Below, in pieces: positions 1 to 64,000 of a stretch of DNA of 64,000 bases (within the stretch, counting starts at the first letter, position 1; each line of letters starts with the position of its first letter). The DNA comes from Roseibacillus sp. (GTDB lineage Bacteria; Verrucomicrobiota; Verrucomicrobiia; Verrucomicrobiales; Akkermansiaceae). Location: assembly GCA_022448985.1 (NCBI GenBank), contig JAKVCR010000001.1, positions 4,217 through 68,216 of the forward strand, written 5' to 3'. The notes below the pieces were generated by a model. The model was not told where the DNA came from and did no database searches. It saw only the letters and a list, made by a program, of their open reading frames with translations. The position numbers were made by a program, and so were the translations under genes.

Positions 1-2
1 TG

Positions 3-193
3 GCTGGATCTGAAGAGCGGGTGGGTTGGACCGGGGAGGCTCTCACGGATCTGCGCCCGTCCGGGAAGGCGGTATTGTCGGGTCAGGAACTCGACGTGGT
101 GGCCGACGGTGCGTTTATCAGTAAAGGTGCGAAAGTGAGGGTCCTGGAACAGGACGGGATGAGGATCGTGGTGCGCGAAATCGATTCCGTTTA
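3..193 (+). CDS. NfeD-like membrane protein, C-terminal fragment (5' end outside window)
   Basis: Frame 3 is open from the window edge to TAG at 191-193. The translation ..GEALTDLRPSGKAVLSGQELDVVADGAFISKGAKVRVLEQDGMRIVVREI resembles the soluble C-terminal beta-barrel of NfeD/YbbJ proteins. It is absent from the ORF track because it has no start codon in the window. Confidence 0.5.
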
Positions 194-403
194 GTCGACA
201 CGTCGACCTGCTGCGGACAGGCCGCCTGTAAGGCTGGACGCTGTTCTGTGGTAATAACGCAAACCAGTTATTGTAACCGGATTGAGACACAGGATTGCAT
301 TGCGCAGGCGCTCATTTGAGTAAGGGTTAATTAATCCCAGAAGTTTCGAACAAGGAACGCTGCTGTTCCGTCCAACGATTAACACCACACCATTTTGATT
401 AGT

Positions 404-574
404 ATGAAGATTCGCCACAAAGCCACGGAAGGAGAAAGCCGCGAACTGCTGCTCAAGGAGTACTTTCTGAATGCCTATCTGATTGCCTTGCTCAAGCAGG
501 TCGGCAACGGAGTGCGCCGTTGCTCGGAAGAAGAAAACGAGAAATTTGCACAACGCGTCGCTGAGCACAATTAG
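404..574 (+). CDS. small hypothetical protein (56 aa), helical and charged
   Basis: ATG at 404, TAG at 572-574. Translation is MKIRHKATEGESRELLLKEYFLNAYLIALLKQVGNGVRRCSEEENEKFAQRVAEHN. Third codon positions are G/C-enriched, like the real genes here. It sits in an AT-rich patch and is followed by a hairpin. It is below the 60-aa cutoff of the ORF track. Confidence 0.3.
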   Translation: MKIRHKATEGESRELLLKEYFLNAYLIALLKQVGNGVRRCSEEENEKFAQRVAEHN

Positions 575-613
575 GTGCATTTCCGCGTAAACAAAGATCA
601 CCGGATTTCAGGA

Positions 614-653
614 GCCGGCAAAGTGGCCTTGTGGGTTTGGCCGCTTTGTCGGC
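614..653. terminator. imperfect hairpin between convergent genes (possible bidirectional terminator)
   Basis: gccggcaaagtggcc (614-628) pairs with ggccgctttgtcggc (639-653) at 13 of 15 positions. It lies between the small + ORF and the 3' end of the minus-strand methyltransferase. The T-tract is weak. Confidence 0.3.
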
Positions 654-704
654 TTCTCTGGTTTGGGTGATCGAGAAGCCAAGGGACCGGGGCGGAGGCT
701 CAGG

Positions 705-1346
705 TCATGCTCCCGCTCCTGATGGGGATGGGCGCTGGAAGACCGCAATATGCCGGTCGACCGATTTGCCGGGAGCGTCGGAAAGTTTCCGGGAATGGGG
801 GTTGCGGTGCTCAGCGACCTTGACCGCGCCCAGGTCCGTGAGTTTCCGGCAGGCCAGTTCGTGTTCCACATCAAAGTAGGATGTGATGACAAAGAGGCCG
901 TCGTCGCTGAGTTGACGCAGTGCGCCCTCAAACATCTGGGCCCAGAGGACGGGGTTGTTCCAGAAATTCTGGTGGCGCATGAAAGTGAGATCAAACCGTT
1001 CGCTGGATGACATGGATGCGAGGAAACGTTTGCCATCTTCCACATGGAAGCGTGTGTGCATGTCATTGCCCTTCGCTGTGCCCCAACGAAGGTTGGCTTC
1101 CTCGATCTCCGCCGAACGGATATCAGCGCCTACGATTTCGAGGCGTTCTCCTTCCCTGCCGAATACATCAGCCAGCACGCCGGTCTCGTCAGCCCGTCCG
1201 CAGGCCAGGTTAAGAATGCGTTGTTCGGCCCCCGCACCATGCGCCCCGGGAATTTTGGCGAGAGTTGTTTCAAGGGCCCTTTTGAGCACAGCCATGTCTT
1301 CCGGCAGGCCTGTGGAGTGAAAGGGGATATTGGGGTTGAGGGCCAC
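705..1346 (-). CDS. class I SAM-dependent methyltransferase
   Basis: Glycine-rich SAM motif ILNLACGRADETG followed by an acidic loop (IVGADI). The start is GTG at 1346; an ATG 17 codons in is an alternative. Confidence 0.7.
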   Translation of the reverse strand: MALNPNIPFHSTGLPEDMAVLKRALETTLAKIPGAHGAGAEQRILNLACGRADETGVLADVFGREGERLEIVGADIRSAEIEEANLRWGTAKGNDMHTRFHVEDGKRFLASMSSSERFDLTFMRHQNFWNNPVLWAQMFEGALRQLSDDGLFVITSYFDVEHELACRKLTDLGAVKVAEHRNPHSRKLSDAPGKSVDRHIAVFQRPSPSGAGA

Positions 1347-1438
1347 GGCGGTTCGATTAAAAGGCCCAGCTCTCGTGATTCAAGAGTTGAGTTAGATCAT
1401 TCATTCTGTAAGGGCTTGGGCACTTCGTTTCCGTCTGC

Positions 1439-2587
1439 ATGGCTAACCAAACCTCTGTCCAACCACTCTCGCGGGAAACTGCCGCACTTGTACGCGGGAT
1501 TGCTGACCAGTTTGCGATTGAGGGCCAGTATGTGGTGGGAGAAGAAGTAAAGAGCGGTCATATCAATTCGACCTATCTCGCGACATATGAACTGGAGGAT
1601 GGCGAGCGTCGACGCTATATCCTGCAACGCATCAACGAGAAGGTGTTCAAGGATCCTCTTGCGGTGATGCGCAACGTGGAATGCGTGACTTCCCACATCA
1701 ACTGGAAGGTATTGCGCAAGAAGCGGGATCTTGGAGGACAGACCCTGAACCTTTACCCGCACAAGACCGGGCGCTTTTACGGGTATGGAGACGGGGGTGG
1801 AATCTGGCGCTGCTACAATTACTTCGAGGGTTGTCAGACTTATGATGTGGTGGAAAACACCCGGCAGGCCTTCGAGGCGGGACATGCCTTTGGGGCCTTC
1901 CAGGACCTCGTCAGCGATCTGCCCCCGGATGAGATCGTGGAGACCATCCCCGATTTTCACGACACGCGACAGCGTTACCAGTCCCTCATGGAGGCGGTGG
2001 AGCGGGACTCCTGTGGACGAGTCGCCGAGGTACAACCGGAACTGGAGTTCGTGCGCCGGAACGAGGATGCGGTCGACAGACTCCTCAGGCTCAAGGACGA
2101 TGGGGACCTTCCACTGCGCATCACGCACAACGACACCAAGATCAACAACGTGCTGTTTGATATGGAGACGGACGAGGCAGTCTGCGTGATCGATCTCGAT
2201 ACGGTCATGCCAGGGCTCAGTCTCTACGACTTTGGCGACCTGGTTCGGACTGCTACAAATCCGGCTGCGGAGGACGAACGCGATCTCACAAAAGTGGAGA
2301 TGCGTATCGGGGTGTTTGAGGCCCTGGTGGAAGGATACCTTGCCTCGGCCGGAGGAGTTCTCAACGAGGCCGAGATCGCGCAGATGGCCTTTTCGGGCCG
2401 ACTCATCTCAATTGAACTCGGGATGCGGTTTCTGACCGACCATCTCAACGGCGATCAGTACTTCCGGGTTCACCGGGAGAACCAGAACCTGGACCGCGCC
2501 CGGACACAGTTGCGTCTCGCGGAACAGATTACAGAGCGCGAGGAGGAAATGAACACGTTTGTGCTCAAGGTGGCCAGAGCGCAGTGA
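1439..2587 (+). CDS. aminoglycoside-phosphotransferase-fold kinase (N-acetylhexosamine-1-kinase-like)
   Basis: Catalytic loop HNDTKINNVLFD and a downstream VIDLD metal-binding motif are typical of the APH/ChoK kinase fold. Starts with ATG and is 382 aa. Confidence 0.65.
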   Translation: MANQTSVQPLSRETAALVRGIADQFAIEGQYVVGEEVKSGHINSTYLATYELEDGERRRYILQRINEKVFKDPLAVMRNVECVTSHINWKVLRKKRDLGGQTLNLYPHKTGRFYGYGDGGGIWRCYNYFEGCQTYDVVENTRQAFEAGHAFGAFQDLVSDLPPDEIVETIPDFHDTRQRYQSLMEAVERDSCGRVAEVQPELEFVRRNEDAVDRLLRLKDDGDLPLRITHNDTKINNVLFDMETDEAVCVIDLDTVMPGLSLYDFGDLVRTATNPAAEDERDLTKVEMRIGVFEALVEGYLASAGGVLNEAEIAQMAFSGRLISIELGMRFLTDHLNGDQYFRVHRENQNLDRARTQLRLAEQITEREEEMNTFVLKVARAQ

Positions 2588-3856
2588 TCACGTGCGAGTC
2601 CGTTCCAGGGTCACGACACATTCAAGGTGCTTTGTCTGAGGGAAGAGGTCGAAGGGTTGCACCTTGAGCAGGGAGTATCCACGAGCATTGAATTCCTTCA
2701 GGTCACGGATCTGGGTGGCGGGATTGCAGGAGACGTAGACTACCCGGTGTGGACCGTAAGAGAAGAGTTGCTCCAGAAACTCGGGGCCGCAGCCCTTGCG
2801 GGGAGGGTCAATTACGACCGCGGTTTCTGCAGCCGGAAAGGGGATCTCCTTGAAGATGTGTTCGGCGGAAGCGGTCAGGATGGTGACATTGTGCAGCTTG
2901 TTTTCGTTCGCATTTTGGCGGGCCCAGTCGGCGGAAGACTCCGAGACCTCCACCCCGGCCACTTCCTCGAAGTGCCGGGCAAGGGAGAGGGTGAAGAGAC
3001 CGGAACCACAGTAAGTGTCTACCAGAAAACGGCTGTCGAGGGCGGCTTCCCTGGCGACGTAGTCGACAAAGGAGGGCAGAATAAAGGGGTTGTTCTGAAA
3101 AAAATCGCCGGCGAGGAACCGAAAGGTGAGATCGCCTACCCGTTCTTCCACTACTTCGCGTGGATTGGTGTGAACGCCCACGGCAGTTGCACGGAGGAGT
3201 AAAGTCGCCCCTTTCCTGAACTTCCCCTGGGAGGCAGCCTGTTGAATGCGCTTCCGCTCGATTGGCAGGGCTTCGTTCAGTTCCGACATTGCAATGGGAC
3301 AGTGGGGGACATCGACAATCCTGCGACGTGATCCCGTCGCAAGAAAACCGATATTGAGTTCCCGGTCAGGACGTGGCTTCTGGAAGTGAGGCGTGATTTT
3401 GGAGCGATAGTGCCAGGGCACGGGGGAGGGAACAGGCTCTTCAACCGGATGGTCGATCGCAGCCATGCGTTGCAGGAGCTCGCCAACCTGCTGGCGCTTC
3501 CAGCGAAGCTGTTCCCCGTAGTCGAGATGCTGATACTGGCAGCCGCCACAGGTGGTGAAGAGAGGACAGCGGGGCTCTTGGCGGCGGGGGCTGGGAGTAA
3601 GCACCTCCAGCAGGTCAGCATGTGAGCAACTGGCTTCGTTCTTCCAGATCCGGGCCCGAACCGTTTCGCCGGGCAAGCAGAATGGAACGAACACTACCCA
3701 GCCTCCTTCTCGATGCGCTTCTGCTGAAGCCGTCCGGTCAATTCGCCCCACGCCCGCTCCCAGGTTGGACAGGGAATCGATTTTCAGTTCGATAACTTCA
3801 TGGTAGGAAAAGGGTTCCGGCCTGAAGTGTTTAGGGATTTTGATTTTCTCGGGCAT
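2588..3856 (-). CDS. rlmD: 23S rRNA (uracil-5)-methyltransferase, RumA/RlmD type (TRAM + Fe-S + MTase)
   Basis: N-terminal TRAM-like segment, Fe-S cysteine cluster CPLFTTCGGCQYQHL, SAM motif DTYCGSGLF and catalytic VYVSCNPAT. I chose the ATG at 3856; the ORF track begins at GTG 3868. Confidence 0.8.
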   Translation of the reverse strand: MPEKIKIPKHFRPEPFSYHEVIELKIDSLSNLGAGVGRIDRTASAEAHREGGWVVFVPFCLPGETVRARIWKNEASCSHADLLEVLTPSPRRQEPRCPLFTTCGGCQYQHLDYGEQLRWKRQQVGELLQRMAAIDHPVEEPVPSPVPWHYRSKITPHFQKPRPDRELNIGFLATGSRRRIVDVPHCPIAMSELNEALPIERKRIQQAASQGKFRKGATLLLRATAVGVHTNPREVVEERVGDLTFRFLAGDFFQNNPFILPSFVDYVAREAALDSRFLVDTYCGSGLFTLSLARHFEEVAGVEVSESSADWARQNANENKLHNVTILTASAEHIFKEIPFPAAETAVVIDPPRKGCGPEFLEQLFSYGPHRVVYVSCNPATQIRDLKEFNARGYSLLKVQPFDLFPQTKHLECVVTLERTRT

Positions 3857-3920
3857 TTGCTTGTGCACTTCAGGTTGCCAGGAGGGGATCGGACGAATAC
3901 AATGTACGGGAATTCGTCAT

Positions 3921-4334
3921 ATGACCATGAAAGCGAATCTTGCCATCTGGATCTCCGCTCTCGTTTCCGCTTCCTTCGCTACTGCCGATATCGTGGAAGA
4001 GGAGACATGGTATAGCGCTGAAGGAAAGGTCGTCAAGACGGTGAAGCGGACCCTGACGGGCACGGAGGCCCGGAATTTTCAATCCCCGGTCTGGGAGCCG
4101 GCCTGGGTTATCCGTGAGCGCGAGCGGCGCTCAAGGGGCTATCTTGCCGTGAGACCTGCCTTTGGCTATTTCCGCAGGGGTTATCAGTCTCCCGGTTCCT
4201 ATCCCCGCGCCATGCGCTATTTCCTGCCGGGTTATCCTGGTGGATTGGTGGGTGATTTCCGGGGAGGAAGAGGTGGGAGGTCCTGGGGGTGGGGGCCCTG
4301 TCGGCCCGGTCTCAGTCTCATCATTACCCGTTAG
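3921..4334 (+). CDS. hypothetical secreted protein, Gly/Arg-rich C-terminus
   Basis: An internal ATG gives MTMKANLAIWISALVSASFATA, which is signal-peptide-like. I recognise no family. Confidence 0.4.
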   Translation: MTMKANLAIWISALVSASFATADIVEEETWYSAEGKVVKTVKRTLTGTEARNFQSPVWEPAWVIRERERRSRGYLAVRPAFGYFRRGYQSPGSYPRAMRYFLPGYPGGLVGDFRGGRGGRSWGWGPCRPGLSLIITR

Positions 4335-4355
4335 GGCATTTCTGTAGCCCCGTAG

Positions 4356-4637
4356 TCAGTTGCCCGGGGCAGGTGCAGGAGTCGGCCCGGGCCCAGGAGC
4401 AGGCTTGGGGATAGACTCAGAAGCAGGATTGGCATCGGGCAGGGAGGTGACGTCGGGTGAGCGGAAGGGGTCTTTTTGCGGATTGGAGGAGACGGCCTTT
4501 CTTGCCACGGAATTCTTCTGGCTGGCCTTGACCAAGGGGAATTCCCAGTCCCCGGTGTTCCTGGTGCCGATATTGCAGGAGCAGAACATGAAGAGCGCCC
4601 CTGTTCCCGCGATTGCGAGTCTGAATTTTTCGTTCAT
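4356..4637 (-). CDS. small putative lipoprotein with Pro-rich tail
   Basis: MNEKFRLAIAGTGALFMFCSC is a signal with a lipobox-like Cys. The C-terminal tail reads PKPAPGPGPTPAPAPG. Confidence 0.4.
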   Translation of the reverse strand: MNEKFRLAIAGTGALFMFCSCNIGTRNTGDWEFPLVKASQKNSVARKAVSSNPQKDPFRSPDVTSLPDANPASESIPKPAPGPGPTPAPAPGN

Positions 4638-4701
4638 GGCGAAGAAGAGGCGAAAAGCTGCCCAGAATCATCTCTCTAATGCAACTTGAATCTTGAGTTG
4701 C

Positions 4702-5700
4702 TCAGGGGCTGTTTAGGGAACCGATCCAGCTCGTGATATCGGCAAGAACCTGCTCCCGGTTGTGATCGTAAAAGAGAAGGTGGTAGCTCTCCGGGTAGAA
4801 GTGACGCTTTACCCGTGCGCCCGGTGGGAAACATTTGGAAAAGGCTTCCACATCGTCAGGATGGGAGAAGATGTCGTGTCCTCCGTGGAGGAGAAGGACG
4901 GGCAATTTGACCTGGGTGGCTTGTGCCGGCAATGACTCAATCATGGTGCCCAGAGTATAAAGGAGACGAAGGGTGAAGGCAGAGACGTGGTAGGAATTTG
5001 TCTGGACCTGGTCCTGGTGAACCACATCTCTGATGACGCGCACTTCATCCTCTCCCGAAAGCCTTTCCAGGGAGATTTTCCACCGGGGAAAAAGAATTGC
5101 TCCCCAGCGCAGGGCAGTCCGTTTCCATTGTGGGAAGTCGTCGTGGACGTGGGCGATGGGGGAGGAAAGGATGAGGGCATCGCAGGGAGGATTTCTGCTT
5201 GAAGAGCAGGTTGCTACCGCATGGAGGGCGATAAGGGAGCCCATGCTTTCCCCGCACCATACGATGCGTGCTTTGGGGTGTTGTTGGCGAACGAGGCGGG
5301 TGAAGGTCTCGAAGTCGTTAAACCAGTCCCGCTGGTCTCGAATGTCGCCCCGGCGCGAGGGGATTGGATCATTACCCTGTCCTCGCAGGTCGGGAGCATA
5401 GACTGCGACCGGGGAGTGGCGCTCCTGCAGGTGCTTGCCGAGAACACTCAAGTCCGTGGAGGCTCCCGCGATTCCATGGAATCCCACCACTATCACGGAA
5501 GGCGGACTGTCGTCGAGGGGGAGCCATTTGTGGTAGGGGAACTGATTGCCGTCAAACGAGGTAAAGGTAGAGTTTTGGAGGGCGGGTGCAGCTACGGGGC
5601 AGGGTGACAGCTTCCCTGTAGACAGGCGGGCCGCACAACTGGAGAGCACCAGAGAGGCCAATGCCATCGGGAGCAGCAGAAGCGAGGACCTAACCAGCAT
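4702..5700 (-). CDS. alpha/beta hydrolase (lysophospholipase/monoacylglycerol-lipase-like), lipoprotein signal
   Basis: HG oxyanion motif VVGFHGIAG, nucleophile elbow GESMGS, C-terminal H in ESYHLLF, and an N-terminal LVLSSC lipobox. Confidence 0.8.
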   Translation of the reverse strand: MLVRSSLLLLPMALASLVLSSCAARLSTGKLSPCPVAAPALQNSTFTSFDGNQFPYHKWLPLDDSPPSVIVVGFHGIAGASTDLSVLGKHLQERHSPVAVYAPDLRGQGNDPIPSRRGDIRDQRDWFNDFETFTRLVRQQHPKARIVWCGESMGSLIALHAVATCSSSRNPPCDALILSSPIAHVHDDFPQWKRTALRWGAILFPRWKISLERLSGEDEVRVIRDVVHQDQVQTNSYHVSAFTLRLLYTLGTMIESLPAQATQVKLPVLLLHGGHDIFSHPDDVEAFSKCFPPGARVKRHFYPESYHLLFYDHNREQVLADITSWIGSLNSP

Positions 5701-5862
5701 GAGACGTTGTAAGTTATGACCAGGGAGGAGTCCCGGGCTGCGCCTCCTGGATGGCCAGGGCGTAGACCTCCGGGCTACCGGAAACGAAACAGGCGCTGCC
5801 GAATTGCAGCGCCTGGAGGGTCAATTGTCCATTTGACGACCGAGAGAGATGTTGGCCACTGT

Positions 5863-6984
5863 CTATTTGGGCTTGGGAGTACCCTTGGAGGGCTTGGGTG
5901 GATCCGGCTTGGGTGGATCAGGTTGTTTTGCGGGAACGGGAGGAATGCGCACTGGCGGAGAGACGGCCCGGGCCTTGGGTTTTCCAGTGGATGGGGCAGG
6001 AGACTTACCCGTTCCAGGATTGACGGGAACCCGGACTGGCGGGGATACCGCTTTGGCGCCGGGGCGTCCCGGGACGCGCACGGGAGGCGAGACTGAGCGA
6101 CCGGGTGTTGGTCGGGCGAGAGGGCGGGAGGGCGGCTTGGGAAGGTCCCGCAACTCCGTCAGCTCAAGTTCGAAGATGAGGGTGCTATTGGGGCCAAGCT
6201 TGGCGCTGCGGCGGTTCTCCTTGTAGGCGAGCTCGGCCGGGATGAAGAGTTTCCATTTTGATCCCACCGGCATCTGGGTGAGGGCTTCCTTGAACCCCGG
6301 GATCACGTTGAGGGACATGGAAGAGGCCTTGCCGTTCGAGGAGTCAAATTCCGTCCCGTCGATGAGGGTGCCACGATAGATGGTCATGAATTGCTTGGTT
6401 GGACGCTGCCCCGCAGGCGGAGCAGGGTAGACCTCGCCTTCGCCCTTCTTGAGGATCTCATACTGCAGGCCACTCTTGGAGGTGATGATTCCCTCGCGCT
6501 TCTTGTTTTCAGAAAGGAACGCTTCTCCAGCGGACTTGTTCTCGAGCGCGATTTTCTTTTCACGCTCCCTGATGACGAGGCTCAACTGGTTAAGGGCCTC
6601 ATTGATCTTTTCCTGTTCGATCTTGGAATCCTTCAGTTCAAGGGCATCAAAGAGGCCCTTGAGGAACTGCTCCCGGTCAATGTCATCGATCTGGAGCCCG
6701 AAGCGGCCAGTCTGGTTGGTGAAGTTCCGGCCGTTGCGATAACCGAACCCGTAGGAGGTCTTGGTCCGGATCTCCTTGGGATCCATGGTGACCTTGGGCT
6801 CTTCCGGTTTTGCGGGATTGGTGGGGCCGCCCGAAGCGGGTTTGGGCTGGACCTTGGGGCTACCCTTTGAGGGCTCCTTGGTGGCTTCCGCTTTCTTACC
6901 GGGAGCAGGAGTGTCCTGGCCTGAGAGAGCCCCAGTGAAGAGAAGGCCCGCGCTCAGGAACGCGGCAATGGTGGTGGTTTTCAT
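5863..6984 (-). CDS. FKBP-type peptidyl-prolyl isomerase (FkpA/Mip-like) with Pro/Lys-rich C-terminal tail
   Basis: The signal peptide MKTTTIAAFLSAGLLFTGALS starts at ATG 6984. It has an FkpA-type dimerisation helix region and an FKBP core (YRGTLIDGTEFDSS...GFKEAL..MPVGSKWKLFIP..AYG-like). The tail carries three SPPVR(V/I)P repeats and two PDPPK repeats. Confidence 0.85.
   Translation of the reverse strand: MKTTTIAAFLSAGLLFTGALSGQDTPAPGKKAEATKEPSKGSPKVQPKPASGGPTNPAKPEEPKVTMDPKEIRTKTSYGFGYRNGRNFTNQTGRFGLQIDDIDREQFLKGLFDALELKDSKIEQEKINEALNQLSLVIREREKKIALENKSAGEAFLSENKKREGIITSKSGLQYEILKKGEGEVYPAPPAGQRPTKQFMTIYRGTLIDGTEFDSSNGKASSMSLNVIPGFKEALTQMPVGSKWKLFIPAELAYKENRRSAKLGPNSTLIFELELTELRDLPKPPSRPLARPTPGRSVSPPVRVPGRPGAKAVSPPVRVPVNPGTGKSPAPSTGKPKARAVSPPVRIPPVPAKQPDPPKPDPPKPSKGTPKPK
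5891..5920 (-). repeat. 15-bp tandem duplication inside the FKBP tail (encodes PDPPK x2)
   Basis: ggcttgggtggatcc / ggcttgggtggatca, read directly from the sequence. Confidence 0.8.
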
Positions 6985-7109
6985 AGTCTTTGATGGAATG
7001 GGGGGGGAGACGATAGGGGCGCCTTGGGGAGCTGTCGAGCGAAAGGGTGGATTGTTCGGAATCCGCAGCGGAACAGTCTGGCCCGTCTGCAAGGGCCGCT
7101 GCCTTTATC

Positions 7110-8072
7110 TCACCTTGACTGCTCCAGCATGCGCACCACCGCGGCTTCAGCCTTGCGGCGAATGCCTTCCGGGATCTCGATCTGGGGTTCCAGGTTCTCC
7201 AGGCAGGCGTGGAGCTTCTCAAGGGTATTCATCTTCATATACCTGCACTCGGAGCAGGCACAGTTGTCGGTGGGACCGGCGATAAGATTTTTGCCAGGGG
7301 CTTCCTTGCGCAGACGATGCAGCATCCCGCCCTCGGTGACCACGATGATGTTCCTGGCGTCCGCGTTCTGGCAGAAGGATATCATTTTCTCGGTGGAGCA
7401 CACTTCGTCAGCCAGCAGGCGAACTGCGGTGGTGCATTCCGGGTGCGCCACTACCACCGCGTCAGGATACTCATCCTTTATCTTCTGGATCGAGTTGCGG
7501 GTGAATTCAACGTGGACGTAGCAGGCCCCTTTCCAGAGGTCCATCCTGCGGTCGCAATTCTCCATGACCCATGCCCCGAGGTTTTCATCCGGCACAAAGA
7601 GGATGGGGCGGTCTGGGGGGGCCTGTTCCACGATGCGGATGGCGTTGCCGGAGGTGCAGATCACATCCGAGAGGGCCTTCACTCCTGCTGAGCAGTTGAT
7701 GTAGGCGATGACGTAGTAATTCCGGTCCGCGTGGTCCTCCAGGTATTTCTGGAGGGCAGGTGCGGGGCAGCTCTGCTCCAGGGAACAGCCAGCGTCCCGG
7801 TCGGGCAGGATCACCGTCTTGTTCGGATTGAGGATCTTGGCGGTTTCGGCCATGAAATGGACTCCGCAGAACGCGATCACTTCCGCATCGGTCTCCTGTG
7901 CCTGATAGGAAAGCCCAAGGGAATCTCCCACGAAATCGGCGAGATCCTGAATAACGCCGATCTGGTAGTTGTGCGCGAGGATCACTGCGTTGCGCTCGTT
8001 CTTGAGGCGCAGAATCTCCTCCCTGAGATCAAGGGCAGGGGAAGAGGTGCTCATGCCGGGAGGCTCGCTCAT
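7110..8072 (-). CDS. nadA: quinolinate synthase
   Basis: Full-length match to the NadA pattern (..NAVILAHNYQ.., three-domain repeat, Fe-S cysteines). Confidence 0.93.
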   Translation of the reverse strand: MSEPPGMSTSSPALDLREEILRLKNERNAVILAHNYQIGVIQDLADFVGDSLGLSYQAQETDAEVIAFCGVHFMAETAKILNPNKTVILPDRDAGCSLEQSCPAPALQKYLEDHADRNYYVIAYINCSAGVKALSDVICTSGNAIRIVEQAPPDRPILFVPDENLGAWVMENCDRRMDLWKGACYVHVEFTRNSIQKIKDEYPDAVVVAHPECTTAVRLLADEVCSTEKMISFCQNADARNIIVVTEGGMLHRLRKEAPGKNLIAGPTDNCACSECRYMKMNTLEKLHACLENLEPQIEIPEGIRRKAEAAVVRMLEQSR

Positions 8073-8170
8073 GCCGAGCCGGGGGCAAAGAAGAAATTGT
8101 GGTCCTAACGTTGCGGAATCCGCGGATCTGCCTTCATCCCAGCCTTGCAGAGCTGGGGCCGGGGGGCTTC

Positions 8171-8701
8171 CTAGGCAGCGGGAGCCTTCTCGCTCTCAGC
8201 GCGCACTTCGGCCATCTCCTCCTGAAGTTCGGGGGTCTTTTCGACTACCTTGGGCTGGTTGCGAGGGGTCCCAATTGCAGAGGCGCCCACGAACACGGCG
8301 CCCGCTTCCATGGAAAGGGCTCCGGCCTTGATGTCGCCCGTCACCTCGGCGAGGGCGCAGATCTCGATACGGTCAGTGGCTGTGATATTCCCTTCCACCC
8401 GGCCCTGGACAATGACCGAGCCGCACTTGATCTCGGCCTTGATGTGGGCCGTTTCCCCGATGGTCAGGGAACCCTCCGAAACAATCCTGCCCTCAATTCT
8501 ACCGCCCACGATGAGATCGCCCTGGAAGCGGACTTCTCCCTCGATCTCGACGTCACTTCCCAGCACATTTCGCTTTCCGGCTGAAATCGCGACCAGGTGA
8601 TTAGTGTCCGGGCTCGCAGAGGGAGCGGGTTCGGCACGAGGAGCGGAAGGCGTGTCGGCAGCAGCGGCTTCTGTGTTCTTACTGATAATCTTCTCAAACA
8701 C
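8171..8701 (-). CDS. bactofilin (polymer-forming cytoskeletal protein)
   Basis: Beta-helical repeat core G.D.EIEGEVRFQGDLIVGGRIEGRIVSEGSLTIGETAHIKAEIKCGSVIVQGRVEGNITA with disordered termini. GTG start. Confidence 0.85.
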   Translation of the reverse strand: MFEKIISKNTEAAAADTPSAPRAEPAPSASPDTNHLVAISAGKRNVLGSDVEIEGEVRFQGDLIVGGRIEGRIVSEGSLTIGETAHIKAEIKCGSVIVQGRVEGNITATDRIEICALAEVTGDIKAGALSMEAGAVFVGASAIGTPRNQPKVVEKTPELQEEMAEVRAESEKAPAA

Positions 8702-8891
8702 GATAATTCAATAAGTCAGAACCTTCAGGCGATGTCAAATTTTGTTGGCATCGCAACTGTGAGGAGATGTGAACAAGCGACCGGGAGGGCCGCTTGAGTG
8801 CTTTCCAGCAGCATGGGGAGCATGGCCGGGTTGGCTAGGCTTCGTCCCCTCCATCTCACGATGATGGAGGGCAAATCCTGAAATGGATTGG

Positions 8892-9836
8892 TCAGGGCGT
8901 GCCGGGCTCCGGGGCGGGCGCGGGAGCAGGCTCCGGGGCTGGCACGGGAGCAGGTTCCGGGGCTGGCACGGGCGCTGGTTCCGGGGTAGGCGCGGGCGCT
9001 GGTTCCGGGGTAGGCGCGGGCGCAGGCTCCGGGGCGGGTGCAGGATCGTTAGGAGTATTCAGACTGTCCGGAGCGTCGACGGCAAGGAGCGGAACATTGA
9101 TTTTGGGCGGCGCTGGTTTGGGCTGCGGGACGGTGGTGGGAAGTGCGACTCCGAGGGTTTCCAGGCGACTTTCTGCCAGCCGTTGGCTCAGGAAGCTATT
9201 CTTGTCGTTCGGGTTGTTCGCCTGCTCCAGCGCTTTGCGAGCAGCGTCAAGATTACCGGCCTTTCGTTCGTAGTCACTGATCCTGATAAGGGCGAGAGGG
9301 GCGATATAGGCCGAGGCCGCGTTTGCGTCGGCCGCAAGTTCCCGGAGAATGGCGAGGCCTTTTTCATCCTCGCCCTCTTCCAGGAGGAAGGAGGCCAGCA
9401 CCATGCGGGCACCTGGCTGGGCCGGGTGATCCGGGGAGTTGGAGATGAAGTTACGGAGAGTCGTCTTGGCATCCTCGCTGTCGCCTTCTTCCCAGAGCGA
9501 TCGGGCCAGCTGCAGCTGGGCTGTTCCGGCCGCGGGCGTCTGGGAAAAGCCCTCAATGAGATTACGAAAATCACCCGGGTCCTTGGCCGACACGAGTGCT
9601 TCCCCGGCGTTGACCGCATTCTTCTCTTTGAGTCCCTCTACGATGATATAGGCTGAAACGCCGACGATCACGAGCAGGACGAGGAGAATCAGCTTCTTTT
9701 GATGGGCATCGAGAAACTGCTCAAGCTTGGATGGACCCTGTTCGATTTCGCCGAGGAGAGCGGGCTCGTCGGATCCCTCCTCCTGTCCGGGAAGGTCCGA
9801 GGTTCCTTTGTCTTCTGACTTCTTTTTCTCAGCCAT
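8892..9836 (-). CDS. membrane-anchored TPR-like protein (YfgM-like) with Pro-rich repeat tail
   Basis: Charged N-terminus, one TM helix (LILLVLLVIVGVSAYII), a helical-repeat body, and a C-terminal (PAPEPAPx)n tail. Confidence 0.6.
   Translation of the reverse strand: MAEKKKSEDKGTSDLPGQEEGSDEPALLGEIEQGPSKLEQFLDAHQKKLILLVLLVIVGVSAYIIVEGLKEKNAVNAGEALVSAKDPGDFRNLIEGFSQTPAAGTAQLQLARSLWEEGDSEDAKTTLRNFISNSPDHPAQPGARMVLASFLLEEGEDEKGLAILRELAADANAASAYIAPLALIRISDYERKAGNLDAARKALEQANNPNDKNSFLSQRLAESRLETLGVALPTTVPQPKPAPPKINVPLLAVDAPDSLNTPNDPAPAPEPAPAPTPEPAPAPTPEPAPVPAPEPAPVPAPEPAPAPAPEPGTP
8905..9048 (-). repeat. six tandem 24-bp units encoding the PAPEPAPx repeat
   Basis: Units start at 8905, 8929, 8953, 8977, 9001 and 9025 (ggYtccggggNNggcRcgggNgcN). 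They are in frame within the TPR-like CDS. Confidence 0.85.
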
Positions 9837-9943
9837 GGATCAGCGGGGAAGTGTGCGTAGCGCGAGAGGGGCGGTGAATCAAGCCCTTGTGGTGGATTTC
9901 AGGGTTGTCGGGGCCGCGGACCCGGGTAGGTTCGCCCCGGAAG

Positions 9944-11089
9944 ATGGCCCAGAAGCTCTATTTCGTGGCTGGAGAACACAGCGGCGATACCCGCGGAGCT
10001 GAATTGATGGAGTCGCTCCGGGCGGTGCGGCCCGATTGGCAATTTTATGGTCTGGGGGGCCCAAAAATGCGGGAGCTGGCAGGTTCAGGCCTCGTTGACT
10101 GGGTGGCGGATGCTGCCGTGGTGGGTTTCTGGGAGGTCCTCAAGCGTTACTCGTGGTTCAAGGGCCGCTTTGATGCGACCCGTCGGGAAATTGAACAGCT
10201 CCGCCCGGATGCAGTGATCTTCGTTGATTATCCTGGCTTCAACCTGCGCCTGGCCCGGTCGCTGCACGAGGGCCTGTTACCTGCGCGGTTGATCAATTAC
10301 ATCAGCCCCCAGGTCTGGGCCTGGAACCGGGGACGGATCCATCGCATGGCAGACTGGATCGATCTGATGCTCTGCCTCTTCCCGTTTGAGGAGGAGATGT
10401 TTGAGAGCGCTGGTCTGCCTACCGTCTGCATTGGCCATCCCATTGTGGACGAGCTTGAAGCTGGACGTATCGAGGGCCGGAGGGAGGAGAATCTGGTGGG
10501 GCTCTTTCCCGGGAGCCGTGAGCGAGAGGTTTCGCGACATTTCCCCACCATGCTTGAGGTGGCCGCGCAATTGCATGAAAAATTTCCCGACTGGCGGTTT
10601 GAAGTGTCGGCCGCTTCACAGCTTCTGGAGGACCAGATGCGCGCCATCGTGAGGGATCACCCGGCGCAGCAACTGCCCCTCGTCATTGTACAGGGGCGTA
10701 GTCACGAGTTGATGCAGCGCGCCTGGAGCGGGGTGGTGACCAGCGGGACGGCGACCCTGGAGGCTTCCTACTATGGTTTGCCTTATTGCCTCGTTTATAA
10801 GGTGGCCTGGCCGACTTACCTGGTCGGACGTGTGTTGGTCGATATCGAGCACCTGGGGATAGCCAATATTCTGGCTGGCCGCGAAATCGTACATGAATTC
10901 ATCCAGCATGAGGCTAACGTAGAAAATATCTCCTCCTTTCTTGAGAGCGTAATGACCGATGAGCTGCGACGTGCGGAACTGGTGCGTAACTTGCTGGATG
11001 CGGCAGCCAAGCTGGGTGGCGGGGGAGCAGCGGAGGTTGCTGCCCAGGCTATTGTAGACCTTTTAGAAGGACAGAGCGATGGGGACTGA
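9944..11089 (+). CDS. lpxB: lipid-A-disaccharide synthase
   Basis: MAQKLYFVAGEHSGD... is the typical LpxB N-terminus, and the length and internal motifs fit. I chose ATG 9944; the ORF track starts upstream. Confidence 0.9.
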   Translation: MAQKLYFVAGEHSGDTRGAELMESLRAVRPDWQFYGLGGPKMRELAGSGLVDWVADAAVVGFWEVLKRYSWFKGRFDATRREIEQLRPDAVIFVDYPGFNLRLARSLHEGLLPARLINYISPQVWAWNRGRIHRMADWIDLMLCLFPFEEEMFESAGLPTVCIGHPIVDELEAGRIEGRREENLVGLFPGSREREVSRHFPTMLEVAAQLHEKFPDWRFEVSAASQLLEDQMRAIVRDHPAQQLPLVIVQGRSHELMQRAWSGVVTSGTATLEASYYGLPYCLVYKVAWPTYLVGRVLVDIEHLGIANILAGREIVHEFIQHEANVENISSFLESVMTDELRRAELVRNLLDAAAKLGGGGAAEVAAQAIVDLLEGQSDGD

Positions 11090-11822
11090 CTACGGGGACG
11101 GAATTCCCGAAGAACCATCCAGGCCGAACCCGGCTTGGAAGATTGCGATGGTGGGTGCGCCCATCTTCCTTCTTCTCTCCACCGGGTGGGCCCTTTGGAT
11201 CTGGTGGAAGAAATCGCAGGATGACTCAATTGATCCGCGTCTGGCGCTGGCCTCTGTCGCTGCCGAGGTGGAGGAACTGGAGGACACTTTGCACAAGCTC
11301 TCCAAGGTTCTCGGACCCCGTGATTGGAAGTCGGTGGAGGGGCGCAGTAACATGCGTCGGGCCATTGCTCTCATCGACGGGACTCTCAGCCCCCGCAACT
11401 ACGGGTTTGCAGTAGAGATGGGGGAATATCTGTCTTGCGCTGGCGAGCGGTGGCCTACGGTCTGGGTCGATCTGGCCGGAGTGAGCGATCCGATGCGGAT
11501 AGTGTTCGTCAACGCAGCCTATGACCAGAGTGATGCGTCAGTCACCCTGGCCCTTGCGGTAGCGCGGGATCTGCGGGACGAGGAATTTGGCCCTACCATC
11601 CGGTTCGTGTTCCATCCTTCGCAGCTCTACCGCGAACAGGCCGAGGAGAAGTTGCTCATCGACATTCTGGGCGAGAATGAGGCACACAGCGCTACCCTTG
11701 TCCCCGAGCTCCCCGGAGAGAGCTCCGGGCCTGAGGAGCGGAGATCGTGGAACGGGGCACAACTCAAGCCGCTGGCTGACGCCTTTGCTCAGCGAGTGCG
11801 GAAGAGTGCAAGTGCACGCTGA
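11079..11822 (+). CDS. hypothetical membrane-anchored protein (weak M28-peptidase-like core)
   Basis: One TM helix (MVGAPIFLLLSTGWALWIWW). It overlaps the lpxB stop by 11 nt. The family assignment is weak. Confidence 0.45.
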   Translation: MGTDYGDGIPEEPSRPNPAWKIAMVGAPIFLLLSTGWALWIWWKKSQDDSIDPRLALASVAAEVEELEDTLHKLSKVLGPRDWKSVEGRSNMRRAIALIDGTLSPRNYGFAVEMGEYLSCAGERWPTVWVDLAGVSDPMRIVFVNAAYDQSDASVTLALAVARDLRDEEFGPTIRFVFHPSQLYREQAEEKLLIDILGENEAHSATLVPELPGESSGPEERRSWNGAQLKPLADAFAQRVRKSASAR

Positions 11823-11900
11823 TGGCGAACCCGGTGACTGAAAAATACCTTGATGCGGGGGAGGTCCCCGCGTATTTCTCGCGCCCCGAGGACTGATTGA

Positions 11901-11973
11901 GGGGCATTAGCTCAGTTGGTAGAGCGCTTCAATGGCATTGAAGAGGTCAACGGTTCGATTCCGTTATGCTCCA
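11901..11973 (+). tRNA. tRNA-Ala (anticodon GGC)
   Basis: I folded a cloverleaf by hand: acceptor GGGGCAT/ATGCTCC with the G3:U70 Ala identity pair, D arm GCTC-AGTTGGTA-GAGC, anticodon stem CTTCA/TGAAG with loop ATGGCAT, and T arm AACGG-TTCGATT-CCGTT. The discriminator is A. CCA is not encoded. Confidence 0.92.
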
Positions 11974-12171
11974 GTCTTCGTTCGACCTGGGAGGAGGCAA
12001 ACGGAAGGTGCGACACGGCGACGGGTCATGACCTTCTGCAACCGTCCGGGTTGGGCCGGACCCGGGGAGTCCCTTCGTCTTTGAGCCATGTGAATGGATG
12101 GGCGGTGGGCTACTGGTGCATCGGTTCTCTTCACGACTGGTATCCAAACACTACCTCTGACATGACCTGCC

Positions 12172-12525
12172 ATGCCTGTTGAAGGACAAGAGCTTGCCGA
12201 GACCTGTGCCAAGGCCGCTGAGGAGATCCTGGCGGAGGATATTCGCGTCCTTGACTTACAGGGGATCTCCACCCTGACGGATTTCATGGTGATCTGTTCC
12301 GGTAGCTCCATGCCACACCTCAAGGCTGTCCTGCGGGACGTAGAGGCCAAGGTGTACGAGTGGACAGGGACCAAGCCCCTTTATACGGAAGGTCGGGCTG
12401 ACAGTCGCTGGGTGGTTCTTGATTACGTTGATGTAATGGTGCACATCATGCACCAGGAGATGCGTGATCTCTACGGGCTGGAAGATCTCTGGGGCGATGC
12501 CAGGTTGGTCCAGGGGGAGAGCTGA
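12172..12525 (+). CDS. rsfS: ribosome silencing factor
   Basis: RsfS/iojap pattern: ..DIRVLDLQGISTLTDFMVICSGSSMPHLKAV...WVVLDYVDVMVHIM..E.R..Y.LE.LW. Confidence 0.9.
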   Translation: MPVEGQELAETCAKAAEEILAEDIRVLDLQGISTLTDFMVICSGSSMPHLKAVLRDVEAKVYEWTGTKPLYTEGRADSRWVVLDYVDVMVHIMHQEMRDLYGLEDLWGDARLVQGES

Positions 12526-12594
12526 TGGCGGATCGGGGACCGTATCTACGTCCTCCATGGGATTTGAGATTTGAAATCTGAAGCGGGGGACGGG

Positions 12595-13839
12595 ATGGTT
12601 GTTCCCGTGCGCATTGAACTGCTGACCACCGGAACGGAGCTGCTTCTTGGGACCACGCAAAACACCCATGGGGCGTGGATCGGCCAGAGACTTCTGGGGT
12701 TGGGCCTGCGGATAGCCCGGCAGGTGACGGTGCCTGATGGGCAGGCCGTCGGGAAGGCCATCCGAACTGGTCTTGAAGAGGGGGAGGTCCTGATCGTTAC
12801 CGGCGGACTTGGCCCTACCAGCGATGATCTCACCCGGGAGGCGCTTGCGGAGGTGCTCGGGCTGGAGATGATAGAAGATGAGGCGGCCTTACGCACCATT
12901 GAGGAGTTTTTTGCCAGTCGCCAGCGGGTGATGGCGGAAGCTAACCGCAAGCAGGCCCTGGTGCCAGCCGGAGCGGACATTCTGGTAAATCCCAATGGCA
13001 CGGCCCCGGGGCTGTATCTTCCTCCCCGGCTGAGCGGAGCATGTAACTGTGCGGTCTTTCTGCTGCCTGGTCCGCCGCGTGAGCTCTACCCGATGTTTGA
13101 GACGGAGGTTGTGCCACGCCTGCAGGCTCTCGGCGGAATCGAAGAAGCGCCCGGGTGCCTGGAACTAAAATTTGTCGGAATCGGGGAGAGCGATTTTCAC
13201 CAGGGCGTAGACGAGCAGTTGGAGACCATCGATGGGCTGGAGCACGGCTACTGCGCGCGCCTGGGGGAAGTCGACCTCCGACTCATCGGGACCCCGGAGG
13301 TTGTGATGGAGGGGCGCCGGGTGGCGGAGGAGGCCTTTGGCCACGAACTGGTGAGTGATGACGGGGCCAACCTTGAAGAAGTGGTGGTGCGGCTCCTGAC
13401 CCGGCAAGGAAAGACGGTGGCTATTGCGGAGAGTTGTACGGGAGGGCTCATCGCGGCACGAATCACAGATGTTTCAGGATCCTCGGAAGTCTTTCGCTAT
13501 GGTTTCGTAACCTATGCCAATGAGGCAAAGCGGGACTTGGTCGGGGTGAACGATATTGATCTGGTGAAATACGGCGCGGTGAGCAAGCCGGTGGCATGCC
13601 AGATGGCGGAGGGCGCTCTCCGGGCTGGCAAGGCAGACCTCGCAGTTGCAGTGACCGGGATTGCCGGGCCGACCGGGGGAAGTGAAGAGAAGCCGGTGGG
13701 AACAGCTTTTCTCGGTCTGGCGGTGAGGGGGGGAGAAACCAGGGTAGTAAGGCAGTTCCACCCCTGGGGTCGTGATGCCTTCAAGCGCCAGGTGAGCCAG
13801 TCCGCATTGAACCTGGTGCGGCAGGTGCTGGGAGGGTAG
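12595..13839 (+). CDS. cinA: CinA family protein (MoCF-binding domain + nicotinamide-nucleotide amidohydrolase PncC domain)
   Basis: N-terminal IELLTTGTELLLG...VTGGLGPTSDDLT and a C-terminal CinA domain (AESCTGGL...GIAGP.GG). ATG at 12595. Confidence 0.9.
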   Translation: MVVPVRIELLTTGTELLLGTTQNTHGAWIGQRLLGLGLRIARQVTVPDGQAVGKAIRTGLEEGEVLIVTGGLGPTSDDLTREALAEVLGLEMIEDEAALRTIEEFFASRQRVMAEANRKQALVPAGADILVNPNGTAPGLYLPPRLSGACNCAVFLLPGPPRELYPMFETEVVPRLQALGGIEEAPGCLELKFVGIGESDFHQGVDEQLETIDGLEHGYCARLGEVDLRLIGTPEVVMEGRRVAEEAFGHELVSDDGANLEEVVVRLLTRQGKTVAIAESCTGGLIAARITDVSGSSEVFRYGFVTYANEAKRDLVGVNDIDLVKYGAVSKPVACQMAEGALRAGKADLAVAVTGIAGPTGGSEEKPVGTAFLGLAVRGGETRVVRQFHPWGRDAFKRQVSQSALNLVRQVLGG

Positions 13840-13843
13840 TCCG

Positions 13844-14305
13844 CTATCTGTGATACCTGCGGACTTCGAATTCCGGGTATTTTTCGACTAATTCGTAGCT
13901 GGGAAACTGATCGTCGAATTCCGGGAAGAGGGTATCTCCTTCATGTCTCTCGTGGACCCATGAGACGAGCAGTTCATCAAGGTGAGGGAGGAAAAGAGCG
14001 TAGATTTCTGCACCTCCCATGATGAAGACGGAAGGACTCTGGAGACGGAGGGAGCCGAGTTCGTCGGGAGAGTGGATCACCTCTACTCCCTCTGCCGACC
14101 ACGAGTGGTCACGGGTGAGCACGATGTTCTGCCGGTTCGGAAGGGCCCTGCCGATCGAGTCGAAGGTCTTGCGCCCCATCACCACCGGGTGGCCGCTGGT
14201 GGTTCGTTTGAAAAACCTCAGATCCTCCGGGAAGTGCCAGGGAAGCTTGTTGTCGCGGCCGATGATCCGCTCCGGAGTCATCGCTACGATAGCGGTGAGG
14301 GTCAT
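13844..14305 (-). CDS. folA: dihydrofolate reductase
   Basis: IVAM..IG.DN.LPW....DL..FK..T.G..VVMGRKT..SIG..LP.R.NIVLTR pattern. There is a 4-nt overlap with thyA. Confidence 0.9.
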
Positions 14306-15111
14306 ACGGAGACCTCCGCCTTGATATGGGGGTGCGGATCGTAGTTTTCGAGGGTGAAGTCCTCAAAGCGAAATCCGTCTATGCTACGGACTTCCGGGTT
14401 GATCTGCATGGTGGGCAGGGGACGGGGTTCGCGGGTAAGTTGCAGTTTGGCCTGCTCTATGTGGTTTGAGTAGAGATGCATGTCCCCGAAGGAGTGCACG
14501 AAGTCGCGCGGTTCGTAGTCAAGGACCTGTGCGATCATCATGGTAAAAAGGGAATAGCTCGCGATGTTGAAGGGCACCCCCAGAAAGAGGTCGGCGCTGC
14601 GCTGGTAGAGCTGGCACGAGAGTCCGGGCCGCCCTCCTTGCGCTTCATGCACGTAGAACTGGAAGAGGAGATGACATGGGGGAAGGGCCATCTGGTCCAC
14701 CTTCCCCACGTTCCAGGCGGAGACGATGTGGCGGCGTGAGTGTGGCTTGTTCCTGAGGTCGTCGAGAAGGCGTGAGATCTGGTCGATGGAGGAGCCCTCC
14801 GTAGTCTGCCAGGCCCGCCATTGTTGTCCGTAAACCGGCCCAAGGTCCCCATTCTCGTCGGCCCATTCGTCCCAGATACGGACCTTGTTTTCCTGGAGAT
14901 AGCGGATGTTGGTCTCTCCCATCAGGAACCAGAGGAGTTCATGTATGATGGAGCGCAGGTGGAGCTTCTTGGTGGTGAGACAGGGGAAACCCTCGCGGAG
15001 GTCATAACGTACCTGGCGCCCAAAAACCGAGCGGGTGCCAGTGCCGGTGCGGTCGGCGCGCTCTTCGCCGTTTTTGAGAACATCGCGGAGCAGATCCAGG
15101 TATTGCCGCAC
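14302..15111 (-). CDS. thyA: thymidylate synthase (ThyA type)
   Basis: MRQYLDLL..VL..G..R.DRTGTGT.S.FG, the catalytic PPCH motif ([10 protein letters not shown]) and the DxHLY end motif. Confidence 0.95.
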
Positions 15112-15223
15112 GGAATTCTCTTAACCACGAATGAGGAGAAAGACGCGAAAAAAATCAGGATGGGAACAACTTTGCGGATGATCAGGCAGGACGGGCGGCA
15201 CAGCTTTGCCTCACGCTGGGCCG

Positions 15224-15628
15224 CTAGTCCCCGGCGTGGGGTCTTTTCCGGAGCTCCTTCTTCTGTCCGTGCTGCCGCTTGAGACCGACGTCACGCTGGC
15301 GTTGCCGACGGGAACGTCGGCGCTTCTGGCGGCGGATTTTCTCGATACGCTGGCGGCGTTCGGATTTGCGGCCCTGCTCAATCTCCTCAATGCGATCGCA
15401 CAGCTCGCGGCGGGCGAGGAAACGGTTCATTTCGCGCGAGCGCTGGGCCTGGCACTTGATTTCGATCCCGCTTGGCCGGTGATGGAGGTAGACGCAGGAG
15501 CTGGTCTTGTTGATTTTCTGTCCGCCGTGCCCCGTTCCCTTGATGAAGCGCTCAATGAGTTCGTCTTCCAGGATCCCGAGTTCCGCCATGCGACGGTTCA
15601 GGGCTTCACGCTTGTCCTGTCCGATCAT
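15224..15628 (-). CDS. arfB: alternative ribosome-rescue factor ArfB-like (GGQ peptidyl-tRNA hydrolase domain + basic tail)
   Basis: GGQ motif in GHGGQKINKTSSCV, about 134 aa, and an Arg/Lys-rich C-terminal tail. ATG 15628 overlaps the panB stop (ATGA). Confidence 0.8.
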   Translation of the reverse strand: MIGQDKREALNRRMAELGILEDELIERFIKGTGHGGQKINKTSSCVYLHHRPSGIEIKCQAQRSREMNRFLARRELCDRIEEIEQGRKSERRQRIEKIRRQKRRRSRRQRQRDVGLKRQHGQKKELRKRPHAGD

Positions 15629-16428
15629 GGAGCCGCCGGGGCTGGCATCGGGGTGCGTTCCGTAGCGTGGCAATGGGCGATGTAGTCGGAGACGGACTTC
15701 CGGATTTCACCCGCCACATCGGCACGTTGCGTGGCAAACGGCGGGACGAACCAGGGATAAGAGCCGATTACATCGGTGGTCACCGCGATCTCGCCGTCAC
15801 AGGTAGCAGTGCCACATCCGATCCCGATGGTGGGAATCCCGATGCGGGTGCTGACTTCGCCAGCAACCTCGGGAACCACACTTTCCAGCACGATTCCGAA
15901 GCAACCAGCTTCTTCAAGTGCCACCGCGCCTTGCAGGAGGACAGAGATTTCGTCGGCGGACGTTCCCTTCGTCCTGTAGCCGCCCTCTTCCTTTACACGT
16001 TGCGGGAGCATGCCGAGGTGGCCCAGGACCGGGATGCCTTCCTCCACTACGGCTTCCACCTTCCGGGCTTGGCTCAGGCCTCCTTCCAGTTTGACCGCTT
16101 CTGCACCAGCTTCTACCAGGGCCCGGGCATTTTGCACGGCCTCGGCTTCGCTATCGTAGGAGTGGATCGGGAAGTCCGCCACCAGGAGAGCCTTTTGGCA
16201 TCCACGGGCGGCGGCAGCAACGTGGTGAAGCATGTGGCCGAGGGTGACATGAGTGGTGTCGGGGAAGCCCAGGACCACCATTCCCAGCGAGTCTCCTACC
16301 AGGATAAGATCCACGCCCGCTTCGTCCAGGAGGCGTGCAGTGGGATAGTCCCAGGCGGTGAGGGCAGCAATGGGTGGCCCCGCCTCCTTCCGAGCGCGGA
16401 GCGCGGAGCACTTGTCACGGACAGTCAC
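15625..16428 (-). CDS. panB: 3-methyl-2-oxobutanoate hydroxymethyltransferase
   Basis: ..LTAWDYPTARLLDEAGVDLILVGDSLGMVVLG.. and the rest of the PanB TIM-barrel pattern. Confidence 0.93.
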   Translation of the reverse strand: MTVRDKCSALRARKEAGPPIAALTAWDYPTARLLDEAGVDLILVGDSLGMVVLGFPDTTHVTLGHMLHHVAAAARGCQKALLVADFPIHSYDSEAEAVQNARALVEAGAEAVKLEGGLSQARKVEAVVEEGIPVLGHLGMLPQRVKEEGGYRTKGTSADEISVLLQGAVALEEAGCFGIVLESVVPEVAGEVSTRIGIPTIGIGCGTATCDGEIAVTTDVIGSYPWFVPPFATQRADVAGEIRKSVSDYIAHCHATERTPMPAPAAP

Positions 16429-16592
16429 GGGAAATTCATAGCACCTGCCCGGGGGGGGAGGCGAGTCCGGGGAGTAAAAAGATGGGCGGATCGGCGTAGT
16501 CCCCGGAGCCTGGTGTCTGCTCGGCCGATCAGATCCTGCCCTTCATCATTGGTTCGAATGGAGAATCCCGGTAACCGGTCTCTGCCCCTCGG

Positions 16593-17102
16593 CTACCACT
16601 TGGCTTGAACGAAGGCCAGTTCGGGTTCTTCGGAATCGAGGTGCTGGAGGTGCTCGCTGATGGTGATGCGATCGCCCGGGAGGGTCATGAGGGGGCGGAT
16701 TTCAGCGAGGGGTTGCAGGACGAAGCGCCGGTGGGTTATGCGTGGATGCGGAATGACGATGAGGCCAGCGTCAATAATACGGTCACCGAAGTAGAGGATA
16801 TCGATGTCGATGACACGGGGAGAATTTGGTTCGGCACCAGGTTCACGTCCGAGGTGGTACTCGATTCCCTGGGTCTCTTCCAGGAGCTTGGCGGGTTCGC
16901 CGATGTAATCGAGTTCAATCACGGTGTTGAAGAAGTCGGGAGATCCCTCCGGGCAGTTGATCGGTTCGCTCTGGTAGACGGGAGCCTGCTCGAAATGAAC
17001 TCCGTCCGGGGTGAGGGCACGGAGGAGGTCACGGGTGGCGCGCAGGTTGGCGAGGCGATCGCCCAGGTTCGATCCCAGTGCTATTCCTACCCGAGTCGCC
17101 AT
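16593..17102 (-). CDS. folK: 2-amino-4-hydroxy-6-hydroxymethyldihydropteridine diphosphokinase
   Basis: HPPK pattern: IALGSNLGDR..NL......L........S.VY.SEP......F.N.V.......P..LL.....IE...GR......PR.IDIDIL. Confidence 0.88.
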   Translation of the reverse strand: MATRVGIALGSNLGDRLANLRATRDLLRALTPDGVHFEQAPVYQSEPINCPEGSPDFFNTVIELDYIGEPAKLLEETQGIEYHLGREPGAEPNSPRVIDIDILYFGDRIIDAGLIVIPHPRITHRRFVLQPLAEIRPLMTLPGDRITISEHLQHLDSEEPELAFVQAKW

Positions 17103-17183
17103 TTCAAGATCCTAACGATACAGACTGCATATCCAATCCCGGATACCAGGATAAGAGGACTCGCCGGGAAACTCCCCGGGCGA

Positions 17184-17918
17184 TTACTCAAGCTCCAGGA
17201 CATCCTGCATGTCGTAGAGGCCTGGAGACTTGCCGTTGAGCCAGAGGGCAGCCCGCAGAGCTCCCGAAGCAAAGGTCATCCGGCTGGAGGCCTTGTGAGT
17301 CAGTTCCACACGCTCGCCATCGGCAGAGAACATGACGGTGTGGTCGCCCACGACATCTCCACCGCGAAGGGAGTGCATGCCGATTTGACGATCGGGGCGT
17401 GCCCCGGTGATTCCGACCCGGCCGTGGCTCACGTCGTCCTGGTAGGAGGTGTCCGTTTCTGTGTTGAGGATCTCGAGGAGACGGCGGGCGGTGCCGGAGG
17501 GGGCATCAATCTTGTGGCGATGATGCATTTCGGTGACCTCGATATCGAAGCGGTTGTTGTCGAGAATGCGGGCCGCATGCCGGGTGAGCCAGAAGAGCGT
17601 ATTGACGCCGATCGAGAAGTTGGGGGCAAAGACGATGGGAATTTTTCCGGAGGCATCCTGAATGGCGGCCAGTTCGTTCTCATCGTGTCCAGTTGTCCCG
17701 ATGACGAGGGCGGTAGTGGTGGCCAGCGCGTGTTCGAGAAGCTGGGCGGTGAATGAGTGGATGGTGAAATCGATCACGACGTCTGCCCCGTCGAGAAGAG
17801 GGCCCAGTTCTTCCCCCGTGTCGTGGGTTCCGTGAATGGAGGCATCCGGGTGATCCTCGACGGCTTCAGCCACGGAGAGGCCCATGCGGCCCGAGCGCCC
17901 GGTGATGACGATGTTCAT
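17184..17918 (-). CDS. dapB: 4-hydroxy-tetrahydrodipicolinate reductase
   Basis: N-terminal G.SGRMG, then VIDFT, GTTG, APNFSIGVN and E.HH..K.DAPSGTA motifs. Confidence 0.9.
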   Translation of the reverse strand: MNIVITGRSGRMGLSVAEAVEDHPDASIHGTHDTGEELGPLLDGADVVIDFTIHSFTAQLLEHALATTTALVIGTTGHDENELAAIQDASGKIPIVFAPNFSIGVNTLFWLTRHAARILDNNRFDIEVTEMHHRHKIDAPSGTARRLLEILNTETDTSYQDDVSHGRVGITGARPDRQIGMHSLRGGDVVGDHTVMFSADGERVELTHKASSRMTFASGALRAALWLNGKSPGLYDMQDVLELE

Positions 17919-17937
17919 GGCGATAAAAGTGGAGGGG

Positions 17938-18816
17938 CTAAAGGAGCTCGAACTCGCTGAGGACGGCTCGTAGTTGTTGAGTTTTTTCCTCGGTCAGCCC
18001 GACGAGCGGGAGACGAAACTCGGGGGTGCACTGCCCGCGGAGGGCGAGGGCACTCTTGATCGGAACGGGATTGGTGTCGAGGGTCATGAGCGCGTTGAAG
18101 AGAGGGTAGTAGCGCTTCTGGATTTCCAAGGCTTCATCGAAGGAGCCGTTGAGCGCAGCCTTGACCTGTTGGGCGACCACGTCGGGAATCAGGTTGGCTG
18201 CCACGGAAACCACCCCCACCGCGCCCACCGACATGAAGGGGACGGTGAGAGGATCATCTCCAGAGAGAACAGTGAAGGATTCCGGAACAGCCTGGACGAG
18301 TTTGTTGACGCGGTCTGATGAGCCACCCGCTTCCTTGATGCTGACGACGGTTTCGCAATCGTGGGCCAGGCGCACCGCCGTCTCGACGTCGATCTGGATG
18401 ACGCTGCGTCCGGGTACGGAGTAGAGCATGAGGGGGAGGGCCGAGGCCTTCGCGATCGCCTTGAAATGCTGGTAAAGTCCTTCCTGAGAGGGCTTGTTGT
18501 AATAGGGGCAGACCTGGAGGGATCCGTCGGCCCCGACCTGCTCCGCTTCCTTGGTAAGGTGAATGGCCTCGCTGGTGGAATTGGCGCCGGTCCCGGCCAC
18601 TACCTTCAGGCGTCCCGCGGAAAATTCCACCGCCCGCTTGATGATCTCGATATGCTCGACATCGTTTACGGTGGGAGACTCTCCGGTGGTGCCGACGGGG
18701 ACAATCCCGTCGATTCCTGCATCGGCCTGACGGTGGATGAGCGCCTCAAAGGCCTCATAGTCGACGTGGCCATCACGAAATGGCGTGACGAGGGCGGTGT
18801 AACTGCCTGTGAACAT
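17938..18816 (-). CDS. dapA: 4-hydroxy-tetrahydrodipicolinate synthase
   Basis: MFTGSYTALVTPF...VPVGTTGES.T, YNKP and IKEA (Schiff-base Lys) motifs. I chose ATG 18816. Confidence 0.9.
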   Translation of the reverse strand: MFTGSYTALVTPFRDGHVDYEAFEALIHRQADAGIDGIVPVGTTGESPTVNDVEHIEIIKRAVEFSAGRLKVVAGTGANSTSEAIHLTKEAEQVGADGSLQVCPYYNKPSQEGLYQHFKAIAKASALPLMLYSVPGRSVIQIDVETAVRLAHDCETVVSIKEAGGSSDRVNKLVQAVPESFTVLSGDDPLTVPFMSVGAVGVVSVAANLIPDVVAQQVKAALNGSFDEALEIQKRYYPLFNALMTLDTNPVPIKSALALRGQCTPEFRLPLVGLTEEKTQQLRAVLSEFELL

Positions 18817-18873
18817 GGCGGGAGAGTAGTGGGGAGCGATCACCACGGTAGCAAGGGCAAAAACCCATCCTGT

Positions 18874-19683
18874 TCACAACTTGATCTCGCCCTCAAAGAC
18901 GAAGGCGGCCGGACCGGTAAGAGTGACCTTGCGGAAGCCGGTCCCGGCGTCCCCTTCGAATCCAACCCTGAGCGTTTCGCCACCTCGCACGCTGACTTTG
19001 ATGGGCGCCGGTTCTCCATGAAGAAGGTGATAAATAATGGAGCAGGCCACCATGCCCGTGCCGCAGGCCAGGGTTTCGTCCTCCACCCCGCGTTCGTAGG
19101 TCCGGATCGCGATGTGTCCGGGAGCTATTTCCTTCACGAAATTGGCGTTGGTGCCGTTGGGAAAGTGATCGTGGTGGCGGATGGCAGCCCCCAACTGAAG
19201 AACATCAAGATCGACGAGATCATCGACAAAAGCGAGAGCGTGAAGAACTCCAGTGTTCAGAATGTGAACGGGGCCTTGGAGATCTTCCACCGAGACCCCG
19301 GAATTCAGGTCGAGGTCAAAGGGCTCCGACATGGTGACCTCGACTTCCTCCCCCATAAGCCGGGCCGTGAGGATGCCGGCAATGGTCTCGAAGCTGATCT
19401 CCTCCCGTCCGTCGTTGAGCAACCGGGCGGTGTAACGCCCGAAACAGCGGGCGCCATTTCCGCACATTTCCGCCTCGCCGCCATCGGCATTGTAGTAGCG
19501 GAACCTGAAATCCGCTCCGCTCTGGCCTGGTTCGACCGCCAGCAGGCCATCGGCCCCCACCCCACGGTGACGATCGCAGATCGTGGAGATCTGCTCCTTG
19601 CTGAGCTCGATCGAAAGGTCACGATTGTCGATCATGACGAAGTCGTTTCCGGCTCCGTTCATCTTGCTGAAGGGGAGGCGCAT
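18874..19683 (-). CDS. dapF: diaminopimelate epimerase
   Basis: F.KM.G.GNDF..ID, with both catalytic Cys motifs (EMCGNGARC and TLACGTG). I chose ATG 19683. Confidence 0.9.
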   Translation of the reverse strand: MRLPFSKMNGAGNDFVMIDNRDLSIELSKEQISTICDRHRGVGADGLLAVEPGQSGADFRFRYYNADGGEAEMCGNGARCFGRYTARLLNDGREEISFETIAGILTARLMGEEVEVTMSEPFDLDLNSGVSVEDLQGPVHILNTGVLHALAFVDDLVDLDVLQLGAAIRHHDHFPNGTNANFVKEIAPGHIAIRTYERGVEDETLACGTGMVACSIIYHLLHGEPAPIKVSVRGGETLRVGFEGDAGTGFRKVTLTGPAAFVFEGEIKL

Positions 19684-19737
19684 GGCGTGTTTGATTCGTC
19701 CGGAAGGCGATACGTCCGTTGAGCCCAAAGGTCAAGG

Positions 19738-20544
19738 TCAGGACGGAGCCTTGGTGGCCTCGATGAGGGGTCTGGTGAAGGCGCCTACTTTATCCGCGAC
19801 ATCGGGAGAGTTGGCATTGAGCTCAACCTGCTTGACGATGGCCGAACCCACGACGATGCCGTCCGAGACGGAGGCCACGAGGGAGGCCTGTTCGGGCGTG
19901 GTGATCCCGAAGCCCACACAGACAGGAACGTCGGTGTGCTGTTTTATTGCGGTTACCTGGTCTCCGATCTGTGCGGAAGGTCCTCCGTGGGATCCGGTCA
20001 CCCCGGTACGGGAGAGGGCGTAGATAAATCCCTCTGCGTTGCGGGCCAGAAGTTCAATGCGCTCGGGTGGCGTGGTAGGGGCTATGAGGCGGATCTGGCG
20101 CAACCCTGCATGGCTGGCCATTTCGCAGTTCTGAGCGGCTTCATCAGGAGGGAGATCGAGAAGGAGGATGCCGTCCGCACCGGCCTCGGCAGCATCGTCG
20201 TGGTAGGCGTCGTAACCGTAGGTGTAGACGGGATTGAGATAGGTAAAGAGGACGAGGGGGACCTGATGTGATTCGCGGAAGCGACGGATGAGTTCAAAAA
20301 CCCCGGCGGTGTCGCAGCCAGCCGCGAGGGCCCGGGCCGCGGCGGCCTGGTTGACGATGCCATCGGCGAGAGGGTCAGAGAAGGGGACTCCCAGTTCGAT
20401 GATATCTGCGCCGGCTTCCGCGAGGGCAACCAGGATCTGGAGGGAGCGTTCGAGATCGGGGTCGCCGGCGCTGACGTAAGCCACGAAGGCCTTTTCGCCC
20501 GTGGCGCGGAGATTCTCGAAGGTGGCGTCGATGCGGTTGCTCAT
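19738..20544 (-). CDS. trpA: tryptophan synthase alpha chain
   Basis: ..FVAYVSAGDPD...ADIIELGVPFSDPLADG..IQ.. and GFGI motifs. ATG 20544. No trpB is adjacent. Confidence 0.9.
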   Translation of the reverse strand: MSNRIDATFENLRATGEKAFVAYVSAGDPDLERSLQILVALAEAGADIIELGVPFSDPLADGIVNQAAAARALAAGCDTAGVFELIRRFRESHQVPLVLFTYLNPVYTYGYDAYHDDAAEAGADGILLLDLPPDEAAQNCEMASHAGLRQIRLIAPTTPPERIELLARNAEGFIYALSRTGVTGSHGGPSAQIGDQVTAIKQHTDVPVCVGFGITTPEQASLVASVSDGIVVGSAIVKQVELNANSPDVADKVGAFTRPLIEATKAPS

Positions 20545-20819
20545 GCCGCCCGAGGGATAGAGGAGAGCGGGCCCGGAGGGAAGGACGATTGGTGGACAAG
20601 GAGAGATCTTCGGGGTCAGTCTTGCCGCCATGCGTGTGCGCCTGACCAAGGACTTCCGTTTTGAAGCGGCCCATACCTTCCCCAGTCTTGGCGAAAACTG
20701 GAGGGGGAGCTTCTGGGACTCTGTGAGGTTGTGATTTACGAGACCCCGACCGCACGCGGTGTCTTTCGTGGAGAGTTTTAACTGGTTTTTGGGTGGGAAC
20801 AGTTTACCTACTGTGCGCC

Positions 20820-20993
20820 ATGAAATGCCTCAGCCTGCTGGTTGTTATTCTTGCCTTCGTCCTGGGTGCCTGTGAGCGCCATAACTGGGAGGATGTGGAC
20901 GAGAATGGGGACGGCAGGATCGACCAGAACGAAAAGGGCACCAAGCGTCTCTACCAGGAGCACAAGGAAGACGAGGGCGGGGAGAAGCACTAG
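20820..20993 (+). CDS. 57-aa putative lipoprotein carrying a single EF-hand-like Ca-binding loop
   Basis: MKCLSLLVVILAFVLGAC is a signal with an LGAC lipobox. DENGDGRIDQNE fits the canonical 12-residue EF-hand loop DxNxDGxIxxxE. The tail is acidic. Confidence 0.5.
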   Translation: MKCLSLLVVILAFVLGACERHNWEDVDENGDGRIDQNEKGTKRLYQEHKEDEGGEKH

Positions 20994-21649
20994 GAAGGAG
21001 TCCGCTTCCTCCGGTAGGAGAGGAAGCACTCGTCGTTATCGAGTGGCTCGAAGTGGGTTAGTTCGAACTCAAGGGAGGCCGGCAGGTGTTTTCCCAGGGC
21101 GCCGGTGATGGTGGGAGCTTCCGCTCCGCCGAAGAGAGTGTGCCCCGCCCAGGTGAGATGGATTTCGTCGAGGGCATCGAGTTCGGCAAACGACCGCGCC
21201 AGAGTTCCACCGCCTTCGCAGAGGAGGGTCTTGACCTGGTATTCGTTAGCGAGGACCTGGAGGAATTCCGGCAGTGAGCAGCAATGTACGGTCGCGCCGG
21301 CGGCCTCATAGGGCGCGGGGTCATAATCTTCCGGGGCGGCGGTGGCGAGGAGGTGAAGTGGACCACCCACACTGTGGAATACCCGGTGTCCGAGATTGAC
21401 CTTGCCTGTGCGCGAAGCGATGCAGCGCAGTGGTTGGCGGACTGGCTTGAGCTCGGGGGGGATGGCCAGGGACATATTGTCAGTTTCCAAGGTGCCACGC
21501 CCAACCAGGAGGGCATCCGCCCGTCCGCGGATTTCCAGAAGGCGCTGGAGATCACGCGCTGAGGTGAAATGTGCCGGATCCTTGTTGACGGTAGAAACCT
21601 TGCCATCAGCTGTGATGGCGAAATTGATCAGGACGGTCGGACGCTTCAT
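20990..21649 (-). CDS. RibD C-terminal-domain (DHFR-fold) reductase family protein
   Basis: ..INFAITADGK......FTS..D...L...R...DA.LVG.GT... and C-terminal LLCEGGG.L pattern. It has no deaminase domain. Confidence 0.7.
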   Translation of the reverse strand: MKRPTVLINFAITADGKVSTVNKDPAHFTSARDLQRLLEIRGRADALLVGRGTLETDNMSLAIPPELKPVRQPLRCIASRTGKVNLGHRVFHSVGGPLHLLATAAPEDYDPAPYEAAGATVHCCSLPEFLQVLANEYQVKTLLCEGGGTLARSFAELDALDEIHLTWAGHTLFGGAEAPTITGALGKHLPASLEFELTHFEPLDNDECFLSYRRKRTPS

Positions 21650-21765
21650 GCCGTTCTTTCTTGGAGCGGGAGCATGACGGGGATGGCGGCAGGGCGAGAG
21701 TGCAAATTTTGGAAAATGCGGTTTGAGAGGGGGCAGACCATGGGTAAACTGTCCCGTAGAAAGCC

Positions 21766-22158
21766 ATGAGCGAATCCGAAGCCACCTCCCCGAAAATCAC
21801 CTGTTTCCTCAAGACTTACTGCGGCTGGAGTGAAGGCGTTCGCGCCATCATGCGCAAGTATGAGCTGGAGTACGAAGAGAAGGATATCATTGCAAACCCG
21901 GCCTTTCGCTGGGAGATGGAGCAAAAGAGCGGCCAACCGCTCTCTCCGTGCGTTGAAGTCAACGGTGAGATGCTGCCCGACGTGAGTGGGGAGGAAGTGG
22001 AGGCCTGGATGTTGGAGAAGGGACTGGTCACGGCCAGTGACGTTGAGCCCGATGCGCCGATCGATTCGTCCTGTTCCCCGGAACAACACGAGGCCCGGGC
22101 CCGGGCCGAGGCCGAAACGCAGGAAGGGGCCTCCGGGAAGATTGTATTCCTCGATTAA
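21766..22158 (+). CDS. glutaredoxin-like thioredoxin-fold protein (CxxS) with acidic C-terminal extension
   Basis: ITCFLKTYCGWSEGVRAIM..YELEYEEKDI....SPCVEVNG fits a Grx fold with a monothiol CGWS site. Confidence 0.6.
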   Translation: MSESEATSPKITCFLKTYCGWSEGVRAIMRKYELEYEEKDIIANPAFRWEMEQKSGQPLSPCVEVNGEMLPDVSGEEVEAWMLEKGLVTASDVEPDAPIDSSCSPEQHEARARAEAETQEGASGKIVFLD

Positions 22159-22171
22159 GGGTGCCCGGTTC

Positions 22172-23275
22172 CTACCCGCGTCGTGCTCGGACGGCTTGGG
22201 CGAAGGCTTCCAGCACCTCCTCGGTGGTTTGCCACGAGATACAGGCGTCGGTGACGGATTGTCCGTAGACCAGCGTAGCGGGGTCGCTGCCGAGTTTCTG
22301 GTTTCCCTCCACAAGGTTGGACTCCACCATAACGGCGGCGAGGGCATTGCATCCACCGGCAATTTGTGCACAGAGATCGCGCGCTACGTCCGGTTGCTTC
22401 CGATAGTCCTTGCAGGAATTTCCATGGGAGCAGTCGACCATGAGATAGGGGGCGAGCCCGGCTTCCCGGAGTTGGGACTCCACCTGTGCGATGCTCTCGG
22501 GGCTGTAGTTCGGGCCATCGGTTCCACCACGGAGGATCATGTGGCAGGCCTTGTTGCCGGCGGTGGTCACAATGGCAGAGACGCCCTGCTTGGTGACTGA
22601 GAGAAAGTGATGGGATTCGCGGGCTGCGCCAATCGCGTCGAGGGCGATCTGGTTTGATCCCCCGGTTCCGTTCTTGAATCCCACCGGCATGGAGAGCCCG
22701 GAAGCGAGTTCCCGATGAATCTGTGATTCGGTGGTGCGTGCGCCGATGGCGCCCCAGGCGATCAGGTCGGCGATATACTGCGGTGAGATGGTATCGAGAA
22801 ACTCTGTTCCGGCTGGAACACCAAGAGCGGCCAGCTCAAGGAGAAGTTCGCGTGCAATGCGCAGTCCACGGTTGATGTCGAAGGAATCATCGAGGTGGGG
22901 ATCGTTGATGAGCCCCTTCCAGCCCACCGTAGTGCGGGGTTTTTCGAAGTAGACGCGCATGACGATCTGCAGGTCGTCGGCGAAGCGGTCAATGAGAGGC
23001 TTCAGCCGCGAGCCGTATTCCAGGGCGGCTGAGGGATCGTGAATGGAACAGGGACCAATCACGACGAGGAGGCGGTCGTCCTTACCCTCCAGAATGGCTT
23101 CCCCCTGCAGGCGTGCGTCATGGACCAGATCAGCCGCTACGTTGGTGATGGGGAGGTAATAGGAGAGGACCGCCGGCGAGATGAGGGGATCAATCCCGGC
23201 AATGCGGAGGTCGTCTGTTGCGTGGGGCGGCACGGGGGGGAAGTTGGTGGCGCTGGTGTTGTGATGCAAGGGCAT
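22172..23275 (-). CDS. aroG: 3-deoxy-7-phosphoheptulonate (DAHP) synthase, class I (AroG/F/H type)
   Basis: ..DDRLLVVIGPCSIHD..AALEY...L, KPRT..GWKGLINDP and MVDCSHGNS motifs. I chose ATG 23275. Confidence 0.9.
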   Translation of the reverse strand: MPLHHNTSATNFPPVPPHATDDLRIAGIDPLISPAVLSYYLPITNVAADLVHDARLQGEAILEGKDDRLLVVIGPCSIHDPSAALEYGSRLKPLIDRFADDLQIVMRVYFEKPRTTVGWKGLINDPHLDDSFDINRGLRIARELLLELAALGVPAGTEFLDTISPQYIADLIAWGAIGARTTESQIHRELASGLSMPVGFKNGTGGSNQIALDAIGAARESHHFLSVTKQGVSAIVTTAGNKACHMILRGGTDGPNYSPESIAQVESQLREAGLAPYLMVDCSHGNSCKDYRKQPDVARDLCAQIAGGCNALAAVMVESNLVEGNQKLGSDPATLVYGQSVTDACISWQTTEEVLEAFAQAVRARRG

Positions 23276-23359
23276 TTGCACCCCGTGGCCAAGTGAATGA
23301 GGAAGGCTGGGGAGGGATTTAGGTTTCAGAATCCCGCATTTCGAATCTACCCTCCATCC

Positions 23360-24481
23360 ATGAGTCAGCATGTGCAGCCCACGAAGGTACCGCAGGGCCG
23401 GGATTTCACGGGAGGGATGATCCCGCCGGGTTCCTGCTCCTTTGTCGGGTCAACAGGCGAGAAGGAGCTGGATGACCGCATCATGGAACTTGCGCAGAGC
23501 ACGCACGGGGTATCGGATCATTGCCTGTTGGCGGAGATGATGATCACGGCGGTGCGGATTGCACGGGGCGGAGCGGTGACCGAGGGAGATTTCAAGCTCA
23601 TGAACCGTGCCCTCAAGGAAATGCGGGAGGCCAACGAGGTGTTTCATCCCTACTGCAACAATCGGAAGGTAGCGGTTTTCGGTTCGGCACGCACGCAGCC
23701 GGACGAGCCAGCTTACCAGACCGCGGTGGAGTTCTCCCGTCGTATGCGGGAGGAGGGCTTCATGACCATCACGGGGGCCGGGCCGGGCATCATGGCGGCG
23801 GGTAACGAAGGCGCGGGACGGGAGGATAGTTTCGGCCTGGACATTGCATTGCCCTTTGAGGCCGCGGCCAATGAGTTCATCGCGGGAGATCCCAAGCTCA
23901 TCAGCTTCAATTACTTCTTCACCCGTAAGTTGTCCTTCGTGAAGGAGGCTGACGCCGCGGTCGGCTTGCCGGGGGGATTCGGGACAATGGACGAGGTGTT
24001 TGAGGCGCTCACCCTGATTCAGACCGGGAAGGCATCCATCTATCCGATTGTCCTCCTTGATGGGAAGGGGGGAACCTACTGGAAGTTCTGGAAACAGTTT
24101 GTCGATGAGCACCTGGCCCGGCTCGGGATGATCTCGGAGGACGATTTCCATCTTTTCCTGGTCACTGACGACGTGGAGGAAGCGGTGGAGGAAATCGTCG
24201 GGTTCTACCGTGTGTTCCATTCCTATCGTTATGTTGGAGACAAGATCGTGTTGCGTCTCAATACCGCTCTTGCAGAGGATTCGCTGGCCTCGATCGAGGA
24301 GGAATTCTCCGATCTTGTGAAGGCGGGCAGGATGACCCAGCAGGAGGCCCTTGAGGAGGAGGACGAAGAGGAGCTATCGGGGTTGGTTCGCCTGGTATTT
24401 CGTCATCGGCGGCGGAATTTCGGCCGATTACGGCAATTAATCGACGCCGTGAATGCCAGCGAGGTTGCGGCACAGAAATGA
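23360..24481 (+). CDS. LOG/TIGR00730-family nucleotide-binding protein (PpnN-like nucleosidase) with N- and C-terminal extensions
   Basis: VAVFGSAR...ITGAGPGIMAAGNEGA...LPGGFGTMDEVFEALTLIQTGK are the signature motifs of the LOG family. The start is uncertain; I chose ATG 23360. Confidence 0.7.
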   Translation: MSQHVQPTKVPQGRDFTGGMIPPGSCSFVGSTGEKELDDRIMELAQSTHGVSDHCLLAEMMITAVRIARGGAVTEGDFKLMNRALKEMREANEVFHPYCNNRKVAVFGSARTQPDEPAYQTAVEFSRRMREEGFMTITGAGPGIMAAGNEGAGREDSFGLDIALPFEAAANEFIAGDPKLISFNYFFTRKLSFVKEADAAVGLPGGFGTMDEVFEALTLIQTGKASIYPIVLLDGKGGTYWKFWKQFVDEHLARLGMISEDDFHLFLVTDDVEEAVEEIVGFYRVFHSYRYVGDKIVLRLNTALAEDSLASIEEEFSDLVKAGRMTQQEALEEEDEEELSGLVRLVFRHRRRNFGRLRQLIDAVNASEVAAQK

Positions 24482-24491
24482 GGAGATGGTG

Positions 24492-25259
24492 ATGGCGGGG
24501 GGGGAACGTGCTGACGTCCTGCTGGTAGAGCGGGGACTTTGTGATTCGCGGGAGCAGGCCAAGCGGCTCATCATGGCAGGCGAGGTCAGGTGCGGAACGG
24601 AGCGGGTTGCCAAGCCCTCGAGCATGCTGCCCCTCGATGCTGATCTCATCGTCCTGCGACGACCTCGCTATGTTGGACGGGGTGGACTTAAGATGGAGGG
24701 GGCCCTGAAGGGGTTTGCGATCGATCCGAGGGGCTGGGTGTGCCTTGACCTGGGCGCTTCGACCGGGGGATTTACGGATTGCCTTCTGCAGCACGGTGCG
24801 GAGCGGGTCCACGCGGTGGACGTTGGCACGAATCAACTGGCGTGGAAATTGCGACAGGATTCGCGGGTGGTGGTCAGGGAGAAATTCAATGCCCGTCACC
24901 TGGTCGAATCTGACCTGGGCGAACGGGTCGATCTGGTGGTGATGGATCTCTCCTTCATCTCTCTGACCAAGGTCCTGCCGGCAGCGGCTGGAGTGTTGAA
25001 GGAGGGAGGGGAGGTGATCTGTCTGATCAAGCCGCAATTCGAACTCTCCAAGACAGAAGTGGGGAAGGGCGGGATTGTCCGGGAGCCGGAGTTGCAGGCT
25101 AAGGCCGTGGAAAAAATCCGTGAGTTTGTGCGGAAGGAACTGGAATGTGAATGGGAGGGGCTGATGGAGTCGCCAATTACCGGAATGGACGGGAACGTTG
25201 AGTTCCTGGCCCGGTTGCGATTGAGTGCCCCTTGCTCCGGTCAATCGGCAGAGCGGTAA
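24492..25259 (+). CDS. tlyA: TlyA-family rRNA (cytidine-2'-O)-methyltransferase
   Basis: S4-like N-terminus (RADVLLVERGL..SR..A..LI..G.V), the FtsJ-type SAM motif LDLGASTGGFTDCLL, and DLSFISL. AGGAG sits 6 nt upstream of ATG 24492. Confidence 0.85.
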   Translation: MAGGERADVLLVERGLCDSREQAKRLIMAGEVRCGTERVAKPSSMLPLDADLIVLRRPRYVGRGGLKMEGALKGFAIDPRGWVCLDLGASTGGFTDCLLQHGAERVHAVDVGTNQLAWKLRQDSRVVVREKFNARHLVESDLGERVDLVVMDLSFISLTKVLPAAAGVLKEGGEVICLIKPQFELSKTEVGKGGIVREPELQAKAVEKIREFVRKELECEWEGLMESPITGMDGNVEFLARLRLSAPCSGQSAER

Positions 25260-25283
25260 CCGGAGCGTTTTGGGAGATCCTGG

Positions 25284-26552
25284 TCATTGCAGGCGGCTCC
25301 TTGAGGCCCAGAGGCCCATGGCGGGATTGCCGATAAAGTAGAACCGCTCCCCATCTTTGGTGGTGTGCCATCCATCGCTGCGGCCCTCGGGTTGGTAGCG
25401 GTCCATCATTTTGTCGAGGTCAGCGTAGTGATAGCCCACGTCCTCGATCTGCTGGCGGGTGAGGTGACCGGGGCAGTAGGTGACCTTGAAGCGTCCTTCC
25501 GGAGAGCCGTGAATAAGATGGGCGGCTGCTCCGAGATTACCGCGCAGGTCATCATTTTCCTCGACGAAGCGGATGACTTCGGCGGTGGTCCGGTAGCCAT
25601 ATTTGCGGATCATCTGGTCGATCTCGGGGTCCTCCCCGAAGGTGCGGACGCCGGGAGCGAGGACAATGAGCTCACCGCCGTCTGCGATGGCCATGCGGGT
25701 GCGATAGATGCCCTTATTGCCGATCCAGGTGCTGTGGAACTCGTCGGGATCCATGAGGACCACCACCTTGTCGAGTTCCTCGTCGAGGTGGTTGAAATTG
25801 ACCTCCACGGCAAGTTCAGCGGCGGTCTCAAAGGCTTCGCGGTCTCCCACGAAGAGACCGCGGGTGACGAGATTCCCATCGTCGTCGGCCCCGATCACGG
25901 TCTGAGCGTAGAGGATGGGAAGGTGTTCACAGAAGGTATCCTCGGCGTAGTTGAGGATCCTGCGGAGGCAGGTGTTGGTCCGCCCCATCATGCGTTCCGT
26001 TCCATAGATCGATCCGATATAGTGACTTTCGTTGATACCGGCTTCCCCTCCCGTCCCGACGAAGAGGTTCTTATTGCCGTTGGCAACGCCGATCACCTCG
26101 TGGGGTACGGCTTGCCCGATGGAGAGGATGAGATCATGGCCACCTTCCCAGACGAGTTTGTTAAGTTGCGCTGGCCACGGACGGGTCCAAACCCCCTCGG
26201 TGACCTCGGAAACAAATTCGGCCGGGACCTCACCAATGGTGACCACGTCCTCACGCCAGCGATGGGGGCGGATACGGTCGCGCGGGATGGTGGGGTACAT
26301 GCGGTCGAGTTGCTCGTCGCTCATGGGGAAGTGGGTTCCCAGAGCGGGGAGCACGTCGACGAGCCGGTCTCCATAGTGATCTGCCGCGGCACAGGCGAGG
26401 GGACCAGACTTGCTGTAGAAACGTGAGAAGTCGGGAGGAACGAGCAGGACCTTGTTCCGGTCGCCCAGTCCGGCGAGGGCGGAAGTGAGGCCGACGGCCA
26501 GGTCCTCGTCGCTGAGGCTGGTGGTGGGAGAACCCCGGGAGAAGAGAAGCAC
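25284..26552 (-). CDS. LarA-like (DUF2088, lactate-racemase N-terminal domain family) protein
   Basis: It resembles LarA-family sequences overall (..VLLVPPDFSRF.S......., G.AVPHEV.G). GTG start. The specific substrate is unknown. Confidence 0.5.
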   Translation of the reverse strand: MLLFSRGSPTTSLSDEDLAVGLTSALAGLGDRNKVLLVPPDFSRFYSKSGPLACAAADHYGDRLVDVLPALGTHFPMSDEQLDRMYPTIPRDRIRPHRWREDVVTIGEVPAEFVSEVTEGVWTRPWPAQLNKLVWEGGHDLILSIGQAVPHEVIGVANGNKNLFVGTGGEAGINESHYIGSIYGTERMMGRTNTCLRRILNYAEDTFCEHLPILYAQTVIGADDDGNLVTRGLFVGDREAFETAAELAVEVNFNHLDEELDKVVVLMDPDEFHSTWIGNKGIYRTRMAIADGGELIVLAPGVRTFGEDPEIDQMIRKYGYRTTAEVIRFVEENDDLRGNLGAAAHLIHGSPEGRFKVTYCPGHLTRQQIEDVGYHYADLDKMMDRYQPEGRSDGWHTTKDGERFYFIGNPAMGLWASRSRLQ

Positions 26553-26697
26553 GCTGTTCTTTAACTCCGGGAGCTCTCAAAATCGAGCGCTTCCAACGAT
26601 CCCGGGGACGACTTTGTGAAAAATTTCACAAGCTGGCCTTGAGTAGGGCGGAAGGAGGGGTATTCTGGTGCTATTGAGCGCTGAAACTGCCGATACG

Positions 26698-27216
26698 ATG
26701 CTGTCGCATGCTGCCTATGACTCCAAGGTCGAGGGCAACATCATCTTCACGCGTCTCGATGCCGCCATTAACTGGATGCGCAAGAACTCCCTCTGGCCCA
26801 TGCCGATGGGCCTGGCCTGTTGTGCGATTGAACTGATGGCCACGGGGGCGGCACGCTTCGATATTTCACGGTTTGGGGCGGAGGTCATGCGGTTCTCGCC
26901 TCGTCAGGCTGATGTCATGATCGTTTCCGGGACGGTGACCTACAAGATGGCCCTGGCGGTGCGTCGCATCTGGGAGCAGATGCCGGAACCGAAGTGGTGC
27001 ATTGCGATGGGGGCCTGTGCCTCCAGCGGTGGAATGTATCGGAGCTACGCCGTTCTCCAGGGAATTGACAGGCTCCTGCCCGTCGACGTTTACATTTCCG
27101 GTTGTCCGCCCCGTCCCGAAGCTCTTCTTGAAGGGTTAATGAAACTTCAACGCATCATCGAGGGCGAGAAGCCGATCGAAGACCAGATTGCCGAGATCCA
27201 GCAGGTCCAGGGATGA
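26698..27216 (+). CDS. nuoB: NADH-quinone oxidoreductase subunit B
   Basis: [31 protein letters not shown] and SGCPPRPE are present, so all four N2-cluster cysteines are there. I chose ATG 26698. Confidence 0.9.
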
Positions 27217-27818
27217 GTGCCGACGTGGAGAATGCCGCCAATCCTCCCGGCGAGGCAGGGGCGGATGTCAGCAAGTTGCGCAAGGAGTTCGGGCGCACCA
27301 AGGTGCGGGAAATGTTCGAGTTCCGCGGCGAGCATACGGTGGTGGTCAAGCTGGAGGCCCTGCAAGAGGTCCTTACGTATTGCTGCAGGAGCCTCGGGTA
27401 TGACTTTCTCCTGGATGTGAGTAGCGTGGACAACATGGGTGAGGATCCCCGCTTTGAGATTGTTTATGAGCTGGCTACTACGGACGACCGCAAACACCTG
27501 CGGGTGAAGGCCCCGGTGGCCGAGGACGAGGAAGTGCCGACCGCAGTCGATCTCTGGAAAACCGCCAACTGGCACGAACGCGAAGTATTTGACATGATGG
27601 GACTTCGTTTCACGGGACACCCCAACCTGAAGCGTATCCTGATGTGGGAGGGCTATCCCTATCATCCCCTGCGGAAGGAGTTTCCCCTTGCGGGCAAGCC
27701 CAGTGAGATGCCCGACGTGGCCTTCAGCGGAGTGGCCCCTCTGGAAGGGGGGCCCTTTGTAACCAGTCCCGGAACGGACCGGGTGAGTGGTGAGCCCCGG
27801 GCCAAGGGCGAGAGTTGA
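27213..27818 (+). CDS. nuoC: NADH-quinone oxidoreductase subunit C
   Basis: ..[10 protein letters not shown]......RFEIVYEL......LRVK.......VPT....[25 protein letters not shown] overlap with the nuoB stop. Confidence 0.9.
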
Positions 27819-27940
27819 GTGGGTTGGCCCGGCTGTCCGGGCTTGGGAGTGGTGCTTTATGCTCTGGCATGTGATTATTGAGCGAATCGCCGATCGCGAA
27901 GCCTGAAGCCAACGTCCCTGCAAGGGGCTGCACCCTGTTC

Positions 27941-28702
27941 ATGAGACACCCTTCCTTCCTTCCGCGGGTCAGCCTGCATCGGCCGGGGTCTGACGCCCTG
28001 ACCCTTCTCACTCTTGCCCTTCTTGTGGTCCATGCGGTGGTGGTGATGCGTGGCGGAGTGACTGCTCTGGTGGTCGGGGGATTTTATGAGAGCGTTGGCC
28101 TGAGCCGTCCGGGAGTGCTGGCGGGTAAAGGGTGGCAGTTCCTCACCTATCTATTCTTTCACGGATCCTGGCTGCACCTGCTCCTGAACGCGCTGGTCAT
28201 TTATCTGATAGGCGGTCGCGTGCTGCACATTCTGGGAGCAAGGGCGTTCACCAGGATTTTTTTCGGAGGGATCCTGGGTGGTGGGCTCCTGCACGTTCTC
28301 CTTTCCCCGGTTTATCCTCTGGGAGAGGGAGTCACTCCGCCTCACCCGCCCCTGGTGGGAGCGTCCGGAGGAATGATGGCGCTCCTCATGGCCCTCGTCA
28401 GCCTTTCGCCTGATTCCCGGATGTGGCCCCTCATGGTCTCGGGCAAGAACCTCGGGCGGGGACTGATGTTCGCGACGCTCATTCTGTTCCTGCTGACTCC
28501 CGGCCTGAAGATTCCCGGCCTAGGAGCGGTCGGAGAGTGGCTGGCATTTAGTGGCGGAATGGCCCCCCTTTTTAAGGCAAGCCATATTTGCCATCTCGGT
28601 GGGGGGGTGATCGGAATGCTCTACGCGCATCGCCTGCTGCGCCCGGTCAGTTTGAAGGACCTGCAGCGCGACCGGAAGCGGCGGGAAGAAGCCGGGGGTT
28701 GA
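27941..28702 (+). CDS. rhomboid-family intramembrane serine protease
   Basis: Motifs are HGSWLHLLLNALVIYLIGG, the catalytic GASGGMMAL, and a later H in a TM segment (ICHLGG). The start is uncertain (TTG 27878 or ATG 27941). Confidence 0.78.
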   Translation: MRHPSFLPRVSLHRPGSDALTLLTLALLVVHAVVVMRGGVTALVVGGFYESVGLSRPGVLAGKGWQFLTYLFFHGSWLHLLLNALVIYLIGGRVLHILGARAFTRIFFGGILGGGLLHVLLSPVYPLGEGVTPPHPPLVGASGGMMALLMALVSLSPDSRMWPLMVSGKNLGRGLMFATLILFLLTPGLKIPGLGAVGEWLAFSGGMAPLFKASHICHLGGGVIGMLYAHRLLRPVSLKDLQRDRKRREEAGG

Positions 28703-28737
28703 CTCAGGAGACGACCGATCAGGCAAGCCCTACGGCT

Positions 28738-29358
28738 CTAGCGCTTTGACTTTGAGGGAGCGGTTTTGGAGGGCGGACTCGGCTTGCTCGGGGCTTCACT
28801 GGTTTTGGAGGACGGCTTCGGGGAGGGAGTGGCGGGCCTTGTTCTCTCGGGTCTTCCAGGGGAAGGACGGGACGGGGTCGTTGAGCGGGGTTTTGCAGGA
28901 CCTGAGGAGTAGGACTTAGGCGGATTACTTCGAGAGGCGGAACGGGAGGAACCGGGATTGCGCGGACGGGGGGATGTGGGGATGTCGTCCGCGGAGGAAC
29001 CCGGCAGTTTACGGTAGCGCCCGCGGTCGCTATCTGCAGCGTGACTGTCGCGATGGTGTGACCGACGGCCATCGTGGCCGTGGAGAGGCTTCGTATAATT
29101 GCGATAGTAGGTGTGGTAGTGGGTCCGGTGCCCCCCCCGGCAGGGATAGTGACTGCAGTGCGAACAGCGCGTATGGCGGTAGCGATAGTGGTTATTGTGG
29201 ATGCCAATGTAATAGTCACTGAAGAATCCACGGTGGTAGCCGCCGTGGTAGTGATCGACCGGTCCCCCGTAGTGGGCGGAGGCGTAGGGGTCGTAGACAC
29301 AGGAACTGAGAAGGGCGGCACAGAGCAGCGCGAGGAACAGCGGAAGGGAGCGTTTCAT
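28738..29358 (-). CDS. His/Tyr/Arg-rich putative lipoprotein with Ser/Pro/Lys-rich tail
   Basis: MKRSLPLFLALLCAALLSSC is a signal with an LSSC lipobox. The next ~110 aa are packed with H, Y and R and include CSHCSHYPC. A disordered SP(K/R)-rich tail follows. ATG 29358. Confidence 0.55.
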   Translation of the reverse strand: MKRSLPLFLALLCAALLSSCVYDPYASAHYGGPVDHYHGGYHRGFFSDYYIGIHNNHYRYRHTRCSHCSHYPCRGGHRTHYHTYYRNYTKPLHGHDGRRSHHRDSHAADSDRGRYRKLPGSSADDIPTSPRPRNPGSSRSASRSNPPKSYSSGPAKPRSTTPSRPSPGRPERTRPATPSPKPSSKTSEAPSKPSPPSKTAPSKSKR

Positions 29359-29632
29359 GGTTCTTGGACGGGGAGTATTCATACTCTATTCGGGGAAAGC
29401 CGGGTCCGGCAACCCGGGAGGCGGGGCCATGCAGTGAACGGAATTCCCCTTCTCAGATCGGTGGGAAAGCCCATGTTTCGCAGGATTCCGGAATTTCGCC
29501 ACAATAGTGGGGTTATCCGAAGCCTCGGGAGCTGGTTTGTGGAGTTGAGAATACAATGTGGTTACAAATCCTTGCGTTGGCCTTGGAAACTCCTATGGTT
29601 GGGAGCAGAAACTCGTGAGGAGATAGACAGCT

Positions 29633-30346
29633 GTGCGCGCGAACCCACTACCACAAATTTCACCCCTGCCTCCTCCGCGGCGGAGGGCAGGCTTCACCTT
29701 GGTTGAGATCATGACCGTAATGATGGTTATTGCTATTCTTATCTCGGTTGCCGCGGTTGGTATCCAGAGCATTGACCGGGGCCAGGCCACAACTACCGCG
29801 GCTTCCGTCACGGAGGCCCTTTTTGATGAAGCCCGCAGCGTTGCCGTGGGCCGGGGAATTCGCGCCCGGCTTCTCATTCACAAAGAGCTGAACGATGCAG
29901 AAGAGGAGGATCGCCAGCGCTATCTCTCCTACATGTGCGTGGCGGTGGAGGGAACGGACCAAGGAGGAGAAGTCCAGGGCGGCGGATGGGAGGTCATCAC
30001 ACGTGGCACGAAGCTTCCCGCCGGCGTATTCTTCAGTGTAGAAGAGAGTGAGAGAGTTGCCGATGCGATTGATGTAGGCAAGCCGGGGACGATGAGGATT
30101 AAGCTTCCCGGCTTGGATGAGTTCAAGGAGTGCTACTACTTTGAGTTCAACCCTGAGGGCGTCTGTGTCGATAGCGAGAATGCCGCGGGGCAGCCAGGCG
30201 CAGCGGTCGTCCTCATCAGCGGGGCGCGTCCCAAGGGCCAGGAAGAACCCAAGCTTCTGAAGAACAACAAGGTGGGCTTCGTCGTCTGGCGCAATGGCCG
30301 GACCTCCATTTTCCGTAGTCCCGAACAGATTGATCTTGCGCGATGA
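29633..30346 (+). CDS. prepilin-type N-terminal cleavage/methylation-domain protein (pseudopilin-like) 1
   Basis: RRRAG|FTLVEIMTVMMVIAILISVAA is the classic G/FTLxE class III signal plus a hydrophobic helix. GTG start. Confidence 0.75.
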   Translation: MRANPLPQISPLPPPRRRAGFTLVEIMTVMMVIAILISVAAVGIQSIDRGQATTTAASVTEALFDEARSVAVGRGIRARLLIHKELNDAEEEDRQRYLSYMCVAVEGTDQGGEVQGGGWEVITRGTKLPAGVFFSVEESERVADAIDVGKPGTMRIKLPGLDEFKECYYFEFNPEGVCVDSENAAGQPGAAVVLISGARPKGQEEPKLLKNNKVGFVVWRNGRTSIFRSPEQIDLAR

Positions 30347-31098
30347 ACACAATTTTCGCCCAGCCCGCTCGTCCCAGTCGCCGCGGATTCACGCTCATGG
30401 AGACCGTGATTGCGATCGGTGTGGTGGCCGTTCTGCTCACGACTTTCCTGGCGGTCTTCGGACCGGCCTCCTCAAGTATCCGGCGAGCTCTCAGTGCCCA
30501 GGAAGCGGGTCGCCTGACCACCTCCCTGGAGAGGGAACTGAGGACGCTGCGGGTCGGTCCTGATGACGCCTATGAGAATTCCTTTCACAAGGCCTTTGAG
30601 TGGATCCGGGATTCCGGCAAGCCGGAAAAGGCCGTTCTGGTCTACAATTACCGGGGTGATCCCAAGACAATCCGGGAAGACGCATCGCTTGAACCGTTCG
30701 CCCTCCAGACCGGGCAGTCCGGCCGTGATTTCATCCTCCAGCCCGCCGTTCGCCGGAGGGGAGATGCGGCAAACGATCTCAGGGCCGATCTTGAGAAGGT
30801 GGATGGGCGGGTTTACCTCGTCCGGATGACCCAGATGATCTTTGACGATGCCCAGGATCCCGTCCTCATCCCGGGCACCCATGGCGAGATCAAGAACATG
30901 CATTCTCATGATCCGATCGATAATGTGATTTCCTATCCTGGCGCCATCATCGCCTATACTGCTGACTTTTACGCGTTGAAGAGCAACAGCTGGGACTACA
31001 TCCAGCGATTGGACCTCAGTGATACCGATCCTGAGGATGGCAATCCCGACTCACTGGGTAAGCCTCTCTTCTCCCGTAACCTTGGTGTGCGCCGCTAA
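30343..31098 (+). CDS. prepilin-type N-terminal cleavage/methylation-domain protein (pseudopilin-like) 2
   Basis: SRRG|FTLMETVIAIGVVAVLLTTFLAVF. ATGA overlap with the upstream gene. Confidence 0.75.
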   Translation: MNTIFAQPARPSRRGFTLMETVIAIGVVAVLLTTFLAVFGPASSSIRRALSAQEAGRLTTSLERELRTLRVGPDDAYENSFHKAFEWIRDSGKPEKAVLVYNYRGDPKTIREDASLEPFALQTGQSGRDFILQPAVRRRGDAANDLRADLEKVDGRVYLVRMTQMIFDDAQDPVLIPGTHGEIKNMHSHDPIDNVISYPGAIIAYTADFYALKSNSWDYIQRLDLSDTDPEDGNPDSLGKPLFSRNLGVRR

Positions 31099-31123
31099 CC
31101 AGACCCCTCCACCGTTCCCAGCC

Positions 31124-32062
31124 ATGACCATTTCTCTTCTCCCAAAGCGCCCCAGGCGTGGATTTACCCTGGCCGAATTGATGGTGGCGATGGCGATCAC
31201 CGTCATTCTCCTTACCCTTCTGGTGTCCGTGACGGCGGTGGCCCTTGATGGGTGGCGGGTCAGTCGGAACAAGGTCAGGGCGGCCCGGCAAGCCAAGGCA
31301 TCTCTCGATCAGATGAGCCGGGATTTCGAGGCCATGGTTCTCCGGACCGGGACTAATTTCGAGTGGCTTTATACCGAGACTGATCCGGACGCCCCCGGTC
31401 CGAACGATAATGAAAGCCCGAATGCTGCCCGTATTCTCATGTTTTCTGCGGTTACCGATCGTTATGACGGAGAGGTCGAGGGACCGGCCGACAAGGGCGG
31501 GGACGTCACGGGTCTGAGCTACAAGCTGCTCTACAAGGATCCCATCACTGCTGACTACGGCGATAAATTCAGTGTCTTTGCCCTCTACCGCCAACTGGTG
31601 GATCCGGACGAGACATTCGAAGTGCTTCTTGAGCATGATCCGGTCAATCCGAAGGATCTCGATACGAAGTTTCAGCGCTACAAGGACGATCTCGGTGATT
31701 CGAGTAACTTCGTCTGTGAAAACATCTTTGAACTGACGGTGGTCTTTACGGTGGAATACACCGAGCTGGTTGCCCAGCGGCTGGTCACAAGGATCGAGCG
31801 TATACCCATCATCGAAACCGGAGGCGAGGACGCAGCCGAGGCCTTCAGCTTCACGGGCAATGGTATCAAGGTGAATGATGCCGAAAATGTTCCGTTCAAA
31901 CGCGGGCGGATCTCGGCGGTGGATCTCAGTATCACGGTTCTTACCGACAAGGGGATCGCCCAGTTGCGCAAGGGAAACAACTTCAGCGGGTCGGCCCTGG
32001 AGAGTTTCCTTTCCAAGAATTCCTACCAATACTCCAAGACCATTCTCCTGCCCCAGCCCTAG
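31124..32062 (+). CDS. prepilin-type N-terminal cleavage/methylation-domain protein (pseudopilin-like) 3
   Basis: PRRG|FTLAELMVAMAITVILLTLLVSV. ATG 31124 lies 25 nt after the previous stop. Confidence 0.75.
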   Translation: MTISLLPKRPRRGFTLAELMVAMAITVILLTLLVSVTAVALDGWRVSRNKVRAARQAKASLDQMSRDFEAMVLRTGTNFEWLYTETDPDAPGPNDNESPNAARILMFSAVTDRYDGEVEGPADKGGDVTGLSYKLLYKDPITADYGDKFSVFALYRQLVDPDETFEVLLEHDPVNPKDLDTKFQRYKDDLGDSSNFVCENIFELTVVFTVEYTELVAQRLVTRIERIPIIETGGEDAAEAFSFTGNGIKVNDAENVPFKRGRISAVDLSITVLTDKGIAQLRKGNNFSGSALESFLSKNSYQYSKTILLPQP

Positions 32063-32106
32063 GACGACGATCGTTCAAGGTTCCCCGCCCTAAAGGCCGA
32101 ACAAAG

Positions 32107-32131
32107 CGCCCGGACCCTCCGGGCGTTTTTT
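32107..32131 (+). terminator. Rho-independent terminator after the pseudopilin operon
   Basis: 7-bp GC stem cgcccgg / ccgggcg (32107-32113 / 32119-32125), 5-nt loop, then tttttt. Confidence 0.7.
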
Positions 32132-32210
32132 GGTTTGGGTGAAAACATGTTGGCTTTGCGACTTTCCCTCTTGTCGTTGGGTGGGGTTTGCTTCCACCCT
32201 GCCGATCATC

Positions 32211-33725
32211 ATGGGAATCAATGCTCTTGCACTCCTGGCCGAGGCTAGCTCCGGGGCGGAAGATAACACCTTCCGCCTGGTCTCCGTTCTCGTCCTGTCC
32301 ATCGTCCTTATCCTGGTCCTGATTCTGGCCTTCCGGGTGCAGGCCTTCGTGAGCCTGCTCCTGGCAGCGATCTTCGTCGGGATCGCCTCGGGGACGATGG
32401 AGCTCATCGAGGTGGGGGACACCATTAAGGTCGGGATGGGTGGTGCCCTCGGGTTCATTGCCACCATCATCGGGCTGGGGGCGATCTTCGGCCAGATGAT
32501 TGAGCACTCGGGCGGGGCGCAGAGCCTTGCCAACGGGATGCTCAAGGCCTTCGGGGAAAAGCGGGCCAACTGGGCCATGCTGCTCACCGGGTTTCTCATT
32601 TCCATCCCCGTTTTCCTTGATGTGGGGGTCGTGATCCTTGCCCCCATCATTTACGCCCTAGCGCGGAGGAGCGGGAAGTCTGTCCTCGTATTTGCCCTGC
32701 CGCTACTGGCGGGGATGGCGGTGACGCATGCCTTCGTGCCTCCCACCCCGGGACCGACCTTCGTCGCCTTCGCCCTGCAGGTTCCGCTGGGCTACGCTAT
32801 TCTCTGGGGAGTCCTGGTGGGCCTTCCCACTGCCCTGATTACCATCCCGATCTGCCGCTGGCTGGGAGAGAAGTTCCATATCGATCCTCCCGTTGCCGAT
32901 GGTGAGCTGGAGGAGAAGAGAGAGCCCGGCAACAGCACCCAGTTGCTGGGCATTCCCTCCGTGTGCACCATCCTCGCCATTCTGGGGGGGCCCATTCTCA
33001 TCATCGTGGTGGCTTCCTTCGTGGAGGGTTCAATTGCGGACGGGGTCCCGGAGTTCCTGGCCACCGAGGAAGGCAGGACGCTGACGGAGGGACTGGACAA
33101 GAAGAAGTCATTCGATACCGCCCTTGGAAGCCTGAAAGCGAAAGCCTCTACGCCGGCGCACGTCATTCTTTTTCTGGGGCATCCCATCATCGCCCTGCTC
33201 ATTGGTACCTGTGCGGCCATCTATGTTCTCGGTATGCGCCGGGGCGTTCGTGGAAATGCCCTCATGGAAGTAGCTACCAAGGCCCTGGGACCGGCCGGAA
33301 TCATCATCCTGGTGACCGGAGCGGGCGGGGTTTACAAGCAGATGCTGATCACCACCAAGGTGGGGGATGCGCTGGCTGATATCCTGCAGGGGTCAGGGCT
33401 GGGCCCTCTCATCCTGGCCTGGACGCTCACCACCATCATCCGGATTGCACAGGGCTCCGCTACCGTGGCGATGGTCACGGGGGCAGCCTTGATCAGCCCC
33501 TTCCTGGCAGCGGGTGACTATTCCACCTCCCAACTTGCGCTGGTTACGATTGCGATAGCGGCGGGTGCCACCGGCTTCGGGCACGTCAATGATAGCGGAT
33601 TCTGGATCGTAAACCGCTACTTCCACATGACCGAGCGGGAGACCCTGCTGACCTGGACTCCCATCCTGACCGTCATCTCAGTGGTGGGTTTGATCATGGC
33701 GTCCCTGCTCTGGATGGTAGTCTAG
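32211..33725 (+). CDS. GntP-family (gluconate:H+ symporter family) permease
   Basis: Polytopic membrane protein with GntP-like segments (..GMGGALGFIATIIGLGAIFG.., ..IILVTGAGGVYKQ.., ..IRIAQGSATVAM.., ..HVNDSGFW..). I chose ATG 32211. The substrate is not inferable. Confidence 0.8.
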   Translation: MGINALALLAEASSGAEDNTFRLVSVLVLSIVLILVLILAFRVQAFVSLLLAAIFVGIASGTMELIEVGDTIKVGMGGALGFIATIIGLGAIFGQMIEHSGGAQSLANGMLKAFGEKRANWAMLLTGFLISIPVFLDVGVVILAPIIYALARRSGKSVLVFALPLLAGMAVTHAFVPPTPGPTFVAFALQVPLGYAILWGVLVGLPTALITIPICRWLGEKFHIDPPVADGELEEKREPGNSTQLLGIPSVCTILAILGGPILIIVVASFVEGSIADGVPEFLATEEGRTLTEGLDKKKSFDTALGSLKAKASTPAHVILFLGHPIIALLIGTCAAIYVLGMRRGVRGNALMEVATKALGPAGIIILVTGAGGVYKQMLITTKVGDALADILQGSGLGPLILAWTLTTIIRIAQGSATVAMVTGAALISPFLAAGDYSTSQLALVTIAIAAGATGFGHVNDSGFWIVNRYFHMTERETLLTWTPILTVISVVGLIMASLLWMVV

Positions 33726-33816
33726 GAGTGGACACAGGGATCAAGTGATCCCGTTGCAGGGATGCTTGTTCCCGATCGGCAGGAGGTAGAGGTCCAGGCC
33801 GGGGGGCTTTGGCCTC

Positions 33817-35139
33817 CTACCCGAACAGCTTTGTGAGGGGCTGGCCACTCCGTGCCCCGAGCTTGAAGGGCCGTCGGCTGGGGGACATGATGGTCAGGTC
33901 GTGAGGCACTCCCATCGCGAATCCGATGGTAGCGTTGAAGTCCGGTCCGGTGACCGGGTTTTCCGACACATTGGAACCGGTCTTGTCGGTTTTTCCGTAA
34001 ACCTGACCCCCTTTGATCCCGCCCCCGGCGAGGAGGTAGGAAAAAGCCTTGGGGAAGTGGTTCCGCCCGGAACGTTCCTGCACGATCTTGGGAGTGCGCC
34101 CGAACTCGGTGGCCACCACCACGAGGGTGCTTTCGAGGAGTCCCTTCCCCTCGAGATCCTGCAGGAGGGCTGACAAGGCCTGGTCAAGGATGGGGAGTTT
34201 CTGCTCGCACTGGTCGAAGTTGTCATTGTGCCAGTCAAAGCCCCCGAGTTCGACGTCGATGAAGCGGACCCCGCGTTCCACCAGGCGGCGGGCGAGGAGA
34301 ACCCCCTTGGAGAAACTGTGGTCGCCGTAGGCGGCGTGGACCTTAGTGGTTTCCTTTTTCAGGTCGAAGGCCTCAAGGTCTTTGCTCTGCATGAGCTTGA
34401 CCGCCTCCTCAAAGACCTGGTTGTAGGCCCGCACGTTTTTCTGTCCCTTGTGGAACTGCTCGTCGAACTGCTTGTCCAGGAGCTGACGGAGAGCGAGTTG
34501 CTTGTTGAACTGGGTCTCGCTGACCTGACGGAGTCTCCGCACATTCTGCAGCCCGGAGTTAGCATCCCCAACAGGGAGCGGTGCATACTGGGGCTCGAAG
34601 AACCCGGCCGCCGGATGTCCATTGCCCGATCCCACGGTCACGAAGGATGGGAGGCTCTTGTTGGTCCGTTCCTTGAGCCGGGTGATCCAGGCCCCGTTGG
34701 AGGGGTGCACGATGGAAGCCCGCTGGGTGTAGCTGGTGCGCATGAAATAGCGTCCCGGTCCGTGGGCTCCCTGGGTGGAGGTCATGGAGCGGACGAGGGC
34801 GATCTTGTCCGCCTGTCCGGCCAGTTTGGACATGTAATGGCCGAGTCGCACGCCATCGGCCTTGGTCTTGATGGTTTCGGTCGGTCCCCGGAACTCATCG
34901 GGGGCCTCTGGCTTCGGATCGAAGGTGTCGAGGTGGGTCATGCCCCCGGACATGAAGAGGTAGATCACATTCTTGGCCTTGCCCCCACCCTCTGCCAGGG
35001 TGGCAGGGTCGGCAGCGTGGGCGGCCGGAGAAAAAAGCTCTGCGGCGCTTCCGGCGATGGTGACGCCCAGGCAGCCCCGGGCTGCGGAAGCCATGAAGGA
35101 GCGGCGGTCCAGTTCGTTGAGTTTGTTCGGGTCGGACAT
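33817..35139 (-). CDS. DUF1501 (sulfatase-fold) protein with twin-arginine signal
   Basis: The Tat motif is DRRSFMASAA. IYLFMSGGMTHLDTFDPKPEAP and ..EFGRTP.. are typical DUF1501 landmarks. Confidence 0.85.
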   Translation of the reverse strand: MSDPNKLNELDRRSFMASAARGCLGVTIAGSAAELFSPAAHAADPATLAEGGGKAKNVIYLFMSGGMTHLDTFDPKPEAPDEFRGPTETIKTKADGVRLGHYMSKLAGQADKIALVRSMTSTQGAHGPGRYFMRTSYTQRASIVHPSNGAWITRLKERTNKSLPSFVTVGSGNGHPAAGFFEPQYAPLPVGDANSGLQNVRRLRQVSETQFNKQLALRQLLDKQFDEQFHKGQKNVRAYNQVFEEAVKLMQSKDLEAFDLKKETTKVHAAYGDHSFSKGVLLARRLVERGVRFIDVELGGFDWHNDNFDQCEQKLPILDQALSALLQDLEGKGLLESTLVVVATEFGRTPKIVQERSGRNHFPKAFSYLLAGGGIKGGQVYGKTDKTGSNVSENPVTGPDFNATIGFAMGVPHDLTIMSPSRRPFKLGARSGQPLTKLFG

Positions 35140-35190
35140 GGTAAGTGGAATTGGGGTTTTCAGATACGGAATGGTCGTGAAGGAGCACCC

Positions 35191-37221
35191 TTATTGCACG
35201 AAGAGGTAGCGCTTGGAGGTGAGCATGGCCCGCGCGAGGGTGAAGATGTCCTCCCGGTCCCTGGCCAGGGGCAGGAGATCCTTCTTCTCGGCTTCGGAGG
35301 GGCGGCTGGCGTAGAAGGCCAGGAAAAGATACTCAAGGCGCTGTTCAGGATTGGTGATCTCCGCCAGTGCCTCGAAGACCTTCGATCGGCGGCTCTCCGT
35401 GCTGGCTGCAACCTGTCCGTTGAGCAGGGTGAGGGCCTGCGGAATGGTGGCGGCGGTGTGGGCCGCCTCCGGGGTGTTGCGGTCCGAACCGCCGAATTGC
35501 CGGACCAGATGACCAGCCTTGAAGGGGCTGGGGTGCTCGGAGGCCCGCATGTTGATCGCAGCCCGGGCCCCACCGCCGGAGCGGTTCATTACCGCGCTGC
35601 TCATGCCCATCTCCTCCTGTTTCCTTTTCCCCTCCCGGCGCAGGGCCTGCTGGCGCTGCTTGAGACGTTCGACTTCCTTGGTATTGCCCCCGGTCCTGGC
35701 CTTGTTCATGGCGATCTGCAGTTCCCGGTTCTTTCGCTGGTAGACTCGTCTCTGTTCTTCCATCTCCTTGGCTGCTTTGCCTGCCTCGAGGAGCTTGTTG
35801 GCAGAGAGGTTGAGGAGCTCGCGGATGTCACCCTGGTAGTTTTTCCATTTGTACTCCAGGGAGGTGTTGATGTTGTCGTCGGTGTTACCGAAGGCCAGCA
35901 CGGTGAAGGAATCATAGAGTTCCTCGGCCGACATCCGCCGGAGCTGGGGACCCACGAAATAGTAATCCGTGCCCGGGGTAGCCTCCACGGGTGACACCTG
36001 CCGCTGGAAGAGCCTGGTGTGGTAGAGAATCCGCTCAAAGTCACGGGTCCGGTAGTTCACCCCCTTCATCACTTTCGCAATGTAGGAGAGGACCTCCGGG
36101 TGGGAGCCTTTCAACTTGTCGCTCCAGTCATCGACCGGATCAACCAGGCCGTGACCGAAGGTGCGCCGCCAGAGCCGGTTGGCAATAACCTTGGTGAAAT
36201 AGGGGTTTTCGGTGGAGGTCACCCAGTCGGCAAAGACCCGGCGGCGATCTTCGGGCTTCACGTCCTTGACCTTGGCACCGAAGAGGGTGGCGGGTGCGAT
36301 TGCCTCGCCGGGATCAGCGTCCTCGTACTGGTAGTCGTCCGGTAGCTTGAGCTTCTGCTTGGAGGACTCATCGATCTCGTTCTGGTTGAAGTATCGGAGG
36401 AGGTAACGCATGTCGCCACTGATCCGCTTGTACATGCCCTTCTGGGCCTTCGCTTTTTCAGCCTTGTTCTTGTTCTTGAGAGACCGGGTCATGCGGGGAT
36501 GATTTTTCTTCGCCTGTTCCGCCACCTTGCTGATGGCCTTACGCGCTTCCTCGCTGCGATAGGCGATCCCTCCGCTGAAGGCCGCCATCTCGTAATATTC
36601 CATCTGGGTCCACTTGTCGAAGGGGTGGTCGTGGCACTGGGCACAGCCGATCTGGTGGCCGAGGAAGACCTGTACCGTGTTGCTGACGTTATCGAGAAGC
36701 ATGCCGCGGTCGCGGAGGTAGTACCCTACCGCGGGGTTCTTTGAAGTATGGCCCTCCGCGGAGAGCATTTCGTGGACGATCCTGTTCCAGGGCTTGTCGG
36801 AGGCCAGGGAGTTGCGCAGCCAGACGTGCCAGCCCAGCCCATACTGTTGGTCAGTGGTCTGGAGTCGGAGGAGGTCGGCGAAGTAATTGAAGGCCGAACT
36901 GTCGTAGCCGGGAGAGGAGATCAGGTGCTCGATCAGGCGCGCGCGCTTGTCAGGCCTTTTGTCATCAAGGAACCGGGATGTTTCCATCGCGGTGGGAATC
37001 CGGCCCACGATGTTGAGGTAGGTCCGCCGCACGAAGACATCTTCGGCGATAATCGGAAGCGGCTGCAACTTGCGGGCCTTGAGGTCCTTCTCCAGCAATT
37101 GATCGATGGTGGAGGCCACCCGGAGAACTTCCTGCAGTTCAAGGGGCTTGGTGCGGGGAGCCGCCTCTGTAAGGAGAACCGTCGAGCCGAGGGCCAGAAG
37201 GGTCGCAACAATGTGCTTCAT
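35191..37221 (-). CDS. DUF1549/DUF1553 domain protein (PSD1-like)
   Basis: Signal peptide from ATG 37221. The hallmark GCAQCHDHPFDKW motif of DUF1549 is present, and the C-terminal part is DUF1553-like. There are two Lys/Arg-rich coiled-coil inserts. Confidence 0.85.
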   Translation of the reverse strand: MKHIVATLLALGSTVLLTEAAPRTKPLELQEVLRVASTIDQLLEKDLKARKLQPLPIIAEDVFVRRTYLNIVGRIPTAMETSRFLDDKRPDKRARLIEHLISSPGYDSSAFNYFADLLRLQTTDQQYGLGWHVWLRNSLASDKPWNRIVHEMLSAEGHTSKNPAVGYYLRDRGMLLDNVSNTVQVFLGHQIGCAQCHDHPFDKWTQMEYYEMAAFSGGIAYRSEEARKAISKVAEQAKKNHPRMTRSLKNKNKAEKAKAQKGMYKRISGDMRYLLRYFNQNEIDESSKQKLKLPDDYQYEDADPGEAIAPATLFGAKVKDVKPEDRRRVFADWVTSTENPYFTKVIANRLWRRTFGHGLVDPVDDWSDKLKGSHPEVLSYIAKVMKGVNYRTRDFERILYHTRLFQRQVSPVEATPGTDYYFVGPQLRRMSAEELYDSFTVLAFGNTDDNINTSLEYKWKNYQGDIRELLNLSANKLLEAGKAAKEMEEQRRVYQRKNRELQIAMNKARTGGNTKEVERLKQRQQALRREGKRKQEEMGMSSAVMNRSGGGARAAINMRASEHPSPFKAGHLVRQFGGSDRNTPEAAHTAATIPQALTLLNGQVAASTESRRSKVFEALAEITNPEQRLEYLFLAFYASRPSEAEKKDLLPLARDREDIFTLARAMLTSKRYLFVQ

Positions 37222-37526
37222 GAGGTCGTAATACAGGTTTCGGGAAGAGGAAAACAGCCTGATTATAGGGTCTGCAGGTCCGATACGGATCAAACCCCGC
37301 GGATTTTACGGGGTTGTGGCAAAGAAACTGCCACAGATCGGTTAAGCGGTGGGGGCTGTTGGTGAGCTCGGAAGGGTCTTTACGGTGGGGTTTCCAGCTA
37401 ATCTTCACCTGCAGGCTCAGCGTGTGAGGCGCTGGCAGGTGTGATGGCTGAGGTGGCCCTTGTCCTGAAAAGAAGTTCGGATTCCCCGTGACAATTGTTC
37501 TTCTGAACAGTATCGGTTTAATCAGG

Positions 37527-39062
37527 ATGATTACGAAACTGCACAGTGCTGCTCTCCAGGGAGTGGAAGCGGTCGAAGTGGAAGTGGAAGTCAACTCCCC
37601 GGGGACCGGAACGCCCCGCATGGTGATTGTGGGGTTGCCTGATGCTGCGGTCCGGGAGTCCGCCGAGCGCGTCAGTTCTGCGGTCCATGCCTCCGCCCTT
37701 CCCAAGGACGATGGAGTGATTACGATCAACCTGGCACCTGCCGACCTGAAAAAGGAGGGGCCTTCCTTCGATTTGCCGATTGCCCTCGCGGTAGTGGCTT
37801 GCGCTCAGAAAAGCCGCCTCGATGGCGCCGATGATTGTCAGATCCTGGGGGAACTGGCGCTCGATGGTTCGGTTCGTCCCGTGAAGGGGGTTCTTTCGGC
37901 AGCGATCGAGGCGAAGGCGCGGGGCAAGAGACGCCTGCTGGTTCCGGAACAGAATGCAAGGGAAGCGGCAGCAGTCGACGGTATTGAAGTTTTCGGAGTG
38001 CGCGGACTCCGGCAGGCCTGGGATTTTCTCAATGGGGAGGAGGCGCTGGCTCCGGCCCGGGCGATCGGGTTGAACGGATCCGGGGAGCGATCGTATCCGG
38101 TGGATCTCGAGGAAGTGAAAGGCCAGCCGCACGTGAAACGAGCTTTCGAGGTTGCGGCGGCAGGGTCTCACAACATGCTCATGGCGGGCCCACCGGGGAC
38201 GGGGAAGTCAATGCTGGCAAAGCGCTTGCCGACGATCCTGCCGGACATGACCAGAGGGGAAGCAATCGAGACGACCCGGGTGTATTCCATTTCCGGGATT
38301 CTTGACTCGGGGGCAGGGCTGCTCCGCGCCCGGCCGTTCCGCAGCCCACACCACACGATTTCGAATGCGGGACTGCTGGGAGGAGGAAGCAATCCGGGGC
38401 CGGGAGAGATTTCGCTGGCGCACAATGGAGTGCTTTTCCTCGATGAGTTGCCCGAATTCCGGCGCCAGACCCTGGAGGTCCTGCGGCAGCCTCTCGAGGA
38501 TGGGCAGGTAACCATCTCCCGAGCCGCTGGAACCCTCACGTTCCCGAGCAAGGTGCTCCTGGTCGGTTCGCTCAATCCCTGTCCCTGCGGATATTTCGCG
38601 GACCCGCTCCGGGATTGTTCCTGCTCGCCGCGCCAGGTGGAACATTACCGGCAGAAGATTTCCGGGCCACTCCTGGATCGCATTGACCTGCACGTAGAAG
38701 TGCCGCTCATAGATTTCAAGCAGCTCTCTTCCCCGGAGCGGACTGAAAATTCGGCATCGGTGCGGGAACGAGTCGAGAAATGCCGGGCCCGGCAGGAAGA
38801 CCGGTTCAAGGATGTTGCGGGAGTGCGGGTCAATTCCGACATGAAGCCGAGGCAGGTTCGTCAGTATTGCGAACTCGATCGAGAATCCTCGAACCTGATG
38901 GAGCAGGCCATGGAGCAACTGAACTTCTCGGCCCGGGCCTATGATCGGATCCTGAAAGTGGCCCGGACGGTCGCAGACCTGGACGGTTCAGAGGTGCTCC
39001 GGACAACCCACCTGCTGGAAGCGATCCAGTACCGGAGCCTCGATCGCAAGTTGATGCACTAG
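37527..39062 (+). CDS. comM: YifB/ComM-family Mg-chelatase-like AAA+ ATPase
   Basis: Lon-protease-like N-domain, Walker [10 protein letters not shown], Walker [10 protein letters not shown], and a zinc-ribbon-like CPCGY...CSC. I chose ATG 37527. Confidence 0.9.
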
Positions 39063-39073
39063 CGCGAATCCTG
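38909..39073 (+). repeat. direct repeat copy A (3' end of comM + 11 nt downstream)
   Basis: Aligns without gaps to 41947-42111, with 16 mismatches out of 165 by hand alignment. Confidence 0.9.
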
Positions 39074-39919
39074 TTAGTCCGCTCCACGCTTTGGAGAGGG
39101 AGGGACTTTGAGGCTGGGAAAGAACTCCGGGCGGTATTCAAAGTGCATCAGATCGTAGTGATACCACTTCCCACCCCAGATAAATCCGTGCTTCTCAAAG
39201 ATCCTAACAATCTTCCCGGGGTAGGCCAGACGGCGTTTCATGTCTCCGAGGCGATCCTGATCACGTTCCCACTTCCAGTAGGCGCCCAGGGATGGGTTGA
39301 GATCGATCGCGATTCCAAAGGAGTGCGAACTCAGCCGCTGTGTGCCAGCTATCTTTCGCCAGTTAAATGTTCCGCCCATCTCTTGGAAGTACTTCCGCAA
39401 TTGCGGCTCGGTCTGGAGCAGGATCGCCACTTCCTTCCCCACTTCCCTGAGCGCTTCGGCAGCACCATTACGGCTTTGGAAGCGAATCGATTTGTCCAGG
39501 AACTTGATCGTTACCAGACCCTTTTCGACCTCGGGTTTCGTGTCGCCATAAACCTCTTTGAGAAGAGCGTCGTTACGATAGCGACCAGGATCCAGGTTCC
39601 TGGGCCAAGCCTCGAAATCCAAGTTTGAGGGGTAGGCTTGGTGAAGGATGTCGAGCAAGCTCGGAGCGGCTACGCGGTCAGCATGCGAACGCTGCTTCTC
39701 GTAGCGCAGGATCTCCTCACCTCCGTTGCGAAGTCTTGCGCGGAGCACACCCTGCTGGTCCTTGAGCACCTTGCCTATCGCACCGGGGTAGGCTGCGCGA
39801 AGACTTACGAGGGCTTTGGAGGCACCTGGATCGAACGATTGTCCCTCACAAACAAGTAGTAAGACGACGCACGCCACGACCAGCGGCGAAAACATGTTGA
39901 GAAGAGTTCTGGAATTCAC
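39074..39919 (-). CDS. M15-family zinc D,D-/L,D-peptidase (VanY-like) with signal peptide
   Basis: SSHSFGIAIDLN (H..D zinc ligands) and GFIWGGKW...DLMHFEY (the second His) are typical of peptidase M15. GTG start at 39919. Confidence 0.78.
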   Translation of the reverse strand: MNSRTLLNMFSPLVVACVVLLLVCEGQSFDPGASKALVSLRAAYPGAIGKVLKDQQGVLRARLRNGGEEILRYEKQRSHADRVAAPSLLDILHQAYPSNLDFEAWPRNLDPGRYRNDALLKEVYGDTKPEVEKGLVTIKFLDKSIRFQSRNGAAEALREVGKEVAILLQTEPQLRKYFQEMGGTFNWRKIAGTQRLSSHSFGIAIDLNPSLGAYWKWERDQDRLGDMKRRLAYPGKIVRIFEKHGFIWGGKWYHYDLMHFEYRPEFFPSLKVPPSPKRGAD

Positions 39920-39930
39920 TTTTCTTTCAG

Positions 39931-40917
39931 GTGAGTTTCAACCTTTCTTCCTTGGATTTGAATCTATTATTTCTGCGGAGATCCGCGAGGATCGGCGTGC
40001 TGCAACTCGTGGTCCTTTGTCCCATGGTTCTCAGCAACTGTTCTCCCGAGACCGAAGCGGATCAATACCGAATCTGGATTGGGGGGGACTTTCACTTCGG
40101 CGAAGGGCGCTCCGCCGTGCTGGAGCCGCTTTCTCACCTCCTTCAGGGTGCGATTGGTTTCGTGAACCTGGAAGGGCCCCTTCATGGGGGGAAGGAAACG
40201 CACGTGGATGATTCAGGCAGAGTGTGGCTGTTCAATTCGCCGCGCCCCTTACCGCAGCAACTGGCCGCACTCAATATCCAGGCCGTCGGGACTGCCAACA
40301 ACCATCAGCACGATGCGGGGAGCTCCGGAGTTCACGAAACGGAGCGGCATCTGAAGCAGGCTGGAATTCTATCGGTTGGGGGCAGTTCGCCCATCAGGCT
40401 GTTGAAACTTCCGAGTCTCGATATTGTGTTGACTGTACATGATCTCACGGACGGGATTACTCCCACCCTCTCGGCGGAGCTCCAGAGCGCCAGGAAGCGG
40501 GGCGATATTCTCATCAGCACATTCCATGTCACAGGCCCGCCGAGCTATCTGCCCTCACCCCAACTTCGCAAAGCTGTTGAAATCGCTCTCGAGGCAGGGG
40601 CCTCGGTGATTGCCTCTCATGGCAGCCATGCCCCTGGACCGGTAGAACGTCGCGGTGATACTGTCATTGCCTGGGGATTGGGAAACCTGGCCTTCAACTG
40701 CAAGTGTACGGACGAGAAGGATGGGCTCGTTCTGGCCCTCCTTCTCAACTCCCGGAATAGTGGGGAGCGAATCGCAGAAGCGGGTGTCGTCCCAATCGAT
40801 GCGGGGCTTCGCGGCAATCCTTCCAAGCCTGCCCGCAATCCGGAACTGATCTTCGATCTTCTGGAAGCGATCGGGAGTAGCGAGTTGAGACGCCAGGGAC
40901 AGCGGGCCTCGTTTTGA
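39931..40917 (+). CDS. CapA-family metallophosphoesterase-like protein (poly-gamma-glutamate CapA/PgsA-like)
   Basis: IWIGGDFHFGEG, VNLEGPL, GTANNH..D.G and ..SHGSHA.. follow the CapA-family metallophosphatase motif order. GTG start with a lipobox-like VLSNC. Confidence 0.7.
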   Translation: MSFNLSSLDLNLLFLRRSARIGVLQLVVLCPMVLSNCSPETEADQYRIWIGGDFHFGEGRSAVLEPLSHLLQGAIGFVNLEGPLHGGKETHVDDSGRVWLFNSPRPLPQQLAALNIQAVGTANNHQHDAGSSGVHETERHLKQAGILSVGGSSPIRLLKLPSLDIVLTVHDLTDGITPTLSAELQSARKRGDILISTFHVTGPPSYLPSPQLRKAVEIALEAGASVIASHGSHAPGPVERRGDTVIAWGLGNLAFNCKCTDEKDGLVLALLLNSRNSGERIAEAGVVPIDAGLRGNPSKPARNPELIFDLLEAIGSSELRRQGQRASF

Positions 40918-40968
40918 TCGATGAGAGACGGTGGAATGACACCCGCACGGGGCGTCGAATCGATCCTA

Positions 40969-41802
40969 TCAGGCCTCGCCGAACCAATTGAGGTGGTCTG
41001 CCTCAGAGAGCGGACCGCCAATGGACTGTTCGACGCTCATGATGAGCTTGAGATTCTTTTGATCAACTTCGGTAAGCTGGGAATCCTGGAAGTTCTTGTC
41101 CACCTTGTACCAATCCTGTCGCGCGAAATACTGCTTCAGGGAGTCCGACTTAAAGGCCCGGCCGTGGCGAGCGTAAATCGTGTTGCGCAGGAGGCGTAGG
41201 TCTCGCCGGGAATAATCCCCGAGATGTATCACCTTGAGGATCCGATCGAAACTCTTTGGATCGAATGGATCCACCCACGTCTTTCCGACATCTTGTCCTT
41301 GCTGCTTCTGCCAATAGCTGTGGTATCCTGCGGGCACGCTTCTTCCCAAGGCGCGAGAAATCAATCCGAGTTCCAACCACTGCGTCTTGGTGATTTGCTT
41401 CTGCTTCAATAAATTCAGGAGATTTGCTTCAGTCGCTTGCAGCTCCTTGCGGGAGATGCCCACCTCAAACTCCGCGACAAAGGCCGCGTTCTCCCGATCG
41501 CGTTTGGACACCTTGCTCATGTCCAGGCCAGTTGGTTCATACCAGGCAAACTGTGCGAAGTAGTCGTTCAACCACTGCTTTCGAAACTTGTTCCCAGCCC
41601 GGGCAAAGATGGCATTCCGAACCAGAGACAGCTCTCTCAGCGTCTTGTCTTTCAGATCAGCCTCCCTGATTTTGCGATCGAAGTAGTAAGGATTCTCAAC
41701 CCTGTCTCCTTTCTCCTGTGCGGGGGCCTCCAGGACCGTGAATCCGCCCACCAGCGCAAGAGCCACGGAACCCCCAAGCATGATACGACTCATCATTCTC
41801 AT
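40969..41802 (-). CDS. secreted protein with two YARHG domains
   Basis: Signal peptide, then L.LVRNAIFARAGNKF....L..YF....WY and L.LLRNTIYARHGRAFKSDSLKQYFARQDWY. The second carries the literal YARHG motif. Confidence 0.8.
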   Translation of the reverse strand: MRMMSRIMLGGSVALALVGGFTVLEAPAQEKGDRVENPYYFDRKIREADLKDKTLRELSLVRNAIFARAGNKFRKQWLNDYFAQFAWYEPTGLDMSKVSKRDRENAAFVAEFEVGISRKELQATEANLLNLLKQKQITKTQWLELGLISRALGRSVPAGYHSYWQKQQGQDVGKTWVDPFDPKSFDRILKVIHLGDYSRRDLRLLRNTIYARHGRAFKSDSLKQYFARQDWYKVDKNFQDSQLTEVDQKNLKLIMSVEQSIGGPLSEADHLNWFGEA

Positions 41803-41947
41803 GTCCTCACCCTAGGGAAATTCGGATTGGTTGCAAACTCGGGGTTCTGACCACGAGAATCTCCTCCCGCGCAGTGATGTGGCCCGGAAACCTCGCAAAG
41901 AGCAGGTCCATCCGGAGGGCTGGCAATCGCAGCTTCATCCTTCGAAC

Positions 41948-42100
41948 ATGGAGCAACTGAGCTTCTCGGCCCGGGCCTATGATCGGATCCTGAAGGTGGC
42001 CCGGACGGTCGCAGACCTGGACGATTCAGGCGTGCTCCGTGCAACCCGCCTGATGGAAGCGATCCAGTACCGGAGTTTCGATCGTAAGTTGATGCGTTAG
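41948..42100 (+). pseudogene. headless duplicate of the comM 3' end (repeat copy B spans 41947-42111)
   Basis: [50 protein letters not shown] compared with the comM C-terminus [50 protein letters not shown]. There is no ATPase body upstream. Confidence 0.85.
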
Positions 42101-42132
42101 TACGAATCCTGGCCCCCCCCAACCAAACCCAA

Positions 42133-42816
42133 TCAATCGCGTTTTTCCGCGAGATAGATCCGATGTCGTTTCTGTTTGGCCCGGGGGTGCTTCGCAACCG
42201 CGAGTTCCTCGACCGTGAATCCGGTCTGTCGCAGATCGCGCAGGAGCCCGGGTTCTGCGGTCGCGGCCCAAAAGGCGACCCGGCCTCCGGATGTGAGCGC
42301 GCGTTTGATGGTCTGCAAACCCTCCCGGCGATAGATCCGGGCGTTTCCTGGTTGCAGGAGTGATGAGGGGCCGTCGTCAACATCGAGAAGGATGGCGTCA
42401 TAGGGCGACGCCTTCTTTGCGGCCGCCTTGATTAGCGGGTAAACGTCTCCCTCGATGACTTGCGTTCTTTGATCTGCAAGAATCCCGTCGTTTAGACCAG
42501 CGAGACACTCCCTGTTCCACACGATGATCTCAGGCAGCAACTCCGCCACTTCGATGCGTGCATCGCTCCCGCCAAGCTCCAGGCAACGGCGGAGGCTGAA
42601 ACCAAGCCCAAGGCCACCGATCAGGATCCTGGGGTTCTTGCGGCCATCACGAAAATCGCATCCGAGATCGGCAAGCAGCAATTCGGAGTGCGTCATGGTG
42701 GTGCTCATAACCTGCCGCTCGTTCATGTAGAGAAAGAACTCGCCGTCATGCGAACAGAGGCGGAACGTCGCCCCATCGGGAGCCACTGTCTCAGCAACAT
42801 TGATGGTTGGCTTCAT
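42133..42816 (-). CDS. spermidine-synthase-fold SAM-dependent methyltransferase-like protein
   Basis: ILIGGLGLGFSLRR.LE.....IEVAEL.PEI..W and ..YDAILLDVDDGP.. resemble short spermine/spermidine-synthase-like proteins. Confidence 0.7.
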   Translation of the reverse strand: MKPTINVAETVAPDGATFRLCSHDGEFFLYMNERQVMSTTMTHSELLLADLGCDFRDGRKNPRILIGGLGLGFSLRRCLELGGSDARIEVAELLPEIIVWNRECLAGLNDGILADQRTQVIEGDVYPLIKAAAKKASPYDAILLDVDDGPSSLLQPGNARIYRREGLQTIKRALTSGGRVAFWAATAEPGLLRDLRQTGFTVEELAVAKHPRAKQKRHRIYLAEKRD

Positions 42817-42907
42817 GAATTGAGGGTGGGGTGTCCCTGTAATTCAGGGGTATGAAAAATGGCCGGGGATCTCTCCAAATCGGTTCATCCCCGAACCATC
42901 ACGTCGG

Positions 42908-45900
42908 TCAATTCTCCCGCACCCGGACCCGCATGTATTTTTTGTCAAGGCCGCTGCCTATGGCGTTGAGCTGGGTATAGGTGTAATTGGACGAAGCGGT
43001 GCCGGCAATTCCATCGGGTCCATCGCTTGCTGCTATCACAAGTGCGGTGATGTCCACCCATGGGTCCTCAGCGCCCAGGTCATCGCTGCCCTCAATGGCG
43101 AAGGTGATATTCGGCGGCAGGGAATCTGCCCGTCGGAGATGCAGAACCAATTGGTCCGAACCACTGACAGACGCGGATGGCAGCAGTGCAGATGCATCAT
43201 GGGTGTCCGGGCGCATCCCCGGCGAGGCGTGGGAATAGGCGTATTCGAAGAGGTTTGCGACCCCATCCCCGTCAGAATCGTCAGTCGATGCGGAAAGAGC
43301 ACCGATCCCGGGGAAGGTGGCAATCCAGCTGTCAAATGAAATGGGACCGGCTTCAGTGCTGGTGGTGAGAAGATCCGGAGCATTGTTGTAATCAATCGCG
43401 TAGCCCGTGTTTGAGTAGGGTATGATGACAAAGTAGTAAGTGGTGTCGGTAGTGGACAAGCCACTGAAGGTCCGGGTCTGTATTTCCGCCGGGACGTAGA
43501 CCCGTGTGAAACCATCGCTCAGATCGCCGTCTGGAAGAAACTGCTCTCCATCCGAGGGAATCACGAAGTCATTGCTGGTGCTTCCCAGGATGAGATAGCC
43601 ATAAGGCGCGATTTCTCCCGTAGCGTCGGTCCAGTTGAGGCGGATGCCGGTGGGACTGGTGGCCGTGGCGGTAAAATCGGTGGGATGCCCGGTGGGCTGT
43701 TCCAGGATCTTGAACCAGTTCCTGCTTTCCAGGGTCGGGACGTCGGTCGGGAAGCCGGCCGGGAAGATGGTCGTGTCGTCGTACCATTTGGGTCCTGTGT
43801 CGTTCAGGTGGGCGAGATTGCTGGCCGTGATATGGCCGGGATCGGGGTCTCCATTTGAAGCCTTACCGTTTGGATCCGTAAAATCGACGCCCGCCCAGTT
43901 GGTGTCGACCGCCTCGGATTGACTGTTGAACAGGTTGGCATTGTTGTTGGTGGTGTTATGACCCCGCATTTCAAACACGCAGTCCGCAAAATTCCAGCCC
44001 GTCATTTTCAGAGCTTTCACCGGTGAGGTCAGTTTCCCTCCAAAGTGGGCGGTCCCCGAAAGGAAGAACTGCACGCCGGCGAAGTTCGCTCTCTTACCCA
44101 GGGTCTCCCGGAAGGCCTCGCTTTTCTTGGCGGTGATGATGGCATTACTGAAGTCGGTTTCATTCAGATTGGCGCGGAAAAACAAGCGGTAGCCGCCCTT
44201 GATCACGCAGTCGCTGAAGTCGGAATGCTGGCACTTCAGATTTGCGAATGAGAATTCAGTCAGGTTTTCGCCCAGCAACTCCAGGCCCGAGAAACTCACG
44301 CCATTCGCATTGACATGGCGCATGAACCCGTTCCTCGACCAGGTGATCTTGGTAAACGGCCTGCTGAAGGTCTGCCCCTCGATGCTGAAATCCCGGTCGG
44401 TCAGGTCAGAGGTCTTGCTGGCGATGGTGGTATGCCCGAATTTGACATTATCGAGGGTGGTGCCCTCCTGGACGTAGTCGATCACCTCGTCCGGATTGAT
44501 ATTTCCGCCGCTGGCCGCGACATTGTAGACCCGGTTGTCCCTGAGGAGCTTGCCGGTAAAGACGGGAGGGTGCTCCATCGTTTCAGGGGGAGCCGGGAGC
44601 GTCTTGTAGTCAATCAGGGATCCGCCATTGGTGTAGGAATAAATCCGGAAGTAGTAGTCGATCCCACCAGGCAGGCGGTTGAACCGGTAGGCTTGTGATC
44701 CGGCCGGCAGATATACAAGAGCCGATCCGTCCCGGAGGTTCGTATCCTCGGGAGGGGAAACGCCGTCGACCGGGTCGGTGAAGATATTGGTTGTATTGGC
44801 GATGATCAGGTAGCCGAAGGCCGACACCGCGCCCGTTGCGTCGGTCCAGGACAGGTCGATGGTCTCGGCGAGTGAAGAAGCGGTGAACGAGGTGGCATGA
44901 CCAGAAGGCTCAACAGTCACCTGGAACCAGTTCTTGGTCGCCAGGGTGGTGGCATCAGTGGGGAATCCCACCGGGAAGACGGTCGTCGCGGTGTCATAGA
45001 ATTTAGGGCCGGTCCCGTCCAACAGATCCAGCTCGGCGGCGAGGAAATCGGGGTCCGACATGTCGGCTCCGATCCAGTTGGAGTTGGCGGCGGTCGTTGT
45101 ATCGCCAAACAGGGTTGTTCCGGGAGCCAGAGAAAAACTGGCGCCGGAGAAGTTCCACCCGTTCATCTTGGATCCGGCGAAGTGGTCCGATCCCGAGAGA
45201 TGGAATGCTGTCCCGGCAAAGGTGGCATTCTTGCCCGAGGCGCTGTTGAAGCTGTTCGCCCCGACTGTGATGGTGGCGTAACTGAAATCAGCATTGGCCA
45301 GGGAAGTGCTCCGGAAGGCCCCCGTGGAGGTTCCTCCATCCAGAACGAGACCCGAGAAGTTCGAGTTGCTGGCATTGACACTCCGCATGAAGGAGGGTGT
45401 CGACCAGGCGAACCCGGAGAGGGGTTCGCTGAAACCGGTGGTGAAATCCCTGTTCCGGAGATTGGAAACGACTTCCTCATTGTCGCTGCCAAACTGGGCA
45501 TCGGAAAGGACCCCGTCGGGGTCGATATGATCCATGGGAGCTCCAGCGGTGATCACGATCCCGTTTCCGAGGGTGTAATCGAGGCCATCGGCCAGCAGGA
45601 TGCCGGAGGGGGTTGTCGCTGAATCCACCGGCGCGGCGGGCACCGTCTTGAAATCAATATTCACCCCGGTGTTTGAGTAGGGATAAATTGCGAAGTGGTA
45701 AGGGGTCGTCCCGGTCAGGCCCCTGAATTGATGGGACTGAAGGCCCTGCCGGACATAAACCACCGCCTCGCCGTCGCTCAGGTCGGGGTCCATCTCAGGG
45801 GCACTCAGGTCGACCGGACCAGGGAAGCCCGGCGTTGTGCTGGCAAAGAGGACGTAGCCATAGGGCGGGTCCGCTCCCCCGGCATCGGTCCATGACAGGT

Positions 45901-47293
45901 TGACGATTTCATTGCTGGGAGCGAAGGCCGTGAAATTGTCCACGTGCGCGGTGGGCTCAGGCATGCCAAAAACGTCCAGAACCGTGATTTCCTGGCTCAG
46001 GGTCACGGTTCCACCACGCAGGTCGAGGACGTCAACTGACACGGAGTCCGGGCCGGGCAGCTCCCAGGTGTGGGTGAGACTCAGGGCATTGTCCTCAAAG
46101 ACCTCCGGGTGATTCCCGGTGGTCCAGACGCCGACACAGGAATCTCCATCCGCGTCCGTGGGAGTGACCGTGATTGTCACGGGAGTGCCAGCCGGAACTG
46201 CCAATGGGGCGTCCCAGGTGGCGGTCGGAGCGATGTTGGTCTGGTGTCCTCCCCGGATCACCGCGACATCCATGTATTTATTGGGAAGGGTGCCGCCCGT
46301 TCCAAGGTTGGTGATGAAGAGATCCCCTCCTCCATCGTGCAGCGTCTCATAGGGTGGGAGGTGCGCGTTGTCGAGTGCTCCGCCGGGCTTGTAATCGCAC
46401 AGGAGAGAGGGATCGGTGTTTCGCTGGTAGTAAATCTGCAAGCCCTTCTGCAGCCCGTAGTTCTTGCCGGGACTGCTGAACTTGTTGAGGAGCTTGGAGC
46501 GGTATTGAAGCCAGACCCACTGCTTGGACTGTCCCTTGCGGTCCACCCGGATGCAGCGCTTCCGGCCTGCGCCGACGTTCTTCTGGTCGATGTTATAAAG
46601 GCGATCCATGTAGACCCCGTCACGGGTATGATTAAATCGCGTGTTGTTGGTGATCCAGTTGGCCATGTGGGCCTCCCGCGCCTTGGGGGACACTCCGGCC
46701 CTCTTCATGAAAGAGTAGGTATCGCCCTTCTTGCCAACCCCGGGAATTCCGATCGGATTGCTGATGGTGTTTCTCCTGACCCAGTGATACGGGTGATCAA
46801 ATCCCAGGTTGTGACCCATTTCATGCTCCGTGGCGCCCAGCGACTTCACCCAGAAGCGCCTGCCTCCCTTGGTGGCCAGGCCTCCCCAGCCGAACTTGGT
46901 CCCGGTGAAGAAGATCCCCACATGACGGTAGGGCCCCGGGACGGTGGCGAAGCCACTCCTGTTTACCGCCTGTTCCGCGGCCGCCGCCAAGGACCCGGCT
47001 GTTTTATACCATCCCGCATTGTGGGGCATGGTGTAGACCCTGGGCGTGACGGTAACAATGAGGTTGTACTTTCCGTACGAATACCTGTCAAAATTGCGCT
47101 TCACCGCCTGCAGCTTGTTGGTCACCGCATCGAAACTGTGAGTTGATCGGTGGTCGGGAAAGTTGATGCGGATCGCGAGCACTTTCTGATTGCCGGTCGT
47201 ATTTGGCACGCCCATGACAATTTGTGATGAGGAAATCAGTGCCGAGGCTGCAAGAAGGCAGCGGAGAACCAGCGTCTTATTTGGTGGAGTCAT
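42908..47293 (-). CDS. giant secreted metzincin-type zinc metalloprotease with 3 FN3-like modules, 2 pentapeptide-repeat-like beta-helix modules and a Ca-loop C-terminal module
   Basis: Signal peptide from ATG 47293. The zinc signature is HEMGHNLGFDH (about 46793-46828). See the findings for the repeat architecture. The C-terminus has DDSDGDGVANLFEYAY and ends in KKYMRVRVREN. Confidence 0.8.
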   Translation of the reverse strand: MTPPNKTLVLRCLLAASALISSSQIVMGVPNTTGNQKVLAIRINFPDHRSTHSFDAVTNKLQAVKRNFDRYSYGKYNLIVTVTPRVYTMPHNAGWYKTAGSLAAAAEQAVNRSGFATVPGPYRHVGIFFTGTKFGWGGLATKGGRRFWVKSLGATEHEMGHNLGFDHPYHWVRRNTISNPIGIPGVGKKGDTYSFMKRAGVSPKAREAHMANWITNNTRFNHTRDGVYMDRLYNIDQKNVGAGRKRCIRVDRKGQSKQWVWLQYRSKLLNKFSSPGKNYGLQKGLQIYYQRNTDPSLLCDYKPGGALDNAHLPPYETLHDGGGDLFITNLGTGGTLPNKYMDVAVIRGGHQTNIAPTATWDAPLAVPAGTPVTITVTPTDADGDSCVGVWTTGNHPEVFEDNALSLTHTWELPGPDSVSVDVLDLRGGTVTLSQEITVLDVFGMPEPTAHVDNFTAFAPSNEIVNLSWTDAGGADPPYGYVLFASTTPGFPGPVDLSAPEMDPDLSDGEAVVYVRQGLQSHQFRGLTGTTPYHFAIYPYSNTGVNIDFKTVPAAPVDSATTPSGILLADGLDYTLGNGIVITAGAPMDHIDPDGVLSDAQFGSDNEEVVSNLRNRDFTTGFSEPLSGFAWSTPSFMRSVNASNSNFSGLVLDGGTSTGAFRSTSLANADFSYATITVGANSFNSASGKNATFAGTAFHLSGSDHFAGSKMNGWNFSGASFSLAPGTTLFGDTTTAANSNWIGADMSDPDFLAAELDLLDGTGPKFYDTATTVFPVGFPTDATTLATKNWFQVTVEPSGHATSFTASSLAETIDLSWTDATGAVSAFGYLIIANTTNIFTDPVDGVSPPEDTNLRDGSALVYLPAGSQAYRFNRLPGGIDYYFRIYSYTNGGSLIDYKTLPAPPETMEHPPVFTGKLLRDNRVYNVAASGGNINPDEVIDYVQEGTTLDNVKFGHTTIASKTSDLTDRDFSIEGQTFSRPFTKITWSRNGFMRHVNANGVSFSGLELLGENLTEFSFANLKCQHSDFSDCVIKGGYRLFFRANLNETDFSNAIITAKKSEAFRETLGKRANFAGVQFFLSGTAHFGGKLTSPVKALKMTGWNFADCVFEMRGHNTTNNNANLFNSQSEAVDTNWAGVDFTDPNGKASNGDPDPGHITASNLAHLNDTGPKWYDDTTIFPAGFPTDVPTLESRNWFKILEQPTGHPTDFTATATSPTGIRLNWTDATGEIAPYGYLILGSTSNDFVIPSDGEQFLPDGDLSDGFTRVYVPAEIQTRTFSGLSTTDTTYYFVIIPYSNTGYAIDYNNAPDLLTTSTEAGPISFDSWIATFPGIGALSASTDDSDGDGVANLFEYAYSHASPGMRPDTHDASALLPSASVSGSDQLVLHLRRADSLPPNITFAIEGSDDLGAEDPWVDITALVIAASDGPDGIAGTASSNYTYTQLNAIGSGLDKKYMRVRVREN

Positions 47294-47521
47294 GATGGGT
47301 TGGGGGGTGCAGGAAATAACCGGCTGGACCAATAAGGCTCAAGGGGAACTGTGACGATTCCCGGGGGGCTCCGTCAAGGCGCAAGGAAGCACCCAAGCCA
47401 CTGGCAGCTCGTGGCCCTGTTCCCCGGTTCACCGGGACCGATTGCCCGGCCAGGGGTCGGCAGGGAGGTCCCGTGTTCTCTGTCGGGTTCGGGCCCTGCA
47501 GGATTCTATGATGCGGGCGGG

Positions 47522-48016
47522 CTATTCGCCCGCATTCATCTGCTGGGCAGGATTCATCTGCTGGGCGAAGTATCGCTCCAGACCGACCAGTTCGATAAGG
47601 TCGAACTGAGACTCGGCCCAGTCGATGCTTTCCTCCGATTCCACCACCATGCGTTCCATCAGGTCGCGGCTTCCCGCATCCTTCTTTTCGATAGCGAGGG
47701 CAACCGCCTCGTTGTAGGTGGCAACACCCTTCTTCTCCAGCTCGTAGCTGCTCTCGATATGTTCGCGTGGCGTGGTGCCCACCTTGATCTCATGATAGCG
47801 GGCGATCTCGGGGACCCCGCCGAGAAACAGGATGCGATCGATGACCTCCTCGGCGTGTTTCATCTCCTCGATTGACTCCTCGTAGAAATGCTGGGCGAGG
47901 CGATCAAGTCCCCAGTCCTTGCACATCTTAGAGCTGATGAAGTAGAGATTGATGGCGGTCAGTTCGACCGTTAGTCCCGCATTGAGTGCCTCGATTACCT
48001 GTTCGTCGCCTTGCAT
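47522..48016 (-). CDS. bfr: bacterioferritin
   Basis: MQGDEQVIEALN..L..ELTAINLYF.....C.DWG...L......ESIEEMKHAE..I.RILFL.G.P is the Bfr pattern, including the haem-ligand Met region. Confidence 0.9.
   Translation of the reverse strand: MQGDEQVIEALNAGLTVELTAINLYFISSKMCKDWGLDRLAQHFYEESIEEMKHAEEVIDRILFLGGVPEIARYHEIKVGTTPREHIESSYELEKKGVATYNEAVALAIEKKDAGSRDLMERMVVESEESIDWAESQFDLIELVGLERYFAQQMNPAQQMNAGE
47534..47566 (-). repeat. 18-bp tandem duplication at the 3' end of bfr (encodes AQQMNP/AQQMNA)
   Basis: attcatctgctgggc occurs at 47534-47548 and again at 47552-47566. Confidence 0.8.
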
Positions 48017-48218
48017 ATTTTGTCTGTTCTACGGCGCCAACATAGGACGTAAAATACCGAGTCCAAGGGATATTTCGTGTCTCTGGTTATTGTGATTGAG
48101 ACCGTGTCTCATCTGCCTGACAGAAGCAGATGGGGAGTCCGCGCCAGGTGAGCTGGTGCAGGGATGAGAGGACCTGTGTGTCGGGGGCGTCCAATGGCCC
48201 CTTGTTCCCTGCAGGTGA

Positions 48219-48944
48219 TTACCAGGCGGCCTGTGCCTTCTTGAGCTCTTCGGCACTCAGGCCGAAGGCTTTCAACACGCCGGTGGCCATCATCTTGTTG
48301 CCATCGGGGTTCATGTGTACCCCATCGCTGGTGAGCAGCTTGCCGCCCTTCTTGTCTGCGCTGGCGGCTATCGCGGCCTGCATGTCGGCATTCAGGTCGG
48401 CCAGGAGGCATTTCTTTTCCTTGGCCAGCTCCTTGAGAAAATCGTTGTAGGTGGCCAGCCTCTTGTTGTTGGCGTTGTCCTTGTCCTCGCCGATCATGGT
48501 GGAGGTCAGGATCATGACCTTGACCCCGGCGCTCTGGCAGCGGTCGACGATCTTGGTGATATTGACCTTGTAGTCCTCGAGGGACACGCCGCGTTTGCCG
48601 TGCCAGACGTCGTTGACGCCGCAGCTGAGAGTCATCCAGTTGGGCTTCTTGCTGAGCACGTGGGGCTCGAGGCGGGCGAGCATCTGATTGGACTTGTGGC
48701 CACTGATGCCGGCGGGAATGGCAGAGGTTTTCACTCCGGCAGATTCCAGCCCGCGGATGACGAGCCGGACGTAGCCGTTGGGGCGGGCGCCAGCCTGGGT
48801 GATGGAGTCCCCGAGGAAGGCAATCTTCTCTCCTTCCTTCACGCCGATATCGGCCTGAAGAGGAATGGAGAGGCCAACGAGGGCGGTGGCGGTGAGGGCG
48901 AGGCGGGTTGTATTCCTGCTGATGGAGGGGCTGATGGTTTTCAT
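48219..48944 (-). CDS. SGNH/GDSL-family hydrolase, secreted
   Basis: Block I IAFLGDSIT, block III GVNDV, and block V DGVHMNPDG. Signal peptide from ATG 48944. Confidence 0.8.
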   Translation of the reverse strand: MKTISPSISRNTTRLALTATALVGLSIPLQADIGVKEGEKIAFLGDSITQAGARPNGYVRLVIRGLESAGVKTSAIPAGISGHKSNQMLARLEPHVLSKKPNWMTLSCGVNDVWHGKRGVSLEDYKVNITKIVDRCQSAGVKVMILTSTMIGEDKDNANNKRLATYNDFLKELAKEKKCLLADLNADMQAAIAASADKKGGKLLTSDGVHMNPDGNKMMATGVLKAFGLSAEELKKAQAAW

Positions 48945-49075
48945 GTCTTTCGGCGTGCTGGCTGGGCTTGAGACCCGCAGGGTCACGGGTTGTTTGGGGG
49001 ATCTGCCGATATCGGGGCGGATGAGTCAACGGGAATCGGAAGAGTGGTCTGCCTCCCTCCCGGCGACGAGGCGTC

Positions 49076-50113
49076 TCACACGCCCACGGAATCCTGGGAG
49101 GAATTGAGTTTCACGGAGGGATTCTCCGCGACGTTGACCCAGACATGAACATGGGGGCGGCCACGGAAGTACCAGACAAAGGAGGGGCCTTCCAACCGCC
49201 AGTTGTCGTAAATCTTGTCGTCACCAAGGTCTCCTTCCTTGTAGAAGGCGAGGTGGCAGCCATCGAGTCCACCCTGGGACTTGAGGCACCTGCTCACTTC
49301 ATCGCGATCTGATTGCCGGAAGGGTTCAAGGAGGATCTTGAGGATCCGCTGGACCTCGCTTCGCTGGTCATCGGTGAAGTCGCTGACCGGGCAGCCCTGG
49401 AACGCCCCCCCCTTGCCCTTGAAACCGACCAGTTCCTCGGAAGGCATGCCGTGAGTGAGAAGGGCCTCCTTTCGCTGCGAGCGACTCAGCGTCTGGAAGA
49501 GCTTGTTGGCCTCTACGGCCTGATGCCAGAAGACATTGTTCGGGTGATCGGGTTTTTCGTAGAGGCGCTCTCCTTCATGGGCGTAGAGGATGGGTCCTCC
49601 AAAGGCGACATGTTCGGCGCTGTCGCCGTCGCAGCGCAGGGTCATGTGACGACTGGTGAGGACGAACTGGAACTTGCCACTTCCCGGTTCACCGAAAATG
49701 GCGATGGATTGCCGCTTGCCGAATCCGCCCACATCGTCCTTGAGTTGCTGGTCGAAGCGCTCGTGCCAATCGGGGCTGGTCATGCCTTCAAAGATGCCCC
49801 GGATGAGGGCTTGCTGATCCTTGTTGTAGAAGTTGCTGGCCACGATGGGATTGGTGATGCGCCAGTTGTTCTCGATCCGGGTGCGCAGGAGCCCGCGCTT
49901 CGGGTCGACATGGTCCCAGGCGAAGCACATGGCCTTGCGTTGTTTCTCGTTGAGGGACTCGTAAAGGACTTTTACCAGGGACTCCGCGGGAGCGGCCTTC
50001 TGGACAGGCTGCCCGGCAGAGAGCAGGGAACCGGTTGGTCCGAGGATTCCCAGGGCCGCGGCGGTGGAAGAACGGAGAAAGTGGCGGCGTTCGAGAGGCG
50101 TGGCTGCGTTCAT
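49076..50113 (-). CDS. Tat-signal protein, DUF3500-like
   Basis: The Tat-like N-terminus is ERRHFLRSSTAAALG. The C-terminal ..WRLEGPSFVWYFRG.PHVHVWVN resembles the conserved end of DUF3500 proteins. The family call is from memory only. Confidence 0.5.
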   Translation of the reverse strand: MNAATPLERRHFLRSSTAAALGILGPTGSLLSAGQPVQKAAPAESLVKVLYESLNEKQRKAMCFAWDHVDPKRGLLRTRIENNWRITNPIVASNFYNKDQQALIRGIFEGMTSPDWHERFDQQLKDDVGGFGKRQSIAIFGEPGSGKFQFVLTSRHMTLRCDGDSAEHVAFGGPILYAHEGERLYEKPDHPNNVFWHQAVEANKLFQTLSRSQRKEALLTHGMPSEELVGFKGKGGAFQGCPVSDFTDDQRSEVQRILKILLEPFRQSDRDEVSRCLKSQGGLDGCHLAFYKEGDLGDDKIYDNWRLEGPSFVWYFRGRPHVHVWVNVAENPSVKLNSSQDSVGV

Positions 50114-50325
50114 TACGGCAGGATGAGCACATTCGGCAACGGATGCAATTTGGCTTTCTGATAAGTGGACCGATAGCGCGAAAGCCTGAGGAGGGGAGGA
50201 ATGCCGCCTGAAAAATTCAGGGCGTGTCCGGCCGGGATACAGGGGATTGTCATGCCAGGGGACCCTGAAGAGCCGGGGCTCCTTCCGGATTGACGCAATG
50301 CCTCAACTTGAGCAGGTATATTGTC

Positions 50326-51693
50326 ATGAAGCGGAACTGCTCCCGGCGGATTTTCTCAATCGTCGTCCTCTCCCTCCTGGGTTTCGGAGGATTCTGTGTC
50401 CTCGCAGCGGAAAAGGCGCACAACTGGTCGCAGTTCCGTGGTCCCGGGGCACGGGGCGTGGCGAATCACCAGAACCTTCCGGAGAAATGGTCCGCGACTG
50501 AGAACGTGGAGTGGAAGCGTGATCTGCCCGGCCGCGGGTGGTCCTGTCCGGTTGTCTGGGGCAACCGTGTCTTTCTCACCACCGTGATCAACGAAGGGGT
50601 CTCAGAGAAGCCCAAGAAGGGGCTCTACTTCGGGGGGAATCGACCCAAGTTTCCGGAGACCGTCCACCGCTGGAAGGTCTACTGCCTTGATCTTGAGAAC
50701 GGGAAGATTCTCTGGGAGCGCGAGGTTCACAAGGGCAAGCCGCAGTCCGCCATTCATGTCAAGAACAGCTACGCTTCCGAGACGCCGGTGACCGACGGGG
50801 AACGGGTCTACTGCTACTTCGGGAACCTGGGGATCTTCGTTTTTGACATGGACGGCAAGCCGCAGTGGTCCCGGAAGTTCACTCCCCGCAAGACGCGCTA
50901 CAGCTGGGGGACGGCGGCCTCCCCGGTCCTGCACGGGGATCGCCTCTATATCGTCAATGATAACGAAGTGGATTCCTGGCTGCTCGCCCTCGACAGGAAA
51001 ACCGGCAAGGAAGCCTGGAAGGTCACCCGGGAAGAGAAGAGTAACTGGTCCGTCCCCTTTATCTGGGAGAATAAAGCGCGGACCGAGATCGTGGTGCCGG
51101 GGAGCGGGCGCACAGTCTCCTATGATCTCGCAGGGCGGGAGCTCTGGTGGTGGCGCCGCGGAATGTCGAGCATCACGATTGCCACCCCCTACGCATCGGA
51201 GGAGTTGCTCTACATCAGCTCGGGTTACGTGGGCGACAAGAAGAAGCCGATTTACGCTATCAAGCCGGGGGCGAAGGGAGACATCTCGATAAAACCGTTC
51301 AAGAAGAGCGATAATGAGTTCGTGGCCTGGTGCAACTGGGAGGCTGCGCCCTATAACCCGAGCACCCTGCTTTACGATGGACAACTCTACTCGCTCCTTG
51401 ATCGTGGCTGGCTGCGTGCCCTTGATCCTAAGAGTGGTGCTTTCATTTATGAGCGCAAACGCCTTCCCCCCGGGGCGGGCTACACCGTGTCTCCGTGGGC
51501 TTATAACGGCAGGATCTTCTGCCTCAATGAGGATGGCGAAACGCGGGTGATCCAGGCCGGCAGGGAGTTCAAGTATCTCCATACCAATCGACTGGCGGAA
51601 GATGACATGGCCATGTCCTGTCCCGCCATCGCCGGGGAGCGTCTTCTCATCCGGACCGCTGCACGGGTTTATTGTATCCGGAAGAAGGGATAG
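50326..51693 (+). CDS. PQQ-like (BamB-like) beta-propeller repeat protein, secreted
   Basis: Signal peptide, then WSQFRGPG..G.......P..W......W......G.S.PVV.G.RVF.T and repeated propeller-blade motifs. Confidence 0.78.
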   Translation: MKRNCSRRIFSIVVLSLLGFGGFCVLAAEKAHNWSQFRGPGARGVANHQNLPEKWSATENVEWKRDLPGRGWSCPVVWGNRVFLTTVINEGVSEKPKKGLYFGGNRPKFPETVHRWKVYCLDLENGKILWEREVHKGKPQSAIHVKNSYASETPVTDGERVYCYFGNLGIFVFDMDGKPQWSRKFTPRKTRYSWGTAASPVLHGDRLYIVNDNEVDSWLLALDRKTGKEAWKVTREEKSNWSVPFIWENKARTEIVVPGSGRTVSYDLAGRELWWWRRGMSSITIATPYASEELLYISSGYVGDKKKPIYAIKPGAKGDISIKPFKKSDNEFVAWCNWEAAPYNPSTLLYDGQLYSLLDRGWLRALDPKSGAFIYERKRLPPGAGYTVSPWAYNGRIFCLNEDGETRVIQAGREFKYLHTNRLAEDDMAMSCPAIAGERLLIRTAARVYCIRKKG

Positions 51694-51710
51694 CGGGAAG
51701 GAGGAGCCTG

Positions 51711-52181
51711 CTAGTCTTTTCGCCGGTTACGTTTCGGCTTGAGGAATTTCTTCGGGGTGGAGAGGGGGCTCGCTACCCGCCCGGTGCTGAGTTCGATAAT
51801 GGTGACCTGGCGGGGAGAGCCGATTTCGTCGAGGCGCAGTTCATAGGTTTCGTCCGCGCGGGCCTCAAATCCGAAGGGCGCGATACCACGTATGGTGCGC
51901 AGGCCGCGCTTGAGGGTGAAGACCACCGTGCCGGCCGGAACGCGGTAGCGGCGGGGAGCGAGAACCTCATAGGATGTTTCAAAGCGGAGAAGCCAGCCGT
52001 TGATGAGTTTTTCCTCGGGACCAATGAGCCGGCGTCCGGTGAAAGGCTCTTCCACAGGCATCACGATGGTGGCGAAGCCTTCGTTGCGGGTGATGACATT
52101 GGAGGCGTGCCGGGTCGGGGAGCAACCCGGGGAGAAGATGGCGAGGAGCAGGACCAGCACCAGGGCGGATGGCATGCGCAT
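51711..52181 (-). CDS. hypothetical lipoprotein
   Basis: MRMPSALVLVLLLAIFSPGC is a signal with a lipobox. I recognise no family. Confidence 0.45.
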   Translation of the reverse strand: MRMPSALVLVLLLAIFSPGCSPTRHASNVITRNEGFATIVMPVEEPFTGRRLIGPEEKLINGWLLRFETSYEVLAPRRYRVPAGTVVFTLKRGLRTIRGIAPFGFEARADETYELRLDEIGSPRQVTIIELSTGRVASPLSTPKKFLKPKRNRRKD

Positions 52182-52409
52182 GGCATGGCTATGCCTGAAT
52201 GCAGGGGCAGGTGCGATGTAAAAGGGCCTCTGCAACACGGGGAGCGGACCAACACGAATAGGGTATGATCTGGTGAGAATAGCGGAACTTTGGTCCGGAC
52301 CGGACGGGCGCGTCTTGTTATTTGTTTGCAGTCAGTTAATTTCCTAGCGGTGGTGCTGTGGAGCGCTGCCACCTTCACCCGTTAAACGATACCCCTCCGA
52401 ATTCCTCTG

Positions 52410-55400
52410 ATGAACAAGCTTCTTCATCTGAACATGGCGATTCCAGCTGCTCTTTGGCTGTGCCAGGCAGTTTCCGCCCAGAATGTCATCAGTGTGAATT
52501 TCGATGGTCAGGCGGGCACGGGTACTCCTGGTCCGGTAACTGGTGTCGCGGGTTCGATCCCGGTCGACAACTGGAACAATAGCGGCGTGTCCGTCCTGAA
52601 TGGGCCCCTTTCTCTTGTCGACGATGCCGGCTCTCCCACTACGGCTACCGTCCTCTGGTCCGTGGAAAACCAATGGACCACCAATGGCGGTAACAACAGT
52701 GGGGGTGATGTCCAGATGATGCAGGGCTATCTGGACAACTTCCATGATCGACCCCCGATCGAGGTCACCGGGATACCGGCTTCCTTCCAGGCAAGCGGCT
52801 ACGAATTACGAATCTATCACAATACCGACAGTGGCGGGACAATGGGGTTTACTGTCAGTGATGACGGGGGGCTCACCTCGACCACCTACTATAGTCATCA
52901 ACCGGGCGGCAATAACTCGAACTATCCCCTGGCCGGAGCCGATCCGTTCGGAGGCGCAGCCGGATACATCGGCAGCCAGTCCACTGCGAGGAACACGACG
53001 GTTCCCTCGAATTACACCCTCTTCACTGGCCTGACCGGTTCTTCACTGAGGATCACCGGCGTCCGGGGTTCATCGGGCGACACCCGTTCGCGCCCCAACG
53101 GTTTTCAAATCGTGGCCAAGGCAGTGCCGGGTGCGCCCATGGTGGAAAACAATCCAGCTACCGGGATTACAGCCCGTTCAGCCCGTCTCAATGGAACGGT
53201 AACCGATGTCGGAACGGCTGCGCCTGTGGTGACGATCTACTATGGCGACAACGATGGTCTGGCTAATCCGGAGGATTGGGACAATGCGCTCGAACTGCCC
53301 GGGACGTGGGCCGGTGCCTTTTCCGCCAACGTGACCGACCTGAACCCGGGCAGAACCTATTATTACCGGTCCTATGCAAGCAATGCGTCGGGCGCGCGCT
53401 GGGCTCCCGCCAGTGATTCATTTCAGACCGGGGTGGAGCCTCCGGCGCTGGCGAACCTGCCCGCCACCGGGATCATGACGAACAGCGCCGAGATCGGTGC
53501 GGAGGTGACGAGCACGGGAGGAGAGGTGCCGCTTGTGACTGTCTACTATGGCTTGACGGACGGCGGCACCACGGAGGGGGACTGGGATAGCTTCGCCCTG
53601 CTGGGGGCCCAGTCGGGGGTGGCCACCACCACGGTCACCGGCCTGCAGACAGGTCGCTCCTACTTTTACAGGGCCCGGGGGGTGAATGGAGGGGGAACGG
53701 TCTGGGCCCCGGCCACCGCCAGCTTCGCCACCGCAGAGCCGGCACCGCCCAGCGTGGTGAATCGTGGGGCAGACGGGGTACGGGGTGGCTCTGCCAACCT
53801 GCGGGGGGAAGTGACTGAAAACGGTTTTGATGCTCCTGCGATCACCATTTACTACGGAGACAACGATGGTGGGATCGATCCCACTTCCTGGGACAGTGCA
53901 GTAACGATTGGGCAGCGGACCGGTCAGTTCTCTCTCTACGTTTCCGATCTGGTGCCACTCACCACATACTATTTCCGCTGCCGGGCCACCAATGTGGCGG
54001 GCACTGCCTGGGCACCGGGCAGCGAGACCTTTACGACCACCGACCTGCTTAGCAGTTCGATTGTGATAAACGAGATCCACTACGATCACGAACCGAAGAC
54101 CGAACGGGGCGAGTTCATTGAGATTTTCAATCCGAGTGACTCTCCTGTTCCGCTGACTGGCTGGCAGATTAATGGGGCGATTGATTTTGATTTCCCGGAG
54201 GGCACCGTGATCGCGGCCAACGGGTTCCTCGTGATCGCGGAGGATCCCGCGGCCATGAGATCGGTGTTCGGGGTCAGAAATGCCCTTGGACCCTATGTCG
54301 GACGGCTGAGTAACGATGGTGAGCGCCTTGAACTGGAAAACGAGAACGGATCTCTGGTGGACGAGGTTGACTATGGGATCGGATTTCCCTGGCCCACTGC
54401 TTCCCGGGGAGGGGGGACCTCGATGGAGCTTATCAATGAGAATCTCGACAACGACCTGGGAAGTTCCTGGCGGGCCTCCGGCAATGCCGCGCCAGCGGGA
54501 GCGCAGGTCACTTATGTCGAAGCAGGGCAATCGTGGCGTTACCGTAAAGGCACGAGCGAAGCCTCCAACCCGGTTGACGCCTGGCGCATGCAGGGTTTTT
54601 CCGAAGACGAGACCTGGGTGACCGGGACCGCTGGGTTCGGCTACGGGGACAGTGACGACACCACGACCCTGGACGACATGAGGAACAACTACGCAAGCGT
54701 CTTCCTGCGCAAGGAATTCAACCTCACCGGGACCATTCCCACCCGGCTCGAGATCCGTGTCTATCACGATGACGGGGCGATCGTCTGGATCAACGGCGAG
54801 GAAGTGGCACGGGTGAGCGTGGACCAGGGTGATCTCACCTACCGGGGAGCGCGGGCCTCCGATCCACCGGGGGCTGCGCCTGGCAGCGCGGTCAACAACC
54901 AGGAGGCGACTTGGACCGACATTCTGTTCCTTGGCGCGCAAAACACGCTTCAGCCGGGTGTGAACACCGTGGCCGTGCAGGGTTTTAACAGTACCCTTTC
55001 GAGCAGCGATTTCTCGCTGGATTGCGAAGTGAAGACGCCTCCCCCGGGTAACCCGGACAACGCCGCGACAGGAGATCCCACTCCCGGGGCAGCCAATTCC
55101 GTATATGCGGCCAACGCTCCTCCCAATATCAGGCAGGTTGAGCATGGCCCCTCACAACCTGCCGAGGGTCAGGAGGTGGTGGTTACTGCCAAGGTGACCG
55201 ACCCTGACGGGGTAGCAAACGTGACCCTGACCTATCAGCTGGTGGAACCGGGTTCCTACGTTCACAAGGAGGATTCTGCATACGAAAACGGCTGGGTGCC
55301 CCTCGCCATGGTGGACGACGGGACGGGTGGGGATGAGGCGGCAGGCGATTCGGTTTTCACGGTGACCATGCCCGCCGGGTTACAGGTGCATCGCCGTCTC

Positions 55401-58076
55401 ATTCGTTACCGCATCACGGTGGAAGACGTCCCGGGTAATGCCCAGCAGACTCCCTATGAGGACGATGAGTCACCGAACTTCGCCTACTTCTGTTACAACG
55501 GGGTACCGGACTGGTCAGGGTCCAAGCGGCCCGGGGTGCTTCGTAGCGTCAACTACCGCGCTTCCGCACTCGACAGCATTGCGGTCTATCACCTGATAAC
55601 GAAGGAATCCGATGTGATCCAGTGCCAGTGGAGCGGACCGACCGACGGTGTCTACCGCTACCTGGGGACATGGGTCTACGATGGGAAGGTCTACGATCAC
55701 ATGCGCTATCGGATCCGGGGTAATGCTTCCGTCCGCCAGGCGGGAAAGAACAAGTGGAAATTCAATTTCAACCGGGCCCGGCCCTTCGAGGCCCGTGACA
55801 ATTACGGGCGCAGGTATGATGTGCCCTGGGACAAGATCAACGGACTGGCCGCCACCAACCCGTGGTGGCGCAACAATGTCGCTACTGACGGCACGGTCTA
55901 CGGTGAGTCCCTCGGGTTCCGCCTGTATCAACTGGCAGGTGGACTCGCCAGCAACACGCAGTTCTATCACTTCCGCGTCATTGACAAGGTGGCGGAGGCA
56001 CCTTCAGACCAGTACGACGGCGACTTCTGGGGCCTCTACATCGCGGTCGAGCAACCCGACATCAAGTTCCTTGAGGCCCGCAACATGCCCGATGGGAACC
56101 TCTATAATGTCCACGGCGGGTCGGGATCGACCAAGCGGGCCCAGGGCTCGAACCAGGTGAGCGACAAGTCGGACCTCTTCGCGTTCCAGGGGTTGCACAG
56201 CAGCGGAACCCCCCAGTCGCGGTGGGAGGCCAACCTCGACTTCGACCACTACTTCGCCTTCAACGCGATGAACCTCGCAATCAACAACTCCGACATGCGC
56301 CCGCAGGACAACGTGAACTATTATCACAATTCGGAGACCGGCAAGTGGCACATCCTTCCATGGGATATCGACCTGACCTTCGAGGATGCGCCCCATTGGG
56401 GCCGGGGAGACACCTCTGCCTGGGAGAGCATCTATCACTGCCTGCAGTATTCGAGCATCAACCAAGCTTATGAAAACAAGGTACGAGAAATCCTCAACCT
56501 TCTCCTCGACAATGACCAGTCCCCCCACCTGGTTGATGAATTCGCCGGTTTCCTGACCAAGGGTGGCCGGCAGAATATCGTGGAAGCGGGACAGGCAGTC
56601 TGGGACTACCATCCGCGCAAGACCAAGAAGGGGATCTGGTACGGCAACTTCAATTCGTCGCTCCTGCCCAGCCGGAGCTTTGCGGGTCTCACCCAGTACA
56701 CCAAGGACTTCCTGACGGTGCGCGGCTACGGTCGCAGCAACCTGGCAAGCAAGGCGGTTGACAGCGCGATCCCTTACAAGCCCACCATCGGCTACACGGG
56801 CCCGGATGGATATCCCGTTGACGGACTGGCCTTCCAGTCCTCGTCTTTCAACGATCCACAGGGACGCAGCACCTTCGGATCGATGGAGTGGCGTATCGGG
56901 GAAATCCGCAATCCGGACACTCCCAATTACGTGGAGGGGGATCGCTACATTTACGAGATCGAGACCTACTACCAGAGTGACCGGCTTACACCATTCCAGG
57001 GGCAGTTCACCTTCCCGACAGCCGAGGTGAGACCCGGTCGGACCTACCGCGCCCGGGTGCGGCACCTCGACAACAGTGGCCGTGCCAGCCACTGGTCCAA
57101 TCCGGTGGAATTCACCGCCACCACCCCGGACCTGGATTCCTGGACCAGCAACCTGATGGTCACCGAGGTTCATTATAATCCCCTTCCTGCCAGTGCAGCT
57201 GAAATCGCGGCCGGATTCGTCACTTCCGATTTCGAGTTCATTGAGATCCAGAATATCAGTTCCACTCTCACCCTTGATCTTACCGACATCCGCTTCACGA
57301 AGGGAATCGACTTCGATTTCGCCGATGGCGTGATCACCAGTCTTGCTCCCGGTGCCTACGCCCTCGTGGTGCGTAACGAGGATGCCTTCGAGTCACGTTA
57401 CGGGGCAGGACTGCCAGTGGCGGGTAGCTACGGACCCGACAACCTTTCCAACGGGGGCGAAAACGTGAAACTCTCCTTTGGAGCCGGGGTCACCATCCAG
57501 GAGTTTCACTACCTCGACGTTGCGCCCTGGCCTTCCGCTCCGGATGGAACCGGGGTCTCTCTGGCCCTTGTGAATCCCGCTGTTGCTCCCGATCACGCTG
57601 ATCCCTTTAACTGGAGAGCCAGCGTGACGGTAGGCGGCAGCCCGGGGGAGGCCGAACAGACTGCGAGCCTGGTGAATTGGAGGAACGACAACTTCACCGC
57701 CGCCGAACTTGCCGATCCGAGCATCTCAGGTGACGCGGTCGACATTGACCTCGACGGGATGAACACCATCATGGAATACGCATTCGTGGGGGATCCCAGG
57801 TCCCCGGATCCGGAGCACCTGCCCCAGCTGTTGACGGTAACCGATGGTGGAGTGGACTACATTGGCCTTGCGATGCGCCGCCGGCTGGATGCCGGTGATC
57901 TGATCTATGAGGTCCAGGTATCCGATGACCTGAGGGATTGGACCGTGGAGAGCGATGCGGTGACGGTGAGTTCCGTGGCCAATGGTGATGGCTCGGTGAC
58001 GGAGATATTGCGGCTGCCGGGGACGATGGCCTCGGCGGGTCGAATGTTCCTGCGGGTGCGCGTTACAGTGCTCTGA
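52410..58076 (+). CDS. giant secreted CotH-kinase-family protein with two lamin-tail domains, FN3-like repeats and an unnamed N-terminal module
   Basis: Signal peptide. LTD-like segments are IVINEIHYDH..EFIEIFNP..PV.LTGW and LMVTEVHYNP..DFEFIEIQN...L.L. The CotH-like core is about aa 1050-1440 (..YDHMRYRIRGNASVRQAGKNKWKFNF.., ..FYHFRVID.., ..WGLYIAVEQPD..FL.., ..WHILPWDIDLTF..). Confidence 0.85.
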   Translation: MNKLLHLNMAIPAALWLCQAVSAQNVISVNFDGQAGTGTPGPVTGVAGSIPVDNWNNSGVSVLNGPLSLVDDAGSPTTATVLWSVENQWTTNGGNNSGGDVQMMQGYLDNFHDRPPIEVTGIPASFQASGYELRIYHNTDSGGTMGFTVSDDGGLTSTTYYSHQPGGNNSNYPLAGADPFGGAAGYIGSQSTARNTTVPSNYTLFTGLTGSSLRITGVRGSSGDTRSRPNGFQIVAKAVPGAPMVENNPATGITARSARLNGTVTDVGTAAPVVTIYYGDNDGLANPEDWDNALELPGTWAGAFSANVTDLNPGRTYYYRSYASNASGARWAPASDSFQTGVEPPALANLPATGIMTNSAEIGAEVTSTGGEVPLVTVYYGLTDGGTTEGDWDSFALLGAQSGVATTTVTGLQTGRSYFYRARGVNGGGTVWAPATASFATAEPAPPSVVNRGADGVRGGSANLRGEVTENGFDAPAITIYYGDNDGGIDPTSWDSAVTIGQRTGQFSLYVSDLVPLTTYYFRCRATNVAGTAWAPGSETFTTTDLLSSSIVINEIHYDHEPKTERGEFIEIFNPSDSPVPLTGWQINGAIDFDFPEGTVIAANGFLVIAEDPAAMRSVFGVRNALGPYVGRLSNDGERLELENENGSLVDEVDYGIGFPWPTASRGGGTSMELINENLDNDLGSSWRASGNAAPAGAQVTYVEAGQSWRYRKGTSEASNPVDAWRMQGFSEDETWVTGTAGFGYGDSDDTTTLDDMRNNYASVFLRKEFNLTGTIPTRLEIRVYHDDGAIVWINGEEVARVSVDQGDLTYRGARASDPPGAAPGSAVNNQEATWTDILFLGAQNTLQPGVNTVAVQGFNSTLSSSDFSLDCEVKTPPPGNPDNAATGDPTPGAANSVYAANAPPNIRQVEHGPSQPAEGQEVVVTAKVTDPDGVANVTLTYQLVEPGSYVHKEDSAYENGWVPLAMVDDGTGGDEAAGDSVFTVTMPAGLQVHRRLIRYRITVEDVPGNAQQTPYEDDESPNFAYFCYNGVPDWSGSKRPGVLRSVNYRASALDSIAVYHLITKESDVIQCQWSGPTDGVYRYLGTWVYDGKVYDHMRYRIRGNASVRQAGKNKWKFNFNRARPFEARDNYGRRYDVPWDKINGLAATNPWWRNNVATDGTVYGESLGFRLYQLAGGLASNTQFYHFRVIDKVAEAPSDQYDGDFWGLYIAVEQPDIKFLEARNMPDGNLYNVHGGSGSTKRAQGSNQVSDKSDLFAFQGLHSSGTPQSRWEANLDFDHYFAFNAMNLAINNSDMRPQDNVNYYHNSETGKWHILPWDIDLTFEDAPHWGRGDTSAWESIYHCLQYSSINQAYENKVREILNLLLDNDQSPHLVDEFAGFLTKGGRQNIVEAGQAVWDYHPRKTKKGIWYGNFNSSLLPSRSFAGLTQYTKDFLTVRGYGRSNLASKAVDSAIPYKPTIGYTGPDGYPVDGLAFQSSSFNDPQGRSTFGSMEWRIGEIRNPDTPNYVEGDRYIYEIETYYQSDRLTPFQGQFTFPTAEVRPGRTYRARVRHLDNSGRASHWSNPVEFTATTPDLDSWTSNLMVTEVHYNPLPASAAEIAAGFVTSDFEFIEIQNISSTLTLDLTDIRFTKGIDFDFADGVITSLAPGAYALVVRNEDAFESRYGAGLPVAGSYGPDNLSNGGENVKLSFGAGVTIQEFHYLDVAPWPSAPDGTGVSLALVNPAVAPDHADPFNWRASVTVGGSPGEAEQTASLVNWRNDNFTAAELADPSISGDAVDIDLDGMNTIMEYAFVGDPRSPDPEHLPQLLTVTDGGVDYIGLAMRRRLDAGDLIYEVQVSDDLRDWTVESDAVTVSSVANGDGSVTEILRLPGTMASAGRMFLRVRVTVL

Positions 58077-58221
58077 CCCCGTGCTGGAGGGGACAAGCGG
58101 GGAAAGTGTTCAGGTTTCCTTATTATATGGGCCGTGTTGCTTTGAGCGGCTCCCAATAAAGAAGGCGATTTTTTTGGGTTATTCTGTTTACAACAGGCGC
58201 TGGGACTCATTAATTGGCCCT

Positions 58222-58233
58222 AACCCATTCAAC
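58222..58233 (+). promoter_or_regulatory. AACCCATTCAAC leader motif directly upstream of the start codon
   Basis: The same 9-mer unit AACCCATTC occurs twice in tandem at 63202-63219 in front of the paralogous gene. Its function is unknown. Confidence 0.3.
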
Positions 58234-58235
58234 GC

Positions 58236-59012
58236 ATGAAACTCAATAAACTCATCATCGCCCTCGCCTCTTGCGGCTCATTAGTCGTGGGGGTCAATGC
58301 AGCCAGTACAATCAGCCTGAACTTCGATGGTCAGGACGGGGTCGGAACTCCCGGCGCGGTCACTGGTGTAGCAGGGGCTGTCCCGGTCGGTAACTGGAAC
58401 AACACTGGAACTGGAAATGGTGGGAATGTTGGCGCAGCAGTGGCCCTTGTCGACTCAAGCGGTGCCGCCTCCGGTGCTACCGTGAGCTGGAACGTGGCCA
58501 ACCACTGGTCCACCAATGGTGGAGACAGCTCTGGCGGCGATGCCCAGATGATGCAGGGGTATCTTGACAACTTCCACGACCGCGATGCGATTGAGGTCAC
58601 CATCCCCGGCTCCTTCCAGGCCAGCGGTTACGAACTCCGGATTTATCACAATACGGATAGTGCCGGCACGATGGGTTTCACCGTTAGTGATGGGCTCATT
58701 ACCAACACCCACTACAGTCACCAGGCGGGTGGGAATGGAACGAACTTTCCCCTTGCGGGAGCTGATCCGTTCGGGGGCGCGGCTGGCTACATCGGCAGCC
58801 AGGACACCAATGCGGGCACCACGACACCTTCGAACTACACCCTCTTCACGGGATTGTCCGGTGACACGCTGACGATCGCCGGTGTCCGCGGAGCTGCCGG
58901 CGACACCCGTTCACGTCCTAACGCGTTTCAGATTACCCAGGTTCCCGAGCCGACCTCCATGTTGCTCGTGCTGCTTGGAGCGGCAGGCGTGTTCGTTCGC
59001 CGCAGGCGTTAA
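58236..59012 (+). CDS. PEP-CTERM-anchored protein consisting only of the shared N-terminal module
   Basis: Signal peptide, then the ~210-aa module, then a C-terminal VPEPTSMLLVLLGAAGVFVRRRR (PEP motif + TM helix + Arg cluster), which is a PEP-CTERM sorting signal. Confidence 0.85.
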   Translation: MKLNKLIIALASCGSLVVGVNAASTISLNFDGQDGVGTPGAVTGVAGAVPVGNWNNTGTGNGGNVGAAVALVDSSGAASGATVSWNVANHWSTNGGDSSGGDAQMMQGYLDNFHDRDAIEVTIPGSFQASGYELRIYHNTDSAGTMGFTVSDGLITNTHYSHQAGGNGTNFPLAGADPFGGAAGYIGSQDTNAGTTTPSNYTLFTGLSGDTLTIAGVRGAAGDTRSRPNAFQITQVPEPTSMLLVLLGAAGVFVRRRR

Positions 59013-59077
59013 GTGGGCGTCAGTCCCGAAGGGTTTCATATGATCTACAGCTGGGAAATGGATTTCCCTGCTCTGCT

Positions 59078-59110
59078 CACCCGCCAGTTTCCTGGCGGGT
59101 GATTTTTTTT
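59078..59110 (+). terminator. Rho-independent terminator after the PEP-CTERM gene
   Basis: Perfect 10-bp stem cacccgccag / ctggcgggtg with loop tttc, followed by a-tttttttt. Confidence 0.85.
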
Positions 59111-59135
59111 GAGACTTTCTCGGACCGTGCATGAG

Positions 59136-62100
59136 ATGGCCAGATATCATCCCTCCGTTCGGAGACTTGTAGCGGGCTCGGCCCTTGCACTTGGCTTCGT
59201 TGTGCTTGCCGCCTGCGAAGGTCCCGAAGTCAGAGGGGGAGGCGGCAGCCGGAACGAGGGCAATCCGCCAGTGGGCGCGTCGCAACCGGATTCCACGCCC
59301 GTCCCGACTGCTCCGGAGGGATCCCTGGCGGCGAGGCCTCTGGCGACGCGTCCTGACCCGACGGGCGAAACCCTCTTCGAGCGGCTTGTTCCGGAGCAGA
59401 CCGGGGTCGCCTTTCAAAACAGGATCGATATCACCCATCCCCTCAAGCGCCTTTACCATTCCGGGTTCGTGTGTGGCGGGGTGGCCATAGGGGATCTCGA
59501 CGGGGATGAGCGTCCTGATCTCTTCCTTGTGAGCGGACCAGGACAGAACAAACTCTACCGGCAGACGGAAACCGCTTTCCGGTTTGAGGACATCACTGCG
59601 GCAGCCGGGGTGGATGGAGGAAAGGCCTGGGGGACCGGGGCAGCGCTGGCCGATCTTGATAACGATGGCGACCTCGATATCTACGTCTGCAACTACGACT
59701 CTCCCAATGCGCTTTACCTCAACGACGGGACGGGAAAGTTTGAAGAGGCTGCCGCCAGGTTCGGCCTTGCCCAGGTGGATGCCTGCCTCCTGCCGACTTT
59801 CTGTGATTACGACCAGGACGGAGATCTTGATGTGTTTCTCCTGACCAACCGCTTCTACCGGGAGGGGGGCCGCCCTGCGAATCCTCCCTTTGAGCAGGCT
59901 GGTAATGGCAGGGCGTTGGTCAAGCCGGAGTTCAGGAAATTCTATGCCCTCACCGAGAAGGGGCCGGGTAACTACGACATGGATGAAGTAGGCCGCCCCG
60001 ATATCCTGCTGCGTAATGACGACGGCATGTTCACGGATGTCAGCGTGGCGGCCGGAATTCAAACGCGTGGCCATGGCCTGGCAGCCACCTGGTGGGACTA
60101 TGACCAGGATGGGCTGATGGATCTCTACGTCTGTAATGACTTCGCGGATCCTGACAACCTGTTCCGCAACAATGGAGACGGCACCTTCACCAATGCCATC
60201 ACCTCGGTCGTCAATTACACTCCCTGGTTTTCCATGGGGGCTGATGCGGGGGACATCAACAACGACGGGCAACTCGATTTCGTGGTCCTCGATATGGCGG
60301 CCACCACACACTACAAGTCCAAGATGGCAATGGGGGAGATGGGTGTCATGCGTTACATCATCGAGAAGGCCCTGCCCCGCCAGGTGATGCGTAACTGCCT
60401 TTACGTCAGTACCGGGACGGGACGCTACACAGAATGTGCAAGCCTTTCCGGCGTATCCAACTCGGATTGGTCGTGGGCTGCGAAGCTGGCCGACTTTGAT
60501 AATGACGGACGGGTCGATCTCTTTATTTCCAACGGGATGGCGCGCGACTTCAACAACTCGGACATCACCTTCACGGTTGCGGACCAGATCGGGAAGAGCG
60601 AGTGGGATCACTACGAGAATTCGCCTACCAAGCCGGAGCAGAATCTCGCCTTTCGGAACAAGGGTGACTATGCCTTCGAGGATGTCAGCAAGGCATGGGG
60701 GCTCGATCACGTGGGCATGAGCTACGGTAGTGCCTACGGGGACCTCGATGGCGATGGTGATCTCGATATTGTCACGGTGAACCTGGAGGAACCCGTCAGC
60801 ATTTACCGCAATGCCGCCCACGAAGGGAACGTGGTGACGGTGTCCCTGCGCGGAGTGCGTTCCAACCGCTTCGGTCTCGGGGCGCTGGTCACCCTGGAAG
60901 CTGGCGGCACCAGGCACGTGCGGCAACTGGTGCCGATGAGTGGCTACCTTTCCAGTAACGAGCCGATTGTTCATGTCGGACTGGGAGAGGCCACTGCGAT
61001 CGACAAGCTGAGTGTGCGCTGGCCGGACGGTGGGGTGCAGGACTACCGGGATCTGCAGGCTAACCAGCACTACACCATCACGGAAGCGGGCAAGGCTCTT
61101 CCGGGGATGCAGCGCAAGAAACCGGATCCGCTTTTTGCCCCCGAGAAGCGTCTCCGGGGCATCGTGCACAAGGAGAGGATCTTCGAGGACTTCTCACGCC
61201 AACCACTCCTGCCTAACAAGCTTTCGCAACTCGGTCCGGGCATTGCGTTCGGGGACGTGGACGGTAATGGAAGCGAGGACTTTTTCGTTTCGACCGCGCG
61301 CGGACAGTCCGGCGCGATCTTCCTGAATGACGGGAAGGGCAATTTCCGGGTGGGGGCGACCTCGCCCTTTGACACCGACGAGGACAGCGAGGGCATGGGC
61401 GTTCTTTTCCTTGATGCCGACTCTGACGGGGACCAGGACCTCTACGTGGCCAATGGGAGCTACGAATATGACAGTGGGAGCCTGTTGACTCGTGACCGGC
61501 TCTACCTGAACAATGGGAAGGGGGAGTTTGCCAAGGCCTCCCTTGATGCCCTGCCGGCGTTCCGGGACAACAGCAGTTGCGTGGTGGCCGCGGACTTCGA
61601 CCGTGATGGGGACCTTGATCTTTTTGTAGGGGGACGGGTTGTTTCTGGTGATTACCCCATGCCCGCGCAGAGCCGCCTCCTCCTGAACGAGTCCAGTGAG
61701 GGCAAGGTGAGGTTTGTGGAAGCTCCTCCCGAGCGGGCCCCAGGCCTGCGCACCACAGGGATGGTCACCGGCGCCCTCTGGTCCGATGCTGATGGAGACG
61801 GTTGGATCGATCTCCTGGTCACGCACGAGTGGGGCCCGGTGAAGCTCTTTCGAAATGAAAAGGGCACGTTGGTTGATGTCACGGAAAAGAGCGGTTTGCA
61901 CAAGCACCTGGGCTGGTGGAACAGCATCACAGGGGGAGATCCTGACAATGATGGCGACATCGACTATGCGGTGGGTAATGTCGGGTTGAACACCAAGTAT
62001 CACGCTGATCCCGGACATCCGGTAATACTCTACTACGGAGATTACGGGGACGAGGGAGTGAAACGGCTGGTGGAGGCCAAGTACGAGAATGATGTCATCG

Positions 62101-62882
62101 TGCCCGCTCGCGGGAAGAGCTGTTCCACCAAGGCCATGCCGCACCTCAGTAAGAAGTTTGGCACCTTCCACCAGTTTGCGAGCGCGACCTTGCCCCAGAT
62201 TTATACCAAGGAATGCCTGAGCGAATCAGTAAAGCTCGAGGCCAACACCCTGGAATCCGGGATCTTCATCAACGACGGAAAGGGGGGCTTTTCCTTCCGG
62301 CCCCTTCCCAAGGCGGCCCAGTCGTCTGCGATCTTCGGCTTGGAATTCGTGGAGGTGGACGGTGACGGCAAACTGGACCTCTATGCGGTGCAGAACTTTT
62401 CCAACCCGCAATTCGAGACCCCTCCGTTCCGGGGTGGTCTGAGCGTTCTGCTTCGGGGTGACGGGAAAGGTGACTTTACCATGGTGTCGCACTCTGAAAG
62501 TGGATTAGTGGTACCCACCGATGGACGGGCACTGGCCTGCAGTGACTTTAACGGGGATGGCCGCCCTGACTTCCTGGTTGGTATCAACAATGGGGAACTG
62601 CTCGCCTTCACCAATCGTCGCACACCTGCCGCCGGGGTTCTCCGTCTGCAGGGGGAGGGGGGAAACCCTTCCGTTGCCGGTGCGCGGGTTACCCTGGTGA
62701 GTAAGGATGGAACGCGGGTGCAGGAGATCTACCAGGGTGGTGGTTATCTCTCCCAGTCGACGCCTACGATCTTCCTTGATCCGGATGTGATGCGTGTGGA
62801 AGTGGTCTGGCCGGACGGTTCCTCAAGTAGCCATCCGGTGGACCCCGCCACTCGGGAGACGGTCATTTCCGGCCCGCAGTAG
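59136..62882 (+). CDS. CRTAC1-family protein: two tandem FG-GAP/VCBS repeat + ASPIC/UnbV units, lipoprotein signal
   Basis: LAAC lipobox. Many D.D.DGD.D..V repeats. There are two UnbV/ASPIC-like ends (..SGYLSSNEPIVHVGLG......L.VRWPDG and ..GGGYLSQSTPTIFL......VEVVWPDG). Confidence 0.85.
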   Translation: MARYHPSVRRLVAGSALALGFVVLAACEGPEVRGGGGSRNEGNPPVGASQPDSTPVPTAPEGSLAARPLATRPDPTGETLFERLVPEQTGVAFQNRIDITHPLKRLYHSGFVCGGVAIGDLDGDERPDLFLVSGPGQNKLYRQTETAFRFEDITAAAGVDGGKAWGTGAALADLDNDGDLDIYVCNYDSPNALYLNDGTGKFEEAAARFGLAQVDACLLPTFCDYDQDGDLDVFLLTNRFYREGGRPANPPFEQAGNGRALVKPEFRKFYALTEKGPGNYDMDEVGRPDILLRNDDGMFTDVSVAAGIQTRGHGLAATWWDYDQDGLMDLYVCNDFADPDNLFRNNGDGTFTNAITSVVNYTPWFSMGADAGDINNDGQLDFVVLDMAATTHYKSKMAMGEMGVMRYIIEKALPRQVMRNCLYVSTGTGRYTECASLSGVSNSDWSWAAKLADFDNDGRVDLFISNGMARDFNNSDITFTVADQIGKSEWDHYENSPTKPEQNLAFRNKGDYAFEDVSKAWGLDHVGMSYGSAYGDLDGDGDLDIVTVNLEEPVSIYRNAAHEGNVVTVSLRGVRSNRFGLGALVTLEAGGTRHVRQLVPMSGYLSSNEPIVHVGLGEATAIDKLSVRWPDGGVQDYRDLQANQHYTITEAGKALPGMQRKKPDPLFAPEKRLRGIVHKERIFEDFSRQPLLPNKLSQLGPGIAFGDVDGNGSEDFFVSTARGQSGAIFLNDGKGNFRVGATSPFDTDEDSEGMGVLFLDADSDGDQDLYVANGSYEYDSGSLLTRDRLYLNNGKGEFAKASLDALPAFRDNSSCVVAADFDRDGDLDLFVGGRVVSGDYPMPAQSRLLLNESSEGKVRFVEAPPERAPGLRTTGMVTGALWSDADGDGWIDLLVTHEWGPVKLFRNEKGTLVDVTEKSGLHKHLGWWNSITGGDPDNDGDIDYAVGNVGLNTKYHADPGHPVILYYGDYGDEGVKRLVEAKYENDVIVPARGKSCSTKAMPHLSKKFGTFHQFASATLPQIYTKECLSESVKLEANTLESGIFINDGKGGFSFRPLPKAAQSSAIFGLEFVEVDGDGKLDLYAVQNFSNPQFETPPFRGGLSVLLRGDGKGDFTMVSHSESGLVVPTDGRALACSDFNGDGRPDFLVGINNGELLAFTNRRTPAAGVLRLQGEGGNPSVAGARVTLVSKDGTRVQEIYQGGGYLSQSTPTIFLDPDVMRVEVVWPDGSSSSHPVDPATRETVISGPQ

Positions 62883-63201
62883 AAATTTTCCGGGGGCGGA
62901 GAGTTGCTCACAAATCAGGATGAAGATGAGATATATGGATCTCTGAAATTCAGAGCTCCATCACTGGAGGGATCCACCCGCAAAAATTGGCATCCTGATT
63001 ATAACAGATTCCGGCGAACAGGACTCCATTATGATGGATACCCGGAACTTTTCGCTGTCAGTAATACTCGTCTGTCCCGGTCTCATTCTCCGTGTTGGCT
63101 GAGTCCTGCTCACGCACGGAACTGCAATTCTTCTTTCGTTCTGATGTTCGAATTCTTAATCGTATAGGAGCGTCTCGTCTCAGAGATCGCTCCTGTTTCA
63201 C

Positions 63202-63224
63202 AACCCATTCAACCCATTCAACCT
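63202..63224 (+). promoter_or_regulatory. tandem AACCCATTC AACCCATTC AACC leader motif
   Basis: Ends 6 nt upstream of ATG 63231. It matches the leader motif at 58222-58233. Confidence 0.3.
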
Positions 63225-63230
63225 AATCTC

Positions 63231-64000
63231 ATGAAACATTACCCTGTGAGAAAGAACAAGTCGGCTACGTGGTGCGCGGTCGCATTTTGCCTGACGGTCG
63301 CGAGCGCTTTCGCCCAGTCGGTCATCAGCTTGAACTTCGACGGCCAGGATGGCACCGGCACTCCTGGTGCGGTCACCGGGGTGGCGGGTTCGGTCCCGGC
63401 CGGTAACTGGAACAATACCGGAACCGGAAACGGCGGCAATGTCGGGAATGGGGTTGCCCTTGTCGACGACAGCGGTGCCGCCACCGGTGCGACGGTGAAC
63501 TGGTCGGTGGCCAACCACTGGACCACGAATGGTGGAGACAGCAACGGGGGCGATGCCCAGATGATGCAGGGCTACCTCGATAATTTCCACGACCAGCCCC
63601 CGATCGAGGTGAACGGGATACCGGCTTCCTTCCAGGGCAGCGGCTACGAACTGCGGATTTATCACAACACCGACAGCGCGGGGACGATGGGCTTCACCGT
63701 CGATGATGGCAGTGGTCCGGTGACCTACTACAGTCACCAGACCGGGGGCAATGGCTCGAACTATCCCCTCGCGGGCGCTGATGAGTTCGGGGGTGCGGTC
63801 GGCTACATAGGCAGCCAGGACACTAATGCGGGCACCACGACGCCCTCGAATTACACCCTCTTCACGGGATTGACCGGTTCGTCACTGACGATCACCGGTG
63901 TCCGGGGTGCTGCGGGTGACACCCGTTCGCGTCCCAACGGGTTCCAGATCGTGGCGACCGGTGCTGTCACGGACGAGGATGGGGATGGCCTGGCCGACAA
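63231..64000 (+). CDS. third paralogue of the shared N-terminal module, continuing into a DxDxDG segment (3' end outside window)
   Basis: ATG 63231 and open to the window edge, so it is not in the ORF track. Translation is MKHYPVRKNKSATWCAVAFCLTVASAFAQSVISLNFDGQDGTGTPGAVTGVAGSVPAGNWNN...GDTRSRPNGFQIVATGAVTDEDGDGLAD. It looks roughly 80% identical to the 58236 protein by eye. Confidence 0.8.
   Translation, partial: MKHYPVRKNKSATWCAVAFCLTVASAFAQSVISLNFDGQDGTGTPGAVTGVAGSVPAGNWNNTGTGNGGNVGNGVALVDDSGAATGATVNWSVANHWTTNGGDSNGGDAQMMQGYLDNFHDQPPIEVNGIPASFQGSGYELRIYHNTDSAGTMGFTVDDGSGPVTYYSHQTGGNGSNYPLAGADEFGGAVGYIGSQDTNAGTTTPSNYTLFTGLTGSSLTITGVRGAAGDTRSRPNGFQIVATGAVTDEDGDGLAD

Follow-up and report, generated by a model that had tools for sequence, protein, structure and literature searches.

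Two copies of the end of comM bracket three genes at this locus, and no recombinase lies between them. Is the interval the scar of a decayed integrative element, an old duplication that has become fixed, or a unit that still moves? The question was addressed for positions 37,527 to 42,132 of the window, i.e., the whole stretch of 64,000 nucleotides of Roseibacillus sp. DNA that was analyzed, and for the same locus in its relatives.

Structure of the comM Locus

The comM gene is intact (37527-39062, plus strand) and encodes a YifB/ComM Mg-chelatase-like AAA+ ATPase with the Pfam domains ChlI, Mg_chelatase and Mg_chelatase_C. Its longest open reading frame is 37488-39062 (524 aa), gene callers use the start at 37527 in relatives, and the protein index returned orthologues of 511 aa with 77-99% identity. 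The last 50 codons, the stop codon and 11 nt downstream (copy R1, 38909-39073, plus strand) recur on the same strand at 41947-42111 (copy R2). Alignment and repeat search gave one direct repeat of 165 nt, gap-free, with 16 mismatches (90.3% identity; 42/50 aa identical at the protein level), exactly as the original prediction had described it, and the repeat search found no third copy in the 64-kb window. R2 had also been called a headless in-frame fragment of comM, which agrees with its in-frame Pfam match to PF13335 (Mg_chelatase_C). A 50-codon reading frame starting with ATG is still open within it (41948-42100), and gene callers report its counterpart as a 50-aa Mg_chelatase_C ORF in the related loci L172, L184 and L194. 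R2 is decaying, because its differences from R1 affect all codon positions (4/6/6 mismatches, a count that includes 2 in the boundary codon immediately upstream of the repeat), are mostly non-synonymous (9 codon changes against 4 synonymous ones) and in three cases fall on residues invariant across 40 ComM homologues. The two copies share an identical block of 22 nt coding EAIQYR (39016-39037 in R1, plus strand; 42054-42075 in R2), and the final 9 nt of R1, CGAATCCTG (39065-39073, plus strand), recur at the R2 end (42103-42111). A DGR (VR/TR) was ruled out for this pair: there is no reverse-transcriptase domain, and A occupies 3/16 of the mismatched positions in R2 and 6/16 in R1.

The interval between the repeats, hereafter cassette A (39074-41946), is a unit of 2873 bp, delimited by identity to L172, by homology breaks with L161 and by GC content. 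It contains exactly three genes, and the same three are called in relatives. The first encodes an M15_4 (VanY-like) metallopeptidase of 273 aa (39074-39895, minus strand; PF13539). The second encodes a PGA_cap/CapA-like protein of metallophosphoesterase fold, 306 aa long (39997-40917, plus strand; PF09587, with a gene call in L170), and the third a double-YARHG protein of 277 aa whose translation begins with a hydrophobic segment (40969-41802, minus strand; PF13308 in two stretches). Upstream of the YARHG gene, a non-coding right end (41803-41946) travels with the cassette, as it is 97.2% identical to L172. The more AT-rich interior that had been noticed by eye is real and modest: GC content averages 59.5% in the window and is 55.9% here, the lowest value among all 2.87-kb windows, and the tetranucleotide deviation is in the top 2.3%. 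Homologues of the M15 protein form one tight cluster of at least 93% identity and then fall to at most 51%, unlike ComM homologues, which form a graded series of 99-66% identity. The idea that the cargo is a coherent envelope-remodelling set remains a domain-level guess, and PADLOC gave no match to a defence system among the proteins of cassette A or of cassette B, a second insert described below.

On the right, the locus is closed by a gene for a 227-aa protein of methyltransferase fold (42133-42816, minus strand), recognized by synteny and a weak spermidine-synthase-like NCBIfam match. Farther right, a segment made of the 3' end of a 1474-aa surface-protein gene (42908-47332) and 22 nt (42886-43009, minus strand) is copied in L161, where the copy brackets the 227-aa gene and a PolX-like gene. 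Small microhomology insertions and stray gene fragments are common near the comM locus (L173/L174, L167).

Search for a Recombinase

The claim that no integrase or transposase lies between the repeats was confirmed. Pfam, PADLOC and NCBIfam revealed no recombinase in the cassette ORFs here or in six other cases of comM-end repeats, and XerD and resolvase seeds searched over 4851 ORFs found nothing in the window. The home-made XerD profile is too narrow for sensitive integrase detection, and a Pfam scan of 138 ORFs served as backup. These ORFs (230-520 aa, the two largest per locus) come from the first 5 kb behind about 75 comM genes, and among the Pfam families with at least 2 members, the only ones listed, none was a recombinase. 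No tyrosine or serine recombinase was detected downstream of comM in 160 loci, with flanks limited to 10 kb, and the sampled loci showed no cognate integrase-bearing element using the comM 3' end. The cassette genes were absent from viral contigs, as were relatives of the M15 and PolX-like genes. An integron gene cassette was ruled out as well, since the repeat search found no inverted repeat at the ends of cassette A, the window has no tyrosine recombinase and the three genes are in mixed orientation.

Variable Content behind comM in Related Strains

The close relatives of the window locus were obtained solely from the protein index; ComM scans of GTDB representatives and JGI metagenomes gave nothing above 65% identity, and synteny was absent there. 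In the window, L170, L171 and L184, comM is followed by cassette A, R2 and the 227-aa gene. L172 carries the same cassette and R2, followed in tandem by a different insert, cassette B. In L161-L166, the place between comM and the 227-aa gene is taken by another insert, X+B, with the PolX-like gene, and homology between the window and L161 stops at 39073 and restarts at 42113. Cassette A (window, L172) and the insert of L161 each start directly after CGAATCCTG. Finally, L167 has almost no insert, about 105 nt separating comM from the 227-aa gene. The flanks of the relatives showing these four configurations are 93-99% identical, those of L172 about 85%. At the insert boundaries, CGAATC occurs at both the R2|B and the X|B junction, and the left end of B has three copies in an 8-nt register. 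TTCGAA is seen at three cassette ends; like the CGAATC repeats, this motif is too short for testing.

The original prediction had proposed to look for empty sites. This was borne out in part, L167 having the 227-aa gene shortly after comM; an exact emptied site, with R1 on its left and R2 on its right, was not recovered among the relatives, and the post-stop sequence of L167 differs. The content behind comM thus differs or is nearly absent in relatives whose flanks are 93-98% identical, which supports a mobile, accessory insertion in a hot spot linked to comM rather than an old fixed duplication. Metagenomes show cassette A exchanged, missing or amplified in related Verrucomicrobia, so it is a mobile unit that is still active rather than a dead scar.

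Cassette and Repeats Have Different Histories

Comparison of the window with L172 separates the cassette from its surroundings. The comM genes are 84.4% identical, R1 87.9% and R2 84.6%, whereas cassette A is 97.2-98.8% identical, its non-coding end included. Such an interior next to comM genes only 84% identical indicates that the cassette moves as a unit. Its junction positions are the same in both lineages. Similarly, L172 and L161 share cassette B at 98.8% identity, though their comM genes are 85% identical. In L172, R1 equals R2 over all 153 coding nt and both are of host type: both repeat copies follow the host lineage, not the cassette.

These data bear on the classical integrative element, which had been invoked to explain the locus. 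The direct repeats with the target-gene end and the restored reading frame are present (165-nt repeat, intact comM). Inside, there is no integrase, the three ORFs having unrelated Pfam domains, and no att arm travels with the element, as cassette A is 97-99% identical where R1 is 88% and R2 85%, with R1 = R2 in L172. The proposal of an incoming element that supplies a replacement comM 3' end is thus not supported, and we reject it. Also ruled out is a donor with the cassette natively behind comM, acting by one-sided homology-facilitated illegitimate recombination: R1 is not donor-type, and 0/160 comM loci have the M15/CapA/YARHG genes downstream.

Alternatively, the repeat could be made anew at each integration. 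The cassette would carry only a few comM nucleotides per end, post-stop CGCGAATCCTG at the left and ...C ATGGAGCAAC at the right, and would integrate "ends-in", with double-strand-gap repair or template switching copying the ~150 nt between the contact points from the recipient comM. Each recipient would then hold two copies of its own comM end, as in L172, where both copies are L172-type and identical over the 153 nt around a window-like cassette. The constant junction positions fit as well, and so do the post-stop dinucleotides: 'CG' is linked to the left end of cassette A in both lineages, and R2 retains the native 'TG', as in cassette-free L161. Nevertheless, this support comes from one lineage, full-length gene conversion or an L172-related donor accounts for L172 equally well, and R2 of the window lineage is no fresh copy, since it differs from R1 by 10% and is stable from strain to strain. 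We know of no bacterial system making target duplications of ~150 nt, and we consider host-templated duplication, including the proposed ends and the copying step, unlikely.

A Recombinant Junction between the Repeats

The metagenome contig L194 (2999 bp) has the 3038-bp unit in permuted form and reads from the YARHG side through a repeat to the M15/CapA side. This repeat is a hybrid: its left part has R2-only alleles, its right part those of R1, and the switch from R2 to R1 lies mid-repeat, within the 22-nt identity block, 25-46 nt upstream of where the stop codon ends. A homologous crossover between R1 and R2 would yield exactly this structure, and as in repeat-mediated loop-out the hybrid repeat joins both insert ends, with its crossover in a stretch of identity. 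L194 is the junction of a circle or tandem copy produced by recombination between the repeats; a circle or tandem junction, of the kind sought after the original prediction, thus exists in a public assembly. Instead of a free circle, L194 may represent a tandem duplication or, with lower probability, an assembly that switched copies at the 22-nt block.

An old local duplication or rearrangement that no longer moves, the variants being deletions in some strains, would account for the pseudogene-type substitutions of R2, and it would suit a region in which microhomology insertions and stray gene fragments are frequent. We nevertheless regard it as highly improbable: the cassette is 97-99% identical, with sharp boundaries, across lineages with 15% flank divergence, a hybrid-repeat junction of a circle or tandem exists, a different cassette occupies the same point in L161, and M15 homologues of intermediate divergence are absent.

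Proposed Mechanism

The three-gene cassette of 2.87 kb is an accessory unit in a strain-variable hot spot right behind comM, without its own recombinase. We give an even chance to a model in which general homologous recombination, acting on the comM-end repeat, accounts for gain, loss and amplification of the cassette. Recombination of R1 with R2 would release a circle of 3.04 kb, containing the cassette and one hybrid repeat, and leave an emptied site; between sister chromosomes, it would generate a tandem copy. One Campbell-type crossover at the conserved comM 3' end of a related strain could integrate a molecule with the cassette and one copy of the comM end, and would thereby recreate an intact comM, the cassette and the displaced headless fragment. 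Gene conversion or gap repair might afterwards shift the repeat copies toward the host sequence. The model builds on the repeat, the content polymorphism, the high identity restricted to the cassette across lineages and the hybrid-repeat junction; RecA dependence, the choice between circle and tandem copy, the way the cassette passes from cell to cell and its first capture are inferences.

A plain single crossover should leave donor-type half-repeats. None is visible in the coding part of L172, so that the model needs an additional step there: conversion, gap repair, or a donor that was a close relative. In strains that share 99.4% identity with the window, R1 has a different patch, which matches R2 at 3 sites; together with the identity of R1 and R2 in L172, this is consistent with conversion of one copy by the other. 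Allelic exchange of comM, instead of conversion by R2, is another possible source of the mosaic R1 alleles.

Recurrence at comM and a Possible Recombinase Acting in trans

Repeats of the comM 3' end, 38-393 nt long, surround unrelated cargo in L001, L008, L118, L132, L144 and L177. Thus, at least 6 further lineages have integrase-less cargo between such repeats, CBASS in one of them. A duplicated 3' end was found in 5 of ~130 comM genes and in 4 of ~780 other long genes (p = 0.004, about 8-fold). General recombination leaves unexplained both the preference for comM over other genes and the start of two unrelated inserts at the same base after CGAATCCTG; taken together, these features hint at site specificity.

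They could be explained if the cassette were a CIME or pseudo-SCC-like remnant, moved in trans by a comM-targeting integrase located on an ICE, phage or island. The core site would lie within the comM 3' end or directly behind it, and recombinase-less attL/attR cassettes would be excised, integrated and stacked. Use of the comM end in many lineages, the shared start nucleotide, the tandem stacking in L172 and the CGAATC motifs at the junctions all speak for it. Also, integrase-bearing elements that target comM are known in Proteobacteria (PMC4774983), and decay followed by accretion is the textbook origin of CIMEs (PMC5704250). Against a trans-acting integrase, none was seen in or beside the comM-end-flanked inserts or in the 138 ORFs, and the att copy expected to travel stays behind, R2-left being 85% identical where the cassette is 98%. 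Moreover, the sole recombinant junction switches mid-repeat, not at CGAATCCTG, and the lengths and end points of the repeats vary widely between lineages. We therefore consider both the remnant and its handling by such an integrase possible, though doubtful, and general recombination through the repeat remains our preferred model.

Comparison with Known Systems

Most models of island mobility require an element-encoded or helper recombinase. Cassette A, which keeps both att-type repeats and lacks recombination genes, is classed as CIME/pseudo-SCC-like. With CIMEs and ICE/IME accretion in Streptococcus, it shares recombinase-less DNA between direct repeats that contain the 3' end of a conserved gene, an intact target gene and tandem stacking at one site (PMC5704250). 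Unlike CIMEs, it has no cognate integrase-bearing element at the site in the sampled genomes, its repeats follow the host and the recombinant junction is inside the repeat. Pseudo-SCC or SCC-like elements without ccr, at the 3' end of rlmH/orfX in staphylococci, likewise are small recombinase-less cargo with direct repeats at the end of a housekeeping gene, and their content varies and forms tandem composites between strains. SCC repeats are short (~15-20 bp) integration-site sequences cut by Ccr serine recombinases, whereas the comM-end repeats measure 38-393 nt and a Ccr-type recombinase is not in sight.

AbaR-type islands carry tnsABC/tniQ, terminal inverted repeats and a 5-bp target duplication, and they interrupt comM. 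A Tn7-like comM transposon of this type was ruled out (no tns/tniQ genes, 165-nt direct duplication, comM intact), and the analogy with AbaR made in the original prediction fails, as these are Tn7-like transposons interrupting comM with short duplications. Tn7-like AbaR islands (PMC11014353) and the integrase-bearing elements of Proteobacteria (PMC4774983) also have comM as their landmark gene, which recurs across distant taxa. As described there, these elements carry their own integrase or Tns genes, interrupt comM and abolish competence, unlike cassette A, which leaves comM intact, is inserted at or after the stop codon and has no mobility gene (PMC4774983; PMC11014353).

Campbell-type circle integration, as in suicide plasmids and amplifiable units, is similar in that a homologous segment is directly duplicated around the insert, and in that crossover between the repeats loops out circles and amplifies in tandem without a dedicated recombinase. 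Unlike suicide-plasmid integration, the process apparently recurs in nature at one gene end, with discrete cassettes common to species-level lineages. In Prochlorococcus, tycheposon-associated cargo islands are reportedly flanked by partial tRNA copies (bioRxiv 10.1101/2020.12.28.424599), and their hosts are said to be streamlined aquatic bacteria. Both systems have cargo arrays between partial copies of a target-gene end, with some units lacking their own integrase; the tycheposon target is a tRNA/tmRNA gene, unlike comM, and tycheposon sites also hold bona fide integrase-carrying elements, unlike the comM site.

Biological Significance

A discrete cassette here crosses species-level boundaries (~15% flank divergence). 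It is seen present, absent, replaced, stacked and as a circle or tandem junction, yet no recombinase is linked to it. The refuting case, an old fixed local duplication, is contradicted by the content of L161, the identity of the L172 cassette and the L194 junction.

A more speculative reading, which we think improbable, takes the comM 3' end as a landing pad that is in wide use and independent of recombinases, to which cassettes would home by short terminal matches, each integration duplicating 40-400 nt of the recipient comM end by gap repair or template switching. If true, this would be a distinct mode of cassette mobility in several phyla, possibly tied to the role of ComM in the processing of transforming DNA, with envelope genes as cargo at this locus and CBASS or further candidate defence genes at others. 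Should a comM-specific recombinase act in trans, the locus supplies its att site and a set of natural substrates. If mobility resides in the repeat, gene ends could serve as portable homology arms for accessory and defence genes in little-studied phyla, Verrucomicrobiota among them, and many annotated "decayed islands" may be active.

The comM-end repeat and the enclosed cassette

A 165-nt direct repeat of the comM 3' end around three genes had been proposed, and MAFFT, a repeat finder and BLAST all recovered it: R1 (38909-39073, +) and R2 (41947-42111, +) align over 165 nt, gap-free, with 16 mismatches (90.3% identity), and a third copy is absent from the 64-kb window. R1 comprises the final 50 codons, the stop codon and 11 nt downstream of an intact comM (ORF 37488-39062, +; ChlI, Mg_chelatase and Mg_chelatase_C domains), and R2 is a headless in-frame comM fragment sharing 42 of 50 amino acids with R1. 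The mismatches, counted here with two from the boundary codon immediately before the repeat, fall 4/6/6 at the three codon positions; 9 codon changes are non-synonymous and 4 synonymous. R2 has three substitutions, N5S, H34R and L44F, at positions that are N or G, H and L, respectively, in almost all of the first 40 ComM homologues, which makes R2 a decaying pseudogene piece that stems from a comM allele of the same species group and not from a distant organism.

Between the repeats, cassette A (39074-41946) contains genes for an M15_4 peptidase (39074-39895, -), a PGA_cap/CapA-like protein (39997-40917, +) and a double-YARHG protein (40969-41802, -), a cargo whose envelope-related function is putative, from the peptidase, CapA-like and YARHG domain assignments. 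The interior, noted by eye as more AT-rich than its flanks, is indeed the lowest 2.87-kb window of the 64 kb in GC content (55.9%; mean 59.5%, SD 1.2), and its tetranucleotide deviation lies in the top 2.3%. In frame within the YARHG gene, the stretch GATCGGATCCTCAAGGTG (41230-41247, -; DRILKV) matches the DRILKV-coding stretch of R1/R2 at 17 of 18 positions, inverted; about 0.18 chance matches at three or fewer mismatches are expected in the window, and this one may be a coincidence.

As had also been noted, Pfam, PADLOC and NCBIfam revealed no recombinase between the repeats, nor in cassette B, the PolX-like gene insert of other strains. Among 138 ORFs downstream of ~75 comM genes (the two largest of 230-520 aa per locus within 5 kb), no recombinase family had two or more members. 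The only matches to XerD and resolvase seeds were five housekeeping XerD genes, each of them located upstream of comM, and the cassette genes were absent from viral contigs.

Variation of the site among relatives

ComM relatives above 65% identity were absent from representative genomes and JGI metagenomes; homologues in the protein index formed a graded series of 99-66% identity, and their contigs were then fetched. Four arrangements share the flanks of the window. In the window and relatives L170 (99.4% nt identity), L171 (95%) and L184, comM is followed by cassette A, R2 and a 227-aa methyltransferase-like gene (42133-42816, -). Relative L172, whose comM is only 84% identical to that of the window at the nt level, has comM, A, R2 and cassette B. 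Contigs L161-L166, with flanks 93-94% identical, carry a 1677-bp insert between comM and the 227-aa gene, without a second comM fragment; homology to the window ends exactly at 39073 and picks up again at 42113, and the insert consists of a 334-nt stretch, X, followed by cassette B. Finally, L167 is a near-empty site, with ~105 nt between comM and the 227-aa gene. The refuting condition that had been set, identity of all relatives, is therefore itself refuted, and the original reading as an accessory insertion, not a fixed duplication, is upheld. A duplication that is ancient and inert is all but excluded.

Other junctions vary as well. In L167, a CvfB/S1-like gene is inserted between the 227-aa gene and a 1474-aa surface-protein gene, another strain-specific junction, and an 86-nt fragment of the comM interior (L167 10248-10333; window 38595-38680, 81%) lies at its edge. 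Loci L173 and L174 encode identical ComM proteins; what sets them apart is a 1361-bp insertion of one gene (GFO_IDH_MocA oxidoreductase; L173 11599-12959, L174 6061-6068), 59 nt past the comM stop, at a junction with an 8-nt overlap and without comM repeat. Their upstream flanks differ too, that of L173 having a transposase gene of the Y1 (IS200) type. In L178 (ComM 77% identical), where the outer gene order is conserved (PSCyt2/PSD1 upstream; ferritin and GDSL lipase downstream), the comM-to-ferritin interval (11678-15387) consists entirely of two other genes (PSCyt1/PSD-type, HXXSHH), and the variable region therefore reaches beyond the cassette. The 1474-aa gene of the window has a 107-nt internal direct repeat (43668-43774 and 44880-44986, 70%), which probably reflects repeated Ig/fn3-like domains.

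Transfer of the cassette and a recombinant junction

Between the window and L172, identity is 84.4% in comM, 87.9% in R1 and 84.6% in R2, yet 97.5% in the M15 gene, 98.8% in the CapA-like gene, 97.4% in the YARHG gene and 97.2% in the non-coding right end, the change from host-like to cassette-like divergence occurring within ~15 nt of either repeat edge. Likewise, cassette B is 98.8% identical between L172 and L161, whose comM genes share 85%. M15 homologues form one tight cluster (at least 93%), the next being at 51%. The cassette moves as a unit, leaving the repeats behind. A replacement gene end supplied by the element itself had been proposed; host-type repeats beside a near-identical cassette leave this idea unsupported. 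In L172, R1 and R2 are identical across all 153 coding nt, both of L172 type, and differ only in the post-stop bases: R1, beside the cassette, has CG like the window, whereas R2 has TG like the cassette-free L161. Copying of the host's own comM end at each integration, between short "ends-in" terminal matches, would fit L172, but this rests on one lineage and we consider it quite improbable.

A search for exact matches to the M15 protein retrieved L194. This contig, of 2999 bp, is the 3038-bp unit in circularly permuted form: window 40907-41946, a single repeat, then 39074-40865, with the CapA gene frameshifted. The repeat is a hybrid, with R2-only alleles at 38992-3, 39010 and 39015 and R1 alleles at 39038-9, 39047, 39058-9 and 39063-4; the switch lies within a 22-nt block common to both copies (39016-39037, coding EAIQYR). 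A crossover between R1 and R2 would produce exactly this junction, whether on an excised circle or in a tandem duplicate. The assembler could have switched paths at the 22 identical nt, though with usual k-mer sizes this is unlikely.

Recurrence at comM and mechanism

Six further lineages have direct comM 3'-end repeats around unrelated, integrase-less cargo: an ABC transporter and oxidoreductases in L001 (repeat 122 nt, 93%; cargo 8.3 kb), CBASS in L177 (79 nt, 92%; 5 kb), two unknown proteins in L008, an unknown 624-aa protein in L118 (two fragments), a PDC-S01 candidate defence ATPase in L132 (47 nt) and a prolyl oligopeptidase in L144 (38 nt). Such repeats were found for 5 of ~130 comM genes and 4 of ~780 other genes (odds ratio 7.8, p = 0.004; control of 912 long genes from the same loci, one paralogue array removed). 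In L177 (10001-18125), another complete comM-like gene (511 aa) lies inverted ~5 kb downstream of comM, with the CBASS genes (CD-NTase, E2-like, DUF6602) between both and HTH + M78-peptidase gene pairs on either side.

Gene-end repeats around cargo are not exclusive to comM, since in L161 the 3' end of the 1474-aa gene recurs as a direct repeat of 133 nt (91%; 11698-11829 / 13992-14124; window equivalent 42886-43009) that encloses the 227-aa gene and cassette B, the same layout on the opposite strand at the neighbouring gene. This points to an earlier state in which comM and the 1474-aa gene were directly convergent. The left end of cassette B (L161 11878-11905 / L172 5772-5800) reads CGAATCTT CGAATTCT CGAATCGC, three CGAATC units in an 8-nt register; this hexamer also follows the comM stop (CGAATCCTG), and three cassette ends have TTCGAA no more than 30 nt away.

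Repeat-mediated homologous recombination is the best-supported mechanism, in which we place roughly even confidence. The cassette would loop out, or undergo unequal crossover, between R1 and R2; a cassette-plus-repeat molecule would enter a related comM end in a Campbell-type event, and conversion or gap repair would afterwards hold the repeats host-like. It is favoured by the crossover inside the repeat of L194, by repeats that are host-type and variable in length, and by the entire lack of recombinases. The enrichment of comM as target, the fact that two different inserts begin at one and the same base after CGAATCCTG and the CGAATC at further junctions speak against it, and all three would fit a site-specific recombinase acting in trans, which we regard as rather unlikely.

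Integrase-bearing elements interrupting comM are known in Proteobacteria (PMC4774983), and CIMEs, decayed remnants flanked by att sites, form an established class (PMC5704250). On present evidence, cassette A calls for no new category and can be grouped with cassettes already known, either CIME/pseudo-SCC-like ones or those of recombination-driven hot spots. Rather than a mere scar, the locus is a recurrent hot spot at the comM end, occupied by a recombinase-less cassette that is actively exchanged.

Follow-up and report, generated by a model that had tools for sequence, protein, structure and literature searches.

CBM6, CBM35 and CBM61 are all-beta sandwich domains that serve as non-catalytic accessories of secreted proteins and often occur in tandem, and the single-module chains matched in this analysis have 128-146 residues. 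The alpha-agarase Cm-AGA is composed of CBM6 plus TSP3 (PMC11311870). Laminin_G_3, a concanavalin-A-like lectin domain (PF13385), is also an extracellular beta-sandwich. PEP-CTERM proteins, which are linked to exopolysaccharide production, are diverse, mostly show no homology to described proteins and are encoded chiefly by single-gene operons, as reported by Haft et al. in 2006 (PMC1569441). The PEP-CTERM subfamily and Haft's 'choice-of-anchor' models of NCBIfam cover secreted domains of undescribed function, which are followed by PEP-CTERM tails in part of their proteins and by other endings in the rest.

Our analysis of a 64,000-nt stretch of Roseibacillus DNA (hereafter the window) revealed a repeated module that resembles these domains in part. 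Like the CBMs, it is predicted to be an all-beta sandwich and a non-catalytic, secreted accessory that can occur in tandem; however, it measures approximately 210 aa, and its invariant motifs NWNN, MMxGYLD and RxxPNGxQI are unmatched by any Pfam or NCBIfam model. It is found in the same proteins as Laminin_G_3 but shares no sequence similarity with that domain, and ConA-type Foldseek matches were at noise level (probability 0.04-0.08). It has the varied endings of the choice-of-anchor domains, although none of the PEP-CTERM subfamily or choice-of-anchor models reached its cut-off on the module. Three copies (~213 aa) lie in the window, each immediately 3' of a signal peptide (called by eye from the sequence), and the features of the region are as follows.

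52410..58076, forward strand: gene A, ORF of 1888 aa; signal peptide, module, three fn3-like repeats, LTD, CotH, second LTD and a small C-terminal domain
52479..53117, forward strand: module copy A, gene A aa 24-236 (HMM positions 1-211, i-E 3.1e-74)
58236..59012, forward strand: gene B, 258 aa; signal peptide, module and PEP-CTERM anchor signal (VPEP, hydrophobic helix, RRRR)
58302..58940, forward strand: module copy B, gene B aa 23-235 (HMM i-E 1.4e-72), the sequence used for the AF2 model
58938..59009, forward strand: PEP-CTERM sorting signal of gene B, aa 235-258 (PF07589, TIGR02595)
59077..59102, forward strand: intrinsic-terminator-like hairpin directly 3' of gene B (11-bp stem, 8 G-C pairs, T8 tail; consensus scan only)
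59109..62882, forward strand: gene for an FG-GAP / ASPIC-UnbV repeat protein of 1257 aa that lacks the module (Pfam FG-GAP_3 7.3e-85, UnbV_ASPIC 2.1e-31)
63231..64000, forward strand: 5' part of gene C, which the window end cuts; signal peptide, module and onset of Asp-rich TSP3-type repeats
63315..63956, forward strand: module copy C1 (HMM i-E 1.9e-77)
63972..63998, forward strand: DEDGDGLAD, the first Asp-rich Ca-loop-like motif 3' of module C1, read from the sequence

The family HMM recovered all three copies at i-E values of 1e-72 to 1e-77, at the genes in which the initial annotation had placed them behind signal peptides, and detected no fourth copy on either strand of the 64-kb window. 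The accompanying description, a module present three times in 12 kb, holds for the window but understates the arrangement, since syntenic Roseibacillus loci contain a four-gene cluster with 6-7 modules in approximately 17 kb, and the window boundary cuts this cluster. Gene D, located 3' of gene C in those loci, has at least two modules. The FG-GAP / ASPIC-UnbV gene keeps its position between genes B and C in loci L001, L006 and L002.

The three contexts given in the initial annotation, namely fusion to FN3/LTD/CotH, a PEP-CTERM anchor directly after the module and a following DEDGDGLAD segment, were all recovered. In gene A, Pfam detected LTD (4.8e-28, aa 549-656), CotH (3.1e-21, aa 1101-1383) and fn3 (2.3e-10); the CotH region scored 76.7 bits against PF08757 (cut-off 23.8), which makes it a putative member of the CotH kinase family. 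The small C-terminal domain ends in MFLRVRVTVL, and the orthologues in L006 and L007 are also 1888 aa long with identical Pfam content. The gene B product is identical to protein P0001 and 90% identical to P0002. Its tail, QVPEPTSMLLVLLGAAGVFVRRRR, scored 28.4 bits against PF07589 (cut-off 20.7) and 27.1 bits against TIGR02595 (cut-off 16), and the protein has a PEP motif, a hydrophobic helix and an extreme C-terminal basic cluster in addition to the N-terminal signal peptide. Matches such as that of NF038129, whose cut-off of 65 bits contrasts with the 22-23 bits of gene B and P0016, cover only the last strands and the tail. An exosortase model found no match among the 10 window ORFs scanned between 35191 and 52235; PEP-CTERM was present in 44 of the 86 short relatives.

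The window part of gene C, which includes just nine residues (DEDGDGLAD) of the Asp-rich segment, had no Pfam match. Its orthologues (L001:14927-18616 and L006:15041-18673) encode 1210-1229 aa with 2-3 modules each, and their Asp-rich segments appear to be bacterial TSP3 repeats, with scores against PF18884 TSP3_bac (cut-off 25) of 27.3 bits for L006 and 22.7 for L001; P0010 scored 30 bits against the same model. Past the second TSP3 block, L001 has a Laminin_G_3 domain (aa 818-965) and L006 has a divergent module (aa 749-960) at roughly the same place, which amounts to a natural domain swap.

Profile searches of Pfam and NCBIfam gave no family at E <= 1 over gene A aa 24-236, gene B aa 23-235 or the gene C copy. 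Among 127 relatives searched against both collections, the PEP-CTERM tail was the only family matched by more than five. A sequence search of the PDB returned no match at E <= 10 with a 3-sequence profile and only Gly-rich linker noise (E >= 0.33) with an 88-sequence profile. Pfam CBM models did not match the window copies at E <= 1, and the listing of the 25 families most often matched by the 86 short relatives at E <= 10 contained no CBM model. The sole hint was GH101_dom-5 (PF21466), which two of these 86 matched (best E 1.7e-4) but no window copy did at E <= 1. Our literature search found nothing specific to the domain or the locus. By these searches the module appears to belong to no named family, in line with the initial annotation, which could not assign it to one.

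The family is broad. A word-indexed search had returned 21 proteins, all from Roseibacillus; this tiny family was a sensitivity artefact, and the exhaustive search gave at least 404 clusters at 50% identity. Most members are single-module proteins, but a protein may have 1-4 copies (up to four in tandem) in N-terminal, internal or C-terminal position. In a set of relatives biased by collection, and with categories that overlap, 115 of the 313 full-length instances (in 257 relatives) were N-terminal, 103 ended the protein and 55 were followed directly by a PEP-CTERM-like tail; the 95 instances in none of these categories are mostly internal. The module was initially regarded as a portable N-terminal head; it is portable, with varied downstream parts, but its position is not specifically N-terminal. 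Its partners in relatives include the known carbohydrate-binding families Laminin_G_3, PA14 and F5_F8_type_C, dockerin, Ig-like and TSP3 domains as well as DMFA2_C and Beta_helix, and the module appears to be appended to varied domain types in the manner of an accessory module. Fusion to CotH is limited to the Roseibacillus gene A orthologues, and the 25 Pfam partners listed as most frequent in 41 long relatives did not include CotH. Beyond the PVC bacteria, some relatives bear the MAG names of Polyangia and Bacteroidota, and two contigs catalogued as viral in IMG/VR encode the module in giant ORFs alongside lectin-type domains. The genomic neighbourhoods of three distant members, in which exosortase, CAZyme and EPS genes were sought, had no consistent content and no CAZyme clusters.

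An AF2 model of module B alone, built with 88 sequences, reached a pLDDT of 91.8 and a pTM of 0.92, in agreement with the earlier view of a structured fold rather than low complexity. This model replaced a first one (19 close sequences, signal peptide and anchor included), which had a pLDDT of 75. The predicted structure is almost entirely beta, a sandwich of about 14 strands. Across the 88 diverse sequences, A24, G25, W32, G86, Y115, R203, N207 and Q210 are invariant and N33, W63, M83, M84, Y87, D89, Y110, Y179 and F182 nearly so. Many of the conserved residues are aromatic or polar.

Foldseek searches of the PDB with either model gave nothing at E <= 1e-3. The best matches of the module-only model (E ~0.04-0.06) were to Cry toxins, a phage T7 tail, CBM6, CBM61 and GH101. 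CBM6 (2cdo, 2cdp, 8j3x), CBM35 (2w1w) and CBM61 (2xom) recurred as weak neighbours of the glycan-binding jelly-roll kind, with E of 0.02-0.12, TM-scores of 0.25-0.31 (query) or 0.35-0.47 (target) and rmsd of 5.8-12 A. Further weak neighbours were the CBM6-bearing alpha-agarase 9m0b, GH101 accessory domains, including domain 5 (PF21466; 2zxq, 5a55, 3ecq), and Cry-toxin chains (4moa, 6owk, 1dlc); for the latter two groups the structural scores were not significant. TM-scores were low overall (0.24-0.34 query-normalised and at most 0.47 normalised to the small CBM targets; rmsd ~6-12 A). Since no match reached E <= 1e-3, the resemblance to CBMs is one of general topology only. The module thus does not map cleanly onto a known CBM or lectin family, nor is it disordered, and on the model it is best described as an unnamed, putatively extracellular beta-sandwich (jelly-roll-like) domain family of ~210 aa.

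The beta fold with its weak jelly-roll CBM neighbours, the partners from known carbohydrate-binding families, the occurrence of 1-4 copies at variable positions, the exchange of Laminin_G_3 for a module in gene C and the surface display through PEP-CTERM together suggest a non-catalytic, CBM- or lectin-type module that binds a polysaccharide or other glycan, a reading to which we give an even chance. That the module, which is predicted to be secreted, binds something, as the recognition or adhesion role proposed in the initial annotation would require, is probable from the fold and partner domains, and a glycan is the candidate ligand, which could come from the exopolysaccharide matrix of the cell itself, from algae or from the environment. 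Gene B would then use PEP-CTERM/exosortase sorting to present a bare module at the cell surface, and the module of gene A would position a CotH-family kinase-like protein that is secreted. In genes C and D, strings of 2-3 modules are combined with Ca-binding TSP3 repeats and further lectin-type domains and may provide multivalent binding; the module-TSP3-module arrangement of gene C resembles the CBM6 and TSP3 composition of Cm-AGA (PMC11311870).

One alternative, that the copies are alike through composition, as Gly/Asn/Thr-rich low complexity, or through an artefact of assembly or duplication, draws on the G-, N-, T- and S-rich sequence of the module and on the long antisense ORFs that overlie each copy. 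Its probability is negligible, and it was refuted by family HMM E-values of 1e-72 or lower, the confident fold, the occurrence of orthologous copies in identical order in independent assemblies and the divergence of the copies. The window copies share 70-83% protein identity and just 70-78% nucleotide identity, with pairwise dS of 0.87-1.29 and dN/dS of 0.15-0.18, so that substitutions are chiefly synonymous and the copies are paralogues of long standing. The module is a real domain under purifying selection. With dS near 1 and with A, B and C1 in orthologous positions in other genomes, recent duplication, gene conversion and assembly artefact were dropped as explanations for these copies. The gene D pair, which is more similar within a genome (95-97% identity) than between genomes (89-93%), may be an exception. 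A structural or matrix block with no specific ligand, either a spacer domain or a protein abundant at the surface or in the EPS matrix, comparable to other PEP-CTERM matrix proteins, would suit gene B, which is small, PEP-CTERM-sorted and followed by its own strong terminator-like hairpin. The diversity, low homology and single-gene operons of PEP-CTERM proteins described by Haft et al. (PMC1569441) point the same way, as does a weak, tail-level likeness of 11 relatives to the model of the flocculation protein PepA. However, particular aromatic and polar residues are strongly conserved across phyla, and the module is joined to large multidomain proteins at one end or the other, which favours a specific function over filler; we consider such a block unlikely.

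Another alternative is protein-protein docking or self-assembly: the unanchored modules of genes A, C and D would bind the anchored gene B product, or modules would oligomerise, to yield a cell-surface complex of the cohesin-dockerin-like or S-layer-type packing kind. Four adjacent genes of a conserved cluster share the module, only gene B has an anchor and consists solely of module and anchor, the paralogues are still 70-88% identical at dS ~1, and the gene D copies are closer within than across genomes. Yet single-module proteins prevail in the family, a partner was not seen in the three distant neighbourhoods, the giant ORFs of the viral contigs combine the module with lectin-type domains, and tandem modules beside LamG and PA14 fit multivalent glycan binding better, so we assign docking only a small probability. 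The ~210 aa of the module are within the size range of jelly-roll lyases and hydrolases, which favours a small jelly-roll enzyme such as a polysaccharide lyase or hydrolase, in which the invariant R203, N207, Q210 and Y115 and the near-invariant D89 and Y87 would form a candidate active site; many relatives also consist of a leader and a single module. Nevertheless, no PL7, PL18, GH16, GH11 or GH12 structure was among the Foldseek matches, neither the window copies nor the relatives matched a Pfam enzyme family, and the presence of up to four tandem copies per protein is unusual for catalytic domains. A PL7- or GH16-like enzyme, given this lack of structural or profile support and the tandem repetition, is ranked low and seems very unlikely.

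A glycan-binding module, our preferred reading, could be taken further. It is possible, albeit doubtful, that the module represents a new CBM family with a marine-glycan or EPS ligand in Verrucomicrobiota, other environmental bacteria and large viruses or, in a bolder version, a self-docking surface system. In the latter, secreted partners that bear the module, among them the CotH kinase-like protein, would dock onto the PEP-CTERM-anchored bare module of gene B as their receptor. A lectin-like module, the likely answer, would be useful but conceptually unsurprising and not a new kind of biology. The finding is a well-folded secreted domain without a database name that is repeated in a conserved surface-protein gene cluster of a marine Roseibacillus. 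The surface proteins of environmental Verrucomicrobiota, including the PEP-CTERM ones, are mostly unannotated, and the module is one recurrent building block that is now defined. Naming the domain would provide annotation for hundreds of 'hypothetical' proteins, and the module gives a handle on the targets of secreted bacterial CotH-family proteins. If its ligand were found, the CBMs could gain a family that bears on the turnover of marine polysaccharides or the assembly of biofilm matrix.

Translation of a six-frame ORF listing showed that three co-directional genes of the window (genes A, B and C) each encode one and the same module, an unnamed domain of ~210 aa, directly behind a signal-peptide-like leader. 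The in-house family HMM, run on both strands of the 64-kb window, matched all three copies at 1e-72 or better and found no fourth copy on either strand; thus, the initial annotation of one module behind three leaders was correct.

Module-bearing genes and module copies in the window
52410-58076, plus strand: gene A, 1888 aa
52479-53117, plus strand: module copy A, i-E-value 3e-74
58236-59012, plus strand: gene B, 258 aa
58302-58940, plus strand: module copy B, i-E-value 1e-72
from 63231, plus strand: gene C, truncated by the window end (ORF listing)
63315-63956, plus strand: module copy C1, i-E-value 2e-77

Pairwise, the copies shared 70-83% protein and 70-78% DNA identity, with dS of 0.87-1.29 and dN/dS of 0.15-0.18 (Nei-Gojobori). 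These values indicate old paralogues under purifying selection, and they rule out low-complexity coincidence, recent duplication and assembly artefact for the window copies. Long antisense ORFs on the minus strand overlap every copy (52344-52745, 58331-58721 and 63198-63737), as in the orthologues, and seem to be side effects of GC-rich codon usage rather than genes.

Pfam bore out the described fusion of the module to fn3, lamin-tail (LTD) and CotH domains in gene A, which carries three fn3-like repeats, LTD domains (4.8e-28) and a CotH domain (3.1e-21). Gene B consists of the module and a canonical PEP-CTERM signal (VPEP, hydrophobic helix, RRRR); its tail exceeded the cut-offs of both PF07589 (28.4 bits against 20.7) and TIGR02595 (27.1 against 16), confirming an anchor directly after the module. 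Genes B and C flank a gene for a 1257-aa FG-GAP/ASPIC-UnbV protein that lacks the module. The genes upstream of gene A include DUF3500, a PQQ_2 beta-propeller and a large fn3/Big_9 protein; no exosortase was matched among the 10 upstream ORFs scanned (35191-52235).

Neighboring features
42908-47332, minus strand: 1473-aa secreted-type protein, fn3 and Big_9, without the module
59077-59102, plus strand: strong terminator-like hairpin directly 3' of gene B, 11-bp stem and T8 tail (consensus scan)

The predicted hairpin lies just upstream of the TTG codon annotated as the start of the FG-GAP gene. An abundant transcript of gene B itself may terminate there, and the true start of the FG-GAP gene is probably further downstream than annotated.

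The C-terminus of gene A (57750-58073) holds a second unnamed element, a small beta-rich domain of ~80-100 aa that ends in [FY][FY]R[VL]... (...MFLRVRVTVL in gene A). It also occurs in the relatives P0012, P0022, P0026, P0028, P0045, P0052, P0100, P0117, P0118, P0137 and P0154, directly follows the module in at least 10 relatives, and had no Pfam or NCBIfam match. Such a domain could provide an alternative means of sorting or anchoring.

In a genome scan, close relatives were confined to Roseibacillus MAGs. Three loci, L001 (on a 472-kb contig) and L006 and L007 (both reached via the gene B orthologue P0004), were syntenic with the window in the order DUF3500, PQQ_2, small ORF, gene A (1888 aa), gene B, FG-GAP gene, gene C (1210-1229 aa) and a further gene D (1215 aa). 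The HMM counted six modules in L001 and seven in L006; the window thus truncates a larger conserved module cluster. Gene A is undivided (1888 aa) in the window, L006 and L007, whereas in L001 it is split into ORFs of 469 aa (L001:4169-5578) and 1391 aa (L001:5661-9836), perhaps through a frameshift, pseudogene formation or misassembly.

Syntenic gene C encodes two modules with Asp-rich repeats of the TSP3 type between them. The orthologues L001:14927-18616 and L006:15041-18673 are 86% identical over their first 745 aa; after the second TSP3 block, however, the former has a Laminin_G_3 domain (aa 818-965) and the latter a divergent module copy (aa 749-960, 32-37% identical to the others), a natural domain swap. 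A gene C orthologue fragment, P0007, is labeled 'Dehalococcoidia bacterium' at NCBI, yet shares 74% identity with the Roseibacillus module and is probably a mis-binned MAG contig.

In a neighbor-joining tree, the A copies grouped as orthologues, and the B copies of L001 and L006 paired with each other, as did their C1 copies; the window B and C1 copies did not sort cleanly into these pairs. Gene D has at least two modules.

Gene D modules in the syntenic loci
L001:19014-19640 and L001:20082-20708
L006:18980-19612 and L006:20054-20686

These were 95-97% identical within a genome but 89-93% between genomes, a difference that hints at local gene conversion or at repeated, independent tandem duplication.

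A pattern scan of IMG/VR located the module within giant ORFs of two contigs catalogued as viral.

Module-bearing ORFs in IMG/VR
L013:29-16573 (IMGVR_UViG_3300034788_001112, 58.6-kb contig): 5514 aa, module 51% identical to gene B
L014:6722-17122 (IMGVR_UViG_3300028196_001864, 128-kb contig): 3466 aa, module 41% identical to gene B

Both ORFs also bear Bact_surface_Ig-like, Laminin_G_3 and PA14 domains, and topoisomerase II and a clamp loader are encoded near that of L014. Such close similarity to the Roseibacillus subfamily in putative viral contigs points to horizontal exchange.

A word-indexed search returned only 21 proteins with the module; exhaustive phmmer against 1.84 billion cluster representatives returned 404 (E <= 1e-3), of which 102 reached E <= 1e-10. 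With a profile search, a further large subfamily came to light, with proteins of 330-470 aa (leader, Gly-rich linker and C-terminal module); three of its members had named sources, two in Polyangia and one in Bacteroidota. The 257 collected proteins contained 353 instances, one to four each. Within this set, which is biased by the way it was gathered, 115 of 313 full-length instances started within 60 residues of the N-terminus, 103 formed the protein's C-terminal end, 55 directly preceded a PEP-CTERM-like tail, and the 95 outside these overlapping categories are therefore mostly internal. The module is thus not specifically the N-terminal head initially proposed.

No Pfam model covered the module in 127 relatives, and every NCBIfam match on relatives was below cut-off and restricted to the tail. 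PEP-CTERM was the Pfam partner in 44 of 86 short relatives; others were TSP3_bac, Laminin_G_3, PA14, fn3, I-set and other Ig-like domains, F5_F8_type_C, dockerin, Beta_helix and DMFA2_C. CotH fusion was seen in Roseibacillus gene A orthologues only. The module is thus an extracellular domain that is mobile and free-standing.

AF2 gave a mediocre model of the full gene B protein from 19 close sequences (pLDDT 75); for the module alone, 88 diverse sequences yielded pLDDT 91.8 and pTM 0.92, with all segments at pLDDT >= 50. The module is therefore folded, not disordered, and is predicted to be a beta-sandwich of ~14 strands and two short helices. Foldseek found no PDB match at E <= 1e-3 for either model. 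The best matches (E 0.01-0.1, TM 0.2-0.47) recurrently included CBM6, CBM35, CBM61, the CBM6-bearing alpha-agarase 9m0b, GH101 enzymes and Cry-toxin chains; the predicted topology is thus jelly-roll and CBM-like without a close solved relative, the similarity to CBMs being non-significant. Two unnamed predicted viral structures matched better (E 4.6e-6, TMq 0.57; E 3.6e-4). The domain thus remained unnamed in every database test run (Pfam, NCBIfam and PDB), with no clean match to a described CBM or lectin family in the databases searched.

The reading with the best support, to which we give about even chances, is that the module would bind as a non-catalytic, lectin- or CBM-like unit of secreted proteins. 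Consistent with such binding are the secreted beta-sandwich fold, the many conserved aromatic and polar residues (W32, N33, W63, Y87, D89, Y110, Y115, R203, N207 and Q210), and the tandem repetition and attachment at either end of other domain types. The constant partners are known glycan-binding domains and Ca-binding TSP3 repeats, a make-up paralleled by alpha-agarase, which combines CBM6 and TSP3 (PMC11311870). The orthologue in which a module copy takes the place of a LamG domain points the same way, as does the frequent display by PEP-CTERM, a system that has been linked to the production of exopolysaccharide (PMC1569441). Protein-protein docking or self-assembly within the cluster seems unlikely, and a ligand-free matrix or structural role equally so; a small jelly-roll enzyme is somewhat less probable still, and an artefact is refuted.

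Haft et al. noted that such proteins show 'little homology to known proteins' (PMC1569441). The module represents a new family within a familiar class of domains, the extracellular beta-sandwich modules that serve as accessory units in the surface proteins of environmental bacteria; it is of moderate interest and no surprise, and it merits a ligand screen and an entry in Pfam.
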